Below, one piece after another: positions 1 to 64,000 of a DNA stretch of 64,000 nucleotides; positions within the stretch are counted from its first letter, which is position 1; each line of letters starts with the position of its first letter. Under the pieces are notes generated by a model. It had not been told where the DNA came from. It saw only the letters and a program-made list of their open reading frames with translations, and searched no databases. Both the position numbers and the translations under genes were made by a program. Origin of the DNA: a virus; the IMG/VR virus record IMGVR_UViG_3300012953_000013, positions 96,001 to 160,000 of that record, one strand, 5' to 3'.

Positions 1-3000
1 AGCAGTTACCATAAACCAATAGTAATCTCTTTCTTCCCAGTCATCTATTGATCTAATATTTTTACGCTCTAGCTTTTTCATAAGCTCTTCTGAAAGTAAC
101 GCCTCAACATTTACAGAGCCAAGCAGGTTACTCTCAAACTCCATGAGCTCTTTTTGAGACCATTCAGGGATTGGAACTGCTTCTCCAAGAGCCTCATAGA
201 AATTGGTCATGCCGCGGCGAGGTTCTCTCTTGGTACGCTTACGAAAATCACCATATCCAGAGCTCACTACTTCAAGCATCTGCTTATGGGAATTAAAAGT
301 TTTGTCTTCACCCACAAGCCCAATAGAGCTAAGTCCCCTAATTTTAATCAGGGACTCAAGCGCTCTCTTATTAAACTTCGAATGTTTCCAAGAGCCATCT
401 TCATTCCACAAAAGATTCTCAATAGAAGAATAAGGGCGGTTTAACAAAATTTCATCAACAGCTGCAGAGCCTATACCTTTGCAAGATAAGAATGACGGCA
501 TAAGCTTTTTATCACCAACACTAGTCCAGGTCTTTTCAGCATAGTTAATGTCGATTGGAACAATCTTGAAACCCAGCCCTTTTACTTCACTGACGGCTTT
601 TGCCAACTTTTTGGGATTTCCTGAAGCAGCTTCGAGATAAGCTTTAATCCACTCTTCTTCATAATAAGTCATTAGCCAAGCGCAGTGATAAGAATTTACA
701 GCGTAAGATACTGCGTGAGACTTATTAAATCCATAACCTGCAAAGAAGAGAATCTTTTCATAAAGACTTTTAGCAATAGATTCACTGACACCGTTCGAAA
801 CAGCACCCTTAATGAACTGGTCTCGAAGCTTTTTAGCTTTATCGATATTATCACTTCCAGAGCTAACAGGCTTCATCATTTTTCTCATAGCGTTACATTC
901 GTCTTTTGGAATGCCGGCTACATGATGGCAAAGGCCCATAACTTGCTCTTGGAAAATAATACATCCATAAGTCTCTTTAAGGACATCTTCAATTAAAGGG
1001 TGCCCATACTCAACCATATCTGGGCGCTTCTTATTTTGAATGTATAGTTTATCAACTTTTGCGCCAAGAGGCCCAGGGCGATAAATAGAAGTTAGAGTAG
1101 CGAGGTCAACTATAGACTCAGGCTTGGCTCTTTTAAAGAGTGCTTGAGCACCTCTTTGAGTACATTGAAAAATGCCAGCCCACCGACCTGCGTGATAAAT
1201 ATTTTGATATACTTTTTGGTCATCAAAATTTATAACGTTTGGAGCAATATTATCATTATACCAACCCGAAACCTCTTCAAAGCCTGGATTTTCATTGCCC
1301 TGCTTTTTAAGAATTTGCTCAATAGTTCTTTCAATTATCCTTAGGGTTTCTAGGCCAAGCAAGTCAAACTTAATCCAGCCAAATTCCTCAAGGTGCTTAT
1401 TTGTCATACCTTCAGTCCAAGGAGTTTGTAGTTCGCCTCTGGCCATAATCAAAGGCATTTGCTGAGGGATGTTTTCTGAAATGATAACACCTCCAGCATG
1501 ACGACCTAGAGCTTTATTTTGCTTAAACAAAACTCCAATTGGTTCAATAACCTCCGGATGCTTTTCAAGATAAGTTCTAAGAGAGTCTGAATACTTGATT
1601 GCCTCTTTGATGCTTATGTCAAAACTATCTTCAGCATCATCATCACTCTTGCGGCCACGACGGACATCTCGCTCAAGCGGAGCAAGGGCCTTGTTTACTT
1701 CTGAAAACTCAATACCATAAAACCTAGATACATCTTTAATCAAACTCTTTAACTTAAATGTGTTATAGTTCGAAATTGGAATAATGTTGTCATTTCCAAA
1801 CTTTTCTCGAAGCAATTCAATCAGTGCATCGCGGTCAGCGACATCATTATCAATATCAGGCGCATCAGAACGATCAATGCTCAAAAATCTTTCAAACAAT
1901 AATCCATATTCGATAGGGTCGATATCTGTAATATTCAAAACATAGTTCACTAATGAACCAGCACCAGAACCACGACCAGGGCCAACAAGCATTTTATCTC
2001 TTGCAATATCGATAATTGCTTTCATTGTCAAGAAATATTCAGCAAAATCCTTTTCTTTGATGATTGTAAGCTCCCACTTAAGCCTCTCAATATACTCTGG
2101 GCGAGTGTGCAAGCCCCTATCTTTTAGACCAGACTTGCAAGCTTCTAGTAGTGCTTTATTAGCGGTTGTGTCTTCTGGAATAACATAAGACGGAAGCTTC
2201 ATCTTTCGATCAGGGTGAATATCACCAATCATTTCGTGAGCAACATCGTGAGTGCGCTCAACAGCATCAAACATTAGCTGATCATCATAAAAATCATGGC
2301 CTTGCTTAACTTCTAGGTAGGTATCCCAAACTTGCTGAGCATTTTTTGGGTATAGCTCGCACTTAAGGTCATCTTTTGACTTTGGCAAACTATCTGGATT
2401 GAACTCTTTATAGTTCAGCCACCCAAGCTTCTTATAAAGTTCGCGCTCTTTCCAGTGATCTGGTGAAGCATAGTGAGAATCGCAAGTAACAATCAGCTGA
2501 TTTTGCATTCCATTACGGTTTGCAGCTTCAATGATTGCTCGATTTACCAAATGCTGCGCAGAAAGCTTATTGAATTGAAGTTCAAGCATAACATTTTCTA
2601 GACCGACAGCGTCGACAAGCTGGTCAATAGTATTGCCTACGCCGGATTGGACAGATTCAAAAATAGATTTATCGTTCAAGAGATCAGGGGTAAGTCTGTC
2701 AAATTCATACCCTTGGAGACGGCTGAAGGCTTCATATGCTAGAGGTCCGCCAATACACGCGGTGGAGATCATTAAATGGCCACCCTCAGCAGCTTTTTTA
2801 ATCATCTTATAGTCCACTCTAGGAAATCTATAGAATCCGTCCATATAACCTTGGGATACTAACCCAAAGAGTCTGCGAAGCCCTTCAGAAGTCTTTGGAA
2901 GGACAACTAGGTGGTGACGACGTTTGATAGGATCATAAAACTTTGATGATTTTGTTTCTTCTTCATTTTCAACAGTAAGATTAGCGTCTGCGGTGTCTAA

Positions 3001-3387
3001 ATTTATTGTCTCATCATCTCCATCTACAATCGCGATAAGCTTTGTTCTAAGATGCTCATGAGAATCAATGATTGCTTTAATTGCAGATTTGTCTCCTTTT
3101 TTTGCAGCCTTTTTAATTTCGTACTGCGCGCGCCAGAGCTCTAAGTCTGGATGTACATACATTTCGCATCCAGGAATAAACTTCATATTTGCGCCAGCTT
3201 TAATCAACTTTTGTGCATGCAAGTAAGCATGAGCAAACCCGTTCATGTGGCCATGGTCTGTAAGAGCCCACCCGTCTAGTCCGTTTTCTAAACAAAAGTT
3301 GATATGCTCTTGTGGATAGCCTAGACCATCAAATGTGCTAAAACCAGAATGCGCATGCAAACCAAAAAATCTTGTTGGGTATTTCAT
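1..3387 (-). CDS. dnaE: DNA polymerase III alpha subunit (family C), partial; runs off left edge
   Basis: Not in the ORF track because no stop lies in the window. Manual translation from ATG 3387 gives MKYPTRFFGLHAHSGFSTFDG (PHP), GPGRGSGAGSLV, catalytic PDIDND, GRHAGGV, KFDLLGL, YRPGP, IFQEQ and GFNKSHAVSY; the frame is still open at base 1. Confidence 0.96.
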   Translation of the reverse strand, partial: MKYPTRFFGLHAHSGFSTFDGLGYPQEHINFCLENGLDGWALTDHGHMNGFAHAYLHAQKLIKAGANMKFIPGCEMYVHPDLELWRAQYEIKKAAKKGDKSAIKAIIDSHEHLRTKLIAIVDGDDETINLDTADANLTVENEEETKSSKFYDPIKRRHHLVVLPKTSEGLRRLFGLVSQGYMDGFYRFPRVDYKMIKKAAEGGHLMISTACIGGPLAYEAFSRLQGYEFDRLTPDLLNDKSIFESVQSGVGNTIDQLVDAVGLENVMLELQFNKLSAQHLVNRAIIEAANRNGMQNQLIVTCDSHYASPDHWKERELYKKLGWLNYKEFNPDSLPKSKDDLKCELYPKNAQQVWDTYLEVKQGHDFYDDQLMFDAVERTHDVAHEMIGDIHPDRKMKLPSYVIPEDTTANKALLEACKSGLKDRGLHTRPEYIERLKWELTIIKEKDFAEYFLTMKAIIDIARDKMLVGPGRGSGAGSLVNYVLNITDIDPIEYGLLFERFLSIDRSDAPDIDNDVADRDALIELLREKFGNDNIIPISNYNTFKLKSLIKDVSRFYGIEFSEVNKALAPLERDVRRGRKSDDDAEDSFDISIKEAIKYSDSLRTYLEKHPEVIEPIGVLFKQNKALGRHAGGVIISENIPQQMPLIMARGELQTPWTEGMTNKHLEEFGWIKFDLLGLETLRIIERTIEQILKKQGNENPGFEEVSGWYNDNIAPNVINFDDQKVYQNIYHAGRWAGIFQCTQRGAQALFKRAKPESIVDLATLTSIYRPGPLGAKVDKLYIQNKKRPDMVEYGHPLIEDVLKETYGCIIFQEQVMGLCHHVAGIPKDECNAMRKMMKPVSSGSDNIDKAKKLRDQFIKGAVSNGVSESIAKSLYEKILFFAGYGFNKSHAVSYAVNSYHCAWLMTYYEEEWIKAYLEAASGNPKKLAKAVSEVKGLGFKIVPIDINYAEKTWTSVGDKKLMPSFLSCKGIGSAAVDEILLNRPYSSIENLLWNEDGSWKHSKFNKRALESLIKIRGLSSIGLVGEDKTFNSHKQMLEVVSSGYGDFRKRTKREPRRGMTNFYEALGEAVPIPEWSQKELMEFESNLLGSVNVEALLSEELMKKLERKNIRSIDDWEERDYYWFMVTA

Positions 3388-3414
3388 ATGTCTCTCTTGA
3401 TAATGTATAGTTCT

Positions 3415-3443
3415 ATTATAACACACTGAGACGTATTTTTCAC
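3415..3443 (-). promoter_or_regulatory. sigma70-type early promoter for dnaE
   Basis: Minus strand GTGAAA-N17-TATAAT with a TG extended -10, upstream of ATG 3387. Confidence 0.7.
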
Positions 3444-3539
3444 GATTACTCCCGAATTAATTTGCTTTTTATGGAGATTAATGTATTTCTCAAGCTATGT
3501 TACCTCTTCACCAAATAGATTATATTTAAAGTATAGGGA

Positions 3540-4277
3540 ATGAACATGGGAAAAATAGAAAATTTATTTGCATTTGATTTTGATGATACTCTAGCTGTAA
3601 CCCCGAGCGTTATTGGGGTGCAAAGAGTTAACGAGTACGGAAAATCAGATCCAGAATTTAGAAATTGGATTATTGACAACAATCTAGATATTCTAGACAT
3701 TGATAGAGAAGATACAGAATCTGAAGTTATTTGGTTCTCTTCTGGAGATTTTGCAAAATACGAAAAAGCGCATCATTCAGACTTGGAGTACTTGGATTCT
3801 AATAAACTCAAAGACCTTTATGATTTTACTAAAACAGCGTCTGTAGACGTGCAAGGTTCTTCTCCAATCACTCCAGTCTTAGATATTTTAAAACAGGCTA
3901 GCTCTAGGGCAGACTCCATGGTTGTTATTATAACTGCGAGAAGTGGAAATGAACCAATGTCTGGTCTTGGTGGGAACAATGTTCAACCGACTAACCAAGA
4001 AGACATCCAGGATTTTCTTGATTTACAGGGAATCTCTCTAGACTTTGGAAATATAACGACTGCAGGAGACATTGGGCAAGGCCCTCAAGCAAAAGTTAAA
4101 GCTATGCAGTCTTATATCGACACTTACAACCCAAAAACAATATATTTTTATGATGATAATATGGGAAATGTAAATGCTATAGCTGGAATGTGCGCAGATT
4201 ATTTTCCTGGAATTAATATAAAAACATTTACTGTTGGTGAAGGCGGACAGGTTTCATTTCACGGCGAGTGCAGTTAA
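3540..4277 (+). CDS. HAD-superfamily phosphatase (polynucleotide 3'-phosphatase-like)
   Basis: Motif I FAFDFDDTL, motif II IITARS, motif IV YFYDDN; ATATTTA at 3522-3528 upstream. Confidence 0.75.
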   Translation: MNMGKIENLFAFDFDDTLAVTPSVIGVQRVNEYGKSDPEFRNWIIDNNLDILDIDREDTESEVIWFSSGDFAKYEKAHHSDLEYLDSNKLKDLYDFTKTASVDVQGSSPITPVLDILKQASSRADSMVVIITARSGNEPMSGLGGNNVQPTNQEDIQDFLDLQGISLDFGNITTAGDIGQGPQAKVKAMQSYIDTYNPKTIYFYDDNMGNVNAIAGMCADYFPGINIKTFTVGEGGQVSFHGECS

Positions 4278-4507
4278 ACAAATTCGATTTTTCGCCCAGG
4301 AACATCGTAAAATATATCATTACCAACTAAAATTTCGCACAAAGTTCCCACTTCTTCACAGTATTGAGCTTTAAGCAACAAGCCAATTTCACCAGCATTT
4401 ATTACAGAAGTCGGCCAAAGAGGCATCTGCCTGTGTTCTCCATTTTGCGGAATCTCCAATATAGCTTCACAATTATCTATGAAGTATACTAATTTACCAG
4501 AATTCAA
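4274..4507 (-). CDS. hypothetical protein
   Basis: 77 aa ORF overlapping the stop of the J-domain gene (ATGA-type coupling). Confidence 0.6.
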   Translation of the reverse strand: MNSGKLVYFIDNCEAILEIPQNGEHRQMPLWPTSVINAGEIGLLLKAQYCEEVGTLCEILVGNDIFYDVPGRKIEFV

Positions 4508-5301
4508 TTTACCCTGCCTTTGCCAGAAAAAGAAAGGTTGCGGTTTTTCTTTTGTGGCTTTTTATCTTTTTTAATATAAGATAATTTCCAATCGTCAATT
4601 GTATCGTTTTTCCAAGCTTTTAAATAACTTTCTAAAACTGGAATAGGAACAGGCTTTTCTCCAAGAGACTTTAAAAGAAATTCCATAAATAAATGCTGCT
4701 CAATTATGTCATCATTTAAATTTCCCCAGGTCCAAGGAACAAGCTCTTTTTTCTGGCCTATTTTATTTTTTATTTTTTTGATTCCGCTGTCTAAAAGAGA
4801 AAGATACCCAGCATCTTCAATCTCGAATTCAATTCCAAGCTTTTCGGCTTGAACTACAAGGTCTTCTAAAGAACCGCTCTCAAGTAATTGTTTAGATTTT
4901 TTAAAAAACTTCTCTCTTTCAGCAACTTCTTCTTCACTTAAACCTAAAGATTGAACTTTGTCTGGATGAGTTTGCAAAGCAATTTGCTTATAGAGTTTTT
5001 TAGCCCATTCTGGAGCAATATTTTCTTTATTTGAAATTTCTAAATTTCCATCTTCATCAAAAGAATATCTTATGTCATCTTTATTAAATTCAAAAGAGTT
5101 ACTTAAATCTTCTTCAGGTGAAATTTCTTCTTCTTGCGAAGAATACTTTGCAAGATCACAAACAATTAGATTAAGCTCATTTTCGTAAATCGAAAACAAG
5201 TCAAGAAAGTCATGCTCGACTTCCTTGAGATATTTTAGCTCTCTTTTTTTGAGCCTTATTTCAGTCTTAAGCTTTTTTTCTTTTCGAAGCGATTTAGACA
5301 T
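4504..5301 (-). CDS. J-domain (DnaJ-like) co-chaperone
   Basis: AKKLYKQIALQTHPDKV: basic helix II followed by the HPD motif, in the middle of the protein. Confidence 0.8.
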   Translation of the reverse strand: MSKSLRKEKKLKTEIRLKKRELKYLKEVEHDFLDLFSIYENELNLIVCDLAKYSSQEEEISPEEDLSNSFEFNKDDIRYSFDEDGNLEISNKENIAPEWAKKLYKQIALQTHPDKVQSLGLSEEEVAEREKFFKKSKQLLESGSLEDLVVQAEKLGIEFEIEDAGYLSLLDSGIKKIKNKIGQKKELVPWTWGNLNDDIIEQHLFMEFLLKSLGEKPVPIPVLESYLKAWKNDTIDDWKLSYIKKDKKPQKKNRNLSFSGKGRVN

Positions 5302-5315
5302 AGTGCCCCGCTTCT

Positions 5316-5322
5316 TAAGTAT
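5316..5322 (-). promoter_or_regulatory. late-type promoter ATACTTA (J-domain gene)
   Basis: Same motif as upstream of structural genes. Confidence 0.5.
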
Positions 5323-5328
5323 AAGTTC

Positions 5329-5598
5329 CTAAGATGAAAATGGGGAATCGCTAAATGATTCTTGATCGCTTTCTTGATTCGAACTAGTGTTTTCAGCATC
5401 GTTCATCATACTGTTTAGATTTGCTTCAAAATTTTCTTGGCAGTCAGCAGTAAGAACTAGTTTATCTTCTGAAATTGTAAGCTCGATAATCCTAAGATTA
5501 TCAACAATATCAGTACCCGTAATAATTGCAACTTGAAGTGCTTTAGCAACATGAGCAATTACACTATCGCTAAGCTTATATGTGTTTTCTTGTGACAT
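5329..5598 (-). CDS. hypothetical protein
   Basis: 89 aa ORF with strong SD (AAAGGAG) and TATAAT at 5617-5622. Confidence 0.7.
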   Translation of the reverse strand: MSQENTYKLSDSVIAHVAKALQVAIITGTDIVDNLRIIELTISEDKLVLTADCQENFEANLNSMMNDAENTSSNQESDQESFSDSPFSS

Positions 5599-5642
5599 AG
5601 AATTCTCCTTTCAGTTATTATATTGATAAATTTCTTCTTGTA

Positions 5643-6806
5643 TTACTCTAAATTTTTTAAAAAATCTCTCCAACTACTCCAGTAATCTTCAGAAAAAATT
5701 GATTTCTCAAGCTCTAAAACTTTTTCTCTTGAGTTTTTACAGTTTGAATCATTTGACAAATAAGAGACTGCATCCCAAATATCTGAAGCGGTAAACACAT
5801 CAAAATAGTGGTTTGAATCTTTTTGTTCTCCCCAGGCACTCTTAAACTTTGTTCCTAAAATATAATTTCTATGTACTATTATAGGAGTTCCAGTAGAGCG
5901 GCATGCTGACGGTACGCCTCCGGCCCAATCATCAGATTTTAAATGAATAACTCCCCTAGACTTAAAATATTGCTTTAAAACTTCTCTCGGGCTGAGTGTT
6001 TTGTAGTTTCCAGTTATTCCATTTTCTCCAGAATATCTTATATCTGCACCCTGCCGTCTAATATTGCCTCCAAAATTTTCTAAAGTGCCTCCGTAAGTTG
6101 ACAGAGCAGAGTTAAGAGCTTCTTGAACTTTGATTGTATTTTCTGGTTGTCTGACTTTGAAATTATGATGAAAACTAGAAAAGGTAAGGTTATCACTCCA
6201 GAGATTTTGATTTTCAACTGGGTCTACGCCTAAGATCTTGATTTCATTAGAGTGTCTATAAAAACCTACGTGATTTTTTATACCAGCTTTTGGAGATAGC
6301 CCTTCGTAGCATGCCGGTAGAAATTCGCAACTATTAGAAAACCAACTCATTCTTTCTCTAAAGTTTCCTGGGTCAAAAGTGCTATTGATTATTTTTGATC
6401 CCTTACAATATTTCTCAATCAAACTTAAAACACCTTGAAGCCTCTCTTTATGAAAGTGCGGCGTAATATGAACAGCGTCAAAAAAATTGTTTTCTTTCTC
6501 TATATCAACTAGTTTTACTGTACAACTTTTTTCAGTAATTGGCTCAACGAAATCTTCTAAAAACAAAAAATTGTCTTCTCCGTATGGCAATTCTCCCAAC
6601 TTATGAAAATCGTGATAATGAAAATTAGTTTGAGATGGATTTTCTGAAGACCAACTTAGTAAAATGGGCCACAAAAGAGTCTTATCCCACTCGATTAAAC
6701 TAGTAGATCCCGGTTTAACATAAAAAACCTCATGGCCTAACTTGTTATAGTGGTATACTAAACTACTTACGGCTCTCCAATTAGTGTCTAATATTAAGAT
6801 TTTCAT
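5643..6806 (-). CDS. putative GT-B fold glycosyltransferase
   Basis: N-terminal MKILILD Rossmann strand; C-terminal VIHLKSDDWAGGVPSACRSTGTPIIV resembles the GT-B donor-binding motif. Confidence 0.5.
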   Translation of the reverse strand: MKILILDTNWRAVSSLVYHYNKLGHEVFYVKPGSTSLIEWDKTLLWPILLSWSSENPSQTNFHYHDFHKLGELPYGEDNFLFLEDFVEPITEKSCTVKLVDIEKENNFFDAVHITPHFHKERLQGVLSLIEKYCKGSKIINSTFDPGNFRERMSWFSNSCEFLPACYEGLSPKAGIKNHVGFYRHSNEIKILGVDPVENQNLWSDNLTFSSFHHNFKVRQPENTIKVQEALNSALSTYGGTLENFGGNIRRQGADIRYSGENGITGNYKTLSPREVLKQYFKSRGVIHLKSDDWAGGVPSACRSTGTPIIVHRNYILGTKFKSAWGEQKDSNHYFDVFTASDIWDAVSYLSNDSNCKNSREKVLELEKSIFSEDYWSSWRDFLKNLE

Positions 6807-6813
6807 TTATTGA

Positions 6814-7629
6814 TTACACTCCAATTGTTTGGTGGTTGGGGCTCCAGTGAGTAGATCTTCCATCAGGAGTAGTCTCTTTTTTCACTTCATTTCCGTCTTC
6901 ATCAATTTTTCTATTATATACTAAAAACCTAGAAGAGTATTGGCCAGCATTTCCATCTAAATCTCTATAAGAAGAAATTGTAGCTCCACCTGATTTATAA
7001 CTTTCTCTCAGTATTATTTTTATTGAGTTGTTGAGACTTTCAAGATTTCTATCTGACAAATCTTTTACATTAGCGTGAGGATTAATTCTTGATAGCCACA
7101 AAGAATCTGCTTTAACATAATTTCCAACTCCACATATAACTGATTGGTCCATCACGGCTTTGCATATGTTATGCTTATTTTTCTTTCTCAGCCTCTCAAT
7201 AAATTTTTCTGCTGAGACATCTTCTGAAAGCATATCTGGGCCGAGAGATTGCAGTTTTTCAATAAGCTGATGTTTTCCTCTAACAAATTTTAGAGTTCCA
7301 AAATTTCTCTGATCTCTATAATATAGATAGTCTCCATTGGAAAAACTAAACCTAACCCTATTGTGAGGGTGCTCTTCAGTAACCCAAGAACCCGTCATCC
7401 CCAAAGTATTCCAAATAGAAAACTCTTTATTTAATATCCAGTAGATGAATTTACCGTGTACTCCAACGCCGGCAACTTTTGCAGGAAGTTCTTCTTTAAA
7501 AGAATCTATACCGCTTGGAAGCTTTTTTGTATATCTTCCAGACAGAATCTCGACATTAGTCATTTTTTTATTCGAAACAAATTTTGCTAAACTCTCAGCA
7601 ATTCTTTTGCACTCTGGTCCTTCTGGCAT
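6814..7629 (-). CDS. Fpg/Nei family DNA glycosylase/AP lyase without a Cys zinc finger
   Basis: N-terminal MPEGPE (catalytic Pro2/Glu3), HGKF, LGMTG, DQRNFG, H2TH GVGNYVKADSL, C-terminal DGRSTHWSP with no CxxC pairs. Confidence 0.92.
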   Translation of the reverse strand: MPEGPECKRIAESLAKFVSNKKMTNVEILSGRYTKKLPSGIDSFKEELPAKVAGVGVHGKFIYWILNKEFSIWNTLGMTGSWVTEEHPHNRVRFSFSNGDYLYYRDQRNFGTLKFVRGKHQLIEKLQSLGPDMLSEDVSAEKFIERLRKKNKHNICKAVMDQSVICGVGNYVKADSLWLSRINPHANVKDLSDRNLESLNNSIKIILRESYKSGGATISSYRDLDGNAGQYSSRFLVYNRKIDEDGNEVKKETTPDGRSTHWSPNHQTIGV

Positions 7630-7652
7630 TTATAAACTCCTGCAATAGTGAT

Positions 7653-7681
7653 ATTTTAATAATATAGGAAGAATTGTTCAT
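7653..7681 (-). promoter_or_regulatory. early-type promoter for fpg/nei
   Basis: ATGAAC-N17-TAAAAT; SD AGGAG before ATG 7629. Confidence 0.55.
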
Positions 7682-8339
7682 GAAAAGAGTAATCATATCA
7701 GACCTTCACATTGGGAGCAAATTTTATAACTCAAAAGAACTACTTGAATTTCTAAACTCTGAGCATTATGATGAGCTTATTTTAGCCGGAGACATAATAG
7801 ATTTCATAAAAATACCGATTTTTACTAAAAGGTGTTTGGATATAGCTAAATCAATAGACTATTCCAAAAAAATAATTTATATCGTTGGAAATCATGATGA
7901 GGGGCTAATAAATTTAGTTGGTCAAAAAATAGGCAACGTTGAATTTATGAAAAGATATGAGTTTGAGTCTTTTGGAAGAAAATTTAGAATAGAGCATGGA
8001 GACGAATATGATAGAGGAGTTTTGCATAACAGGGTTTTTGTAAAATTTCTATCAGTAATCCAAAATATTTTAGAGTTTGCTTTTGATTTTGATTTTACCA
8101 GCTGGTGGACAGAGAAGCAAATCAAAAAACATAAACTAAGAAGTGCTATTCACATAATAAAGCACAATCCAGACGTTGATGTTTTTATTATGGGACATAA
8201 TCATTTTCCAGAAGCAATAATATGGGTCGATGAAGACCAGAATATAAAAACATACATCAATGCTGGAGACTGGGTTACACACCAAACTTATGTCACAATA
8301 GAGGGTGGTGTCGCTAGATTAAGAAAGTTTGATTCTTAA
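7680..8339 (+). CDS. calcineurin-like metallophosphoesterase, LpxH/UDP-2,3-diacylglucosamine hydrolase-like
   Basis: ISDLHIG, AGDIID, VGNHD, EHGDEYD, MGHNH, NAGDW motifs; ATG 7680 preferred over TTG 7674. Confidence 0.8.
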   Translation: MKRVIISDLHIGSKFYNSKELLEFLNSEHYDELILAGDIIDFIKIPIFTKRCLDIAKSIDYSKKIIYIVGNHDEGLINLVGQKIGNVEFMKRYEFESFGRKFRIEHGDEYDRGVLHNRVFVKFLSVIQNILEFAFDFDFTSWWTEKQIKKHKLRSAIHIIKHNPDVDVFIMGHNHFPEAIIWVDEDQNIKTYINAGDWVTHQTYVTIEGGVARLRKFDS

Positions 8340-8764
8340 ATTTCTTGGTAAGTCCCAAAAACCTTATCAATGAAAGGATATGTTCCAGAAAAATTAGACT
8401 TTACTTTTCCAAGGTGGTGGCTCATATGATGATTAGCAGCTTTTGTATCCGCCCCTGTATGAGCTCTTCGATGTCGATAAGCATATAAAGCAAAGAAGCT
8501 TATTAACCCAATTGAAAATGCTGGTGCTAAAATAAAAACGCCAATAGCGAAACTCCAGACAGCTAAATTAGCCCACCACGGAAAAAAGAAAGCGCCCGGA
8601 TCTTCCGGACGTTGATGATGTCTCGTATGAATAGCTTTCCACTGCTTAAGCACTGGGTATTTGCCAAGCGGTCCGTGAAAAATATAGCGATGAAAAAAAT
8701 AAAACATGTAAGCGCCAAATAAATGGCCAAGAACTGCTAGCAATAAACTGAGTGCTAAGTCCAC
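8336..8764 (-). CDS. fatty acid hydroxylase/sterol desaturase superfamily membrane di-iron enzyme
   Basis: His boxes HRYIFH, HTRHH, HRRAH, HHMSHH; terminal NFSGTYPFIDKVFGT; hydrophobic helices. Confidence 0.82.
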   Translation of the reverse strand: MDLALSLLLAVLGHLFGAYMFYFFHRYIFHGPLGKYPVLKQWKAIHTRHHQRPEDPGAFFFPWWANLAVWSFAIGVFILAPAFSIGLISFFALYAYRHRRAHTGADTKAANHHMSHHLGKVKSNFSGTYPFIDKVFGTYQEI

Positions 8765-8778
8765 AATAGTCTCCCGAT

Positions 8779-9219
8779 CTAAATAGATTCTCCTTTGACC
8801 CTTAGGTCCACTAAATAACTATAATAATAATTTAAAGCGTGATCTGTCGGGGTCACATTTTCCCAATCACCTTTACAAAAAATATGCCAAGCATCATCTG
8901 CATACTTTCCGCAGCCATATAAGTCTTTGGCAGTTTTCCAGTCAGCGCTAAGATAATCTTTCGAAAATTTCATTAAAGTTTTTGCTCTCTTATTAGAAAG
9001 ACCAAGTGGTTTCAAAATATCTCTTAAGTCTTCTTCATCAGCTAAAACCATAAAATCTGGCTCTGGATACTTTTTAAAAAGTGTTGGAAGAATTTTTCTA
9101 ACCTGCTTATGAGTTGTTAGATTCAATAAAATACAGCAAACGAGTATCTTCCACTCATCTCCAAAGTATGGCTCTTGGACAAGATTCATTGGAGACTGTG
9201 GTGGATTCCAGTTTTGCAT
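8779..9219 (-). CDS. MBD4-like HhH DNA glycosylase (G:T/G:U mismatch)
   Basis: WNPPQSPMNLVQE, WKILVCCILLNLT, LKPLGL..KRAKTL, HhH LYGCGKYADD, PTDHALNYY; likely start is ATG 9219. Confidence 0.85.
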   Translation of the reverse strand: MQNWNPPQSPMNLVQEPYFGDEWKILVCCILLNLTTHKQVRKILPTLFKKYPEPDFMVLADEEDLRDILKPLGLSNKRAKTLMKFSKDYLSADWKTAKDLYGCGKYADDAWHIFCKGDWENVTPTDHALNYYYSYLVDLRVKGESI

Positions 9220-9251
9220 GAATAAAATATAATCGGCAAAACTGGAATTTA

Positions 9252-9914
9252 TCAAAGTTTTTCAAACTTATATCCAAATGTCTCTATTTCCCAAGCACAA
9301 ATTCTTTCAATATACTCACTAGTTTCGTAGTCATAATTTTTCAAATAGTCTTTTCCAAAACCATGCTTATTCTTATGAAATACTTTGTTAAAAGAGTGGT
9401 CTAAATTGAGTTCTTCACAAGCCCTGTTTAAATCTTCTTTCATATATTCCATTCTACCAACAAAGTCTACCAATATATTTCCGTCTAAATCTGAAATGTA
9501 AGTAAGTGCAGACAAGGGGTTTCTTTTTCCAGCAGTAGGACAATCTATTAAATGATTACAAACTTTTCTAGATTCCAGCAACCATTTTTTAAAATCTTTA
9601 ATTTTGTGGCACTTTTGCCTTTCAAGCGACCATTTCCATTGACAGAACGCTCTTTGCCACGGGTTTCTAACCCATGCAATTTTATGCCAATCTTCCCAAA
9701 TATCTTTGCCAACTTTATTTTTCACATATAAAGCAGTCGCGTGCTTTTGATACCTGTGGATTTTTATTTTATAGAAATGATTATAAGCAGTTGATCCGCC
9801 AGCTTTTGGAATATGGATAAAGACGCCTTTTGCGTCTTTTGGAATGCCGCGGTCTTCCATGGTGTGCTTAGCTATGGTAAGATTGCCAGTTTTTTTATTT
9901 CGTCTTCTTGGCAA
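9252..9914 (-). CDS. sulfotransferase family protein
   Basis: 5'-PSB FIHIPKAGGST, 3'-PB WVRNPWQR, DFVGRME; TTG start with SD AAGGAGGT. Confidence 0.85.
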   Translation of the reverse strand: MPRRRNKKTGNLTIAKHTMEDRGIPKDAKGVFIHIPKAGGSTAYNHFYKIKIHRYQKHATALYVKNKVGKDIWEDWHKIAWVRNPWQRAFCQWKWSLERQKCHKIKDFKKWLLESRKVCNHLIDCPTAGKRNPLSALTYISDLDGNILVDFVGRMEYMKEDLNRACEELNLDHSFNKVFHKNKHGFGKDYLKNYDYETSEYIERICAWEIETFGYKFEKL

Positions 9915-9940
9915 AATTTCACCTCCTTAAACTAAAGAGG

Positions 9941-10267
9941 CTACATGAACTTCATCGCCCAAGCAAAGAAAGCCATTCCAAACTGAACTACAGCAAATAT
10001 TGTTATAGCCTTAGTTTTGAACAGCTTAAGGTCTTCAACTTCTTTTACCATTGTTTGTAATTGCGTCGGAGAAGCAACTTCATCGACTTTTTCTTTCCAA
10101 GCTCTAAGCTCGTCAACTCGGTCTTCTCTTTCTCTCATTCTTGCAATTTCTTGCTTGAGTTCTTGAATTTCTGAATTTAAAGATTGTATACTTGCAGCCA
10201 AAGTTTCGAGTTCTTTAAGCACTAGTCGTGAATACTCGCTCCAGCCGTTGTTGGCATCATCACTCAT
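9941..10267 (-). CDS. coiled-coil protein with C-terminal TM helix (holin-like candidate)
   Basis: Heptad-rich middle, C-terminal AITIFAVVQFGMAFFAWAM; ATG 10267 follows SD GGAG. Confidence 0.55.
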   Translation of the reverse strand: MSDDANNGWSEYSRLVLKELETLAASIQSLNSEIQELKQEIARMREREDRVDELRAWKEKVDEVASPTQLQTMVKEVEDLKLFKTKAITIFAVVQFGMAFFAWAMKFM

Positions 10268-10505
10268 CACATTTCTCCAGGTCTTTTTCGCGATCTGGAT
10301 CAATCAAAACAAGTAAAGAGTCTATTTTATTCACTATGTTTTCTCGACTAACACCTGGATCACTAGCATATGTTTTCAAAACTTTCAACTCGTCAACTAT
10401 AGCATCTTTAATCGCGAAAGCATTCTTCCATTGAGTTTGTTTATTGCATAATTCTTCACGTAATTTACGCAATTTCTGTATAGAAGTTTTTGTTTCACAA
10501 TCCAT
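10260..10505 (-). CDS. hypothetical protein
   Basis: ORF track 93 aa; ATG 10505 (MDCETK) is the more plausible start. Confidence 0.55.
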   Translation of the reverse strand: MDCETKTSIQKLRKLREELCNKQTQWKNAFAIKDAIVDELKVLKTYASDPGVSRENIVNKIDSLLVLIDPDREKDLEKCDE

Positions 10506-10569
10506 AAAAAAAGCCCGAACAATTCCAACGTTAATAAGCAACGCTTACTATTACATATTACATTCGGCT

Positions 10570-10815
10570 CTAATTATTCGGTAAAATCCATTCGTTTCTA
10601 GAGCTTAAACCTTGAGAGAAACACTCACATTCCCTGCTGGTGGCTGACTTCATTCCGGAACCGTAAGCTTGGCAAGATTGTCGGCATTTTTCAATAATAC
10701 TTTCATCGACGCCGCAAGAATTAATTCCAAAACAGAGAACTATGGTTACGCAAACATAAAAAATAGATTTTATAGCTAAATTAGATAATGAATCAATTTT
10801 GGGGTTTTCCGACAT
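10570..10815 (-). CDS. small Cys-rich predicted lipoprotein/secreted protein
   Basis: Hydrophobic N-terminal segment ending INSC (lipobox-like), followed by four further Cys. Confidence 0.55.
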   Translation of the reverse strand: MSENPKIDSLSNLAIKSIFYVCVTIVLCFGINSCGVDESIIEKCRQSCQAYGSGMKSATSRECECFSQGLSSRNEWILPNN

Positions 10816-10951
10816 CTTGGTCTTCCCTCAGCTCTTCTTCGCTATAGACTATCATTTTTTTAAACTTATTAGTTTCCGGATCCCAAACTAGTCTCCACCT
10901 AATTAGATCTTCAATCTCACGAAGAAAAGATTTGATTTTTTCTCTGCTCAT
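10793..10951 (-). CDS. small hypothetical protein (52 aa, below the ORF-track cutoff)
   Basis: Manual translation MSREKIKSFLREIEDLIRWRLVWDPETNKFKKMIVYSEEELREDQDVGKPQN; fills the gap with overlaps on both sides. Confidence 0.55.
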   Translation of the reverse strand: MSREKIKSFLREIEDLIRWRLVWDPETNKFKKMIVYSEEELREDQDVGKPQN

Positions 10952-11178
10952 AATCTACTCTCAGCAGATTCCCATATTAGCGTCCACCACTCTCTATACA
11001 TTGATTTCATGTCTGACCAAAAAGTGCCGACAAATATACCAAATAAAAAATAAGGAAAAATTGTCGGCAAGCCGAAAAATTCTGTGGCTGTTTCTAGGAA
11101 AAAATAGAAAAAAGTAAAAGCAAATAGCGGAATCAAAGCAACTAAAAAAGCAAAAAAAGTAACTAAAAAATTCCTCAT
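10948..11178 (-). CDS. small two-TM membrane protein (holin candidate)
   Basis: Two hydrophobic Phe-rich helices and a charged C-terminus. Confidence 0.55.
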   Translation of the reverse strand: MRNFLVTFFAFLVALIPLFAFTFFYFFLETATEFFGLPTIFPYFLFGIFVGTFWSDMKSMYREWWTLIWESAESRL

Positions 11179-11888
11179 CAGCTTCTTCTTGTTTCTTGAT
11201 ATGCTTTAACTGTTACCGGCCAAAGATTCGCCGCCATGTCCAAGCAGGCTTCTGCGACTTTTTGGATTTCCCATTGTGCTCCCACATGCGTTCGTAAGTC
11301 AACGAACTTGAGCAAATTATTAAGATTGGTAGTTCCATAATATTCCGTATACATGTTTTGAGGTAGTACACCTCGAGCTTGTTCTCTACAGACACCCATT
11401 TTAATAAGGTTTTCATATAAGTTAAGAGAATTATTATTATGTTCTTTAATTACAGTAGAAGCTGTTTTTCCGTATTCAGTATCGCTTAAGTCTGGAATTA
11501 TTACAGGGTCAATTAGATTATCTACGTTCGAAGCTTGTCGATTACTTTTATGCTGAGTTCTAAAAGAGTCCGGCTGGTAAAACTTGATATCGATATCAGT
11601 GTACCTCCTAGAGATCTCATTGTAGGACCAAGTGCGATGACGATGGTGCTGGCTACGCACAAAAATAGGAACACAAAAACGAAAGGTAACCAGGTTGTGT
11701 TCAAGTGTACTAGTATGTCTGTGTTCAATAAGGTATCTGATAAGCTTTTCATCTCTCTCGTCCATAGTCATTTTTTGCTTACCGAAAGAAACTCTCGCGC
11801 TGTTAACTACGCTTAGGTCAGAACCCATATGCTCAACGTACTCAACTGCGCCTATTCCGTCACCATAAAGCTCAATTCTTTTATTCAT
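11178..11888 (-). CDS. thyX: flavin-dependent thymidylate synthase
   Basis: SARVSF, HTSTLEH, RHRTWSYNEISRRY (ThyX motif), EQARGVLP, AQWEI; ATGA overlap with the endolysin stop. Confidence 0.96.
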   Translation of the reverse strand: MNKRIELYGDGIGAVEYVEHMGSDLSVVNSARVSFGKQKMTMDERDEKLIRYLIEHRHTSTLEHNLVTFRFCVPIFVRSQHHRHRTWSYNEISRRYTDIDIKFYQPDSFRTQHKSNRQASNVDNLIDPVIIPDLSDTEYGKTASTVIKEHNNNSLNLYENLIKMGVCREQARGVLPQNMYTEYYGTTNLNNLLKFVDLRTHVGAQWEIQKVAEACLDMAANLWPVTVKAYQETRRS

Positions 11889-12793
11889 TTGTCCACACAA
11901 TATAATGGGTTATTTTTTAAATCTTTAAGCATTTCTTCGATGTCTAATCCTGCACAATCAATTTTTCTTTTAGTTAAGTGAAAATGAGAACAAAAACCCT
12001 TAAATTTATTGGATTGGCAGTCTGGATCGACAGCCCATTTAGTAGAAGGTGCTTCTAGTGGTATGCCAAGCCCCTCATGACATGCCATCCACAGGGCTTT
12101 CAGAGCTTCTTTCTGAATTGGATAAAAATCCATAAATGGATCCATTGATTTGCCATGACAAGTGGCATCAGATATTAACGGTCTTTCTCCGAAACCATTT
12201 CTAGCATACCAATTCTGATACTTTGGATAATAAGCATTAGCTATTTCAACTCCAACTGAAGAATGATTCCATTTTGATCCTCCGGCATGCCAAGCCCCGT
12301 CATTCATGTCCATTAATTGATAAATAGTCCCATCATTATCAATACAGAAATGAACTGATATGTTTCTCTTGTTTAAGACTTTTACGCATGAATCGCTAGA
12401 GAGGCAAACGTCCCAATGGTTAACAAAAAACTTTATATTTCTCTTTTTTCCAGCATAAGAGTTTCTTCCACCAGTTAAAACAAGAGCTTCAGAATCTAAA
12501 TGTGTAACTACTTTATCCCAGTTAATTGGGATTGGCTGACCCCTATAATAGATACATTCACTAGAAATCTTAATTTGATATTTTTTAATATCGGTTAAAG
12601 ACTGTCTCTCAGTGTTAATTCTTCTATAAGTTGTTGGGCCACACATCCCATCAGCAGAAAGACCGTGAGCCTTCTGAAATTCTTTTATAGCCCTGGTTAA
12701 TTTCTTGTCAAAATCTCTGTGACCCGGAATAAACCAATCCGGTTCCCACTCCAACTTTACTGCAGAAGCTTCATTATAAAACTCTTTATCCAT
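11885..12793 (-). CDS. endolysin: peptidoglycan-binding domain plus N-acetylmuramoyl-L-alanine amidase
   Basis: AIKEFQKAHGLSADGMCGPTT (PGBD); NHWD, SVHF, WHAGG, SVGVEI, HFHL..KIDC (Amidase_2). Confidence 0.88.
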   Translation of the reverse strand: MDKEFYNEASAVKLEWEPDWFIPGHRDFDKKLTRAIKEFQKAHGLSADGMCGPTTYRRINTERQSLTDIKKYQIKISSECIYYRGQPIPINWDKVVTHLDSEALVLTGGRNSYAGKKRNIKFFVNHWDVCLSSDSCVKVLNKRNISVHFCIDNDGTIYQLMDMNDGAWHAGGSKWNHSSVGVEIANAYYPKYQNWYARNGFGERPLISDATCHGKSMDPFMDFYPIQKEALKALWMACHEGLGIPLEAPSTKWAVDPDCQSNKFKGFCSHFHLTKRKIDCAGLDIEEMLKDLKNNPLYCVDK

Positions 12794-12827
12794 TTTTGAT
12801 TGTCCAAGTTAATGGTTATAAGACATT

Positions 12828-13430
12828 CTATTCAAAATCCACTTCAACAGAAACTGAAATGTTGATTTTTGGTACTCTTAAGTGGTTAACGATACCGTGC
12901 TTTTTAGCTTCTTCAGCATCCATAAACCAATCAGCGTGTTTTTTCTGAAAGACTTTCTTCTTAAAATAATCGTCTTTCTTTCCACAGTTTCTTGCCATCA
13001 TAGTGAAAATCTTTTCATCTAGACGTTCAGCTTCTTTGACATCAGCCTTAAGCTCTTCTATCTTTCCAAATCCACCACTGCTAACATCATGTATCATAAC
13101 TGTTGCGTTTTGATCAGCAAATCTCATTCCCTCTTCACCAAAAGTAAGAAGCACTGCACCACAAGACATCGCTTTTCCTTCGACAATCGTTGCAATTGGA
13201 AGCTCTGAGTGTTTAATTGCTGATATCATCGTCATTAAAGAGTACACTTGCCCTCCATAGGAATCAATTACGACTGGAATAACTTTTTGTCCTGTATTGT
13301 GAGCTTGGGCTATTTGCTGTTGGAAATCCTTAGCGGATTTTTCATCAAATTTGTTGACTGTTATGATAACCGGATTTTTTCTTAACTCTACTTCTTTAAT
13401 CAAAGGAGATATTTCTGTAGTCCATTTCAT
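12828..13430 (-). CDS. clpP: ClpP-family protease subunit
   Basis: IDSYGGQV, KAMSCG (Ser), MIHDVS (His), DWFMDAEEAKKHGIV (Asp). Confidence 0.88.
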   Translation of the reverse strand: MKWTTEISPLIKEVELRKNPVIITVNKFDEKSAKDFQQQIAQAHNTGQKVIPVVIDSYGGQVYSLMTMISAIKHSELPIATIVEGKAMSCGAVLLTFGEEGMRFADQNATVMIHDVSSGGFGKIEELKADVKEAERLDEKIFTMMARNCGKKDDYFKKKVFQKKHADWFMDAEEAKKHGIVNHLRVPKINISVSVEVDFE

Positions 13431-13438
13431 GATTTATC

Positions 13439-13822
13439 CTATTTTTTATGTTTCTTTTTATAGTCTTCTATTGCGGCTTTAATAGCGTCTTCAGCTAAAA
13501 CCGAGCAATGAATTTTTACTGGTGGCAAACTTAAATGGTTTGCAATTTCTGAATTTTTGATTTCTTGAGCTTCTTCAAGAGTTCGACCCTTAATCCACTC
13601 TGTTACTAAAGAAGATGAAGCAATTGCAGAGCCGCAGCCAAAGGTCTTAAACTTAGCTTCTTGAATTATTCCAGCGTCATCAATCTTTATTTGAAGCTTC
13701 ATTACATCACCGCAAGCAGGTGCTCCCACTATTCCGGTACCAACGTCAGGACTTTCCTTGTTTAAAGAACCAACATTTCTCGGATTATCAAAGTGATCAT
13801 TTACTTCTTTTGAATATGCCAT
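13439..13822 (-). CDS. iscU: Fe-S cluster assembly scaffold
   Basis: NPRNVG, GAPACGDVM, FKTFGCGSAIASSS, LPPVKIHCS; all three Cys, the Asp and the LPPVK HscA-binding motif are intact. Confidence 0.97.
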   Translation of the reverse strand: MAYSKEVNDHFDNPRNVGSLNKESPDVGTGIVGAPACGDVMKLQIKIDDAGIIQEAKFKTFGCGSAIASSSLVTEWIKGRTLEEAQEIKNSEIANHLSLPPVKIHCSVLAEDAIKAAIEDYKKKHKK

Positions 13823-13830
13823 TTATCTAA

Positions 13831-16269
13831 TTATCCGCATTTTGCCATTCCGCAATTCAAGCACGTAGCACAACCTTCTTGGTATACTATATTTGGAGAT
13901 TCACAACATCCATCAAGTACACCATTACTGGCTTTAGTCCCATCAGCAATATATTTTTTCAAACACCTAGCAACAACTCTAGAAAATGAAAACATATCAG
14001 CTTCTTTATCTTTTTGAAGTTGCTCTACCAAAAACTGCAGCGGTATTTTATGTCTTAACGCCAAAGAAATAGTCCTTGTAAAAGAAGTGTGATTAGGGTT
14101 ATCAAAAACTTTCACAATATCTTTGATTACAAATTCATCTCCATTTTTTCCAATAGTCAAGTCATATTTGTTTGCCATCGTTTTTCTAGGACGTTTTCTG
14201 ATTAAACCTTGAGAGTATTTTTTTGGAATCTCAACATATTCTGAAAGTCCTCCAAAAATTTCATAAGGATATCCATCCACAACGCCCACTAGAATAGTCC
14301 AATCTTCGCCCTTAATTGTTGCTCTATGAATTTCGCAACCAACTACTTCTGGGCGCTTTTGAGCTTTTTGCAGAGCATCTCCACCTGCTTTTTCTTCTTT
14401 TTTTGTTACTAAAACCCCAGATCTAGAACCATCGACGTATATAGTTACGCCTTTCAGTCCAGCTCTCCAAGCGTCTAGATATAAATTACCAACAATTTCA
14501 GGTTTAGTTCCCTCAGGAAGATTAATCGTAGAACTGATGGAGTGGTCAATGTGATTTTGAATTGCTGATTGCACTCCTATTCTACCAGCCCAGTCGATCT
14601 TATCAGAAGTAGTGAAATAACTTGGTAATTCTTCTATTTCACATTTTCCAGAGATATTCCAGTAATTTTTAATTTCATGGTGATAAATTTCAAATTCTTG
14701 CCATTTATCTCCTAAGTCATCAGTAAAATCAACTCTAGAAGTCTTATCACTTGGATTAATTTTTTTTCTACGAGTATAGCTTAGTCGAAAAATTGGTTCG
14801 ATGCCGCTTGAGGTTTGGGCCGCAATAGAGCAAGTGCCTGTTGGTGCGTTTGTGAGAATTGAAATGTTTCTGCGGCCAACTTTAGACATTTTTAGCTTCA
14901 TATCTTCGGGAAGATTTTGAATGAAGTTGTTGTTTCTTTCTTTATCCCAATCAAAAACAGTGAATGGAGCTCTTTCTTCAGCTAAATTAACGCTTTCGCT
15001 ATAAGCGCTTACTTTAAGAGTTTCATAAATAGAATCTACAGCCTTTATTGATTCTTCAGATCCATACTCTAGACCAAGTCTACAAAGAGTGTCTCCCAAC
15101 CCAAGGGTGCCTAATCCTGTCCGCCTTCCTTTCATACAAGCATCTAAAAGATTAGTCCAGAGAATTTTTTCATCTTCTGTATCTACTTTTTCTAAGATCT
15201 TATATAGTTTCTCTATCTCTAGCTCTACTAAATCATCACTCAACCTCATAGCTTTACTCGCTACTCGACCAAATTTTTCTAAATTAAAGCTGGCTTTTTC
15301 TGTGTATGGATCATCAACAAAATTGACTAAATTAATTGCAATAAGCCTACAAGAATCATAAGGGCTTAAAGGAATTTCGCCGCATGGGTTAGTGGTTACT
15401 GTGTTAAAACCAACGTCTGCATACTCGTGTGCTGGAAGGTTGTTGACGATGGTATCCCACATCATTAATCCAGGCTCGGCTGTCTTAGTGGCGCTTTCTA
15501 CAATAAGATTCCAGAGAGATTTAGCTTCAATCACTTTTGTTGAAGTTGGATTGGGCGAATCAACCGGAAACTTTAAAGTAAAAGTTTCACCATTTTCAAC
15601 CGCTCGCATAAACTCATCGCTTATTTTCACCGAAACATTAGCCCCGGTTACTTTTGAGAGATCATGCTTCATCGTCACAAAATTTTCGATATCTGGATGA
15701 CGAACATCCATTGTTATCATAAGAGCACCACGACGACCATTCTGGCCTATCATTCGGCAAACATACGAATAAAAATCTGCAAAAGACCAAGCACCCGTAG
15801 TACTGCCAGCGCTATTAGAAACTGCAGTGTGTTCAGGTCTAAGTGTGGATATATCTACCCCAACACCGCAACGCCTCTTAAAGAGATTCGCGAGATCTTT
15901 CCCGCGGTTCATTATGGAACTAACATCATCTGTTGGAGAATCCACAACTACGCAATTAGAAAGACTTACAACAGCATGCTCATTTCCAATACCATACATT
16001 GGAGAACCTTGGGGGATTATATATTTGAAATCCTTGAGCAGTTCGTAAATTTCTTCTTCGCTTAAAGCGTTTTTCTGAAACTTGGATTCAATTCTTGCGA
16101 ATTCTGAAGCAAGCCTCTTATGCATATCATCTGGGGTTTTTTCTAAAAAATTATTCTCTTTGTCTTTTAGCAAATACTTTCCAACGACTGCAGAAGCAGC
16201 TAAATCATCTTCTTTAAAATAATTTTTAGTTTCTTTTAAAACTTCATCGTAAGACCATGTCATCGCCAT
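13831..16269 (-). CDS. nrdJ: class II (adenosylcobalamin-dependent) ribonucleotide reductase
   Basis: LSNCVV, RRGALM, TNPCGEI, RRTGLG, APTGT, YVDGSR and a C-terminal Cys-rich tail; no ATP cone; no nrdB nearby. Confidence 0.9.
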   Translation of the reverse strand: MAMTWSYDEVLKETKNYFKEDDLAASAVVGKYLLKDKENNFLEKTPDDMHKRLASEFARIESKFQKNALSEEEIYELLKDFKYIIPQGSPMYGIGNEHAVVSLSNCVVVDSPTDDVSSIMNRGKDLANLFKRRCGVGVDISTLRPEHTAVSNSAGSTTGAWSFADFYSYVCRMIGQNGRRGALMITMDVRHPDIENFVTMKHDLSKVTGANVSVKISDEFMRAVENGETFTLKFPVDSPNPTSTKVIEAKSLWNLIVESATKTAEPGLMMWDTIVNNLPAHEYADVGFNTVTTNPCGEIPLSPYDSCRLIAINLVNFVDDPYTEKASFNLEKFGRVASKAMRLSDDLVELEIEKLYKILEKVDTEDEKILWTNLLDACMKGRRTGLGTLGLGDTLCRLGLEYGSEESIKAVDSIYETLKVSAYSESVNLAEERAPFTVFDWDKERNNNFIQNLPEDMKLKMSKVGRRNISILTNAPTGTCSIAAQTSSGIEPIFRLSYTRRKKINPSDKTSRVDFTDDLGDKWQEFEIYHHEIKNYWNISGKCEIEELPSYFTTSDKIDWAGRIGVQSAIQNHIDHSISSTINLPEGTKPEIVGNLYLDAWRAGLKGVTIYVDGSRSGVLVTKKEEKAGGDALQKAQKRPEVVGCEIHRATIKGEDWTILVGVVDGYPYEIFGGLSEYVEIPKKYSQGLIRKRPRKTMANKYDLTIGKNGDEFVIKDIVKVFDNPNHTSFTRTISLALRHKIPLQFLVEQLQKDKEADMFSFSRVVARCLKKYIADGTKASNGVLDGCCESPNIVYQEGCATCLNCGMAKCG

Positions 16270-17670
16270 CTATAACCCCCTTACATCTTTCCACTTTTCT
16301 CTCAGTTTTGACTTCATGTCATTTTCATCTTCTCTAAGTGCTTCGTTAAGAGTCAAGTGGTCTTCGTCTAATATATCAAATCTAGAACGGGCTGTATCTA
16401 TGGAAATAGGGAACAATAACCCGTCTCTACCAGCCCTATTTTTTGCTATATAAAGTCTTCCAGTCCCGCCAGCTTTTTCTGTCGCTTTTCTAGAAATAGA
16501 AACTACAACATCTGCCACCATGGCTTTACCATAAGCCTCTGACATATTTTCTAGACCCACAATATCTGAATTTGCAGAATCTCTATTGGCTTGACTTGCT
16601 GTCCAAATAGGAATATTCAACTCCATTGCTAAATTTCTTAATTCTTCATAAACCAGCTTCAATTCATGTCTTAATGAATCAAAAGATCTAGTACTTCTCA
16701 TAATATCCGCATAATCCACAATGATTACATGCGGCTTAAAATCTTTCAAAAGTAATTTATCTAAGTGGTTTTTTATAGTAACAATGCTAGCAGAACCAGT
16801 TGGATATTCTTTAATGAAAAGTCGGCCCATATTCTTGTCTTCATAGAAGTCTTTGACTTCTTTCTTTCGCTTCACAATTTCGTTGCTTGGGATGTCTGTC
16901 AAACAAGAATCATATCGGATACCGACATTTTCTTCTGAAAGCTCAAAGGTATAGTGGACTACATTTCTACCAGCTTTCATAGCATTAACGCCCATTTGAA
17001 CTAGCCAGTGAGATTTTCCAACGCCAGTATTAGCTGTTACAACTCCGATTTCTCCTTTTCCAAGCCCGCCTCTAAAAATATCATGAGAGTCTAATCTCGG
17101 AATACCGGTTGGAACAACAACACGGGTTGACTTTTTAAATCTGGCGTCCATATCTTCAAAGAAATCATGGCCAGTAGTATTGGACATCCCCATACCGACC
17201 GCTTTCTTCATCAGCCCAACTACAGATTCAAATTTTTCTGTTGCAATAAGTTCTACAGACTGCTCTAGAGCTTCTTTAAAGGCTTGAGTTTTGCAAAAAT
17301 CCAAAGACTTTTCTTTTACGTAGTGTTGGTCACCAAGATCTGGATTTGACTTAAGCCTATGCAGAAACTCTACAACTTGCTCTCGAAGTAAGATAGTTGA
17401 ATCGTCTGTTAGGTCATCTCTAACGATAGAGACCAAAAGCTTTAAACTAGGGAATGAACTATATTTTTGCCTATATGAGAAGTATTTTTCAGTCAAATAC
17501 TGTAAATACTTGAGCTCAAAAAAATCCGGGTGCATAACTTCAATCATTTGCGCCGCAAAGCGATTATCTGAAATTAAAGCTTGAAAGATTTTCTCTTGAA
17601 AATGCTTTCCATATTGTCCAAACCATGCTTGACCTGACTTAGGCGCAAGCTCATAGGCTGCTTCTGCCAT
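16270..17670 (-). CDS. DnaB/gp41-type replicative helicase
   Basis: Walker A ANTGVGKS, FELSEE, IIVDYAD, TASQANR, KNRAG. Confidence 0.92.
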   Translation of the reverse strand: MAEAAYELAPKSGQAWFGQYGKHFQEKIFQALISDNRFAAQMIEVMHPDFFELKYLQYLTEKYFSYRQKYSSFPSLKLLVSIVRDDLTDDSTILLREQVVEFLHRLKSNPDLGDQHYVKEKSLDFCKTQAFKEALEQSVELIATEKFESVVGLMKKAVGMGMSNTTGHDFFEDMDARFKKSTRVVVPTGIPRLDSHDIFRGGLGKGEIGVVTANTGVGKSHWLVQMGVNAMKAGRNVVHYTFELSEENVGIRYDSCLTDIPSNEIVKRKKEVKDFYEDKNMGRLFIKEYPTGSASIVTIKNHLDKLLLKDFKPHVIIVDYADIMRSTRSFDSLRHELKLVYEELRNLAMELNIPIWTASQANRDSANSDIVGLENMSEAYGKAMVADVVVSISRKATEKAGGTGRLYIAKNRAGRDGLLFPISIDTARSRFDILDEDHLTLNEALREDENDMKSKLREKWKDVRGL

Positions 17671-17680
17671 TTCCTTCTCC

Positions 17681-18634
17681 TTAGTTAAAAACTGACCTTG
17701 CGGTCATGAAAAATTTATCTGCATCAAAAACCCGGATGCCTTCTCTAATCATTATTCTCATAAAGCTAATCTTATCTAACTTGCGCTCAATAGTATCGAT
17801 TTTAAAATTTATTTTTTCAATTTGACTAGCAGATAGGTTGGCGATATCTAGATACATAAGCTTCCAGTTCATTAGCGGGATTCCACTATCAGCCACTATT
17901 TGGTGATAAATTTTCACCTTTGAGTCTTCAGACCGCTGGTGGCTGATCTTAATTATCTCTTCAACGCTAACAAATTCTTCTCCCGTTATTTCTGGAAAAC
18001 GTTTACACAGTGTGCGAAAACCCGCACCTTTTATACCTGGAAGACCGTCAGAACCATCTCCGCAAAAACATCTAGCAACGCAAAAGTTTTCTGGATATAT
18101 CCCAAATCTTTCCCTAACAGACTCTGTTGTCAATATTTTCTTTTGGCCAGGTGACCAAATTTTTACTCGATTTTTTTCTAAAAGTTGATAGTAGTCTTTA
18201 TCAGAAGAGACAATGGTTATATTTTCATTTTTAAGCTTGTACTTTGCTAAATAACCAATCACGTCATCTGCTTCGCAATCAGAAACATATATCTGAGGGA
18301 TCCCAGAAAGACCCAGCAGTTTAGTTGTTAAGTTAATCTGATAATTCCTATTGTTAACTGTATCAGGGATATCAGATTCATAAAATCTATTTAGCTTAAC
18401 AGGTCGCCGGCCCCTCTTGTAATTCTTGAATATATTTCTTCTTCTCAGCGAACCGCCGCCTTCCCAAATGACATATATTTTTTCTGGATGAAGATTATCT
18501 ATTAAAAGCTGAATGCCTTTTAGAAAGCCTATTGCACCGCCTATATGTTCACCATTATCGCTAGTAGAAGGGTTAGCTGCAAAATGCCTCATAAAAAAAT
18601 TGAGTGCATCGATTAATATGATTCCAGAAGTCAA
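17681..18634 (-). CDS. 5'-3' exonuclease/flap endonuclease (PolI N-domain / T4 RNase H-like)
   Basis: LIDALN, NYKRGR, CEADDVIG, SSDKDYYQL, GDGSDGLPGIKG. Confidence 0.92.
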   Translation of the reverse strand: MTSGIILIDALNFFMRHFAANPSTSDNGEHIGGAIGFLKGIQLLIDNLHPEKIYVIWEGGGSLRRRNIFKNYKRGRRPVKLNRFYESDIPDTVNNRNYQINLTTKLLGLSGIPQIYVSDCEADDVIGYLAKYKLKNENITIVSSDKDYYQLLEKNRVKIWSPGQKKILTTESVRERFGIYPENFCVARCFCGDGSDGLPGIKGAGFRTLCKRFPEITGEEFVSVEEIIKISHQRSEDSKVKIYHQIVADSGIPLMNWKLMYLDIANLSASQIEKINFKIDTIERKLDKISFMRIMIREGIRVFDADKFFMTARSVFN

Positions 18635-19816
18635 CTAGTCCTCCAAGTCAACGTCTAAATTCATTTCCATAGCAACAGACCTGACTTCTTCATATGACTC
18701 AACATCTACATCTAAATCTGAAGAATCAATGGTTTTTATCATTGCTGCCTCTAGTAAATCTTCGATGTAACAGTTGTGCTCTGAGCTCTGCCAAACTTCA
18801 TTAAAGTCCGCTTTGTAGAATTTTTTCTCTACTAAGACTTCTCCTGTGTTAGTATCTGTAACGGTTAATTTCTTCCAGGCTCCGGTACCCGAGATTTCAA
18901 TTTCTTTTCCATTCACTTGAGCTGGACCGTGTTTCCTCAACAAATCAAAAACTTGCTCGTGTTCATATACACCTTTACCAAAGTGAATTTCAAAATTCGC
19001 AGTCCTAAAAGGGGCTGACACTTTGTTTTTGATTGTTTTTGCTGAAACATTAATTCCTATAACTTCTTTATCTTTATCTTTAATTTGAGAACCAGCTCCA
19101 AGTTTAATTCTAACTGAAGAATGAAACGGAATGGCTTTACCGCCAGGAGTTGTTGTTGGGTCACCAAACATAACTCCAATTTTAGTTCGAATTTGGTTAA
19201 GAATTACAAAAAGAGTGTTGGTTTGGCCAATAACTCCAGTTATTTTTCTCATTCCCTTTGAAATAGCTCTTGCTTGAAGTCCTATAGAGTTTTGTTCATA
19301 GGTGCCATCAAGTTCTGCTTTCGGCGAAGAAGCTGCTACGGAATCCCAAATAATAGTTATAGGAACATCTTTCTCCATTGCCCTAGCTTTCATAATCGTG
19401 GACTCTGCAATCGATAGTACTTCTTCTGTACAATGAGTGTCAACATAAACAAATCTCTTACTTATATTGACGCCCAAAAGCCTGAGATTTTCTACGCTAG
19501 TAGCATTTTCGGTATCAATATAAACAACGATTCCGCCCATTTGCTGAGTTGTTCTTGCGATTTGAATAGCAAGGTGAGATTTACCAATAGAAGGAGGGCC
19601 GAATATTTCTACAATCCTTCCCTCTGGAAGTCCGCCATCTCTCCTATTTGAGACTATATAATCTAGCTGTCTTGAGCCTGTACTAATCCAACGCTTTACG
19701 TGGGTTGGAGATTCGTCATACTCAAGATTATAAGCAATTTTAGAACCGTGTTCTTTGTTGAGAGACTTGATCAGATCTGAAGTGAAGTCGTCTCCATCTT
19801 TAGTTTTTTTAGCCAT
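18635..19816 (-). CDS. recA: RecA/UvsX recombinase
   Basis: GPPSIGKS, YIDTENA, IWDSVAA, NQIRTKIGVMFGDPTTTPGGKAIPFHSSVRI. Confidence 0.95.
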   Translation of the reverse strand: MAKKTKDGDDFTSDLIKSLNKEHGSKIAYNLEYDESPTHVKRWISTGSRQLDYIVSNRRDGGLPEGRIVEIFGPPSIGKSHLAIQIARTTQQMGGIVVYIDTENATSVENLRLLGVNISKRFVYVDTHCTEEVLSIAESTIMKARAMEKDVPITIIWDSVAASSPKAELDGTYEQNSIGLQARAISKGMRKITGVIGQTNTLFVILNQIRTKIGVMFGDPTTTPGGKAIPFHSSVRIKLGAGSQIKDKDKEVIGINVSAKTIKNKVSAPFRTANFEIHFGKGVYEHEQVFDLLRKHGPAQVNGKEIEISGTGAWKKLTVTDTNTGEVLVEKKFYKADFNEVWQSSEHNCYIEDLLEAAMIKTIDSSDLDVDVESYEEVRSVAMEMNLDVDLED

Positions 19817-19834
19817 AAAAGACCTCCATGCTGA

Positions 19835-19863
19835 ATAATAAACTAATTTGACGACATGTTCAT
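19835..19863 (-). promoter_or_regulatory. early-type promoter for recA
   Basis: ATGAAC-N17-TATTAT; SD GGAGG. Confidence 0.6.
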
Positions 19864-19874
19864 GATTAAATACT

Positions 19875-19901
19875 AAAAAGGGGCACGTTTCCGTGCCCCT
19901 T
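19875..19901 (-). terminator. intrinsic terminator after ssb
   Basis: AAGGGGCACG-GAAA-CGUGCCCCUU followed by further U residues; GNRA loop. Confidence 0.88.
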
Positions 19902-19922
19902 AAAAGCTTTTAGAACAAATCT

Positions 19923-20729
19923 CTAGAAATCATCTTCCAAATCTGCAAACGCATCATCCAAACTCTGGTACTTTTGAGCTGCGTCTTCAGTTGAAGCACT
20001 GCTTGGAGTAGTTTTTACGTTTGTAGTTACATTTGGAGCTGAGCGGGAAGTGCCGGCACTATCGCTAGTGTCATCCTCTCCACCGATCCAGGCATTTACA
20101 ATCTTTTCTAGCTCATCATAAGACTTGCAGCTATACATATCGTCTAGATTAGGAATACTCTTAATCCAGCCATTTGCTTGCTTTTGGTCTTCAGCCAAGA
20201 GAGTAGCTTTTCCTCGAGGTCGAACATCCGTAACTGCATACATCCGGCCTGGTGGCTTGTTGCAAACAACCTTAATATCACGACCTGACGAGGGGTCAGT
20301 AATATCTCCATAGTCTTCATCAAGCATGATATTCAAAAGAGATTGATATACCATTTTTCCAAAAGACCAAAGCCTTACGCCCTTATCTTCTTCACCACGA
20401 ACAATTACAGCTGCATAAGCTCGCATCTTAGGATAAAGCTTCTTAGCTAGCTCATAGCTTTCCTTATTTCCATCCGAACGAAGCTCATTGATCAGCTCTT
20501 GAATGGGATCAGGATTACCAAACTGGTGGGGAGCCAAAAGTCCAGGGTTGTTTCCAATGTTATAATAGAACCAACGTTCCTTGAACGGTTGACCGTCGTT
20601 ATCGGGAAAAGCGATAATTCTTACTACGTGCTCTTCCCCTTCTTGCGGACGCCAGAGAGCATCTCGGCGGCTGTTATTTCCAGAAAGCTTATTAAGCTTT
20701 GCTCGAATTGCATTTAGATCTAGTGCCAT
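19923..20729 (-). CDS. gp32-like single-stranded DNA-binding protein
   Basis: MALDLNAIRAKL basic N-helix, VRIIAFP, WSFGKMVY, DYGDITDP..GRDI, acidic tail DDAFADLEDDF; SD GGAGG before ATG 20729. Confidence 0.85.
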   Translation of the reverse strand: MALDLNAIRAKLNKLSGNNSRRDALWRPQEGEEHVVRIIAFPDNDGQPFKERWFYYNIGNNPGLLAPHQFGNPDPIQELINELRSDGNKESYELAKKLYPKMRAYAAVIVRGEEDKGVRLWSFGKMVYQSLLNIMLDEDYGDITDPSSGRDIKVVCNKPPGRMYAVTDVRPRGKATLLAEDQKQANGWIKSIPNLDDMYSCKSYDELEKIVNAWIGGEDDTSDSAGTSRSAPNVTTNVKTTPSSASTEDAAQKYQSLDDAFADLEDDF

Positions 20730-20802
20730 TTTTTCCTCCAAATGTTTAATGTGCAATCTCTAAAAATCTAACTTTTAGTAATAGCCAAGTGGCTATATAA
20801 TG

Positions 20803-20831
20803 ATAATATCCACACCGTTGTGAATGTTCAA
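20803..20831 (-). promoter_or_regulatory. early-type promoter for ssb
   Basis: TTGAAC-N17-TATTAT. Confidence 0.65.
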
Positions 20832-20840
20832 ATCAAATGT

Positions 20841-21287
20841 TTAATTTCTTTGCAAAACTATGAGAGAAGAATAGGTGACTTCTTTTAGCTCTGTTCCGCA
20901 TATAATAGTCGATTTATCTGGTTTTCCCAGCTTATAAGAAATCTTATATACAATTCCGGTATGTTCAACAGCTGGATCTTCTCTATAGGAATCTCTAGTA
21001 TAAGAAAGGACTAAATCTCCAACTTGCGGAGACATTGGTTTAGACTCTGCTAAACTCTCTGCTGCCATATAAAGTTTATGACAAATACTTTTTGATACTA
21101 TGTAGTAGTTCGGTCTAGAATAAGAAGAACCAACAGAGTCTTCTACTATCAAATCTTTTTCACCGCTCACCACAACGCGACAAATAGAGACTCTATCTGC
21201 GTAGCTTCCCTCTTTTCCAATTTCACCGCCAAAAACAGCTACTAAATCACCTGGCTCAAAATTAATTTCTTCATTCATTCTAGACAT
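20841..21287 (-). CDS. hypothetical protein with two KOW/SH3-like repeats
   Basis: FEPGDLVAV and PQVGDLVLS open two similar beta-rich halves. Confidence 0.6.
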   Translation of the reverse strand: MSRMNEEINFEPGDLVAVFGGEIGKEGSYADRVSICRVVVSGEKDLIVEDSVGSSYSRPNYYIVSKSICHKLYMAAESLAESKPMSPQVGDLVLSYTRDSYREDPAVEHTGIVYKISYKLGKPDKSTIICGTELKEVTYSSLIVLQRN

Positions 21288-21574
21288 TTGGTTCTATAAG
21301 AGTAAATATAAAGCTGATTCACTTCACCAGCTAACGAACTTTCTCTATCTAACCAAACGCGTCTTTCGATCTGCCAGCTTTCTTCTGAAATTTTTCCTTC
21401 TGCGTAATCAGAAATAGTTATTTCAAAATCTTTTCTAGCAACGTCTCTAATATTTTGAATTCTTACAATATTTTCTAAAACTGGCATACACCTTGCTTGC
21501 AACTCTTCTTGAGATTCTCCAAGAGGACTACTACATGAAAGTAATACTAAAATTGCGAGCAAAAAATATTTCAC
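21275..21574 (-). CDS. predicted lipoprotein
   Basis: MKYFLLAILVLLSC is a classic signal peptidase II peptide with lipobox. Confidence 0.65.
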   Translation of the reverse strand: MKYFLLAILVLLSCSSPLGESQEELQARCMPVLENIVRIQNIRDVARKDFEITISDYAEGKISEESWQIERRVWLDRESSLAGEVNQLYIYSYRTKCLE

Positions 21575-21879
21575 TTATACCAATCCTCACCCGAGTCGTC
21601 TTTTTTCTTTTTCTTCTTTTTTTTAACCGGCTTTGCATCTCCAAAACTCGATCCAGCAACTTTTCCCCTTTGTTTAAGAGATGTTGGACTATTTGAAGCT
21701 CCAAGAGGGAGTGTATAACCAGCGATATTTGCAACAACGTTTTGTTCGTCATAACCTTCCTCCTCTCTTTCATCTTCATTCGATAAATCGGGTTCACCAA
21801 GCAAGTCTTCTTCTTTTTCTTTTTTTTCTTCTTTTATAATTTGAACTATAAAATTTCGAAGCAACTCTTCTAGTTTCAT
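21571..21879 (-). CDS. hypothetical protein, possible internal head protein
   Basis: MKLEELLRNFIVQIIKEE N-helix, acidic middle, poly-Lys tail; ATGA coupling to the upstream gene. Confidence 0.6.
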   Translation of the reverse strand: MKLEELLRNFIVQIIKEEKKEKEEDLLGEPDLSNEDEREEEGYDEQNVVANIAGYTLPLGASNSPTSLKQRGKVAGSSFGDAKPVKKKKKKKKDDSGEDWYK

Positions 21880-22139
21880 TTTAAGTCTCCACCGTCGAAC
21901 TTGTGCATTTCCCACCAGTCGGCGTCATAATCATTTTTGTATTGCCTGAGCTTATTGTTCATTTTTTTGCCATAATCAAAAGCCTCTTCAAGTCTTTTAG
22001 AAATTAATTCATAATTCTTTTCAGAGATTTCATTTTTCTTTCTCATTTTGTTGATGTGCCTATAAATCTCTCTGTGAACTTCGCATATTGTTCTAGAGAT
22101 CACTTTTCCTTTTTTTGGCTTGTGATTAATATTGCCCAT
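21876..22139 (-). CDS. hypothetical protein
   Basis: 87 aa basic ORF in operon context. Confidence 0.6.
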   Translation of the reverse strand: MGNINHKPKKGKVISRTICEVHREIYRHINKMRKKNEISEKNYELISKRLEEAFDYGKKMNNKLRQYKNDYDADWWEMHKFDGGDLK

Positions 22140-22149
22140 CTTCTTAAAC

Positions 22150-22647
22150 CTACTTTAAATAAACCACTACGTTATCGCCACTTCTTGTGACCTCAACGTC
22201 TTTTTTCCACTTAATTCCAAAAGCAGAAGTGGCTCCAATAAGGGTATATTCTACATATTTTTGGGCATCTCGAGGTTGGACTACTGATACTTTTACTGCT
22301 ACAGCTTCAACCGGGTTTCCATCTTTATCTTTGGCGGTGGGTTGGTTTGAAGGCACTGTAAAAACTTCACTCATCTCATCAGTTCCACCAGCAGCATCTT
22401 CTAGAAGTTTTTGGAGCATCTCTAGTTGAGATTTATTTTTATCTACAGCGCCAACTTTTAAATTACTCATAAGTTTCTTGGGGTCTTCTTTTGCAAGCGC
22501 CCCTGTTTCTGTAACACTAAATTTTAATCGGCCGCGGCCGACGCCAACTGATCTGATCTTGCCAGATTTTTCTTTTTTTTCTTGCCCTTGATCTTGTTCT
22601 GCAAGAATTTTTCTAATGTGGCTTCTAATATATTGTTCTGTATTCAT
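22150..22647 (-). CDS. hypothetical protein, possible internal head protein
   Basis: YIRSHIRKILAEQ N-helix; late-type ATATTTA at 22666-22672. Confidence 0.6.
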   Translation of the reverse strand: MNTEQYIRSHIRKILAEQDQGQEKKEKSGKIRSVGVGRGRLKFSVTETGALAKEDPKKLMSNLKVGAVDKNKSQLEMLQKLLEDAAGGTDEMSEVFTVPSNQPTAKDKDGNPVEAVAVKVSVVQPRDAQKYVEYTLIGATSAFGIKWKKDVEVTRSGDNVVVYLK

Positions 22648-22671
22648 TTCGTACCAACCATAATATAAATA

Positions 22672-23859
22672 TTAACTTAAAATCTGGAAATCAAGCGGAA
22701 ATTCGCCTAATCCTTCAATAAATATGCTTGAAGATATATTCTTGAAATCTTCTATGTCATCAGGGTGAATATCTACTAACATTGCATCATGAATAAAAAA
22801 TATTGGCCTCACTCTAGAGGGTGCTTTGTCTAAAATTTGTCCAAACCCTAAAAGTGCAACATCAACTCCAGTTGATTGAATGTAATTGTTATATAATAAG
22901 GAATCGCGCGCGGAAGAGGGTTTGATTGGCCGACCAAAAAAATTCTTAATCCTTCCAGTAGATTCATAATTTTTCTTTTGTTCTCTTACAACCATATCGT
23001 AGTTTAATATGCTCTTAGTTTTTTCTACTAGGCGTTTGATATTAACCCCTTCTGGCAAACCCTTTTTTAAAGTTGACTCTGAAGCTCCATAAACTGCGCA
23101 TAAAACCAACTTTTTCACTGCAGATCTAGAAACTGGTTTATCAAAAAGTTTTGAGCCTAATGATTCATAGATATCAGAGCCCAAATCCTTATCTGTTAAA
23201 AGCATAGCTGTTCTTGGTTCATGAGAAACAAAATCAACTTGGGCTATTTTTCCTCCAGGATAAGAAGACTTAAAGTATTTTCTTATAAGTTTTGGAGCTG
23301 TTAAAATTTGAGGCCCTTCTGTAATCGTCATTCTCCCAGTAAGAGTTTTAGTGACGCTATACTTGGGAAGCGATAAAAAATTGTCTCTTGAATTTGAAAT
23401 AAAGCCCTTAGCTACTGAAACATTTTTAATTTTTCCAGTCTTAATTCCCCTATTGATCGAATTACCGTCTGTCTGAGCTCTCTGAACCCTCTTGAGGGTT
23501 CTGTTACATTCCATAAAGGTATCCAAATAACCAGATTCTTGAATACACTCGAGGGCTATTCTGGATTGTTTGAAGGCTTCTTTAATTTCTTCTATCATTT
23601 TTTCTGGAGACTGAACTCCATCTATTGGTATGCTTGCTAGATCAGCACCCAAAATTTCGAATGTTTTCAATATTTTTGTAGAAATCAACTGAGGTTTTTC
23701 AAGAGACAAGAGTTCAAAAACTGGATCAATAGAACGGCAAGCATTAGAGTCTCCTAGACAATAGCTTTCTTCGTCAGATTCTCCCCATGAAAAACCGGTT
23801 CCAGAGCTGGTAAGAGACTTCTGTTTTAAAAATCTATTCTTGGGTATAGTAATCTTCAT
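22672..23859 (-). CDS. minimal family A DNA polymerase (palm/fingers, no exonuclease domains)
   Basis: TGRM, motif A VDFVSHEPR, motif B RSAVKKLVLCAVYG, NNYIQSTGVD, motif C IHDA. Confidence 0.82.
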   Translation of the reverse strand: MKITIPKNRFLKQKSLTSSGTGFSWGESDEESYCLGDSNACRSIDPVFELLSLEKPQLISTKILKTFEILGADLASIPIDGVQSPEKMIEEIKEAFKQSRIALECIQESGYLDTFMECNRTLKRVQRAQTDGNSINRGIKTGKIKNVSVAKGFISNSRDNFLSLPKYSVTKTLTGRMTITEGPQILTAPKLIRKYFKSSYPGGKIAQVDFVSHEPRTAMLLTDKDLGSDIYESLGSKLFDKPVSRSAVKKLVLCAVYGASESTLKKGLPEGVNIKRLVEKTKSILNYDMVVREQKKNYESTGRIKNFFGRPIKPSSARDSLLYNNYIQSTGVDVALLGFGQILDKAPSRVRPIFFIHDAMLVDIHPDDIEDFKNISSSIFIEGLGEFPLDFQILS

Positions 23860-23865
23860 AGAAGA

Positions 23866-23894
23866 ACTATATCAAAGTATTTGAATGTTTTCAA
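23866..23894 (-). promoter_or_regulatory. early-type promoter, likely leaderless transcript
   Basis: TTGAAA-N17-TATAGT only 6 nt before ATG 23859; no SD. Confidence 0.6.
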
Positions 23895-26893
23895 GAATCT
23901 GATGAAGTATTTGAAGTAGCTGCTGAAATTATAGCTTGAGCTCTTTCTGTTTGTGTTAGCATCGATTCATATTTACCAAAAGCATCAATTGGTATGAGCT
24001 TAAATTTGGTCATAAATTTTCCAGGTTCTATAGAGTGATCTAAACCTGAAATAGCATACACATTATCAACAGTAGTTCCAGTACCCATATCAATAAAAAA
24101 TTGTTGTCCATGATTTAAAATTGGGCATCCAAAGGATTCGCCACTTGCTTGCATGGGCATCATTCTTAAAGGAAGACCGCGATCTTGCTCTCCTGGAGTT
24201 CCGGAATCAGAAGTACTTCCACGCTGAGCTCGAAGCATGTGAATTGTGGTATCAGCAGAATTATGCATGGAGCCAACTGAGAGAGACGTTAATCCACAGT
24301 TTTGAGACCCATAAGTTATAGATGGCATATTAGACTTAATATAGTGTTTGAGAGCTGGAGAACCGCCTTTTATTCGATAAAAATCTGTTCCATCAATCGC
24401 CTCAAGAATTCCAGACTCTTTAAGCTTATTTTCAAATGTTGATCCTATTTCTGCCCAGTTAGAATCTTCTGAATTTTCATCTGCTGCTACTTGAGTTGCT
24501 GCAGCTCTGACAGCGCCCATCTCAGTATTTCTTAATGCTCCAAGAATATCGTGCAATCCCGAATACTTTGCTGCTGAGTCATCGAAAAAATGGAGTCTTA
24601 AAATAGTATCTTGAGGTCCAAAAGCATCTTCATCAGAAGTTTTTGCTTTTTTATGCGGAACACACTCGGGAATCATTCTAACTCGAGGCAACTTAAATGC
24701 AGTAGCCATCCCAGAACCTTGATAGGCTCTTTCTAAAACTCTATCTTTACCACTAGAAAGTTCACTAACATTATCTTCATTTGCAATTACTGCTTTTCCA
24801 TCTTCATCTCTAGTGAATAGGTTATTAAAGCCATAAGCTTTGCAAGCCATACTACTTAAAAAATACCTATTGACAAAACCCATGAAACTAGCAACGGAAA
24901 TCTGGACTTTCTCTTTTTGCCACTCTTCAAAAAGCTTTGGAAAACCCGTGTTTCCATTCATTTCTATTGGAAAACTAGCAATATTTTGGTTATACATGTA
25001 AGAAGCTTTATCGTTAAATGTATAGAATATCAATTGAACTTCATTAAACCTTTTAGTTTCCATCAGGGGAGCGCCTATAAACAAACTGGCCAACCTTCCA
25101 AAAGAGCACCAATTAGAATTATCTTTTACTCTTGATGGATGGTTAGGAATTCTAGAAGAAGTTGACGTTTTAGATTCTCCCCTTGGTTTTAAAAATGGAT
25201 CTCCCTGAGATTTTGCTATTCTTAATTTTCTTGTGATAGTTCCTGCAATTGTTGTCTGAATCTCGCTTGTAGAATCCACTGCAGCTTGAAGAGAGTCTGC
25301 AAGAGCTTCTGTATCTCCACCAGCATTATTAGCGCTTCTCATAAAAGCCTGAATTTCTTCAAATTTTTCACCAGAAAACATTGCGCCAGCATTTGTTGGG
25401 CTTAAGTTAGAAATTGTCGACATTCCAGTGACGTCTGCCATCTCTGGGCTGTCTCCCAAGACGCTTCTTCGCAATAAATTAATTGACTCTATTAAAGCTT
25501 CAAGGGCCTGATATTTTGTTGTTGCTTCTGGCGAAACTCCAACATCAGTAACATTTATTGAGCTGGCTCCTTTAGATACGCAGCTTAAAGAAATCTCTAC
25601 TTGACCATCATCTTTAAAAGTATATTTTGAGTTGTATACTCCGAATTTCTCTTTTACCCTCAGAGCATTAATAAACATACCATAAGGATTATTAATATTC
25701 CCATTGTTTCCAGGGGCGTCTGGATGGCTCCAGCCATACTCTATGAGAAGCTCTGTTTGACCAAAAGATGATGGTTTAACAAAAGCACCAATTTCGCCAA
25801 GCCTAGACCTATCATGAAGTACCAGCTTGATCTCTGCTGATTTGTGAGCCATCATTCCACGAGTAGGGGTAATTTTTATGCTTAATGAAGTCATTGTCAT
25901 AAAAGGGCGCATTTTATCTAAAACGGGCGCGCCTCTTGGTGAACCTGCTTGGCCTGGCCAAGGAACTTCTTGACCGCCGGAAGTTCGAGTTCTAGCACTT
26001 GCTTCTGTAAAAGCTGCAACTTCATCATAGCTAGAATAGTTTTCCCAGGAAGGGACTAAAGTTTGCGGTGAAGTGAAGATTTCCATTCCAGCTGAAGAAT
26101 ATTGGGCTGGTACTGCATCTGTGGGAGGAGCTGTACCGGCTGAAGCTGCTGCAGAATTGGCAGCAGCATTTTGGTTTGCTGCTGTCTCAGCAGCTGCAGC
26201 ATCTGCAGAAGCAGCTGCCGCGCTTTTGGCTTGAGCAATTATACTATCTGCTGAATCGACTGTAATTTTTGACATCCCGTTTAAGAATCTTAAATTGCTG
26301 ATTCCAGAATATTTCATATTCGCCCCTTCGCCAGTAACTTGGGGGCCAGGGGTTATAACCTCAACATCTACATAGGGAACAGCTCGAGACCATTCTAGTG
26401 TTGGTATCATATTCATAAATACTTCTACACCGCCAGTATCTCTTTGCCCAAAATTTAGCATAGCAGGAAGTATTTGAACGCAACAAAGACCGGGTTGAGC
26501 TTTGTTCGGAGCAGATGGATTAGATGCGGCACTTCCAATCTGATTGCCAAGCATATCATTCATTGTTATTCCAGAAAGAATACCTGTAGAATCAGACCCA
26601 ACGCCATTAGTCCCTATCATATAAAATGCTTTTTTAAGGGCTGATGAGTCTCCGCCAGCAGCGGCTTCTCCAATTTTTGTCAGTATTTCAGCTAAAAATA
26701 ACCCGCCATCTGTAAGACCTGTAACAACTTCAAAAGCTTTTGCATTCATGCTGAGGCCTGTAGTAGGGTCTTCTCCCTCTACTTGCCCCTCTTCCATTTG
26801 AAGCGCTTTTAAGAAAAAATCGTCTAAACTAGCAGCGTTACCGTATTTCTTGAGTTGCCTAATAGCTAAAGTAATATCATCAAAATTACTCAT
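23891..26893 (-). CDS. large baseplate hub-like protein
   Basis: Position after the LysM/wedge gene; LLIEYGWS and C-terminal VYAISGLDHSIEPGKFMTKFKL resemble gp27/late-control-D hub strands. Confidence 0.6.
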   Translation of the reverse strand: MSNFDDITLAIRQLKKYGNAASLDDFFLKALQMEEGQVEGEDPTTGLSMNAKAFEVVTGLTDGGLFLAEILTKIGEAAAGGDSSALKKAFYMIGTNGVGSDSTGILSGITMNDMLGNQIGSAASNPSAPNKAQPGLCCVQILPAMLNFGQRDTGGVEVFMNMIPTLEWSRAVPYVDVEVITPGPQVTGEGANMKYSGISNLRFLNGMSKITVDSADSIIAQAKSAAAASADAAAAETAANQNAAANSAAASAGTAPPTDAVPAQYSSAGMEIFTSPQTLVPSWENYSSYDEVAAFTEASARTRTSGGQEVPWPGQAGSPRGAPVLDKMRPFMTMTSLSIKITPTRGMMAHKSAEIKLVLHDRSRLGEIGAFVKPSSFGQTELLIEYGWSHPDAPGNNGNINNPYGMFINALRVKEKFGVYNSKYTFKDDGQVEISLSCVSKGASSINVTDVGVSPEATTKYQALEALIESINLLRRSVLGDSPEMADVTGMSTISNLSPTNAGAMFSGEKFEEIQAFMRSANNAGGDTEALADSLQAAVDSTSEIQTTIAGTITRKLRIAKSQGDPFLKPRGESKTSTSSRIPNHPSRVKDNSNWCSFGRLASLFIGAPLMETKRFNEVQLIFYTFNDKASYMYNQNIASFPIEMNGNTGFPKLFEEWQKEKVQISVASFMGFVNRYFLSSMACKAYGFNNLFTRDEDGKAVIANEDNVSELSSGKDRVLERAYQGSGMATAFKLPRVRMIPECVPHKKAKTSDEDAFGPQDTILRLHFFDDSAAKYSGLHDILGALRNTEMGAVRAAATQVAADENSEDSNWAEIGSTFENKLKESGILEAIDGTDFYRIKGGSPALKHYIKSNMPSITYGSQNCGLTSLSVGSMHNSADTTIHMLRAQRGSTSDSGTPGEQDRGLPLRMMPMQASGESFGCPILNHGQQFFIDMGTGTTVDNVYAISGLDHSIEPGKFMTKFKLIPIDAFGKYESMLTQTERAQAIISAATSNTSSDS

Positions 26894-26896
26894 GAT

Positions 26897-27196
26897 TTAC
26901 CCCACATATAGAGAAACCTGAGACAGATCTGTTGGTATTGTTAAAACTATTCCAGGCGGTACTTGTAAAGCCCAGCCAATTCCGCTAGCTGCCGCAATAA
27001 TCCACCAAAGTCCAGCATCACCATAAGTTTTTCCCGCTATAATGTCTAGACGTTCTCCAGCTTTAACCTGTCTTCTTTCAACAGTTAAAGATCCATTTTG
27101 CGCAGCAGAATAAAGAGCTATTCCAGCTCTTCCAGTTCCAACTGTAGAACCACCCTTTAGAACTGGCGATCTTGAGTATCTTCTTATTGCTGCCAT
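26897..27196 (-). CDS. LysM-type baseplate protein (gp53/tail X-like)
   Basis: VKAGERLDIIAGKTYGDAGLWWIIAAASGI. Confidence 0.8.
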   Translation of the reverse strand: MAAIRRYSRSPVLKGGSTVGTGRAGIALYSAAQNGSLTVERRQVKAGERLDIIAGKTYGDAGLWWIIAAASGIGWALQVPPGIVLTIPTDLSQVSLYVG

Positions 27197-27201
27197 GATT
27201 A

Positions 27202-30200
27202 TTATGCTCCCTCGGGTTTTGGATCGTCTTCTTCTTCTGGAGGTGGAGGTAGTAATTTAGCCAACGCCTCAGTCAACATTGCTTTCGTATTTGTTTCTGC
27301 TGTCAAAGAATGTCCAGAACCAAATAGACCTCTAACAATTCCACCAACATTATATGCTGGGGCTCGAATTGCTCCGTCGTAATCTAGACCAAGTGGAATA
27401 TCGTGAATTGGAGAGAATCCCATTGTTACTTTTACATAAGTCGGCGCCCTTCTTCCGGGAGTTTCATCCCAAGGGGCTAAATTCCAATCAAAATCAAGCT
27501 GGGTTATTGCTCCAGCAATACCCTTACCACCAGATTCATGAAAAGCACGAACTATGCTGTTTCCAGATATATCTCCCTCTTTAGTTCCGAAAAAGTCTTT
27601 GAGTCCATCTGCTGTAAAAAGAGTCGGTTCTGGTGGATCTGCAAACGGGTTAGGCAAGCCACCAGCACTAGCTGCTGAACCAAGAGTATTATTAATAGCG
27701 TCTAAAGCGGCTTGTTCATGATCTAAGATTAAATCCATATCTCCGCAAATAACACATTGGTTAGCGGGATCTTTTAAGCCTTTAACTAAAGGTCCAGCCT
27801 CGTCTAAAACCACAGCATATCTTACTCTAGCTTTTTCTTTTACTCTCGTTTTTGTGTTATCTGAAGCATTTTCTGTTCCCCCACCAGATACATCAACAAC
27901 TGGCCTGATAACAAAGCCAGCAACCTTACCTTTTCTATCAGCTTCTTGACTGGCTGGAACTTTAAGCTTTCCAAAAAATGCTTCTTTAAAATTAACTGTA
28001 GTTACATCTAATTTACAAATCTTGTATCTTGAAGGTTTTATTATCACTGTTGAACCGACTGCAAAACCTTTAGATACTCCGGGTATCATTGGAAGGCCTG
28101 CAGCAACTGCTATATTAGCTGCTATGGCTTCTTCATATGGGGGCGGGCCATTTTGAGCTTCTGCATGGAGGTTCTCCATATAGTCCATAACATTTTTAAT
28201 TTTCCCGTCCATGTCTTCTTGCTTATCAACTCCAATATCTTTATACGGAGCTTTACTATCTATTGTGAAACTTGAACTTCCAAGACCGAAAAGCCTAGAT
28301 AAACTTTGGATTGAATAGTTGCTTGACCAAAGTTCTCCAACTCTTAAGCGAATTATTGGAGAAGCAGTTGGAACTTGAGAGAATGGCATTATAAACGTGT
28401 TCTTTCCATCTGCAGATTTCTTCATTGTGCCTTTAGACCAAGATGGATATACCATAGCAACTAATCTATTGATTGCGAAATACATTTCATCCATATCTTC
28501 TGGTCCTGTAGCCACCATAAAGAAGCTCAACCCCATAGACCTCTTAGTCTTCTTATAGATCATGACGTCGTCCATCCTACCAAATCCGCCCATATTACTC
28601 CATTCAGGAGCAAAACTATCGGTAAAACTGTCTATAAAAGTGTGCATTGCTAAAATTTCATTAGTTCTAAGATCGTGAAAATAAAATGGTATGTAATAAG
28701 CATTTAGCTCATCTTCAAACTGCTGCCTTTCATCTGCAGTATATCTGCCGCCAAGAGGTCTTGCTGGAACATCATCGCTAGCAGATTGGGGAGATCCTTC
28801 ATCTTTTGGAGCAATTCCACCAAATTTCTGGGTTTTTTCTCCTAGTCTTCCAACACCTTTCGGCATTTTGCCAGCAACTCCAAAAGCTTCATTGAAACCC
28901 ATTGCAGCATTTGCGCCCAATACGTTTGGTGGCAACAAATATCTACTCGGAGTAGAACCAAATCTCCAAGCCAACCTATAGTCTGGATCTTTACCCATTA
29001 AAGTCCTAGATTTAATATGAAGATTTGCAATTCCAGGAGCTAATCTGTCTGGTTGTCCTTGGGCGCTTGTATATGGTGAAAATTCCATAGCTCCACCACT
29101 AAAACCACCGGACAATAATACTATATCCCCTAAAGAAGCAAGAGTGTTTAAAAACTGGAATGTTGTCGAGGTTGCAAAAGCGTCTAAGACAACAAAGACA
29201 CTCTCTAATCCTCCAACAATGTTACTAAAATCTGCTTCAGCAATTGAGTTTGAAATTTGTTCTAAATCTCTAATTGCAGCCCTAGAAACAATGATAAAAT
29301 ACCCTGATGAAATTACGTCTATGATTCTAAAGTAAAACTGTAAAATTCCATAAAACATAGCTGCTAAAAAGCTTTTTCCAGAACGCAATATTGGCATTCT
29401 TAAAAGTTTCATCAGCCATTTCCCAATAGTCAGATCACCGAAATCAGGTTGGCCTGCAGCAGCACCCATTGGAAGGGGCTCGGGAGTCTCTTCCACTTGG
29501 CCTGGTGGGAACATTAAGAAAATTAAGCTGATTATAGCCGCTAAAATTATTCCAGCAACTAAAACTGCTACAGCTGCTATAACCGCTAAAACGATCATCC
29601 CAGTGGGTAGAGGTCCGTCGAAAGGTTCTAAATAACTGTTTAGTTGCCCATAAGATTTTGCATTTTTAGCGTCAAGCCCTTCGGTATTAGCGCCTTTTCT
29701 TCTAATTCCATCCTGCTTTAAATCAGTATTGGGGTTTCCGGGGTGGTCGCCAAATGGATTTCCATGAGCGTTTTCAGTCCTAAGTGAAGATCGACTAACT
29801 TTCGCAAGTTGAAGCTGCACATCTATTCCTTGACCTATTGCATTTGTTTGATCTGCGCTGTCTGGATTAGCATCTGAATCACTTGCGCCAGCGGCTGAAA
29901 GCATCAATGAAAATCCTACTTTGGCCAACTCTTCAAAAGCTGCACCTTCAGCATCTTCATTGTATCTTCCCATGGTTTTCTGGATGCTGAACATACCGTC
30001 TGAATATTCTTTATCTTGGATGTATGGGGACTCTGTACCAGGTGAAAACCTGTTATATTTTAAAACATCTGAAACTTTTTTGCGAAGATCAACGCCTGGA
30101 TCAGATGCATTTTCTACCGTTTCATAAACACCACTCCAAACATCACCCACAACTTTGCCTAAAAGTTCATGTCCGTCAGTTTGGCTGCTTTTGTCTAAAA

Positions 30201-30567
30201 AGTCAGTTAAGGGGCCAATAGTACCGCCACCTTCGGCGTCTGGAGTAGAACCATCAGTAATAGTCGCATAATATGATTTTGCTACTTGCTGAACTCCGGC
30301 CATAAAACCATCAGGCATAACCCCATCGACAGCTATATCGATTAGTTCTGGAGTCCCTAAAACTAAAGGGTCATCCGGCGTTGTTTTTTCAACAGGAGCA
30401 GTTGGGTGGTATTGGTTTGTTTCTGTAGACGATAGCATCCACTGTCCCAAAGTCTCCATAGAGGAGTCTTTGAGATCTGACGTCTCAAATGCAACTGGTT
30501 CAGCCGGAGCTTCTTCAGCGGCTGGATCAGATGTTGGCGTAAAATCGCTATCTTTAACTTCAGACAC
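27202..30567 (-). CDS. large baseplate/tube-initiator-like protein with hydrophobic segments
   Basis: TFIDSFTDSFAPEWSNMGGFGRMDDVMIYKKTKRSMGLSF resembles gp48/gp54-type tube initiators; lies between TMP and LysM genes; GTG start with SD GAGG. Confidence 0.55.
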   Translation of the reverse strand: MSEVKDSDFTPTSDPAAEEAPAEPVAFETSDLKDSSMETLGQWMLSSTETNQYHPTAPVEKTTPDDPLVLGTPELIDIAVDGVMPDGFMAGVQQVAKSYYATITDGSTPDAEGGGTIGPLTDFLDKSSQTDGHELLGKVVGDVWSGVYETVENASDPGVDLRKKVSDVLKYNRFSPGTESPYIQDKEYSDGMFSIQKTMGRYNEDAEGAAFEELAKVGFSLMLSAAGASDSDANPDSADQTNAIGQGIDVQLQLAKVSRSSLRTENAHGNPFGDHPGNPNTDLKQDGIRRKGANTEGLDAKNAKSYGQLNSYLEPFDGPLPTGMIVLAVIAAVAVLVAGIILAAIISLIFLMFPPGQVEETPEPLPMGAAAGQPDFGDLTIGKWLMKLLRMPILRSGKSFLAAMFYGILQFYFRIIDVISSGYFIIVSRAAIRDLEQISNSIAEADFSNIVGGLESVFVVLDAFATSTTFQFLNTLASLGDIVLLSGGFSGGAMEFSPYTSAQGQPDRLAPGIANLHIKSRTLMGKDPDYRLAWRFGSTPSRYLLPPNVLGANAAMGFNEAFGVAGKMPKGVGRLGEKTQKFGGIAPKDEGSPQSASDDVPARPLGGRYTADERQQFEDELNAYYIPFYFHDLRTNEILAMHTFIDSFTDSFAPEWSNMGGFGRMDDVMIYKKTKRSMGLSFFMVATGPEDMDEMYFAINRLVAMVYPSWSKGTMKKSADGKNTFIMPFSQVPTASPIIRLRVGELWSSNYSIQSLSRLFGLGSSSFTIDSKAPYKDIGVDKQEDMDGKIKNVMDYMENLHAEAQNGPPPYEEAIAANIAVAAGLPMIPGVSKGFAVGSTVIIKPSRYKICKLDVTTVNFKEAFFGKLKVPASQEADRKGKVAGFVIRPVVDVSGGGTENASDNTKTRVKEKARVRYAVVLDEAGPLVKGLKDPANQCVICGDMDLILDHEQAALDAINNTLGSAASAGGLPNPFADPPEPTLFTADGLKDFFGTKEGDISGNSIVRAFHESGGKGIAGAITQLDFDWNLAPWDETPGRRAPTYVKVTMGFSPIHDIPLGLDYDGAIRAPAYNVGGIVRGLFGSGHSLTAETNTKAMLTEALAKLLPPPPEEEDDPKPEGA

Positions 30568-30589
30568 AATTACCTCTTAATATCCTTAA

Positions 30590-30895
30590 TTATCTTCCAC
30601 CCATTTTTTTCTTAGCAAGTTCCTGGAATCTTTTCTTTCCTTCAGGGGTGCTAAGCATTGTCTTAAAGTGGTCTAAAACTTTTTGGTATTTTTCTGACTG
30701 AATTTTGGCTTCTTTAAGAACTTCAGATTTTTCTACGTCTTGAAGATCTTTAGTTACTTCTTTAAACGCAGCAGTTTCTTGTAGAAACTCGAATATATTC
30801 AGCTTGTTGATTTCTTCTACAGTTTCTCCGACTCCAAAAGGGCCGCCTCTTTCGTCAAATTTAACTTTATTTTTTTGTTCGTCTTTTTTACTCAT
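30590..30895 (-). CDS. hypothetical protein
   Basis: 101 aa charged ORF, SD AAGGAG. Confidence 0.6.
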   Translation of the reverse strand: MSKKDEQKNKVKFDERGGPFGVGETVEEINKLNIFEFLQETAAFKEVTKDLQDVEKSEVLKEAKIQSEKYQKVLDHFKTMLSTPEGKKRFQELAKKKMGGR

Positions 30896-30904
30896 TTTAT
30901 CTCC

Positions 30905-33900
30905 TTAAGCTGTTGAGCCTCCAAGTGATGAAACTCGAGAACTTGACCCTCTCAATACTAAATCACTCTCAATTAGTGGTGTAGCAACATCCATAGCCTT
31001 CATCGTGACATTTAAGCTCATGTTAATAGTAACATTACCATCCGCAATTGTAATATTATCTCGCTTAACTCTAAGGCTTTCGTTAACTTGCTCTAGAACA
31101 GCATCGATATTTAATGGTGTTATATTTGAGAGTCTTGCTGCTTGATCGTTGTATGCTTGAACAATATCTGCAATATGTTTTACGCCTTCTCCAACGGCGA
31201 CCTGATCAAAATCCATAATACCGGATTCTGCAATATCGGCTGCCATATCAGTAAAGCCTTTAGACATCCTTCCAAGATCTCTAGCGCTGTTAATCCAACT
31301 AGTAGCCATTTCCGGATTAATTGTAAATCCTCCTGAAGCAGCTAAAGTAGCAGCGGTATTAGCCCAAACATCTAAGCCAATGATATCGGCAACATGATTA
31401 ACCATTTGAACAATTGCTGTGCTGGCAGCTCCGCCACCTTCAGAAAAATCTTCATTAAGAGCTGATTGGTTTTCTTCCCACGCTTTTAAGATTTTTCCAA
31501 TGCCATTAATCATATCTCCAAACGCTTTGGCTTTTTCTCCCATTCCTTCTGGCATCGCCCGAAGACCACGGACCATTGATCGTACCAATCTTGGAATAGT
31601 TGGCCCAATTCTATCAAGAAGCGTTGTCATCGCGCCGACGACAGCGTTAATTTTTTCATCTACACCCTCACCGGTGACTGCACCGACAATTGAGTCCATT
31701 GCCCCATGATTTTCTACGACTGCTGTAATTGGTCCCGACATAGCTGAAGCTAAGTTTGCAACTCCACCAACCATGCCCGCAATAGCTTCAGCACCCTTAA
31801 GCGCTTTTTCATCCATTTTACCAGCCATGCCCACCAGAAGCTCGATCATTCGAGTCATAGTATCGCCAACAGCTTCAATGAACCTAACAGACATATTAAC
31901 CATATCATCCATGCTGGTATCACCAAATACTTCGCTGGCTACACCAACCATTGCCATGTCTAGTCCAAGGCCACCAATAGCTGCAGTGGCTTCTATTACT
32001 TTACCAACAATGTCTACAATTTGTGCAGTTCTTTCAGGATCGGCGACAGGCACCCTCATTACAGCATCAATAACTCTGCCAACATCATCAAACGCCGTTG
32101 ATGCAAAGTCTGCTGCAGCAGAAATTCCTTCTTGGATAAACCTTACTACTGGCATAAACAGCCTGAATGCCGCGCCAAGAACTGCGAGACCTGCAACTGA
32201 AGAGAGTGCTCCCTTCATTACATCAATAGCACGCTCGATTTTGTCCATTCCGCCAGGCATTGCATCGAAAATCTTGACCATTCTGGCTAGGGCTGTTGCA
32301 AATGTACCTGCAGCTGCAACTAATAAATCAGCCCCGGCTTCTAGGCCCGGAACTGCTGCAAGGAGAACTGGAATTGCAAGAGTAAGGGCAGCTCCACCGA
32401 TAGCGAGCCCTGCAATCGCTAAGAAAGTTAATCCCATTGTTCCGAGAATTCCAATAACTCTCATGAGATCCATTCCGTCAAATACCTTAACCACTTCTCT
32501 CAACGCTAGTGCAAACACGCCTCCTGCCACATACAAGAAGGCTGCACCTGCTAGCATACCTAGAGCACCAAGACCAAGGGTTATACCACCATCGGCAATC
32601 ATAGCGGCGCCGCCAAGAGCAGCACCCCAAACTGCAAGTGCTGATAAGCCTATCATCGCGAGGAGCTCTACAACTCTCAGAAAATCTATCCCTGCGAGGA
32701 CTTTATCAATTACCATGATGGCAACCGCAAACAATCCGCCCGCTATACCCAAGAATGCTGCAGCGGCAACCATTCCTAAACCGCCACGGATCATATCTGC
32801 TTCTTTGATCTGCTTAGCCATTTTAGAAAGCACCCAAGCAGCTCCAATAGCAGCGCCCATAGCTAAGAACGCTTTTCCAATATCTTCCCAAGCAATCGGG
32901 CTTAAGATAACTGCTGCTGTAGCGATGGCAATAGCCATAATAACAACAGTTCCGCCAATAAATGCAGCGACTTTCAATCCAGTTATAATAGCTTTGTTTA
33001 CATTACCTTCGTCAATGTCAGCGATATCGTTAATCGCGCCTGAAAGCCTTTCAGTAAAACTCTTTTTCGGAAGAGCGTTTTCATCGGATGCATTTTTTGT
33101 GTCTTCAGCCATTTTAACGCCTAGCCAAGAAAGAATTTTAGCTTTAAGGTATTCCATTGCAACAGCTTTAGCTAAAGCAACTGTAAACTGCAGTGCTAAC
33201 CAACCGGCCATGGCCGTTAATACTATGGCAACCTTACCCTTATGGGCCCACATTACTTGGCCCAAAGCTTTTGTTAGTTCCCAAATAAGCGTCGGCAAGG
33301 CATCCATGAGAGCGCCAAAAGCGTCGCCGAAAGCTCCCATAAGAGCTCCGCCAATCGTTGTTCTATCTCCGCCGCCTCCACCAGCACCTGAAAGAGCGTC
33401 TGCTAAACCGCGAATCATCTCAACAAGTTTTTCAGTAACCCAGGGTATCATTCCTGTGATAATACCACCAAAAGCATTAATCATGTTGACAGCACCCTCT
33501 TTCATCTTGTCGACAAAGGTGCCTGTTCTGCTTAAGTGGTCATCAAAGATTCCCATAAGGCTGTCCATCAAAGTTTGAACAGCAGCTGCTGGATCTGTAG
33601 CTAATTGGCCGAAAAACGTCCTAAAAACTTCTGTGACTTGGCTCATCGTGGTTCGCCACTCGCCTGGATCGAAAAATCCAGCAAGTCCCTCTAAAAAGTC
33701 TTTGACTCCCGGGAACATTTCAACGAACATTTTGCCAACTTCTTTACCGGCTTTGTGGACTTCTCGAAGCATTCCATAAAAATTCCGAGCCAAAGCAAGG
33801 AATTCTTTTGAGTTCATAATGCCATCAACAACGCCCTGGAAGAATGCACTAAATGGGCCGCCCATATTTTCTTTGCCACCACCTAGAGCTTCATGGACTT

Positions 33901-35428
33901 TATCAATAGATTTAGCCAACACAAGGTTAGCCTCTTCTTGGGAAATCGCACCGGCTGCGGCTGCATCAGCAGCTGAATTAAAGTCATCCAATCCAAGCTC
34001 AGCATTTTCCGGATCAAAAGCACCAGCCAATGCTTCTTGAGACATCCCTGTGATATCCGCCATTCTTGCTTTTTCTTGACGGCTCATCTCGTCGAATGAT
34101 TGGCCTGTCTCTAAGAATGATTGGCGAATCATCTCAGCTTTTTCAGCCGGATCAGCATTCATAAGCTCCATGGTATCTACAGTCATACCAAAAGTGCCTG
34201 CTAATTCACTGGCAGCTTGAGCGGCGCCTTCAAAATCATCAGTTTTTGCTGTGATACCTTGAAGGTCTTTCATGGCTATACCAAGTTTGGCAGCATAAGC
34301 TGCGGTTGATGTTAAAGACTCTACAGACATTCCACCGAAAGTAGCGTAATCTGCGGTCATATCATTAATATTCTTACCAATACGTTTAGCATCAACACCA
34401 AACTGTTGAGAGAGATGAACTGTTCCACGTGCGACATCATCTAGCATCGTGCTAAGTTCTTGGCCAGAGTGTGCAGCCATAAGTTGCATATTGGACATAG
34501 CTTCTGCTTCAATGCCCAAAGCTTTATTAGCTATAACATAAGAATCTATATTTTGCGCAAAATCATCAGCAACTTTTCCAAGTGTATCACCAAGCGCTGC
34601 CGCGACTTCTCCAGTATATTGAATGGCTGCTGCCATTCCATCAGGTCCACGGCCAAACATTGCAGTAGCGCTGGCACCTTCCATGCCCATATTTTTAACT
34701 GCCGTTTTTACTGCCGAGAACTCAGCACTAGAACGAGATATTTCTTTAGCTACCCCTTCCCATGCATTTGCTACTTGGACACCTGCGCTTCCTGCTTGGT
34801 GAGCTGCGTCTGCTAAGAGACCCATTCCGCCAGAAATAGCTCCGAGAACTCCCATCCCGACGTTTCTTACAGCGCTAAATGCTCCGCCGATTACATTTGT
34901 AATTTGTGTGAAACCAGAACTTAGGGCTTGGGTCAAGTCTCCTATAGAGATTCCTGCAAGAGCTGCAGAAAAAGCTTTTGCAGCCACACTTGAGCCTTCA
35001 ATGTTTTTAGCTACACCCTCGAATGGTTTGATTTTCTTGACTTGATCGAAGATATCACTGAGATTTTCGGCATCTTCAATGCCCTCTTTGAATTCGTCCC
35101 AGAAATCTTTTTGAGTTTTCTTTAGTTTGGCAGAATTTTTCGTAGCATTTTTTAACGCCTCTGCTAAGTTTGAAGATGCATCGCCAGATCCTGTAGCTGC
35201 TTTTTGTGCTGCTTGCAGGGCTGCGGCTAAATTACTCGTATTAGTACTTGATTCTTTAGTGTCGCCAGCAATTCCCCCCAAGGCTTCTTTAAGAGCTCCT
35301 GCTAAATTAGCTTGAGCGCCAAGGGAATTATTTTGGGCATTAATCAGGCTCTGACGGTCAGCCAACAATTGTTGGATCTGCCTTTGTAAATTTAGTTGAT
35401 TTTCTAAATTTTGGGTTTCGTCAGACAT
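30905..35428 (-). CDS. tail tape measure protein
   Basis: 1507 aa, Ala/Gly-rich, helical with amphipathic and hydrophobic repeats; downstream of tube and chaperone genes. Confidence 0.88.
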   Translation of the reverse strand: MSDETQNLENQLNLQRQIQQLLADRQSLINAQNNSLGAQANLAGALKEALGGIAGDTKESSTNTSNLAAALQAAQKAATGSGDASSNLAEALKNATKNSAKLKKTQKDFWDEFKEGIEDAENLSDIFDQVKKIKPFEGVAKNIEGSSVAAKAFSAALAGISIGDLTQALSSGFTQITNVIGGAFSAVRNVGMGVLGAISGGMGLLADAAHQAGSAGVQVANAWEGVAKEISRSSAEFSAVKTAVKNMGMEGASATAMFGRGPDGMAAAIQYTGEVAAALGDTLGKVADDFAQNIDSYVIANKALGIEAEAMSNMQLMAAHSGQELSTMLDDVARGTVHLSQQFGVDAKRIGKNINDMTADYATFGGMSVESLTSTAAYAAKLGIAMKDLQGITAKTDDFEGAAQAASELAGTFGMTVDTMELMNADPAEKAEMIRQSFLETGQSFDEMSRQEKARMADITGMSQEALAGAFDPENAELGLDDFNSAADAAAAGAISQEEANLVLAKSIDKVHEALGGGKENMGGPFSAFFQGVVDGIMNSKEFLALARNFYGMLREVHKAGKEVGKMFVEMFPGVKDFLEGLAGFFDPGEWRTTMSQVTEVFRTFFGQLATDPAAAVQTLMDSLMGIFDDHLSRTGTFVDKMKEGAVNMINAFGGIITGMIPWVTEKLVEMIRGLADALSGAGGGGGDRTTIGGALMGAFGDAFGALMDALPTLIWELTKALGQVMWAHKGKVAIVLTAMAGWLALQFTVALAKAVAMEYLKAKILSWLGVKMAEDTKNASDENALPKKSFTERLSGAINDIADIDEGNVNKAIITGLKVAAFIGGTVVIMAIAIATAAVILSPIAWEDIGKAFLAMGAAIGAAWVLSKMAKQIKEADMIRGGLGMVAAAAFLGIAGGLFAVAIMVIDKVLAGIDFLRVVELLAMIGLSALAVWGAALGGAAMIADGGITLGLGALGMLAGAAFLYVAGGVFALALREVVKVFDGMDLMRVIGILGTMGLTFLAIAGLAIGGAALTLAIPVLLAAVPGLEAGADLLVAAAGTFATALARMVKIFDAMPGGMDKIERAIDVMKGALSSVAGLAVLGAAFRLFMPVVRFIQEGISAAADFASTAFDDVGRVIDAVMRVPVADPERTAQIVDIVGKVIEATAAIGGLGLDMAMVGVASEVFGDTSMDDMVNMSVRFIEAVGDTMTRMIELLVGMAGKMDEKALKGAEAIAGMVGGVANLASAMSGPITAVVENHGAMDSIVGAVTGEGVDEKINAVVGAMTTLLDRIGPTIPRLVRSMVRGLRAMPEGMGEKAKAFGDMINGIGKILKAWEENQSALNEDFSEGGGAASTAIVQMVNHVADIIGLDVWANTAATLAASGGFTINPEMATSWINSARDLGRMSKGFTDMAADIAESGIMDFDQVAVGEGVKHIADIVQAYNDQAARLSNITPLNIDAVLEQVNESLRVKRDNITIADGNVTINMSLNVTMKAMDVATPLIESDLVLRGSSSRVSSLGGSTA

Positions 35429-35470
35429 CTACATCCTCTGGTGGCAATCTGTTGCTTTCAACTCATCAGA

Positions 35471-35477
35471 TAAGTAT
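35471..35477 (-). promoter_or_regulatory. late-type promoter ATACTTA (tape measure)
   Basis: Recurrent ATANTTA motif in an intergenic gap. Confidence 0.55.
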
Positions 35478-35523
35478 TCCATCAAACAAATGTTTGGCAA
35501 TACTCAGATGATAAATCTGATTC

Positions 35524-35772
35524 TTAAAACGGCCATCTCCAGCCAAACTCACGGCTGAAGTTTTTTGCTTTTTGGTTTTTTTGCTCCAGAGCAACTTCGA
35601 CATCTTCAGTTGAACCCTCTTGTAAAACGCAATAAAGGTTCTTAGAAGCTTCTAAAACTTCCTTGAACCTTTTTATTTGCGGACCGCTGCCTTTAATCTC
35701 TACCTGAGGTCTCATTCCGAGAATATAGGCAGCCGAACTTGATATAAGCTGTTTTTTATTTTTGGTTTTCAT
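35524..35772 (-). CDS. hypothetical protein
   Basis: 82 aa; SD GGTGGAG; ATAGTTA at 35795-35801. Confidence 0.65.
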   Translation of the reverse strand: MKTKNKKQLISSSAAYILGMRPQVEIKGSGPQIKRFKEVLEASKNLYCVLQEGSTEDVEVALEQKNQKAKNFSREFGWRWPF

Positions 35773-35807
35773 ACAATAACTCCACCTTTACATATAACTA
35801 TTAACTA

Positions 35808-36066
35808 TCACGTAAATCTGCGAAGTTTTGCTGGAACTTGTGCTCTTCCTCTTCCCTGCATGGCTCTAGTGTTTGGTTCATTTTGGGCAGCTCCTCTGCT
35901 AGCCCCATTAGATTTCTTAATCTCGCTATTCAATCTTTGAATAAACCATCTTCTCTTCCAAATGGGTATAGTCATGCACTCATGGTAGCTAAATCCCATG
36001 TAATACATTAATAGAAAAGTTTCTTCTAAATAGACTTCCTTATCATTCGGAGTCAGGCCAAAAAAA
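35808..36066 (-). CDS. frameshift extension of the tail assembly chaperone (GT/gp51-like part)
   Basis: The +1 frame is open from the U7 run at 36060-36066 (FF-GLTPNDKEVYLEETFLLMYYMGFSYHECMTIPIWKRRWFIQRL); ATG 36008 has no adjacent SD. Confidence 0.7.
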
Positions 36067-36906
36067 CGAGGCTCCCAGAGGGAGCTTTACCTCCGAAGAT
36101 TCAAGGCAGCTAGGACAGTCCATCCAAGCTTTCATGTCAATACCTGGCTCGTTTTTATCGATATACTTTCTCAGGAACAGTGAATCTTTCGCTGGCATAT
36201 TCCTAATAAAGAATCCGATTTTTGTCTTATCAGTAACATCATCAATTGAATGAATACTGTAACTCAAACGAGTCGTAACAAGGTTATCATTAAGCATACC
36301 CTGCTTCTTTTTTCTCTCTTGCATTTGAGATATTTCTTTTTCCTCTACACCAGTTAAGAAACGCCACTTAACTTTCTTTCGTGTAACTGGAAGTTCGCAC
36401 TCAAATAAATTAGCACCAGGAGAAATTGGAGCTATGTCCAGTCTCTTAATTGGAAGCTCAGCGAGGTTGAATTCTTGCTTCGACCTTTGGCCGCATGCTG
36501 GACAATCTACCTCAACCTTATATCCAACTCCATAACCTGTAATTCTTAATGCAACCATTAAAGCATTTCTATCGCCTGTAAGAGCTCGTTCTGCATCAAA
36601 CCCTTCGTCTACAACGCAAGACTTAAGAAGTTCAGAAACAACTGTACCCTTTTTAATAAGGGCTTTTGAAGTTAGAATATCTTCTTCTCTTGCCGTCATG
36701 GCTCTAATTGAAATGGTTTCTTTTCCGTGCATCGGTGAATCGGCAGGATATGTAATCCCCCTAGAGGGAAGTGGTACTGCTTCTACAGGAACTTCAAAAC
36801 CAAAATCATCTTTCATCACATTTCTCGATGGAAGACCTTGAGGGTTGCTACTTGCTCCCGTAAAAACTTCATTGCGTTTTGTTCTATCGCTTTTTTCTTC
36901 TGACAT
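36043..36906 (-). CDS. tail assembly chaperone / T4 gp26-like hub assembly protein
   Basis: VPLPSRG, IRAMTAREEDIL, GDRNALMVALRITGYG, two CxxC motifs, ends FFWPDSE; lies between tube and TMP. Confidence 0.82.
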   Translation of the reverse strand: MSEEKSDRTKRNEVFTGASSNPQGLPSRNVMKDDFGFEVPVEAVPLPSRGITYPADSPMHGKETISIRAMTAREEDILTSKALIKKGTVVSELLKSCVVDEGFDAERALTGDRNALMVALRITGYGVGYKVEVDCPACGQRSKQEFNLAELPIKRLDIAPISPGANLFECELPVTRKKVKWRFLTGVEEKEISQMQERKKKQGMLNDNLVTTRLSYSIHSIDDVTDKTKIGFFIRNMPAKDSLFLRKYIDKNEPGIDMKAWMDCPSCLESSEVKLPLGASFFWPDSE

Positions 36907-36947
36907 CTAATCAACTCCTATATGCAGAATACCATATAATTCAAATA

Positions 36948-36954
36948 TAAATAT
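36948..36954 (-). promoter_or_regulatory. late-type promoter ATATTTA (tail chaperone)
   Basis: Just downstream of the terminator, upstream of SD AGGAG. Confidence 0.55.
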
Positions 36955-36963
36955 ATCTCTTGT

Positions 36964-37001
36964 AAAATAAAAGGGAAAGCATAAAGCTTTCCCTTTTTTT
37001 T
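36964..37001. terminator. bidirectional intrinsic terminator after the tail tube gene
   Basis: AAAAGGGAAAGC-ATAAA-GCTTTCCCTTTT flanked by A/T runs. Confidence 0.85.
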
Positions 37002-37022
37002 ATGGAGCAATTTAGAAATATA

Positions 37023-37511
37023 CTAGTATTGCAGCACACAGTTATCAAACCGGATTGTCAATGCAATCTCGGTTGGATCTTCAGTACCATAATCTAGATC
37101 GCCAAATCCAGCGGATGTTAAGAAACATCCTTTAAGGTCCCATAATTCTACAACGGTACCTACTGGGTCAAGCATCTTGAGCTGGCAATCTCTCTTGTAG
37201 AAATCGGCATACCCTGATCTTCCTGAAACTGTTTCAGTATGAGTACGTACCCACTCCATGACTTGCTGCGCACCAGAAGGGGCAATTGGGTCATAAAGTG
37301 TAACGCTTATAGCGTCGTAGTTGAGCTTTCCAGCCAAATATCTGCGGCTATTAATATACTGGATCTCTTGTTCTGAAATTGTTACGTTTGGTCGGGCCGC
37401 AGCCTTCATTAAGAATGCATCAATCCCCTCTATAGCGAAAACCCATCGAAATTTTCTTTTGGGCTCGAACTTATTGGGGAGCATATCTCCAACTGCTAAT
37501 GTTTCTGCCAT
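37023..37511 (-). CDS. tail tube protein (gp19-like)
   Basis: FEPKRKFRW, AARPNV, YLAGK, LYDPI, LKGCF, LTIRFDN. Confidence 0.92.
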   Translation of the reverse strand: MAETLAVGDMLPNKFEPKRKFRWVFAIEGIDAFLMKAAARPNVTISEQEIQYINSRRYLAGKLNYDAISVTLYDPIAPSGAQQVMEWVRTHTETVSGRSGYADFYKRDCQLKMLDPVGTVVELWDLKGCFLTSAGFGDLDYGTEDPTEIALTIRFDNCVLQY

Positions 37512-37530
37512 TTTATTACTCCTATATCTC

Positions 37531-37537
37531 TAATTAT
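37531..37537 (-). promoter_or_regulatory. late-type promoter ATAATTA (tail tube)
   Basis: Recurrent motif. Confidence 0.55.
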
Positions 37538-37557
37538 TAAGCTTAGCATGTTAGTTA

Positions 37558-40500
37558 CTAAATCTCCGTACCATTATTGGTAACAACAAAGTCCAGAGAG
37601 ATAAATTCGATAGATCTCGTTGGTTGTAAGAAGATCTTACCTCTGATTGTATTGTTTTCCACGTCTGCCTGAGTGGTGGTTGTGGTATCAATAATAACTT
37701 TGAATCTATCAAGTCCCTGCTGCTGCTGGATTCTAGTAAGAACTGGATTAACTGCAGCTGAGAATCTTGCCAGTGTATCCTCTCGATTAGGCTCGAATAG
37801 GAATGTATCTGCGATTCTTCTAACTTTTCTACGAATGTCGATCAGTAGACGTCTTACGTTAACTCTATCAAGCGATGAAGCTGCTGCAAGAAGTGTTTTC
37901 TGGCCGAATACAACGACCCCAGCCGAAGTTGGGAATTTTGTGATTGGGTTAACATCGGCATCATAGAGAGAATCTAGATTTCCTCTACTCAAGTTAACCG
38001 TCGTTTGGACTACTCTCTTTAGAGCACCTCTAGTAAAACCAGCTGGTGCAAACCAAGGATAAGCAACCTTATCATTATGTGCGAAGGCTCCAAGTACTGC
38101 TACTGAAGGCGCGCACCTTACATTGGTGTTGGTACCAGGGTCTGTAACTAATACGTCTGGGAAGTAAGCAGCTCCAAAAGAACTGTCCATTACCCTAGAC
38201 TTAAAGTCATCAACCGTGTTACCAACGCTGACATTTTGAAGATTGGATGCGGTAACTACATTATTGAGAGCATCTCTTTCTTCGATATCCATAATGTATA
38301 TCGCGTCGAATCTCTCTTCCGTCTTAGTCAAGGCGTAATCAGTTACCTTAGTTTCCCTAATGCCTGGGATAGCAAGAATCTGTACGTCAACGTCGGACTT
38401 TTCAGCCATAACATCTAAGGCCTTCATGTAAGTCTTAACCGTTGGACCATCAGCTTGCCCCTGATTTTCATCATCCATTTCTCTAACACATGCAAGGTTC
38501 GAAAGTGATGATTTCTCTTTATCAAAGATATTAACACCGTTGAATCCACCCTGCACTGGGAATGTGAATTTCAAGAATTTTGTAGAAGCTGGATCGCTAA
38601 AGTCCTTAGCAACATCCAAAAATCTTCCCTGGTCTTCAGTTCCGTCTTCTTTTCTCATAGCAGAAGCTAATTTGCCAGTTCTTCTATATTGAGCAAATGC
38701 CCACTCTTTAGAATCAACGACATCAGAAACCGACTTAGTATGAATCTGGATTCTTTCCATCGTGAAGACGTTATTGTTGAACCTATCAGAATCTAATACT
38801 GTTCCTTCAACATCTACTGCACCACGGTTATCTCCAACCCAAGAAGCTCTGTTGACTGTCTGGAAGTGAGAATAATATCTTGAGAATGATAAAGCGCCGT
38901 CTCCAACATTGGAGCTCTTGTTTGGCTCATTCCAAGAAACCAAGTTTTCAAACTGGAATCCCCACGGAAGTCTAGAATTAACTTCTCTAGATGGGTCGGT
39001 ACCCAAAGAAATATTTCTTCGAAGAACATTTGGTGGCTCTACTATGCTCTGCATGGCAGCAGCTGAAATATATCCTTCATCTACGTCGCCATCTTCATTT
39101 ACGCAAGGGGTACATGCATCACCAGTAAAGATCTCAGACCCTGAGGTTACTAAGTGGTAAGGACCAGAATATCCAACTGGAAGAGCTGAATTGTCTATGT
39201 TTCTATTGGTAACGTCTGAATGCATTTCAACTCTAATAAGTCTCGATACGTTAGGATGAGTACCTTCAACAACCACTCTCTGGTTTCCAGCCATTTTATC
39301 AAAATCGTAATAAATGTTATAGTCACCAATTCTTCTTGCGATGTAGTTATCAGATCCTGGGTCTAAATTGACTCCTGGGAATACTTCTAATGCAGCATCT
39401 TCACTAGGCGGAACTCCGTCTGGTGGATATATTCTCTTAACGAGAACATCGAAAGATCCAAACGAGTTATCTAGTTTTCCATTTTTAAGATTATCAATCT
39501 GAATTCTAAAGTCTTCGCTACCATTCTTTCCGTCATCTAAAGCATGAATCTTGAAAAGAGTTTTGCTGTTAGCGCCGAATTTTTGAGATGTAACCCATGG
39601 AGAGAATGCTGTTCTGAATCTGTCCTGGAATCCTTCAAAGTTTGGTACCGTTGCTGAACCAGCATTTCTATCAAGCGAGCTAGTCATTAAGAATGCGATT
39701 GGCTCCATATTTGAACCTGTTGGAACCCAATCTGCACCACCAGCTAAAATACCCGATCCAGTTACTACTGCAACGTTTGGATGGATTGGATAATAGTTGT
39801 AAAGCAGGTGACCGGCTTCTTGAATCTTAAGTGGATCAGTATTTAAAATGTTTGGCAAGTATGTCGGATTCAAAGGAGAAAGCGACGCGGTTACTCTGTT
39901 TGGATATGCTTCAGTATCAATATGCCCGTTAAGCAACATGGTGAACTGATAATTGGAAGTACTAGAAATATTAACGTTTCCAATCCAACCTCCAGCTCCA
40001 GTTCCTTGATCATCAGCAGCATCAGACCCCGGTTCATTACTAGCGTAAGATCCACTTAGAGAAGCAATAACTCCTGACGGAGTCATGATTACTCCGAGGA
40101 GAATCGGGTGTGCTAATCCTTCACTAAAGTCTCCCGTTCCTCCAGCTAAACTATCGGCAACTCCACCAGCAGATGGAATTGCAATTGCTCCGCCGCCATC
40201 TACAACTTCTGCAAGATCTATGCTGTTTCCAATTGTACCAGTGGTATCCGCAGTTAAATCAGTATCACCAATTACAGTACCCTCGGCAGCGGTTAAACTA
40301 TCAATACCGTTTGTTGCACCATCAGCAAAGTCAGCTCCATAAGTTGCAACTGAAGCATCGGCCGTTCCATTAATAGCAGCTCTAAGATTGGTGGCTGATG
40401 TAGCTGTATCAGATTCAGCAAGTACATGAATTTGATTAGTTCCACCAGCTGCTCCGATTGGATCTGCCTTAAAAATAATTCTAACGGTTCCACCAGCACC

Positions 40501-41136
40501 ACCGAAATCACTACCATAACCAGCGGGTATAACAACTGTAATTTCATCATCTGGAGCAGGAATTCCAGTTAAGCCAATAGCATCATCTAAAGATGCAGCT
40601 TCTCCTGCTGTTACTTGAGTATCCTGAATTCCAGAATCGCTGAGGAATGTACTCCCATTTGATTCTGAAAGGAAAGCACCAAGCATGTAGGTTCTACCAA
40701 GAGGGGTTGAATCGCCTCCTGCTACTGCATATGGGTTGTCTCCGACAAATCCGTTTCCACCAACTAGCCGTTGGCCAACGGTAAAACCAGCGTTTTTAAC
40801 TCCGCCAGCCTCAATCGAATTTCCATCTGCATCAGCCGTTCCAGCTGTTGACCTTTTAACTCCTGTACCGACTCCGAGCACTCGAAGGAATGTTCCCGAT
40901 CGAGAATTCTTCATCCACTCGTACATTGCCAGTGGTCCAAGTTTCTGTCCATCAGTAGCACCAAAAATTGCTACAAAGTCTTGCCAGGTCGCCACAGTCT
41001 GGGGTACGAATGCAGGACCTTGTAGCGAAGTGCCGATGACACCTGCTGGAGTCCCCTGCGGTTTGATCGCTGTGGGTCCTGACAGATCAATTTCTGTTGT
41101 GCCTACCCCGGGGCTTCTAAATGTAAGTTCTGCCAT
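37558..41136 (-). CDS. tail sheath protein, paralogue 2, with inserted domain
   Basis: FRSPGV, WFAPAGFTRG, VVFGQKTL, LDRVNVRRLL, LFEPN, PTRSIEFI. Confidence 0.93.
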   Translation of the reverse strand: MAELTFRSPGVGTTEIDLSGPTAIKPQGTPAGVIGTSLQGPAFVPQTVATWQDFVAIFGATDGQKLGPLAMYEWMKNSRSGTFLRVLGVGTGVKRSTAGTADADGNSIEAGGVKNAGFTVGQRLVGGNGFVGDNPYAVAGGDSTPLGRTYMLGAFLSESNGSTFLSDSGIQDTQVTAGEAASLDDAIGLTGIPAPDDEITVVIPAGYGSDFGGAGGTVRIIFKADPIGAAGGTNQIHVLAESDTATSATNLRAAINGTADASVATYGADFADGATNGIDSLTAAEGTVIGDTDLTADTTGTIGNSIDLAEVVDGGGAIAIPSAGGVADSLAGGTGDFSEGLAHPILLGVIMTPSGVIASLSGSYASNEPGSDAADDQGTGAGGWIGNVNISSTSNYQFTMLLNGHIDTEAYPNRVTASLSPLNPTYLPNILNTDPLKIQEAGHLLYNYYPIHPNVAVVTGSGILAGGADWVPTGSNMEPIAFLMTSSLDRNAGSATVPNFEGFQDRFRTAFSPWVTSQKFGANSKTLFKIHALDDGKNGSEDFRIQIDNLKNGKLDNSFGSFDVLVKRIYPPDGVPPSEDAALEVFPGVNLDPGSDNYIARRIGDYNIYYDFDKMAGNQRVVVEGTHPNVSRLIRVEMHSDVTNRNIDNSALPVGYSGPYHLVTSGSEIFTGDACTPCVNEDGDVDEGYISAAAMQSIVEPPNVLRRNISLGTDPSREVNSRLPWGFQFENLVSWNEPNKSSNVGDGALSFSRYYSHFQTVNRASWVGDNRGAVDVEGTVLDSDRFNNNVFTMERIQIHTKSVSDVVDSKEWAFAQYRRTGKLASAMRKEDGTEDQGRFLDVAKDFSDPASTKFLKFTFPVQGGFNGVNIFDKEKSSLSNLACVREMDDENQGQADGPTVKTYMKALDVMAEKSDVDVQILAIPGIRETKVTDYALTKTEERFDAIYIMDIEERDALNNVVTASNLQNVSVGNTVDDFKSRVMDSSFGAAYFPDVLVTDPGTNTNVRCAPSVAVLGAFAHNDKVAYPWFAPAGFTRGALKRVVQTTVNLSRGNLDSLYDADVNPITKFPTSAGVVVFGQKTLLAAASSLDRVNVRRLLIDIRRKVRRIADTFLFEPNREDTLARFSAAVNPVLTRIQQQQGLDRFKVIIDTTTTTQADVENNTIRGKIFLQPTRSIEFISLDFVVTNNGTEI

Positions 41137-41170
41137 TATTTTCTCCTAATATCTATCAGATACTTATTCA

Positions 41171-44100
41171 CTACACGAACAATACGCCGCTATTTGTTAT
41201 AATAAAATCAATTGCGATAAATTCGATTGATCTCGTTGGTACAACAACAATTCTTCCGTTAAGCCTATTTTGTTCCACATCGTCTGTAGTATTATTAGTA
41301 CTGTCACAGACAACCGCGAACTTTTCAATACCCTGTTGGGATTGAACTAAGGCTAAGATTGGAGCAATCTGTCCAACAAACCTCTGTCTTGTTGCTGGCG
41401 TGTTAGGTTCAAAAAGAAGTTTATCTGCAATTTGAACAACGAGCCTCTTCACTTCTAAGAGCATTCTTCGAACATTAACTCTATCTAGTGCCGACTTGGC
41501 TTTTTGTAGAGTTTTCTGACCGAATATTACGAATCCGCCCTGCGGGAAGTTAGCAATTGGGTTAATTCTAGCATCATAGAGAGTATCTCTATCAGCTGTA
41601 CTTAATCTTACTTCAGTGTTAACCACGGTACCTAAAGAACCACGATTGAATCCTGCTGGAGCAAACCATGGATATGCAACCTGGTCATTATAACCAAGAG
41701 CTCCATAAGCCACTACAGAAGAGGGAACCCTAACGTTCATATTATTGATAGGATCAGAAATATAAACGTCTGGATAGTAAGTTGCTGCGTAGTTATTATC
41801 AAACCCGCGTCCCTCAAACTGCTCTGCGGTTTCTCTAGGGTTGCTAAATGCATCTGAGTCATCGAAAAGTCTGTTTTCATCTTCGTCATATTGCTGAATA
41901 TCCATTACGAACATTGCCATCGAATAATCTTGATTTAATCTTGCAGCGTGATCTGTAACGAATGGATCTCTAATTCCTGGTATAGCTAACAAGTTTGTGT
42001 TAACTATCATTGGATCTGTCATTATTTCGCATGCTTTTCTGTATGAGAAAATAACGTTATTAAGAGATCCAGCACCCATCATTGTGCCGTCATCAGTACC
42101 TGCTAATCCAAGTCCTCCCGTGAAATCTGAACCAGCTTTTCCACCAGCATCGGTAGAAGCCGCTCTATCTCTCATTAGCCTAATATCTTTATCAAGAATG
42201 TTCAGCCCATCAAAACCTCCATAGAAAAGGTTGGTAAACTTAGCATAGTTTGTAAATCTATTAAACTTAATAGAGCTTGATTGTATTAACGATGCGAACG
42301 TAAGCCTATTACCCCACCCAAGCGGATCAGGAATCGTGTAATCGCTTCCATCTGGCTCTCCATCTCTTAAGTAGAAAGCCTGCATCATGTGCTCATTAGC
42401 TGAGCCTGTTATCGTATTAAGACTAACCTCGGTATTGGTCAAGGCAACCTTTGCTAGCGTAAACTTGTTATTATTGAATACGTCAGCGCCTGTGCCTGAT
42501 ACCAGGTTGTCACATTTTTGAATACCATTAAATCTTGTGTATGCATTAACGAGAGGGTTGAATACTCCACCAGCATTTGGATCTAGTGTTGGTGTTGCTA
42601 TTCCAGAAGTACTGTAAGAAGAACTAAGTGGAATTCTAGCAGTCATTGTTCCCCAATATAGTCTTGGGTCAATGCGCTCATTTTCACCAACTTGACCCTG
42701 GTATGTCAAATCGCTTGATTTTGTTTTTCCTCTAGTAACCTTGCAGCGGAATGGAAGTGGAGGAACAACAGCACCTGTTAACAATAGAGCCATTTCTTGG
42801 TCATCGTTTTCTCCACCCGACATCATTCTCTGGTTACCAGCTTCTTCAGTTGTAACAACTTTTCCATTGGCGGTTAGACCAGTGAACCAATCTGTAAGAG
42901 TATCATTTGTCTTTAAGACTGGCATGCCTCGGAATCCGAATGGCATAGAAGTTGCAGGAACCTGTTTTCTATATACCGCATCATTGACAATAACTCTGAT
43001 GTTAGCTGACTTGTTTGGATATTTTCCAGAAACGACTAGTCGTCTTTCTGCAGGATCCTCAGCATCAAAGTCATATTTTGCTTTCATGTCACCGATTTGC
43101 TTTCCAATGAACCTATCACTATTTGGATCTAAAGATAGATTCGGGAATGTTTCTACAAATTCTTTTGACGTATCTAGATCGTGAAGTTTTCTAACTTCTA
43201 CGTTAAATGTTCCGTATTGGTCGTTTTCATCAGTAGAAGCGACCAAGTTGCTAATGGATATTTTTAGTTGCTCATTAGCATAAGCTCCATCACTGAGAGC
43301 TTCAAAATAGAATAGATCGTGCTCTTGAGTTCCGAACGGCTGCGATATGAAATCGGTAGTTCTCGGAGTTGTATATCTCGTATCGAATCTACCAAAAGAA
43401 TCTACCCAATCATCTCCAAGCCCAACAGCATTTTCTACTGACGACCCTGAAATAATTCCAATAGAATTATCCCTCCAGCTCACTGGAGCTAGCTCATCTT
43501 CGACTGCGTAGTCTAAATAAAGGATATGGTTTGATTCTTCAAATAAGTCTGGTTCTGAGTTTAGTGACTTCCCAATATAATGCGCACTGGCCGGATTCAA
43601 AGAAGCTGTATAGATTCTTAGTCCCGGAACGTTATCATCATTTCCCCATGCTTGACCAGCAGAAGAAGAAACAATAAATTTGAACGTCTGGAACTGAGCA
43701 TTGGTATCAGCTTTTGCAGTATTATCTACCGTCATCTGCGTAGCTAAACACTTCGTAGACGTTGATCCTCCAACCCATGAAGCATCGATATGCTGGTCAT
43801 AACTTGCGATCAAAGACCTAGATCCCGTAGAGTTCAAAATAACTCCGCGGACAAGGTTTACTGTGTTCTCAGCAGCTTCTCCGAAATCATCATCTCTAGT
43901 AGAAAGGTCAGGATAACTCTTGTTTGACGTAAACAGCGGAAATCCAACGCCCTCTTCAGATGCTGACACATAATGTGCAGCAACCAAAAATTGCACAGCA
44001 CCCTGTGCGGTTGGATGAGCGTCTGCTGCATCTCCGCAAGCCTGTGATGTTACTCTAAATCCTGCGTTTTTTACGATTCCATAAGAGACAGTATTACTCA

Positions 44101-44389
44101 TATCGGTAGAAGTAGCATTAGCTCCTGCACCGAGTACTCTTGTGTATGTTACTGCATCTTTATGTTTTAAATATTCTCTAACTGCGTAGGGTCCGAATCT
44201 ATCGGGGTCAAGAGTTCCGAATCTTGTTTCGAAATCTGCGAAAGATCCCACTGATACCGGAACAAATGCAGGCCCTTTTTCTGCAGTACCAATAACTCCT
44301 GCAGGAGTTCCGAGCGGGGATTTCTGTCTCTGTGAAAGATCGATTTCCTGCTCAAAAAATCCTGGAGATCGGAATGTTTGTTCTGCCAT
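41171..44389 (-). CDS. tail sheath protein, paralogue 1
   Basis: FRSPGF, WFAPAGFNRG, IFGQKTL, LDRVNVRRML, LFEPN, PTRSIEFI. Confidence 0.93.
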   Translation of the reverse strand: MAEQTFRSPGFFEQEIDLSQRQKSPLGTPAGVIGTAEKGPAFVPVSVGSFADFETRFGTLDPDRFGPYAVREYLKHKDAVTYTRVLGAGANATSTDMSNTVSYGIVKNAGFRVTSQACGDAADAHPTAQGAVQFLVAAHYVSASEEGVGFPLFTSNKSYPDLSTRDDDFGEAAENTVNLVRGVILNSTGSRSLIASYDQHIDASWVGGSTSTKCLATQMTVDNTAKADTNAQFQTFKFIVSSSAGQAWGNDDNVPGLRIYTASLNPASAHYIGKSLNSEPDLFEESNHILYLDYAVEDELAPVSWRDNSIGIISGSSVENAVGLGDDWVDSFGRFDTRYTTPRTTDFISQPFGTQEHDLFYFEALSDGAYANEQLKISISNLVASTDENDQYGTFNVEVRKLHDLDTSKEFVETFPNLSLDPNSDRFIGKQIGDMKAKYDFDAEDPAERRLVVSGKYPNKSANIRVIVNDAVYRKQVPATSMPFGFRGMPVLKTNDTLTDWFTGLTANGKVVTTEEAGNQRMMSGGENDDQEMALLLTGAVVPPLPFRCKVTRGKTKSSDLTYQGQVGENERIDPRLYWGTMTARIPLSSSYSTSGIATPTLDPNAGGVFNPLVNAYTRFNGIQKCDNLVSGTGADVFNNNKFTLAKVALTNTEVSLNTITGSANEHMMQAFYLRDGEPDGSDYTIPDPLGWGNRLTFASLIQSSSIKFNRFTNYAKFTNLFYGGFDGLNILDKDIRLMRDRAASTDAGGKAGSDFTGGLGLAGTDDGTMMGAGSLNNVIFSYRKACEIMTDPMIVNTNLLAIPGIRDPFVTDHAARLNQDYSMAMFVMDIQQYDEDENRLFDDSDAFSNPRETAEQFEGRGFDNNYAATYYPDVYISDPINNMNVRVPSSVVAYGALGYNDQVAYPWFAPAGFNRGSLGTVVNTEVRLSTADRDTLYDARINPIANFPQGGFVIFGQKTLQKAKSALDRVNVRRMLLEVKRLVVQIADKLLFEPNTPATRQRFVGQIAPILALVQSQQGIEKFAVVCDSTNNTTDDVEQNRLNGRIVVVPTRSIEFIAIDFIITNSGVLFV

Positions 44390-44423
44390 GTTTTATCTCC
44401 TCAAGCTCTTATGCTGTCTATAG

Positions 44424-44430
44424 TAAGTAT
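44424..44430 (-). promoter_or_regulatory. late-type promoter ATACTTA (sheath)
   Basis: Recurrent motif. Confidence 0.55.
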
Positions 44431-44449
44431 TAATGTTAAACTCAAAAAA

Positions 44450-45730
44450 TTATTTTGGTGTGAGTACTATTTCACCCAAATCAAAGGTTAATTGCTCCCT
44501 GTACACAGTTTCGCCCTTCCTTTGGTTCCTAGAAGTGATATTCAATCTCTGTTTCACCATTTCTCCGGTAACTTTATCACGATAAACTCTCTCAACTGTT
44601 AACGGTTCTCTCCCAGCTTGAGTACCACCGACTGTTGTCGTTTTGTAATACTCAGGGTCAGGAGTGACTGCGTGACCACCAATTACTGCTGCTGATCTAG
44701 GATCATCCATAGTTTTTAAATCCTGCAAAATATAGTCATCTGGATTTCCGCTTGGAATTCCTTCAACCTGTATTTGTTCTGGTATGGCTGATACTTCGGT
44801 CATGTCAAAAGTAATTTGCGGAGCAGAAATATATTTTCTAATTGCGCTTTCTCCACCCGGAAAGGTTGGATTCACTATATATCCTGTTACTTCCACTGTT
44901 ATTGTGTACTTAATTATTCTCTCATCGTCCGTGAATTCATCAAAATTTAATTCTGAACCTAAAGAATCACCAAAAAATGCTGTAAACCAATATCCTTTAT
45001 CAGTCTCGATCCTAAATGTCCTACCACCCTGACTGTGGTAAGAAGACATTATAGCATTTAAAACATCATTCATTTGTTGCATATATTGGGCCCAAAGAGT
45101 AACATCGTAAGTAGCTGTAAAATATTTTGGCGCTCTCATGGTGTAGATCTCATATATATTATTTCCAAGTTTATCAGAAATTAGTTTTCCAGATTGGAAA
45201 TCTTGAGATTCATCTCTTTTTGGTGCTCTTTTAGCTATTTCTCCAGGTTTAGTTCCATCGCCTTCAGATAAATTTGGATTGACGTTTGGTAAATAGTGGC
45301 CTGAAAAAGCGCGATCGTCTTGGTTTTCTAAATTTTCTTTATTTATTAAACGTTGATAAGATGGGTCTTTAGAAGAGAGTTTCTTCTTTATGGTTATATT
45401 ACCATTTTGATTTGTTCCCATCCCTCTAGTGGCATTCTGGGTTATCCCGCTTCTTAAAATAGACACTAGTGGTAAAATCAAAGCCCCTGCTTTATCTCTT
45501 AACGGCTTTCTTCTTCTTAAGACTGCAAATCTTTCGCCTGTCGCAAATATAACAGGTATTCTTTTAGAGTTTTTGTTATTTTCTTTGTAGAACAAGGGTA
45601 AATCTTCATTAAAAAGCTTAAACAAGGCTCTATCAACATCTTCTATTGTGCAAGATGGTACATGGAGATCTTCTCCATTAGAAGAACCTTCTGGATTTGC
45701 TTCGGGACTAGTTTGAAAATACGTAGACAT
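44450..45730 (-). CDS. tail terminator/completion protein (gp15-like)
   Basis: IPVIFATGERFA, LILPLVSILR, YDVTLWAQYMQQMN; position between neck and sheath. Confidence 0.7.
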   Translation of the reverse strand: MSTYFQTSPEANPEGSSNGEDLHVPSCTIEDVDRALFKLFNEDLPLFYKENNKNSKRIPVIFATGERFAVLRRRKPLRDKAGALILPLVSILRSGITQNATRGMGTNQNGNITIKKKLSSKDPSYQRLINKENLENQDDRAFSGHYLPNVNPNLSEGDGTKPGEIAKRAPKRDESQDFQSGKLISDKLGNNIYEIYTMRAPKYFTATYDVTLWAQYMQQMNDVLNAIMSSYHSQGGRTFRIETDKGYWFTAFFGDSLGSELNFDEFTDDERIIKYTITVEVTGYIVNPTFPGGESAIRKYISAPQITFDMTEVSAIPEQIQVEGIPSGNPDDYILQDLKTMDDPRSAAVIGGHAVTPDPEYYKTTTVGGTQAGREPLTVERVYRDKVTGEMVKQRLNITSRNQRKGETVYREQLTFDLGEIVLTPK

Positions 45731-46413
45731 TATCCCTCCCTTATCCCTTCATCTGCATAGAAAGAAGACGATACCCCAGAATCATCTCCGCGAGGCGAAA
45801 CTTCAGCTGGTTCATTAGATATAGGGGTATCTAGTTTTCCTTGCTGAATTAAAGCTCTGTTGTCTCCAGTCGGTCCAAGTCTATTCTCTTTAAATCCGCG
45901 CTGTTGAACAAAAACTTTTTGGGTTGCATCTTCGTCTGAATACCCTTCATCTGTTGGGCCGTGTGGAATCTTATTGATTAGGCCTTTTCGAGCTTGCTTA
46001 CAATCTAAAATAAATCCAGTGCTGTATTCCACTTGTCCATATATCGTAGAGTCTATTTTTGAAGTTAATATCTCAAAAAAGGTATCTCCATAAGAAACGA
46101 AATCGCCAGCTTCAACGTCAAGCTGCTTAAACATCACGTCTCTATACTGAAGCCAAACAGTTATCTTATTTTTTTGTTCTATACCAAACTTGTTAACTAC
46201 GACATCATCTTGATGCCACTCCACTCTAGCGTCTATTTCTACTGGTGGATTAAATACTTTTTCCTGCGCTTCTTCATAAACGTCGTGGACATCTGACAAG
46301 TCTTTTCTGACCTTATAATAATATACCTTTTGTCCGACAACATCTTTAATGATTTCTTGAGAAAGATCTGAAATTAAATCTAGTTCGCGAGGTGTTACAA
46401 AGAGTCTAGCCAT
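45730..46413 (-). CDS. neck/head-closure protein (gp14-like)
   Basis: DVYEEAQEKVFNPPVEI..VEW, KFGIE, GDFV; follows the gp13-like gene. Confidence 0.72.
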   Translation of the reverse strand: MARLFVTPRELDLISDLSQEIIKDVVGQKVYYYKVRKDLSDVHDVYEEAQEKVFNPPVEIDARVEWHQDDVVVNKFGIEQKNKITVWLQYRDVMFKQLDVEAGDFVSYGDTFFEILTSKIDSTIYGQVEYSTGFILDCKQARKGLINKIPHGPTDEGYSDEDATQKVFVQQRGFKENRLGPTGDNRALIQQGKLDTPISNEPAEVSPRGDDSGVSSSFYADEGIREG

Positions 46414-46417
46414 TTTT

Positions 46418-47587
46418 TTATCCTATCACTATGCATTTACCCATGGGTATTGGAATTGTTTTTAGAACTCGCTGGAGATTTTCTGCTTTAGTAGCTTCTC
46501 CCTCCACCATCTTCTCGTACGTTAAACTCTCTAACCATTCACTCATACTAGTTTTTAACTTTTCTTTATCCTCTCTTCCTTGCGTTACTAATGTTGATCC
46601 ATCTAACTGCAGATCTCCCCCAGGGATTGGAACGCTAGAAAACTTAGATCTAATCAACCCAAGAAGTTCTTTACAGTTAGCTAATGTGTAATCGAATATC
46701 CACTGTTTTCCCATACTATTAATAGTTGAATAGCTTATCCACCCAAATGGAACATTTGAGGGTCCCGCAACACCATGAATACTGGAATCATTATAAGCTG
46801 GGTCAAATGGATCAGAACCAAAGCCAACTCTAAACCAAAGCTTTTTTGGATCTGAAGAAGTTGGAGTTGGAAATATTCTTATTTGAGTGCCTTGCGTTCT
46901 ATAAGAGAAATTTGATCTTCTTACTCTATTAGACAAATCCATTTGTCCGCCGCGAAGAACATCTTCAAATACGGGTAGTACATAAAATACAGTCTCTGGA
47001 GTAAATGACTCAAAACTAAATTCGTTGTTTAAGTAATTTATTGCAGAGGTTGTATCGAAAAATCTATAAGCAGCCTGAGGGCTGAAATGATAGACTTCTA
47101 AAATCTTTAATTTTCCAGCGCCATTACCGTTTAAGCTAGACGAAAATATAAGGTTTCCACTTTCATCTTTAAGCGAACTATAGATATCGTAATCTTGCTG
47201 ATCTTTCTTTAATTGAATTGAACCAGAAACAGTATTATATGAACCACCAATTCCAGCTTCCTGAGAGTATGGTTCTGCTAGCCTTAAAATAAAGTCCATA
47301 GTTTCATGGGCATATTTCCCTTGAACGTTTGAACCTGTAGACATCCCCATAAGATTAGAAAGCTGTGATTTAGCTTGATATTCATTTATAAGAGTACCAT
47401 ATTCCATGGACGACTCTTCAAAACAAGCCCAAATCTGTTTCTTAGTCAATTCAACTGATAGAATATCATCGCCCAGCTTTCTTTTTACATAAGTGACTAA
47501 AGAATCAGCGTCTTGTTGAAAGTCTGAATCGTCGTCAAATATACCAAAAGGTGTTGGTTTTAAAGTTTTATAAAAAGCTGTTGCCAT
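46418..47587 (-). CDS. neck/head-tail adaptor protein (gp13-like)
   Basis: YVKRKLG..VEL..QI, YTLANCKELLG.IRSKF, GGDLQLDG. Confidence 0.82.
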   Translation of the reverse strand: MATAFYKTLKPTPFGIFDDDSDFQQDADSLVTYVKRKLGDDILSVELTKKQIWACFEESSMEYGTLINEYQAKSQLSNLMGMSTGSNVQGKYAHETMDFILRLAEPYSQEAGIGGSYNTVSGSIQLKKDQQDYDIYSSLKDESGNLIFSSSLNGNGAGKLKILEVYHFSPQAAYRFFDTTSAINYLNNEFSFESFTPETVFYVLPVFEDVLRGGQMDLSNRVRRSNFSYRTQGTQIRIFPTPTSSDPKKLWFRVGFGSDPFDPAYNDSSIHGVAGPSNVPFGWISYSTINSMGKQWIFDYTLANCKELLGLIRSKFSSVPIPGGDLQLDGSTLVTQGREDKEKLKTSMSEWLESLTYEKMVEGEATKAENLQRVLKTIPIPMGKCIVIG

Positions 47588-47613
47588 TTAGATACTCCAA
47601 TGAATCTCCTAAC

Positions 47614-47620
47614 TAAATAT
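47614..47620 (-). promoter_or_regulatory. late-type promoter ATATTTA (neck)
   Basis: Recurrent motif. Confidence 0.55.
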
Positions 47621-47729
47621 AAAAGAAGATCCGTTAAATTCTTGGGTATCTAAATGAAGGCTTTGCCCTAGGGAAGATGCGCGTGTGATTTTTACAATAG
47701 AATTTGAGAATTATTTTTTGAAATTATTT

Positions 47730-48872
47730 TCACATTCCGCCAATAATAGAGATAGCGATTAATCCTGGAAGCCTGTCTTTAAGGTATACTCCAGAGAATA
47801 AAGTATTTGTTCTTCCACCAACATATGAAAATGCAGCTTCTATTTTATTACTAACTTCTGGATCACCAGCCATTTCTGGAGTAACAACTAAAAGCATAAC
47901 TCCAGTTTCTGAAGTTTTTGCTGGCGCAGGGCAAGGAGACGACTTAATACAGCCTTGGTATAAAGTAGAGCCAAGATCTCTAGCGCTTACATCTCTTATA
48001 ACTGTACTACCGACAAGCATTCTTCCGGGGGCACTAAGACATTTTTCTAAATCTTTAGAATCGAATGTTTGAATTGGTGATGTTTCATCTGCTAATTTAA
48101 GTACTTGTGAAATTAATTTTGCAAAATTCTTATTTGCACTTGGGTACATGCCTAGCATTCCAACTTTACCGCGAAGTAGCTGCAACTGTCTTTCATTATC
48201 TAAAACAATATGTGGAGAACTAGTAATATCTTTTAAAACAGATTTACTATTACTAGCGATTGTTGGATTTAATAGTTCTTGAGCAGAAGGTTGAGTTACT
48301 ACATAAACAACTTTTCCTGAAGCTCCAACAGAACTCAAATATCTCTCTAAAGACTTATGAAGGCTGTGGCACGCGCTACCTGTTCCGCCGCCGCCACCAG
48401 CCAATACGAAAAGCCAATCTACTTTCCCGATCCGGGTTCTGAGTGTATCTTCTACTAGAGCACCATTATTACTAAGGACATCTTTCCCAAGGTCCACGTC
48501 CTTGCCTACGCCATCTGCTCCGGGTATTAACAGAAAATGGTCTTCAGGAACTCCATCGGGCTGGTCTTTTTCAGTAGTGTTTACCAAAACGGTTTTATTA
48601 AACCCTAAATCCAAAAACGCTTTAGCTAGTTTTCCACCACCACCACCAACTCCAATAAAAGCGCAAGAAATCGCTGAGGGTGCATCATTTTCTGGTAGCA
48701 TTCTCTCATCAGCATCAGCTGGATCTTCATCATAGGCTTCTACGAAATCAAAATCGTCATCGTACAAGCTGTCTTTATCTTTTCCACTCATTTCTTTTTC
48801 TTCCTTTTTCAAATTAACTTTAGAGTTGACGGGCATAGCTGGTTTATATGCTTCTTTGAGTGTACATGCCAT
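47730..48872 (-). CDS. tubulin/FtsZ-family GTPase
   Basis: T1 FIGVGGGGGKL, VNT, GADGVGKD, signature AGGGGGTGSA, LDN, T7 TFDSKDL; alternative start ATG 48791. Confidence 0.9.
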   Translation of the reverse strand: MACTLKEAYKPAMPVNSKVNLKKEEKEMSGKDKDSLYDDDFDFVEAYDEDPADADERMLPENDAPSAISCAFIGVGGGGGKLAKAFLDLGFNKTVLVNTTEKDQPDGVPEDHFLLIPGADGVGKDVDLGKDVLSNNGALVEDTLRTRIGKVDWLFVLAGGGGGTGSACHSLHKSLERYLSSVGASGKVVYVVTQPSAQELLNPTIASNSKSVLKDITSSPHIVLDNERQLQLLRGKVGMLGMYPSANKNFAKLISQVLKLADETSPIQTFDSKDLEKCLSAPGRMLVGSTVIRDVSARDLGSTLYQGCIKSSPCPAPAKTSETGVMLLVVTPEMAGDPEVSNKIEAAFSYVGGRTNTLFSGVYLKDRLPGLIAISIIGGM

Positions 48873-48894
48873 GAAATACCCTTATTCATATTCA

Positions 48895-48901
48895 TAATTA
48901 T
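48895..48901 (-). promoter_or_regulatory. late-type promoter ATAATTA (tubulin-like gene)
   Basis: Recurrent motif. Confidence 0.5.
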
Positions 48902-48920
48902 TCACTTAAAGCAAAAAGCA

Positions 48921-49211
48921 TTAAATTAAACGGGCTGCTCTAGCTGGATAAGTCACAGACTCTAATGCTGATTTTAGCTTTTTTCTATCTACTTTTTTAA
49001 CTTTTAGATCGGCTACTTCTTTTTCTAAAGCAGCGCAACGAGCTTCTAGAGACTTAACTAAAGACTCTAAAGTAGATGCTGTAGATTTAGTTGATTTCTT
49101 GGCTGTAGTTGTTTTCTTAGCTGGGATGCTTTTTTTGGCTGTCGTTTTTTTAGAAACTACTTTTTCTTCAGTGGTTGTTTCTTTAACAGCTTCTGTTGTT
49201 TCTGTTGACAT
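48921..49211 (-). CDS. small Lys/Thr/Ala-rich histone-H1-like protein with coiled coil
   Basis: KKTTAKKSIPAKKTTTAKKSTKS repeats, then LESLVKSLEARCAALEKEVADLK heptads; SD GGAGG. Confidence 0.6.
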   Translation of the reverse strand: MSTETTEAVKETTTEEKVVSKKTTAKKSIPAKKTTTAKKSTKSTASTLESLVKSLEARCAALEKEVADLKVKKVDRKKLKSALESVTYPARAARLI

Positions 49212-49258
49212 ACGTCCTCCATGGCTATAATAATATAATAATAATTATGCATTTAAAA

Positions 49259-49295
49259 TAAAAAAAAGAGAGGGACCCGCTAAGGGGTCCCTCTC
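49259..49295 (-). terminator. intrinsic terminator after the major capsid gene
   Basis: GAGAGGGACCC-6 nt-GGGUCCCUCUC followed by a U-run. Confidence 0.88.
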
Positions 49296-49320
49296 AGTTT
49301 TGGACGCTATCTAATAAGGA

Positions 49321-51219
49321 TTAGATTACGTTAAGGTCTTGAACGGTTACTGTACCGTAGAAGTCAGAACGAACCATCTTCTTACCATATCGAGTCATAA
49401 CACCCTTACGTGGGGTGAAGTCCTCAGGAGCGAAGATTGTTGGTGTGACAATAAGTGGTACGTATGGAGCATAGACATATCCAGTCTCCAAGTAGCTTCC
49501 GCCCTTGTATCCGACGAGGACCTTGTTCCGTGGGAAGTAAGGATCCTTGTAGACCGTGAAGCGGTTACTAAGAGTACCAACCTGCTCAGCACCAAGGCTC
49601 ATTGGCTGGCTAACCTGACCATCACCATCAAGGCTGTACTTCGGACGATAAAGGACCGAAGCCTCGAGGATAGTAGCGATATCAGGGCTTACTACGATAA
49701 AGTTTGCCGAACCGCGAAGAGTAAGTCTGTGAATCTCATTAGCGACGTCAATGACTGTCTCTACGAGAGTCTCATACCATTCTCTAACTGTTCCTGTGAA
49801 GGAAGCGTTTGCGGGAACTCCACCACTTCCACCAGTTGTCTTATTGACAAAGTTACCTGGTGCGCGGCTCCAGTAATAGTTGGTCTTAGCCTGAGTAAGG
49901 AGATCGTTAAGAATCTCTCTATCAAGCTCTAGAGCAACCTGCTCGGAGAGGATCTGAGTAAGCTCAACCTCAGCGTCAAGGCTGTGGTAAGCATTCAAGT
50001 CCTGCGCGAGTTCTGGCGACCAGCGAGCGCGGAGCTTACGGGTTACAGCAGTAACTGCAATTGATTCGATCTTGATATCGATCTCTGGAATCTCCGGAGA
50101 TGGGGTTGTACCAAAATCAGACTCAAAGGTTGGAATAACTAGAGTATCTCCAGTTCCAGTACTGAGACTTGGATCAAGCGGGTAGTTAACTGTCATCAAA
50201 GCAGAGTTAGCTACTGGCTCGCCAATAACACCTGAGACTACGCAAAGAAGTCCAGTTCCAGAAGCCGAAAGATCAGCTAAAGGATCTGCGGTGAATTTAC
50301 CACCAGCAACTGTACCAATCTGGTTAAGTCTGCGAACATTGAGAAGATTTGTACTTCCCTGAATTTGCTGACCCTGCAGATCGTTACCAACTACTGCCAG
50401 TCCGTCTGGATCTGTTCCAAGTGCATCTGAAACAAGTGCGAACTCTTTAACCAGAGTAGCATCAGCATCAGTAAAGTTATCAGTTGCTACAACAACGAAA
50501 CTGTATACACCGCCACCAGCGTTACCACCTGGGAAGTCTCCATTATCGTTGTCTTGGATGTCTCTTGTAATTACTGGGTCGAACTGGAAGAGTTTTCCAT
50601 CAGATCCTGTAGCAAATCCAGACTGACCACCAACCATTGTTCCACCGGCACCAAAAGCACCAGAAAGAAGAAGATCGGCTTCGCCTGTAAGTGCGAAGGA
50701 AGAGTGGACTCTAGAATATCCAGAACCAGCAAGGTTGTATTGACCACCTACACCCAAAGATCCAGAGCGTACGCCCTTTCCTGGAGGTGCATTGTAGATT
50801 GAAGAACCTGTGGTGTAGGTAGCAGCATTAGTGCCCTCTCTACCAACGTTGGTTCCATACGTGTAGTCAAGATAGAATAAAAGGCCAGAAGGAAGGCTCA
50901 TAGGCTGGATAGAAACCAGCTCATTTGCGATCAATCCACCGAATACTCTACGGACGATTGGGAATGCGATGTTCGTGAATCCACGAATATCACCACTGGA
51001 AGTGAGGTTTCCACCACCAGTTGAAAGGCTGTTAGCCTCTCTAAGAACTTGGGCAGCCTGATTTTCAAGCAGAGTAGCCATGTTCTCGCGGGTTGTTCCT
51101 TCAAGACCTCTAAGAAGTCCTGTTCGGGCCCACTTTTCGATTAGTCGACGGTTCTGGGTTCCGACGTGTCGTTGCCGAATACCCTCTGTCAACTGATTGA
51201 GTGTAAATTTCTTACTCAT
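49321..51219 (-). CDS. major capsid protein (gp23-like)
   Basis: LLENQ, VRRVF, VSIQPM..PSG, TRKLRARWSPELAQDL, EIDRE-like LELDRE, GYKG, YAPYVPL, MTRYG. Confidence 0.96.
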   Translation of the reverse strand: MSKKFTLNQLTEGIRQRHVGTQNRRLIEKWARTGLLRGLEGTTRENMATLLENQAAQVLREANSLSTGGGNLTSSGDIRGFTNIAFPIVRRVFGGLIANELVSIQPMSLPSGLLFYLDYTYGTNVGREGTNAATYTTGSSIYNAPPGKGVRSGSLGVGGQYNLAGSGYSRVHSSFALTGEADLLLSGAFGAGGTMVGGQSGFATGSDGKLFQFDPVITRDIQDNDNGDFPGGNAGGGVYSFVVVATDNFTDADATLVKEFALVSDALGTDPDGLAVVGNDLQGQQIQGSTNLLNVRRLNQIGTVAGGKFTADPLADLSASGTGLLCVVSGVIGEPVANSALMTVNYPLDPSLSTGTGDTLVIPTFESDFGTTPSPEIPEIDIKIESIAVTAVTRKLRARWSPELAQDLNAYHSLDAEVELTQILSEQVALELDREILNDLLTQAKTNYYWSRAPGNFVNKTTGGSGGVPANASFTGTVREWYETLVETVIDVANEIHRLTLRGSANFIVVSPDIATILEASVLYRPKYSLDGDGQVSQPMSLGAEQVGTLSNRFTVYKDPYFPRNKVLVGYKGGSYLETGYVYAPYVPLIVTPTIFAPEDFTPRKGVMTRYGKKMVRSDFYGTVTVQDLNVI

Positions 51220-51241
51220 TTTAGTTTTCTCCTATAAGGGT

Positions 51242-52915
51242 TTATTTGTTATGTAGTCCAGCAAGGACTGCCCACCTGTCGACCTCAACACCACTCTTTG
51301 CCGGGGCTGCCGACCGGGTTGATCTGGATGCGGATGAAAGCAATCTAGAAGATCCCTCGGAAAGGGTTCTTCCGGATCTACGCTGTAGTGAATTACTAAG
51401 TGTCTGATATAGCAACTTAGCTTCTTTGATTGTGGAAGCCTTATCAAGGGCTTCAACGATAGCGCGCTGCTGCTTAGTAGAAAGTCCACGATTTTGCATG
51501 AGCTTATTTGCAAAAAGCAGTTTTGCGTTAAACAGATTCATTTCTTGTAACTGTCTCTTTAAACGAACATTTTCTCTAGCGGCTGCTGTAGGACGGTTAT
51601 TTCTAACTGCTCTACGCGCTCGAGATTCATTTACTTTTCTTCTGTTGCGACGTGCGCGACGGCGACGTGATTCAACAGTTGGTTCTGGAACGCTGGGATC
51701 TCCAAGCTCATCTGCAAGAGCATTGATCAGATCTTCTTCGCTGACATCGAGTTCGATATCACCAAGATCTTCCCCACCGTGAGCAAGAGCAGGATCAGCT
51801 TCAGCAGCTCTTCCCTCTTCTTGTTCTCGAAGACGTCTCATACGACGAAGCTCTCGGCGAATCGCGGCTTCAGAGATTTCATACATCTCATCAGTTTCCT
51901 CGAGCTCAAGCTCGACGCCTTCTTCTTCTTCGACTTCAACGTCTTCTTCTTCTCCCTCTTCCCCGACTGCAACGTCGAGTCCGAGTGCGGCACCTAAATC
52001 TTCCAAGGCACCTGTTGCAGCTTCTACATCGACATCTTCAGCCGCTGGAATTTCTTCCTCGACTTCGACCTCTTCGTCTTCTACTGCGATTTCATCTTCC
52101 TGTTCACGGAGACCCTCATCTTGAGCCAACTCTTCAAAGAGTCTACGGAACGCTGACCTATCTTTTCTCCTAGACATATCTTTTATCTCCTTAAGCATTC
52201 CTAGAATTCGGTATTCGAGTCTCTCGTCAACAGACTCGCTCATAATTATTACGCTCTGTGACAAACTAAATACTTCATTCAATAATTTGCCATAGTATGT
52301 TAAAGCTATTTTCTTTTCAGAAACATTTAGTTTACGAAAATCAACACCATCAATAGCTTCTTTCAGATTTTTAATTCTTTTGGAAATTAAACTAACTCTT
52401 CCAGAAACTTTTTGATTTCTCGAACGATTAATATAAGACTCTAACATATCAAGACCCGCTTTACTTAAAAGCAGGTCTTCATCTTCAACACTAACTTCTT
52501 CTTCATCATCATCATCTTCTTCTTCACCCTCTAAATCCAGGTGAAGCTCACCATCAATATCTAAAGTGATATCAGGTTCTTCTTCTACATCATCATCCTC
52601 TTCTCCAACTTCTTCTTCCGAAGAAATTACAGTCCCCAAATCAATAGTAGTAGTTGGAGATGGAGCAGATGTTGCAGTTGGAGCAGTCATCACCGGGGTC
52701 TCTTCAACATCTTCAACTTCAGTATCGACTTCTTCATCGAATTCTTCGTCGAATTCATCAGATAACTGTTGTTCAATCATTAGTTGAATCTGCGGCGTGA
52801 GGGCTTCAATAATCTTGTTTTTTGCATTTTGCTCAGCAGCTTGTTTTAACTGCTTAGCTTCTATAATTGCGTCTTGATAAAGGTTTAAACTCATACTTCC
52901 CACCAAATAAGGCAT
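51242..52915 (-). CDS. prohead scaffold/core protein (gp22-like)
   Basis: LYQDAIIEAKQLK N-terminus, long acidic tracts, C-terminal RWAVLAGL; directly upstream of the MCP; alternative start 52894. Confidence 0.78.
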   Translation of the reverse strand: MPYLVGSMSLNLYQDAIIEAKQLKQAAEQNAKNKIIEALTPQIQLMIEQQLSDEFDEEFDEEVDTEVEDVEETPVMTAPTATSAPSPTTTIDLGTVISSEEEVGEEDDDVEEEPDITLDIDGELHLDLEGEEEDDDDEEEVSVEDEDLLLSKAGLDMLESYINRSRNQKVSGRVSLISKRIKNLKEAIDGVDFRKLNVSEKKIALTYYGKLLNEVFSLSQSVIIMSESVDERLEYRILGMLKEIKDMSRRKDRSAFRRLFEELAQDEGLREQEDEIAVEDEEVEVEEEIPAAEDVDVEAATGALEDLGAALGLDVAVGEEGEEEDVEVEEEEGVELELEETDEMYEISEAAIRRELRRMRRLREQEEGRAAEADPALAHGGEDLGDIELDVSEEDLINALADELGDPSVPEPTVESRRRRARRNRRKVNESRARRAVRNNRPTAAARENVRLKRQLQEMNLFNAKLLFANKLMQNRGLSTKQQRAIVEALDKASTIKEAKLLYQTLSNSLQRRSGRTLSEGSSRLLSSASRSTRSAAPAKSGVEVDRWAVLAGLHNK

Positions 52916-52922
52916 TTTGAAT

Positions 52923-52929
52923 TAAATAT
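52923..52929 (-). promoter_or_regulatory. late-type promoter ATATTTA (scaffold-MCP)
   Basis: Recurrent motif. Confidence 0.55.
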
Positions 52930-52954
52930 AACACTCAAATTGCTAATTCCTTTT

Positions 52955-53533
52955 CTAAATTTCATCTTCTTGTTCTTTGTGAATCAAATATACCAATTTC
53001 TTTAGATCTTTAATATTATTTTCATCTTCATCAGAAGATAAAATATCTTCAAGTGAATAACTAGGTTCATCTATTATATATTCAGGATACGGGCTTTTAG
53101 AAAAACCTCTCTTGGTTCCTGTGGGTTTGGAATTGCTTCTAAAGCCAACAGTTGGACCTGGGTGCGGAAGAGATTCTCCACTGCCCCCAAAACCAGAACC
53201 GGTTCTACCTGCATACATTTTTGGAAATGGCACCATACCCTTTGAAGTAGAAAGTTCTGATATTTTAGTAGCAGAACCGACATAGTAAAATGGGTCTGTT
53301 TTTTTCCATGCTAAAGAATCGCCTGGTTGATAGTTTAATAATTTACTTAAAACTTTTTCCACTGTGTCTGACTCTATAGCACTCTCAGCCTCCTCGTCAT
53401 CAACGGGAGGCTGAGAATATTGATCAAAGCTTCTAGGTTGGTCAAAGTTGGGTTCTAGAGTACCGTAACCTAAATCTTTACGAGCGTCGTAAGGATGTCC
53501 AGTTATTCCTGATGGATGCTTGGGTATGGGCAC
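52955..53533 (-). CDS. hypothetical head-cluster protein
   Basis: 192 aa, GTG start, Pro/Gly-rich. Confidence 0.6.
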   Translation of the reverse strand: MPIPKHPSGITGHPYDARKDLGYGTLEPNFDQPRSFDQYSQPPVDDEEAESAIESDTVEKVLSKLLNYQPGDSLAWKKTDPFYYVGSATKISELSTSKGMVPFPKMYAGRTGSGFGGSGESLPHPGPTVGFRSNSKPTGTKRGFSKSPYPEYIIDEPSYSLEDILSSDEDENNIKDLKKLVYLIHKEQEDEI

Positions 53534-53550
53534 GATACTCTATACCCTTA

Positions 53551-54090
53551 CTATGAACTATATGGTGATTTACCAAGTCCATATGAACCAAGAGTTGCTG
53601 TATCTTGCTGTGCAGAAGAATCTACAACACCAAGCTGTGAACCAACTCCAACCCCAGGCGTATCATTTGGTGTCTCACCAAATCCAGCTGGAGCTTCACC
53701 TTGATCGGCGGGATTTACGCTACCAGGACCAGGAGAAACAGGGTTTGGTACCCAAGCCGAAGCAGGTCTTCCTGCATCTCCAGTATCAGCTTCACCAAGT
53801 GTTGGCGGCGCTGGGGACGCGTTTGTAGAACTAAAGTTCATTGAAACTCCCCCTGGAAATAAATCATTACCTTCTATCACCGCATCGAGAACATTCTCTT
53901 GATACCACTTCATCATTGGATTTGCTGACGAGTCTTTAGTTCCATCGTCTTTTAACTGATCTATTACTTCTAACGGTGTTGCTGGAAAGCATGATTTAAC
54001 TGATGCAGTATCGCTGGTAGAAAGACCACCAATCTGCCCAAGAGCTTTAACTGTTGAGTTTATTAATACTGTTCCTTGTTTCGCTGCCAT
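53551..54090 (-). CDS. hypothetical head-cluster protein
   Basis: 179 aa, SD AGGAG, Pro/Gly-rich C-half. Confidence 0.65.
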   Translation of the reverse strand: MAAKQGTVLINSTVKALGQIGGLSTSDTASVKSCFPATPLEVIDQLKDDGTKDSSANPMMKWYQENVLDAVIEGNDLFPGGVSMNFSSTNASPAPPTLGEADTGDAGRPASAWVPNPVSPGPGSVNPADQGEAPAGFGETPNDTPGVGVGSQLGVVDSSAQQDTATLGSYGLGKSPYSS

Positions 54091-54099
54091 TTTTATCTC

Positions 54100-54396
54100 C
54101 TATAGTTTTCTTTTAATTCTTTTTGAAACGTTTCTTCGTTTATTACTAACTTCACGGAGCTTTCTACGTAACTTTGCTTCTTGAACTTTTAAAACTTTAA
54201 GGTGATCGATGTCTTTAGCTAGCACATCTGCTTGGTCTGCCGCATCAACTTCATCTGCGGAAACTTTTTCAGGATCTTCAACACCAGACTCAATTGGGTC
54301 CGACGTTTCTCTTAGACGGCGTCTTTCTTGGACGATCATCTTTCTTAACATTGTTGGCGTAAGTGATTTTACGCTCTTTCGTTTTCTTGTGGCCAT
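54100..54396 (-). CDS. small basic protein, possible internal head protein
   Basis: LTPTMLRKMIVQERRRLRE helix; SD AGGAG; ATAGTTA at 54433-54439. Confidence 0.65.
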   Translation of the reverse strand: MATRKRKSVKSLTPTMLRKMIVQERRRLRETSDPIESGVEDPEKVSADEVDAADQADVLAKDIDHLKVLKVQEAKLRRKLREVSNKRRNVSKRIKRKL

Positions 54397-54472
54397 GGAA
54401 CTTTTACTCCTAAATTCAGCGGTGTTCTCAAATAACTATCACATTCGTGAGAGTTTTTTCTAATATTTATTT

Positions 54473-54898
54473 TTAAACTTCATCAAAAGCTAATGCAGCC
54501 CAATTGTTAGCAGCTTCACCAAATATATCAGTCGGATCTGCTCCGCTAACCGCTTTAGCTGCAGGGTCTCCATTAACTGCAACTTGGGTTGCATGACCTG
54601 ATTGATTTTCTTGTCCTAGCTGCTCTTGGAGAGTGGTTCTAGCGGTGTCAGCCAATATATTACCTAAAACCGGGTCTTCCGTACATGCTGCAACGCTTTC
54701 GTCAACCCTTTTGTTAAAATTTATATTTTCTAGGGCAGGACGTGATGCTTTTGCTTGTCTTCTTCTTGGAGCGCTTTTTTTAGTTTTTGATTCTTGCAAA
54801 AAATTTTCAGAATTTCCCGGGCTCAAACCCTCTACTAAAACTTCTACTAAGCACTCTTTAATTAAACTTTTTAATTGATTTCTTGACATTTTTGCCAT
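54473..54898 (-). CDS. hypothetical protein, possible internal head protein
   Basis: MAKMSRNQLKSLIKECLVEVLVEG N-terminus. Confidence 0.65.
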   Translation of the reverse strand: MAKMSRNQLKSLIKECLVEVLVEGLSPGNSENFLQESKTKKSAPRRRQAKASRPALENINFNKRVDESVAACTEDPVLGNILADTARTTLQEQLGQENQSGHATQVAVNGDPAAKAVSGADPTDIFGEAANNWAALAFDEV

Positions 54899-54913
54899 AA
54901 CTTAACTAACTCC

Positions 54914-55270
54914 TTAACCAGTGGTACCATAATCATCTTGATCGTAAAGAGGGATATTTCCAGATGGAATTCCAGTAAGGGAAACACAAACTCCTGTTGG
55001 TGAACCGCCAGCTGCTTGAACTCTAATTTTTCTAGCTTTAACCCTAAAGTGATAAACGCCAGTAGTCAAACTCATTGTTGTGGGTCCGCCGCTTGTTGAA
55101 TCTTGAAAGTCTAAAGTGGCGGTTCCTTGGACTGACAATATAATTTCACTAGAAACATACGCCAGGGTAATAATTGCGGTGGCTCCATCTGCTACATCAG
55201 CTACATAAGGAACACCAGAAACTTGATAAGAGCCTACGTCTCCGGCTCCCGGATTTGACCAACGTGCCAT
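54914..55270 (-). CDS. beta-rich hypothetical virion protein
   Basis: 118 aa, GSYQVSGVPYV, alternating beta pattern. Confidence 0.6.
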   Translation of the reverse strand: MARWSNPGAGDVGSYQVSGVPYVADVADGATAIITLAYVSSEIILSVQGTATLDFQDSTSGGPTTMSLTTGVYHFRVKARKIRVQAAGGSPTGVCVSLTGIPSGNIPLYDQDDYGTTG

Positions 55271-55879
55271 TTACTTTTCTCCCCAGCTTAAAATATCATT
55301 AAATATTCTATCAATTTTATCACTGCTATTAAAATGTTTATCTAATTCAGCTTCGTTTATTTCTCTTCCCTCGCGCATCATAAAAGCTCCAGGGGTTGAT
55401 GGTTCACTTACAAAGTCCCAACAAATAAGCTGAAAATCATCTTGAACAACGTCTGTGTCTCCATCTCTTCTGGTAGAGCCGACGCCTCTAGAAGATATTC
55501 CAAGAGTAACTCCGGATTCTACTAAGCTTTGAAGTATTTTTCCTGCTGGAGTGTCTAACAGTTCTACAGAACCGTAGCAGACTCCGCCCTCCATATAAGC
55601 TTCTCTGACTATGTGAGATACATTTTTAAGTTCTACAACTGAAGAATCAGGATGGTCACACTCGCCTAAGGCACGGTTTTCTCTAATGAATTTTTGATAA
55701 TTTCTTACTTCTCTATCAAGAATTACTTCTGGATATACTCTTCCGTTTTGATTAAGGGTATCTGCTTTTTGCAAAATACCTCTCATAACTAATTTTCCGT
55801 CATTTTGCTCGCGAGTTTCTTTTATCATCTCAGCCGAGTATTCAAACGGTGTCCAATCAGTTAAAAGTTTTCTACTCAT
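55271..55879 (-). CDS. prohead maturation protease (gp21-like)
   Basis: NQNGRVYP, ALGECDHP (His), SHIV, LDTPAG, GISSRGVGS (Ser), DFVSEPS. Confidence 0.95.
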   Translation of the reverse strand: MSRKLLTDWTPFEYSAEMIKETREQNDGKLVMRGILQKADTLNQNGRVYPEVILDREVRNYQKFIRENRALGECDHPDSSVVELKNVSHIVREAYMEGGVCYGSVELLDTPAGKILQSLVESGVTLGISSRGVGSTRRDGDTDVVQDDFQLICWDFVSEPSTPGAFMMREGREINEAELDKHFNSSDKIDRIFNDILSWGEK

Positions 55880-56708
55880 TTTTTTCTCCTAATTGTTCGC
55901 AAAGCTTGCAAGCTAACAAAAACTTAGCAACATTTTCATCATCAATAATTTCTTCATTCAGATATGAAACTTGAGATATAACTTCTGACGTTTTTTCTAA
56001 AAGAATTTTATTTTCGCAGATAACTTCAAACTTCTTAGTTTTTTCTATAACCTCAGATTTTACTTCGCTTAAAATTTTGCGAGTAGTGCCATAATCTCCA
56101 CAAACATATGATTCTAAAATTCTAGACTGCCTATTAGACAATACCGGGCTATATTTTTTGTGGAACTTATCTCTCATAATCTTAATCACTAGATTGTCTA
56201 CTTCAGGGTTTACTTGCTCTTGAAGCTTTTTATGAGCAGGTTTTTCTTCTCTTAGTAGATCATGAGCTTTATTTTCATATTCAACCAATTTTTGAAGATT
56301 ATCTTTTGATTTTCCTCTCCATAAATTCATTAAATTCTGAATGGTCGCTAGATTTCTATAATCAGGAACGGCTCTAGAATAAAAGCTGTCTTCGTTAAGA
56401 GTGTAATTTATATCTTTTATAAGAAGCGATTTTTCAATATCTAATTTTTTCTTATTTAAAGAATTAGTCGCTGATTTTGCTTCTTTTAAAATATTAGTTG
56501 CTAAAGAATCACTAGAGGCATGAACTTTTAAAAGTGCATTAAAGATTTTGAATTCTCTGAATATTTCTCCATCTTTTTCATAGTGGTCATCAATTATTTT
56601 TTTAATAAGCATTGCTTTCTTCTGATTCTTTTCAATTAAAGATTCAGAAAAAGCTTGAGCTAATTGTTCGTATATAATTCCAACATTTCTTTTTTTGTTA
56701 TGTCTCAT
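55872..56708 (-). CDS. hypothetical protein between portal and protease
   Basis: 278 aa helical ORF, translationally coupled on both sides. Confidence 0.7.
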   Translation of the reverse strand: MRHNKKRNVGIIYEQLAQAFSESLIEKNQKKAMLIKKIIDDHYEKDGEIFREFKIFNALLKVHASSDSLATNILKEAKSATNSLNKKKLDIEKSLLIKDINYTLNEDSFYSRAVPDYRNLATIQNLMNLWRGKSKDNLQKLVEYENKAHDLLREEKPAHKKLQEQVNPEVDNLVIKIMRDKFHKKYSPVLSNRQSRILESYVCGDYGTTRKILSEVKSEVIEKTKKFEVICENKILLEKTSEVISQVSYLNEEIIDDENVAKFLLACKLCEQLGEKNE

Positions 56709-58729
56709 TCATCATCCTCGCTCAAGGCAATATTGTCAACCATGAGATTTTCGTCAATGACTTCAAGATCTAAGTCAGGCTCTTCATTTAACAAACTACT
56801 CTGTTTATTACTTATCACCTTAGAAAGCTTACTTATAATAGAAATTGTACTGCGATCTAATCGAGGAGAATCGCCAACTTCAGATAAATTGCCTTCAGCT
56901 TCTAAATCTTTTATTAATCCTTCCCCAAATGGGTTTTTGAGGTAGTCTTCGTCATAAGGTTTATTCATTGAATCTCTTTTTCGTGTATTTCTTCCAACCC
57001 CAGTAATACTAGAAAAATCTGGAGAATGAATTTTTCCAGATGTGTTTATCTCTCTTCTGTTTCTTGGCATGGGGTCTCCCCAAATATTTTTCACCATATT
57101 ATCTACTTTGATAGGGCCGTCTTCATCATCCATACTGAGCCTGATTATTTCTTCGCTATCATCTTCTTCTTCGTCATCCCCATCGATTTCTCTAAAGTTT
57201 TCTTTTGTAGAGCTTGGCTCAATTGGGTTTCCATCCAAGACTGATGGGTTTGACTTGACATCGCTAGCAAATAAGTCTCCGCCACCGCCGGCATCATCAC
57301 CACCACCACCACCGCCTCCGGCTTCTGGTGGTTGACCAGCGGCTTCTAGTTCTGCGGCTGCCGCAGCATCTTCTAGCATCTCTGCTTCAGTTGCTTCGAT
57401 TTCTTCATCGTTTAAACCTAAAACATTTTTTCTAACCCATCTCTTGCTAACCATTCCCTCAGGAACTTTTCCGGCGATGTCAAATTTAGTACTAATAAGC
57501 TCTAATTTTTGTTGTTGGGCTATACTCGATGGGTTAGATAACTTAAGACTAAAATCAATTAGGTCTTCGCCTTCAAAACCATGAGAATACAGATGAATCA
57601 TGGCTATCTTATTTAATTCAGCAATAACAGTTTTTTGAATTCTTGCAATGGTTCTCGAAAACCTAATATCCTCTTGGGCTAATGTAGCTTTTGAACCTAT
57701 CTCTTCGTCATACCCTAAGTAAGCTTTTGGTATCTTCAGGGCCGCAAACATTTTCTTTTGGATATATTCCACATCTTCGATAGCAGCAGTGTTCTGACCC
57801 CCAGCTAGGGATTCGATCTTTGTCCCTGAATCTCCTCCTCGCACTGGAATAAAGTAATCCTCATCTACTGAAAGTGGATTATATCTGAGGTCAACTCTGC
57901 CGTCAGACTTATTAATAACTGGATTTGTTTTAAGAGAATTTTTTGCTTGTTCCAAATATTGCGCTGCATCTTCTGGCGGAACATTACCAATATCAATATA
58001 AAATACTCTACGCTCGGGTGCGCGAATGACTCGATAAACTAGCATAGCGTCTTCAATAAGAATTAACTGGCGCCAAATTCTGCGAGCAGGATCTAAAACA
58101 CTAGATCCGTATGGAAGAAATGCATCATTGGCTAATAATCTGAAATGAGTTACTTGCCAGTTTTCTAAAACCTGATTTCCTTGAGTCATCCATCTAAACC
58201 TAACTGCAGTTGGATCATCCGGATCATAACCCTCTTCACGTTCCATCTCAGAAATGGGGATTGGATAACATCCAACAACACCAAACTCGGGAGAGACGTC
58301 GTTGAACAAAAAGAAATCACCATACTTGCATAGATTTCTGACCCACATTGTTAAGTTAAAATCTACATTAATCGTATCATAAAAAAGAGTTCTTAAAAGC
58401 TCTCTAATTTTTCTATTTTCAGAATATATGTGTAAAACATTCCCTTTATCATCTGGAGAAGAAGTTTCTTCCGAATATATGTCAAGAGCTGACGCTATCT
58501 CTGGAGTGGCTTCCATTTCAGAAAAGTCTGAATATCTGGCCATTCTATCAAATGATCCATACGCGCTTAAAGTGCTGGAATAAGCATCTCTATGCGCAGC
58601 TTTAAACTGCTCTAAAGAGCTTTGCGATGCTTGTTTTGAATCAAAAGAACGGACTCTTCTCTTGACACTAGGCCCAGTTCTAAATAACTGGGTTAATTTT
58701 CTAAATAAACTTGGACTCTTATCTGCCAT
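56705..58729 (-). CDS. portal protein (gp20-like)
   Basis: EIASALDI, CKYGD, LIEDAMLVYRVIRAPERRVFYIDIGN, EDYFIP, ALKIPKAYL; long acidic C-terminal tail. Confidence 0.95.
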   Translation of the reverse strand: MADKSPSLFRKLTQLFRTGPSVKRRVRSFDSKQASQSSLEQFKAAHRDAYSSTLSAYGSFDRMARYSDFSEMEATPEIASALDIYSEETSSPDDKGNVLHIYSENRKIRELLRTLFYDTINVDFNLTMWVRNLCKYGDFFLFNDVSPEFGVVGCYPIPISEMEREEGYDPDDPTAVRFRWMTQGNQVLENWQVTHFRLLANDAFLPYGSSVLDPARRIWRQLILIEDAMLVYRVIRAPERRVFYIDIGNVPPEDAAQYLEQAKNSLKTNPVINKSDGRVDLRYNPLSVDEDYFIPVRGGDSGTKIESLAGGQNTAAIEDVEYIQKKMFAALKIPKAYLGYDEEIGSKATLAQEDIRFSRTIARIQKTVIAELNKIAMIHLYSHGFEGEDLIDFSLKLSNPSSIAQQQKLELISTKFDIAGKVPEGMVSKRWVRKNVLGLNDEEIEATEAEMLEDAAAAAELEAAGQPPEAGGGGGGGDDAGGGGDLFASDVKSNPSVLDGNPIEPSSTKENFREIDGDDEEEDDSEEIIRLSMDDEDGPIKVDNMVKNIWGDPMPRNRREINTSGKIHSPDFSSITGVGRNTRKRDSMNKPYDEDYLKNPFGEGLIKDLEAEGNLSEVGDSPRLDRSTISIISKLSKVISNKQSSLLNEEPDLDLEVIDENLMVDNIALSEDDE

Positions 58730-58745
58730 AACATTCCCGAATAAC

Positions 58746-58752
58746 TAACTAT
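58746..58752 (-). promoter_or_regulatory. late-type promoter ATAGTTA (portal)
   Basis: Recurrent motif in the 27 nt gap. Confidence 0.55.
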
Positions 58753-58756
58753 TTAT

Positions 58757-60361
58757 CTATTTTAACAACCAATCCATGTTACCGAAAACAGAATTGGAAT
58801 TTTCTTCTTCAGAGTCTCCTGGATTCGAACCTAAAACTACAGGCTTGAATGGATTGACTCTTGCAAAATCTCTAAGATTAGGATCTAATTCAGCAGGGGG
58901 ATTATTTTTATGCACCCCCATTGCATCTAGCATAGTAGCATTAATATCTACTGATTGTTGGCTCCGATTCGACGTATCATAGAGCCAAATACCAATAGCT
59001 AAAGACATTACCAAATCATCATTTTTATCTCTCATCGCCTGAGCCTTATTACCCTTCCAAATAAATGTTTTCATTTCTTCATAGAGGCGAGAAGAGTAAA
59101 GCGATATCTCTTTGTTTCTAATAACTTGTTCAAGTTTTGTCAAAATTTGAGCTCTAGAATTTCCTTGAGTTGAAAATCCAGCTTTGCCTATAGAACCATT
59201 TCCATATAACACTTCGTATTTATCTTTTTCTCTCTTAAAATAAATGTTGCTATATTTTAAATCTTGAAGCCTCACCAAAACGGCATATCCGTAAGTGTTG
59301 CTCTCCGGACATATTAAAGCTTCATTATATCTTTTACCAGCCTCAACAAGTAAGACAGCAAATTGATCTGGCGGAATTTTACCCTTGAACTCACAAACAA
59401 CTTCTGAAGTGTTCGTGTCTATAACATGAAAAGCAGAATAATCTTTTGAGTCTCCTCTAGAAACATCCGCTGATATTATATACTTGTGGTCGCTTAAACT
59501 ATATTTCCAAACCCAAACATTATTTTCTGGTCCCCACTTTTCCATTGGTGGTTTAACACAATAAGATAAATACTTGATTTCATCTATAGATAAAAATGTT
59601 TCTCCAGAAGCAGCAAAATCGCACATAAGCTCTTGTGCGACTTGTTTTTCATCCATGTTTTTGCATTCATTTTCAAACCAAGCGTCGTCTCTTTCAGGAT
59701 GAACATCCCAAGGGAGTTTGATTGGATTAAACTCGTTTTCTCCAGACTCTGCCTTTTGATATAAATCGTAATATTGGCCACCCACACCATTTGGTGTCGA
59801 TAGTACAATTGCGCGACCACCAGTAGAAAGTGTGGGGTACAAGCCCATCCACAATTCGTCAAAATTTCTAACAAACGCGGCCTCATCAACGATTAATAAA
59901 GTTAGTGCTTCTGAACGACCGGCATCTTCAGATGTAGGGATTGCCTTTATTTGAGAACCATTGCTGAACTCTATCGACTGTTTATTGTTTGTGATAATCT
60001 CTGGAAGAATTAGCCAAGGCGGTAAGCTATTCATAGCGACTTTTACTTTTTTGATAAAATTCATCGCGACAGCTAACTTAGTAGCGATTACTAAAACATT
60101 TTTATCTTTATAAAAAATAGCTAACCAGACAGCATAAGCAGCAGTTAAAGTTGACAAACCAAGCTGACGCGATTTAACGATAACGTTGAACCTATGGTCA
60201 TTAAAATCTTTTACACAATTATCTTGAAAGGGATAAGTTTTAAAAGGAATCGTTCCTCTAGTGGGGTGCTGGATCTTTACATACTTATTGAAGAAGTGAG
60301 CCGGATCTTTCCCACATTTTACGATTTCTTTGATTTGTCTTTGTTTGTTATTTGCTGCCAT
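58757..60361 (-). CDS. terminase large subunit (gp17-like)
   Basis: KSRQLGLST, Walker B LIVDEAAF, LSTPNG, nuclease ISADVSRG, ESN, DDLVMSLAIG. Confidence 0.96.
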   Translation of the reverse strand: MAANNKQRQIKEIVKCGKDPAHFFNKYVKIQHPTRGTIPFKTYPFQDNCVKDFNDHRFNVIVKSRQLGLSTLTAAYAVWLAIFYKDKNVLVIATKLAVAMNFIKKVKVAMNSLPPWLILPEIITNNKQSIEFSNGSQIKAIPTSEDAGRSEALTLLIVDEAAFVRNFDELWMGLYPTLSTGGRAIVLSTPNGVGGQYYDLYQKAESGENEFNPIKLPWDVHPERDDAWFENECKNMDEKQVAQELMCDFAASGETFLSIDEIKYLSYCVKPPMEKWGPENNVWVWKYSLSDHKYIISADVSRGDSKDYSAFHVIDTNTSEVVCEFKGKIPPDQFAVLLVEAGKRYNEALICPESNTYGYAVLVRLQDLKYSNIYFKREKDKYEVLYGNGSIGKAGFSTQGNSRAQILTKLEQVIRNKEISLYSSRLYEEMKTFIWKGNKAQAMRDKNDDLVMSLAIGIWLYDTSNRSQQSVDINATMLDAMGVHKNNPPAELDPNLRDFARVNPFKPVVLGSNPGDSEEENSNSVFGNMDWLLK

Positions 60362-60368
60362 TCTGACA

Positions 60369-60746
60369 TTAGCTCACTTCAAAATCCGCGTATCTTCTAT
60401 AAAGAACTACTTTTCTGGGATTTACTGAAGAAGCTTGGATATACTGCACATCTTCGTCACTAGAAACTTCTTTAGCAGTAAGAGTTTCTCCCAAAATATC
60501 TTTATATTGTTTTTTAGCACTAGAGAGACGAGAATTAATTCTTTCTGCTGCTTCTAGAGCTACAGCTGGAATTTGCGAATTCATAGACCTCTCTGAAGCA
60601 AGATAAACAACAGTACTGTATGTTATCCTTACTAGATCACCGTGAAACTTTGCAGTACACTTAAATTCATCGCTAGATTTACCCCAGCTCGTTTCTAATA
60701 TTTGCCCGAGGGCATTAATTTGTTTTGTTTCTAACATTTTCCTCAC
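60369..60746 (-). CDS. hypothetical protein
   Basis: 125 aa ORF directly upstream of terL; SD GAGG. Confidence 0.65.
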   Translation of the reverse strand: MRKMLETKQINALGQILETSWGKSSDEFKCTAKFHGDLVRITYSTVVYLASERSMNSQIPAVALEAAERINSRLSSAKKQYKDILGETLTAKEVSSDEDVQYIQASSVNPRKVVLYRRYADFEVS

Positions 60747-60970
60747 CTCAGAATATAACTAGGTATCTGTTTTCTTTTATTACTCAAAGAGTTTTTAGTC
60801 TCTTCATCCAAAGATAACTCTTTAGCATTTTTAACTCCACGTACAACTAAATATTCTTCTCTACACTCATAACAACAATTAGAAGATAAAAACGTAAAAA
60901 CATCCTTAGCATCTTTCATAAGAGTTAAACAGACTGGGCATTCAAAAGGGACATAATTGTTATTTTCCAT
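60743..60970 (-). CDS. small zinc-finger protein
   Basis: CPVC ... CYEC. Confidence 0.65.
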   Translation of the reverse strand: MENNNYVPFECPVCLTLMKDAKDVFTFLSSNCCYECREEYLVVRGVKNAKELSLDEETKNSLSNKRKQIPSYILR

Positions 60971-60972
60971 GA

Positions 60973-63900
60973 CTATTCAACCACCACCCGGGAATCTTTC
61001 CCTTTAGAAGTTATTTCGATAATATTATCAGCTGCATCTTTAATAGCGTCAATATGAGAAATAACAAAAATGCACTTAAACCACCGCTTAAGAGACGTTA
61101 ATAATCTGTTACAGGCTTCTACATTCATTTCGTCTAAAGTCCCAAAACCTTCGTCAATTATTAATATATCACTTTTTGGTAAAGAAGAAATGTTTATAAG
61201 AGCAACCCTCATAGCTAGAGAAGAAATCATTTTTTCCATACCAGAGCCGCATTCAATAATTCTTCTTGAATCTCCATAGTTGATATAAATGTCCATTGCG
61301 TTAGAAGAAGAATCAGCTTCGAGCTCAACAGTAAATCCGACAACGCCCTGAAGAATTCTAGAAATTTCTTCATTAATTTTTGGTAATTGAGAGCTCAAAA
61401 TCTGAATTGGAATACCCCTTTTATCAAAAGCTCTCATTATAAGCTCAAATATTCTCCACTCGCCCAACAACCTTGCGTATTCCTCTCTTTCTTCTTCTAA
61501 TCTACTAAGTTCAGAGCTAAGAAGACCGATTGTTTCACTGGTACTAAGCCTTTTGGCATCAATAATCTTAAACTCGCTTTCAAGTTCAGAAATCTGAGTT
61601 TTCAGCTTATCGAGCTCACTTACTTCTTCAGATTCTACCACTCTAGATTTCAGACTTCTTAACTCATCTTCCATGTGAATTAAGCTATCTGTTATATTGA
61701 TTTTTTCTCTATCAGTATCATTTTGAAGAATTTTTATATCAGATATTTCTATCTTCAGCTTACTTTCATTTTCTAAAAGCTTTTGGTATTTTTCTATTTT
61801 TTCAGCTAAATTTTCACTTTGGATAATACTAAATGATTTTTCAGCAGCAACTACTTTTTCTTTAGATTCTAAAGAAAGTTGTTTTTGCTCATTTATCTGC
61901 AACTTAGCTTCATCTGACTTTACAACATATTGGCAGTCTGGCAAGTGCTCAAAACAGTCGCAGGGTTCTAGTTTTTTAGCTAATTTTTTCTTACTTTCTA
62001 ACTTTTGAAGCTCAAGCTCGTGCTGGTGCTTTAAATCTCTAAGCGTTCTCTCTAGATCATTTTGCGCAGACAACCTTTCTTTTAATTCGTCAATAGGAAA
62101 CTGGTTTTTGACCGTCCTTATTTTATTTAATTTTTGATTAACAGAATCATAAGATTCTCTAATTTCAACTTCTTTTTCTTCTAACTTAAGAAGCCGCTTT
62201 TTAGAAATATCAATCTGAGTTTCTTGATTTTTAACATCTGTGGGGGTAACTACATCTTGGGCGTTTTGACTTGCAGCACTTATTTTTAATGTCTGCAGTC
62301 TTTGCTGAATAGTTGTATATTCAGACTCGAAAGAATCTCTTTCAGTTTGAAGCTGTCTTAACTTAAGAGCTTTTTCCAGAATTAAAGATTTCCACTCTCT
62401 TTCTGGATATTTTGACAAAAGGGTTTTAGTATAATTTGACTCTTCTTTAACTGCATCTAAAAGTTTTTCAAAAATATCTAAATCTAAAAAGTGAGAAAGA
62501 ATTTGCTTTCTCTGGGTAGCTCTATTTTTAATAAAAGCATTCATATCTCCCTGTGACGCAAATGAAGTCAGTAAGAAATTCTCTTTAGTCCCAATAAGAT
62601 CTCTTAAAAATTTATCTGTATCTCTTCTTTGCTCCCCACTCATATCAATGGCATTTCCGTCAGAATCAACTTGCCAAAAATTTGCTTGGGTTGCGGCGCT
62701 GACTATCCCTTTTCTATTCTGTTTTTTAACAGATTGTCTTTCAACTCGATAAGTGTTTCCATTAACTTCAAAATCTATCTCAGAAATGCAATGACCTTTT
62801 CTCGTATTTATTACATGAAGATTTTTAATAGATCCGCGATCAGTAGAATTAAAAAGCGTATACATCATAGTGCCGGGAATACTACTTTTTCCAGCTCTAT
62901 TTCTACCAAACAAGCCAATAATTCCACTCAAATTTGAGAAATTAATCTTATTATTTTTTCCATAAGCAAAAGTATTAGAAAACTTCATTTCTTTTAAAGA
63001 CCATTTAAGATTTCTAGGAGATTCAGTTTTTGATACTGCAGAAACTTGCTTTTTTATAACTTGTTCTATTTTATCCCACTCTTCTTCAGTGACTTCTTTC
63101 TCTGCGTAGAATTCTTTTAGCAAATTCAGTAAAACTGATGGGTCTCGCATATTCAGTAGCTCTTTACCATCGGAAAAAGTAGCTACTGGAGCACTCTCAA
63201 AACTATCATATTTAAAGACTATTTCTGAAGCACCCAATTTTTCTTGAAGCTCTGAGTGAAGCTGTTTTATTTCTGCTTGAGGGATTGCAAATTCAGACTT
63301 AACTCTAAATCTAGCTCCGTGAGGTGATTTTTCAGCATTTTTAATAGTATCATAAACACTACCAGTCCACTCAATAGTAACAAATGGTTGGCTATGATAC
63401 ACCTCATGAAATGTACTGGTGAATTTGTCTTTACTTTCAATTTCCCAGAATAAAAATCCTTTACCAGGGTCTTCACCATAATTTTGTTGAATTGTAGAAC
63501 CCGGATACGCAATTCTCTTTTCATTGTCTAGATACTGCATTTTATGGATATCACCAAGAAAAGCGAAATCAAAACCATCAAAAAACTTTGTTTCAACCTC
63601 TCCCTCTATATCCCAATTAATATCTGTTGTTGAACCGAGTACTCCGCCATGAAACACTGCAATGTTTACTTCGCCGGGCTTTGGTTTAACTTCTGGCCAT
63701 TTTTCCTCGTCAAAACAAGAAAATACTCCCCAGTTGAAGCCGGGAACTCCAGTCGGGTAAACGCCGGAATCTTTATACAAAAACGTTTGGTCTAAATCTA
63801 ATGCGTTTACAATAGGGGTAATCGCATCTTGACGATGCTTATTGCTTATAAGACCATCATGATTACCAAGAATAACATGAGTAGGAGCTATATCGTTTAA

Positions 63901-64000
63901 ACTTCTAAACCACCAAGAAAGTATATCGATCAACTCTGGAGAAATTCCCTGAGTTTTCGAATGGACAATATCCCCACCAATAAAAATTACATCGGGATTT
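60973..64000 (-). CDS. fused Mre11/SbcD nuclease - Rad50/SbcC ATPase, N-terminus off right edge
   Basis: Frame open beyond 63933 (PDVIFIGGDIVH); LGNHD, FHGG, FLGDIH, then Walker A GRNRAGKSS, Q-loop, coiled coil, GSGMEK, Walker B IIDEGFGTLD, ISH. Confidence 0.92.
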   Translation of the reverse strand, partial: NPDVIFIGGDIVHSKTQGISPELIDILSWWFRSLNDIAPTHVILGNHDGLISNKHRQDAITPIVNALDLDQTFLYKDSGVYPTGVPGFNWGVFSCFDEEKWPEVKPKPGEVNIAVFHGGVLGSTTDINWDIEGEVETKFFDGFDFAFLGDIHKMQYLDNEKRIAYPGSTIQQNYGEDPGKGFLFWEIESKDKFTSTFHEVYHSQPFVTIEWTGSVYDTIKNAEKSPHGARFRVKSEFAIPQAEIKQLHSELQEKLGASEIVFKYDSFESAPVATFSDGKELLNMRDPSVLLNLLKEFYAEKEVTEEEWDKIEQVIKKQVSAVSKTESPRNLKWSLKEMKFSNTFAYGKNNKINFSNLSGIIGLFGRNRAGKSSIPGTMMYTLFNSTDRGSIKNLHVINTRKGHCISEIDFEVNGNTYRVERQSVKKQNRKGIVSAATQANFWQVDSDGNAIDMSGEQRRDTDKFLRDLIGTKENFLLTSFASQGDMNAFIKNRATQRKQILSHFLDLDIFEKLLDAVKEESNYTKTLLSKYPEREWKSLILEKALKLRQLQTERDSFESEYTTIQQRLQTLKISAASQNAQDVVTPTDVKNQETQIDISKKRLLKLEEKEVEIRESYDSVNQKLNKIRTVKNQFPIDELKERLSAQNDLERTLRDLKHQHELELQKLESKKKLAKKLEPCDCFEHLPDCQYVVKSDEAKLQINEQKQLSLESKEKVVAAEKSFSIIQSENLAEKIEKYQKLLENESKLKIEISDIKILQNDTDREKINITDSLIHMEDELRSLKSRVVESEEVSELDKLKTQISELESEFKIIDAKRLSTSETIGLLSSELSRLEEEREEYARLLGEWRIFELIMRAFDKRGIPIQILSSQLPKINEEISRILQGVVGFTVELEADSSSNAMDIYINYGDSRRIIECGSGMEKMISSLAMRVALINISSLPKSDILIIDEGFGTLDEMNVEACNRLLTSLKRWFKCIFVISHIDAIKDAADNIIEITSKGKDSRVVVE

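Follow-up and report, generated by a model that had tools for sequence, protein, structure and literature searches.

A stand-alone DNA glycosylase of the MBD4 type was identified in the genome of an uncultured marine jumbo phage. MBD4 is counted among the eukaryotic factors that protect methylated DNA against mutation, and our results indicate that there is a large phage branch of this "eukaryotic" enzyme, which includes the all-5mC phage Xp12. The assignment of the phage protein to the MBD4-type glycosylase domain is secure, with very little room for doubt. On balance, we favour a role as a mismatch glycosylase for deaminated C5-modified cytosine that hands its product over to a Nei-type lyase, although considerable reservation attaches to this function.

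The stretch of DNA analysed here (64,000 nucleotides, hereafter the window) comprises bases 96001-160000 of a 184,866-bp IMG/VR record estimated by CheckV to be ~71% complete. The window contained structural genes (tail sheath, major head protein and portal) and genes for replication and recombination (DnaE-type polymerase, DnaB helicase, UvsX/RecA-like recombinase and SSB), together with those for ribonucleotide reductase, ThyX, ClpP, a 5'-3' exonuclease and a family-A polymerase domain. Based on this set of head, tail and replication genes, the source genome is that of a tailed jumbo myophage. The glycosylase shares the window with the tail sheath, head and portal genes, in agreement with the initial annotation, which had described it as phage-encoded. 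Marine samples are rich in this lineage, as judged from the at least 598 relatives of the head protein present in IMG/VR. A megablast search of 25 kb against GenBank phages returned only a trivial DnaE match, a tRNA scan found none, and a promoter/terminator scan gave counts no higher than in shuffled sequence. The genes considered below are listed in Table 1.

Table 1. The glycosylase gene and the neighbouring or functionally related genes. Positions are those of the window except where prefixed; strand and basis are given where available.
Feature	Position	Strand	Basis
MBD4-type HhH-GPD DNA glycosylase, stand-alone	8779..9219	minus	146 aa from ATG at 9219
Zincless Fpg/Nei glycosylase/AP lyase	6814..7629	minus	Pfam Fapy_DNA_glyco + H2TH
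Calcineurin-like metallophosphoesterase	7674..8339	plus	Pfam Metallophos 4.8e-11
Small His-box fatty-acid-hydroxylase-family membrane protein	8336..8764	minus	Pfam FA_hydroxylase 6.6e-13
ThyX flavin-dependent thymidylate synthase	11178..11900	minus	Pfam Thy1 2.4e-47
5'-3' exonuclease (FEN-like)	17681..18634	minus	Pfam 5_3_exonuc_N 1.8e-29
Family-A DNA polymerase domain protein	22672..23859	minus	Pfam DNA_pol_A 1e-8; PHROG DNA polymerase 6e-21
ThyA-family protein, 292 aa	G000:C1:94881-95759, just outside the window		PDB best matches MilA, T4 dCMP hydroxymethylase
C5 DNA methyltransferase	C1:85218-86396		

In an ORF scan, the interval of the glycosylase gene was open on the minus strand only. 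An alternative start (TTG at 9255) would extend the protein by 12 residues to 158 aa and corresponds to the database gene call. The N-termini of the homologs coincide with the ATG at 9219; thus, the 146-aa form is favoured. All five peptides quoted in the initial annotation were found in this translation. In a phmmer search against PDB sequences, human and mouse MBD4 glycosylase domains ranked at the top (E 7.6e-39 to 1e-37) and made up the first fifteen distinct sequences, and residues 2-138 of the phage protein aligned to residues 13-149 of 4dk9 without a gap. Identity to the mammalian MBD4/MED1 glycosylase domain (1NGN, 4DK9, 4E9E, 4EVV, 4EW0, 6VJW) was 43-46% over ~137 ungapped residues. 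The next PDB matches were MIG (1kea; 2.8e-5) and EndoIII (about 0.01), and the match to MBD4 lies far above chance. Among profile libraries, Pfam returned only the generic HhH-GPD family (1.4e-8), NCBIfam returned only nth at a sub-threshold score (40 bits vs a cut-off of 211.7), and no family match was obtained in PHROGs.

The predicted fold was consistent with the sequence comparison. An AlphaFold2 model built with 18 homologs as input had a mean pLDDT of 95.1, and Foldseek placed 16 MBD4 entries first (TM 0.88-0.93, rmsd 1.0-1.3 Å), followed by MIG as the next-best fold (TM 0.62). The best agreement with mammalian MBD4 reached a TM of 0.93 at an rmsd of about 1.1 Å, and this comparison, which the initial annotation had proposed as a check, spoke for MBD4. 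MIG (1KEA), EndoIII and MutY have the HhH-GPD superfamily fold in common with the phage glycosylase; unlike these enzymes (~220 aa with a [4Fe-4S] loop), the phage protein lacks the loop, and its similarity to them is weak (E 2.8e-5, TM 0.62). The chain stops 20 residues past the catalytic Asp126, leaving no room for the Cys-X6-Cys-X2-Cys-X5-Cys cluster loop, and the Cys4 motif is absent from the translation. The earlier statement that the protein has no Fe-S loop was therefore correct, and the cluster is likewise absent from mammalian MBD4. In contrast to mammalian MBD4, the phage protein stands alone, without the methyl-CpG-binding domain or linker: the glycosylase domain spans the 146 aa from end to end, and the ORF upstream is a sulfotransferase-like gene. 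Because the methyl-binding domain is absent, the phage protein is not a full-length MBD4 protein.

The residues required for base excision are conserved. Human MBD4 numbering was obtained by adding 434 to the residue number of the phage glycosylase. The pocket of MBD4 comprises residues 447-449 and 560-562, Leu466, Gly471, Tyr540, Arg468 and Leu506 (PMC3479182), and the offset reproduces every residue identity listed there. Asp126 corresponds to Asp560, the catalytic Asp of human MBD4 (PMC3479182), and was invariant in 120/120 marine and 143/143 long homologs. Three further residues were kept in 120/120 marine homologs, namely Leu32 (human Leu466), Tyr106 (human Tyr540) and Gln15, the counterpart of Gln449, which is essential for human MBD4 activity (PMC3479182). 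Leu74 corresponds to human Leu508, Val14 to Val448, whose backbone touches the flipped base, and Leu72 to Leu506, whose backbone reads the G opposite the flipped base (PMC3479182). As in mammalian MBD4, a Tyr (Tyr106) occupies the position of the lyase Lys, a residue missing from monofunctional members of the HhH superfamily (PMC8307549). In this respect, the phage protein differs from Nth, which has the catalytic HhH Lys. A Tyr at this position leads to the expectation that the phage glycosylase should be monofunctional. Sequence, fold and active-site residues thus bear out the claim of an MBD4-like glycosylase, and every testable feature of the family was found except the Arg468 plug, which is discussed below.

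The phage protein belongs to a large marine group. A word-indexed search recovered 282 stand-alone proteins with lengths of 135-162 aa and identities of up to 83%. Their sources were marine metagenomes (Tara, JGI, ENA), and some of the proteins are tagged 'methyl-CpG-binding domain protein 4' by the JGI pipeline. An exhaustive representative search gave 2781 matches, including 153 below 1e-30. Most of the best of these were long proteins with the glycosylase domain at the C-terminus, and the named members among the ten best matches looked up came from a snake, Tetraselmis, a slime mould, a copepod and a plant. Beyond its own marine clade, the closest relatives of the phage glycosylase were eukaryotic MBD4 proteins. 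On the viral side, at least 131 IMG/VR contigs carried a relative, and BFVD yielded one additional relative, an insect granulovirus protein. Full-length relatives among GenBank phages were confined to Xp12 and its kin (YB23, MET13-T1, Ep029, FMYAK-P1, DoCa6, AXL_1 and Donnerlittchen), with 41-44% identity, and the cyanophage S-TIM54 had a distant homolog.

Motif-based scans of 185,579 species-representative prokaryote genomes gave one locus, and a single-protein scan of species-representative genomes gave no match. The lone locus belongs to a 'Methylococcaceae' MAG, in which it lies on a contig of 305 kb. This contig also carries a ThyA homolog, and its head protein is 64% identical to that of the window phage. 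Therefore, we regard it as a mis-binned phage contig and rejected the interpretation as a bacterial gene. A profile search of 400 genomes from the phylum of this MAG found no true member; it returned only Nth-like half matches of 35-39 bits, compared with 168 bits for the phage contig. Widespread bacterial HhH-GPD proteins, against which the initial annotation had weighed its claim, were thus not the best matches. In phylogenetic trees, the marine phage clade (support 86-92) was separate from the eukaryote-type clade (support 90-93), and the Xp12 group stood apart. When the tree was rooted, the MBD4-type family split from Nth at 100% support, so that the comparison with MBD4 and Nth suggested at the outset also set the family off. 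No order at the base of the family and no direction of phage-eukaryote transfer emerged from these trees, in which S-TIM54 was placed on a very long branch. The description of this family as known mainly from eukaryotes is accurate for the literature but does not hold for sequence space, where a large marine phage clade exists.

In contrast to the gene for mammalian MBD4, the phage gene is usually linked to a gene for Nei. The Nei of the window has the N-terminal sequence MPEGPE and lacks the C-terminal Cys4 finger. Its best PDB entries were 3a45/3a46 (E 2e-40), deposited as 'Formamidopyrimidine-DNA glycosylase', which we take to be Mimivirus Nei1. A Nei homolog was present in 46/81 related loci, and in 29 of these 46 it lay directly downstream of the glycosylase on the same strand, with the two genes abutting or overlapping. 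In the window, the two genes are separated by 1149 bp with two other genes between them and are not adjacent. The natural reading of this arrangement is a two-step module, in which the abasic site would be made by the glycosylase and then cleaved by Nei, the hand-off being what we infer from the linkage. In one locus (L082), the glycosylase and Nei fall within one open frame of 414 codons. Nei chemistry requires a free N-terminal proline, and the single frame is therefore read as reflecting the loss of a stop codon, with initiation taking place internally, and not as a working fusion.

Genes for cytosine modification were found in the same genome. The ThyA homolog, located ~9 kb from the glycosylase, has a DUF6378 gene and a dUTPase gene as its neighbours. 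Its best solved relatives were the CMP 5-hydroxymethylase MilA (7.7e-30) and T4 dCMP hydroxymethylase (2e-20), with true thymidylate synthases (1e-15) ranking behind the hydroxymethylases. The Asp in its motif GFCNDVFTF aligned with the Asp of MilA and of the Xp12 dCMP methylase homolog, a position that we take to correspond to Asn177 of E. coli thymidylate synthase and Asp179 of T4 dCMP hydroxymethylase. This residue sets cytosine versus uracil specificity. ThyX, whose gene was located upstream of the glycosylase at a distance of 0.4-5 kb in 21/81 related loci, can supply dTMP, freeing the ThyA homolog for a cytosine-directed role. The record also carries two dCMP-deaminase-family genes. The ThyA homolog was 24% identical to the Xp12 methylase. 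Given that it is closer to the hydroxymethylases and that the 71%-complete record yielded no DHFR, its predicted product leans to 5hmC over 5mC, short of a decisive assignment. The initial annotation had suggested that the phage may carry 5mC and had proposed a search of the genome for C5-methyltransferases, which yielded the C5 DNA methyltransferase in addition to the cytosine-specific ThyA homolog. It may be noted that a genome fully substituted through the nucleotide route would leave the C5 DNA methyltransferase nothing to methylate in the phage DNA.

The association between the glycosylase and cytosine modification was then considered across phages. A ThyA homolog was present in 26/44 larger glycosylase-bearing records and in 7/10 of those that were at least 50% complete. 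These counts are descriptive and come from interrelated and mostly fragmentary records in which the genes lie 4-9 kb apart; the apparent co-occurrence is therefore inflated. All 18/18 distinct ThyA homologs of glycosylase-bearing records carried the Asp. Among same-lineage records chosen by head protein alone (n = 13), the glycosylase was present in 3/13 and the ThyA family in 0/13. A strict co-occurrence was rejected in both directions. The complete genome G022 (284 kb, 100% complete) contains the glycosylase and Nei, and neither a ThyA-family gene nor a C5 methyltransferase was found in it; conversely, the ThyA homolog occurs without the glycosylase on two large contigs. The C5 methyltransferase, present in 2/44 glycosylase-bearing relatives, was rejected as a general correlate of the glycosylase.

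A closer arrangement was observed in the Xp12 group. In Xp12, AXL_1 and Donnerlittchen, the glycosylase homolog lies directly upstream of a cluster of genes for a pyrophosphohydrolase (HAD), dCMP methylase, dCMP deaminase and DHFR. Xp12 DNA contains 5mC in place of all its cytosine, and 5mdCMP is the product of the ThyA homolog of this phage (bioRxiv 10.1101/2024.12.05.627091). All 13/13 full-length GenBank carriers of the glycosylase fall among the 75 records with a dCMP methylase, and S-TIM54 encodes a ThyA homolog with the Asp alongside its distant glycosylase homolog. Among GenBank phages, the glycosylase was not found in hundreds of T4-type 5hmC phages or in many phages of the Xp12 group (e.g., Bosa, DoCa10 and PaMx74). 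Thus, the link to 5mC made in the initial annotation gains from the C5 methyltransferase and the cytosine-specific ThyA homolog, but it is circumstantial and, as G022 and the two ThyA-only contigs illustrate, not obligate. A specific tie of the glycosylase to modified cytosine is plausible, with the chances for and against it about even.

According to the function that we favour, the phage DNA would likely contain C5-modified cytosine introduced by the ThyA homolog and/or the C5 DNA methyltransferase. Deamination of 5mC, C and 5hmC would give T, U and 5-hydroxymethyl-U, respectively, and the products from modified C escape ordinary uracil-DNA glycosylase, which could explain the need for the enzyme. 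The monofunctional MBD4-type glycosylase would act on T, U or 5-hydroxymethyl-U opposite G by flipping the base out and cutting the glycosidic bond with Asp126. The resulting abasic site would be cleaved by the zincless Nei lyase as the likely partner, and phage or host enzymes would complete the repair. The phage 5'-3' exonuclease might be a candidate for the downstream step and the family-A polymerase a candidate for gap filling.

A more general role should also be considered. The glycosylase and Nei could serve as an all-purpose base-excision set for a jumbo phage that is long-lived and exposed to sunlight, with no particular connection to modified cytosine. In this case, U (and T) opposite G would be removed after ordinary C deamination, and the glycosylase would replace a missing uracil-DNA glycosylase (UDG). 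This possibility is consistent with the lack of any detected UDG-family gene in the 185-kb record, with the ability of MBD4 itself to excise U opposite G (PMC3479182) and with the gene linkage, which is tightest for Nei and not for ThyA. The glycosylase-Nei pair of the complete G022, found without a ThyA-family or C5-methyltransferase gene, and the ThyA-homolog contigs that lack the glycosylase also fit a general role. However, the gene heads a 5mC biosynthesis cluster in the Xp12 group, ThyA homologs accompany it in glycosylase-bearing records (26/44) and not in the capsid-chosen records (0/13), and the cytosine-specific Asp is present in every ThyA homolog found alongside the glycosylase. 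Moreover, an MBD4-type enzyme would be unusual for uracil removal alone. We consider general house-keeping rather unlikely and prefer the repair of deaminated C5-modified cytosine.

The main departure from MBD4 lies in the DNA-insertion loop. The initial annotation had described a match along the whole 146 aa that included the catalytic Asp; the Asp is indeed in place, but the loop is changed at R468, G471 and K562. Arg468 of MBD4 fills the space that the flipped base vacates (PMC3479182). This residue is replaced by Leu34 in the window protein and was L, M or Q in 120/120 marine homologs, as opposed to K or R in 105/143 eukaryote-type sequences. Gly471 is replaced by His (R or H in 116/120 marine homologs; G in 115/143 eukaryote-type sequences), and Lys562 by Ala (A in 120/120; K or M in 112/143). 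In some eukaryote-type sequences, position 468 was occupied by Q, I, V or C, and in the Xp12 group and S-TIM54 it was Leu. The Arg468 finger is thus absent here, and it is not universal among eukaryote-type sequences either. The basic residue three positions along the insertion loop may take over plugging.

Since the insertion loop is changed clade-wide, the specificity of the phage enzyme may differ from that of MBD4. Its substrate could, for example, be 5-substituted U opposite A, an oxidised pyrimidine or a base of the host genome, and the enzyme could serve to clean up nucleotide-pool errors instead of repairing G mismatches; the two dCMP-deaminase-family genes could yield 5-substituted dUMP, and the replacement of R468, G471 and K562 throughout the marine homologs is compatible with such a shift. 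However, the pyrimidine contacts (Q449, Y540, the backbone of V448 and L466) are invariant, as is L506, which reads the opposite G through its backbone, and position 468 is variable in eukaryote-type sequences too. We regard a changed specificity of this kind as very unlikely and an MBD4-like substrate range as likely. Host-side DNA glycosylases act in phage-host conflict (bioRxiv 10.1101/2025.10.29.685425) and a host deaminase-type defence had been suggested by the initial annotation, but we give scarcely any credence to a glycosylase that harms host DNA, or that reverses what a host DNA deaminase or other defence has done, in place of protecting the phage genome from spontaneous decay. The gene is surrounded by genes for replication, nucleotide metabolism and repair, its partner is a repair lyase, and no match to a defence or anti-defence family was obtained.

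Among the known systems closest to the window glycosylase are the Xp12-group proteins (QNN97216.1; AXL1_65; Donnerlittchen), which are stand-alone members of the same family and also keep Q449, Y540 and D560, Leu at position 468 and a cytosine-specific ThyA partner. Unlike the window phage, the Xp12 group consists of small siphoviruses whose hosts are bacteria of soil and plants; their proteins form a distant clade, and their gene heads a 5mC nucleotide cluster and is not beside Nei. In GenBank, these proteins are labelled 'hypothetical protein', 'ENDO3c domain-containing protein' (AXL1_65) and 'endonuclease III' (Donnerlittchen). MIG, a thermostable thymine-DNA glycosylase, removes T and U opposite G. 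In bacteria, Vsr very-short-patch repair is a dedicated fix of T:G mismatches arising from deaminated 5mC made by C5-methyltransferases. The repair logic proposed here is the same, yet Vsr is an unrelated endonuclease that acts in particular sequence contexts only.

Literature searches found no paper on phage MBD4-like glycosylases. If the preferred reading is true, some phages that rewrite their cytosine also carry the matching repair, and the glycosylase gene could mark phage contigs with possible modified cytosine. The enzyme would then be a small, clusterless, CpG-independent glycosylase for T, U or 5hmU opposite G and a potential reagent, and the clade would provide a natural experiment on the insertion loop, with Arg lost at position 468 and a basic residue at position 471. 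The origin of the eukaryotic MBD4 domain also becomes a testable question. One answer would be that the domain is a phage invention guarding C5-modified genomes, with which the eukaryotic enzyme shares exclusive ancestry or from which it derives. This is quite unlikely; if true, the repair of 5mC deamination would have co-evolved with viral cytosine modification before or alongside eukaryotic epigenetics. Relevant to this question is the observation that the family occurs in eukaryotes and phages and was not found in the bacterial genomes searched, and that the eukaryote-type and phage clades are reciprocally separate.

Several further genes of the window were examined for a possible connection with the repair module. 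The ORF at 3540-4277 was rejected as a polynucleotide kinase/phosphatase, as it had a single weak PHROG match (1.2e-5) and none in Pfam or PDB. The small fatty-acid-hydroxylase-family gene is probably unrelated to the module. The metallophosphoesterase also matched the PHROG metallo-phosphoesterase family and, weakly, a DNA repair exonuclease; a repair role for it, such as 3'-end cleaning, would be pure speculation. The metallophosphoesterase gene does not lie between the glycosylase and Nei in the 29 loci where these two genes abut. The separation of the glycosylase from Nei by the metallophosphoesterase and fatty-acid-hydroxylase-family genes was observed in this phage only.

The glycosylase gene stands close to that of a zincless Fpg/Nei-family protein (Nei) in the window, with two further genes lying between them (listed in the table). 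By sequence search, the solved proteins nearest to this Nei are those of PDB 3a45/3a46, from Mimivirus Nei1, and not bacterial Fpg or Nei. Like the glycosylase, Nei is thus a repair enzyme of this phage with a non-bacterial best solved relative. The intervening metallophosphoesterase and His-box hydroxylase-family genes are arranged tail to tail. Because the glycosylase and Nei genes abut in 29 related loci, this pair looks like an insertion into the repair module. On the other side of the glycosylase gene lies a sulfotransferase-family gene, whose end is 32 bp upstream of the ATG of the glycosylase. One related viral contig has both repair genes in a single open frame of 414 codons (L082:9992-11233, + strand), within which the MPEGPE of Nei is kept internally. 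Nei requires a free N-terminal proline, and the joint frame therefore probably arose by loss of a stop codon, with translation initiating internally.

Features of the phage record within and outside the window. Window positions are given as such; G000:C1 denotes coordinates on the whole record, and L002 and L003 are stretches of it; the features given in these coordinates lie outside the window.
Feature	Position	Strand	Match or remark
ORF, among the few plus-strand genes	window 3540-4277	+	PHROG polynucleotide kinase (weak), 1.2e-5, residues 102-221
Zincless Fpg/Nei protein	window 6814-7629	-	PDB 3a45/3a46 closest solved relatives, E 2e-40
Metallophosphoesterase	window 7674-8339	+	between glycosylase and Nei
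His-box fatty-acid-hydroxylase family, 142 aa	window 8336-8764	-	between glycosylase and Nei
Sulfotransferase family	window 9252-9914	-	PHROG galactose-3-O-sulfotransferase, 2.8e-8
ORF, 1000 aa	window 23891-26893	-	upstream of tail genes
ORF, 1121 aa	window 27202-30567	-	upstream of tail genes
ORF, 1507 aa	window 30905-35428
C5 cytosine DNA methyltransferase	G000:C1:85218-86396 = L002:1345-2523	-	PF00145, 5.9e-19
Second sulfotransferase family	L002:2525-3391	-	Pfam Sulfotransfer_2, 2.5e-5
dUTPase	L003:188-628	-	flanks ThyA-family gene
DUF6378	L003:1044-1328	-	flanks ThyA-family gene
ThyA family	G000:C1:94881-95759 = L003:1321-2199	-	ca. 240 bp before window base 1

The same phage record encodes both a C5 DNA methyltransferase and a ThyA homolog predicted to modify cytosine at the nucleotide level. 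The methyltransferase gene, which has a counterpart in only two of 44 related records, adjoins a sulfotransferase-family gene and a gene for an NAD-dependent sugar epimerase/dehydratase. The best solved relatives of the ThyA-family protein are the CMP hydroxymethylase MilA and the T4 dCMP hydroxymethylase, and it carries Asp at the base-specificity position. Since the phage also has ThyX, the ThyA-family enzyme probably makes 5-methyl- or 5-hydroxymethyl-dCMP.

The ORF with the polynucleotide kinase match gave no match in Pfam or PDB searches, and this assignment was set aside, the weak PHROG match alone being insufficient; if the match were real, a 3'-phosphatase would fit the 3'-phosphate ends left by Nei. 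The 1000-aa and 1121-aa ORFs had no match in the PHROG search.

Relatives of the glycosylase occur on other contigs. NHDW01000006.1 (305,838 bp; loci L085, L112 and L087), deposited as "MAG: Methylococcaceae bacterium TMED69", encodes an MBD4-type glycosylase, a head protein with 64% identity to that of the window's phage and a ThyA homolog (59% identical); this contig of a bacterial MAG almost certainly represents the genome of a jumbo phage that was mis-binned as bacterial. Within the lineage of the window's phage, a 140-kb contig carries a relative of the glycosylase gene (G451:C1:29754-30167, in the record of locus L174) that contains one in-frame TAG, which may indicate a pseudogene or a sequencing error. 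The only MBD4-type viral structure in BFVD was U5KBB0, a 245-aa baculovirus "HhH-GPD domain-containing protein" of Clostera anastomosis granulovirus A (TM 0.87 and 36% identity against the AlphaFold2 model of the window's glycosylase), presumably captured from the insect host.
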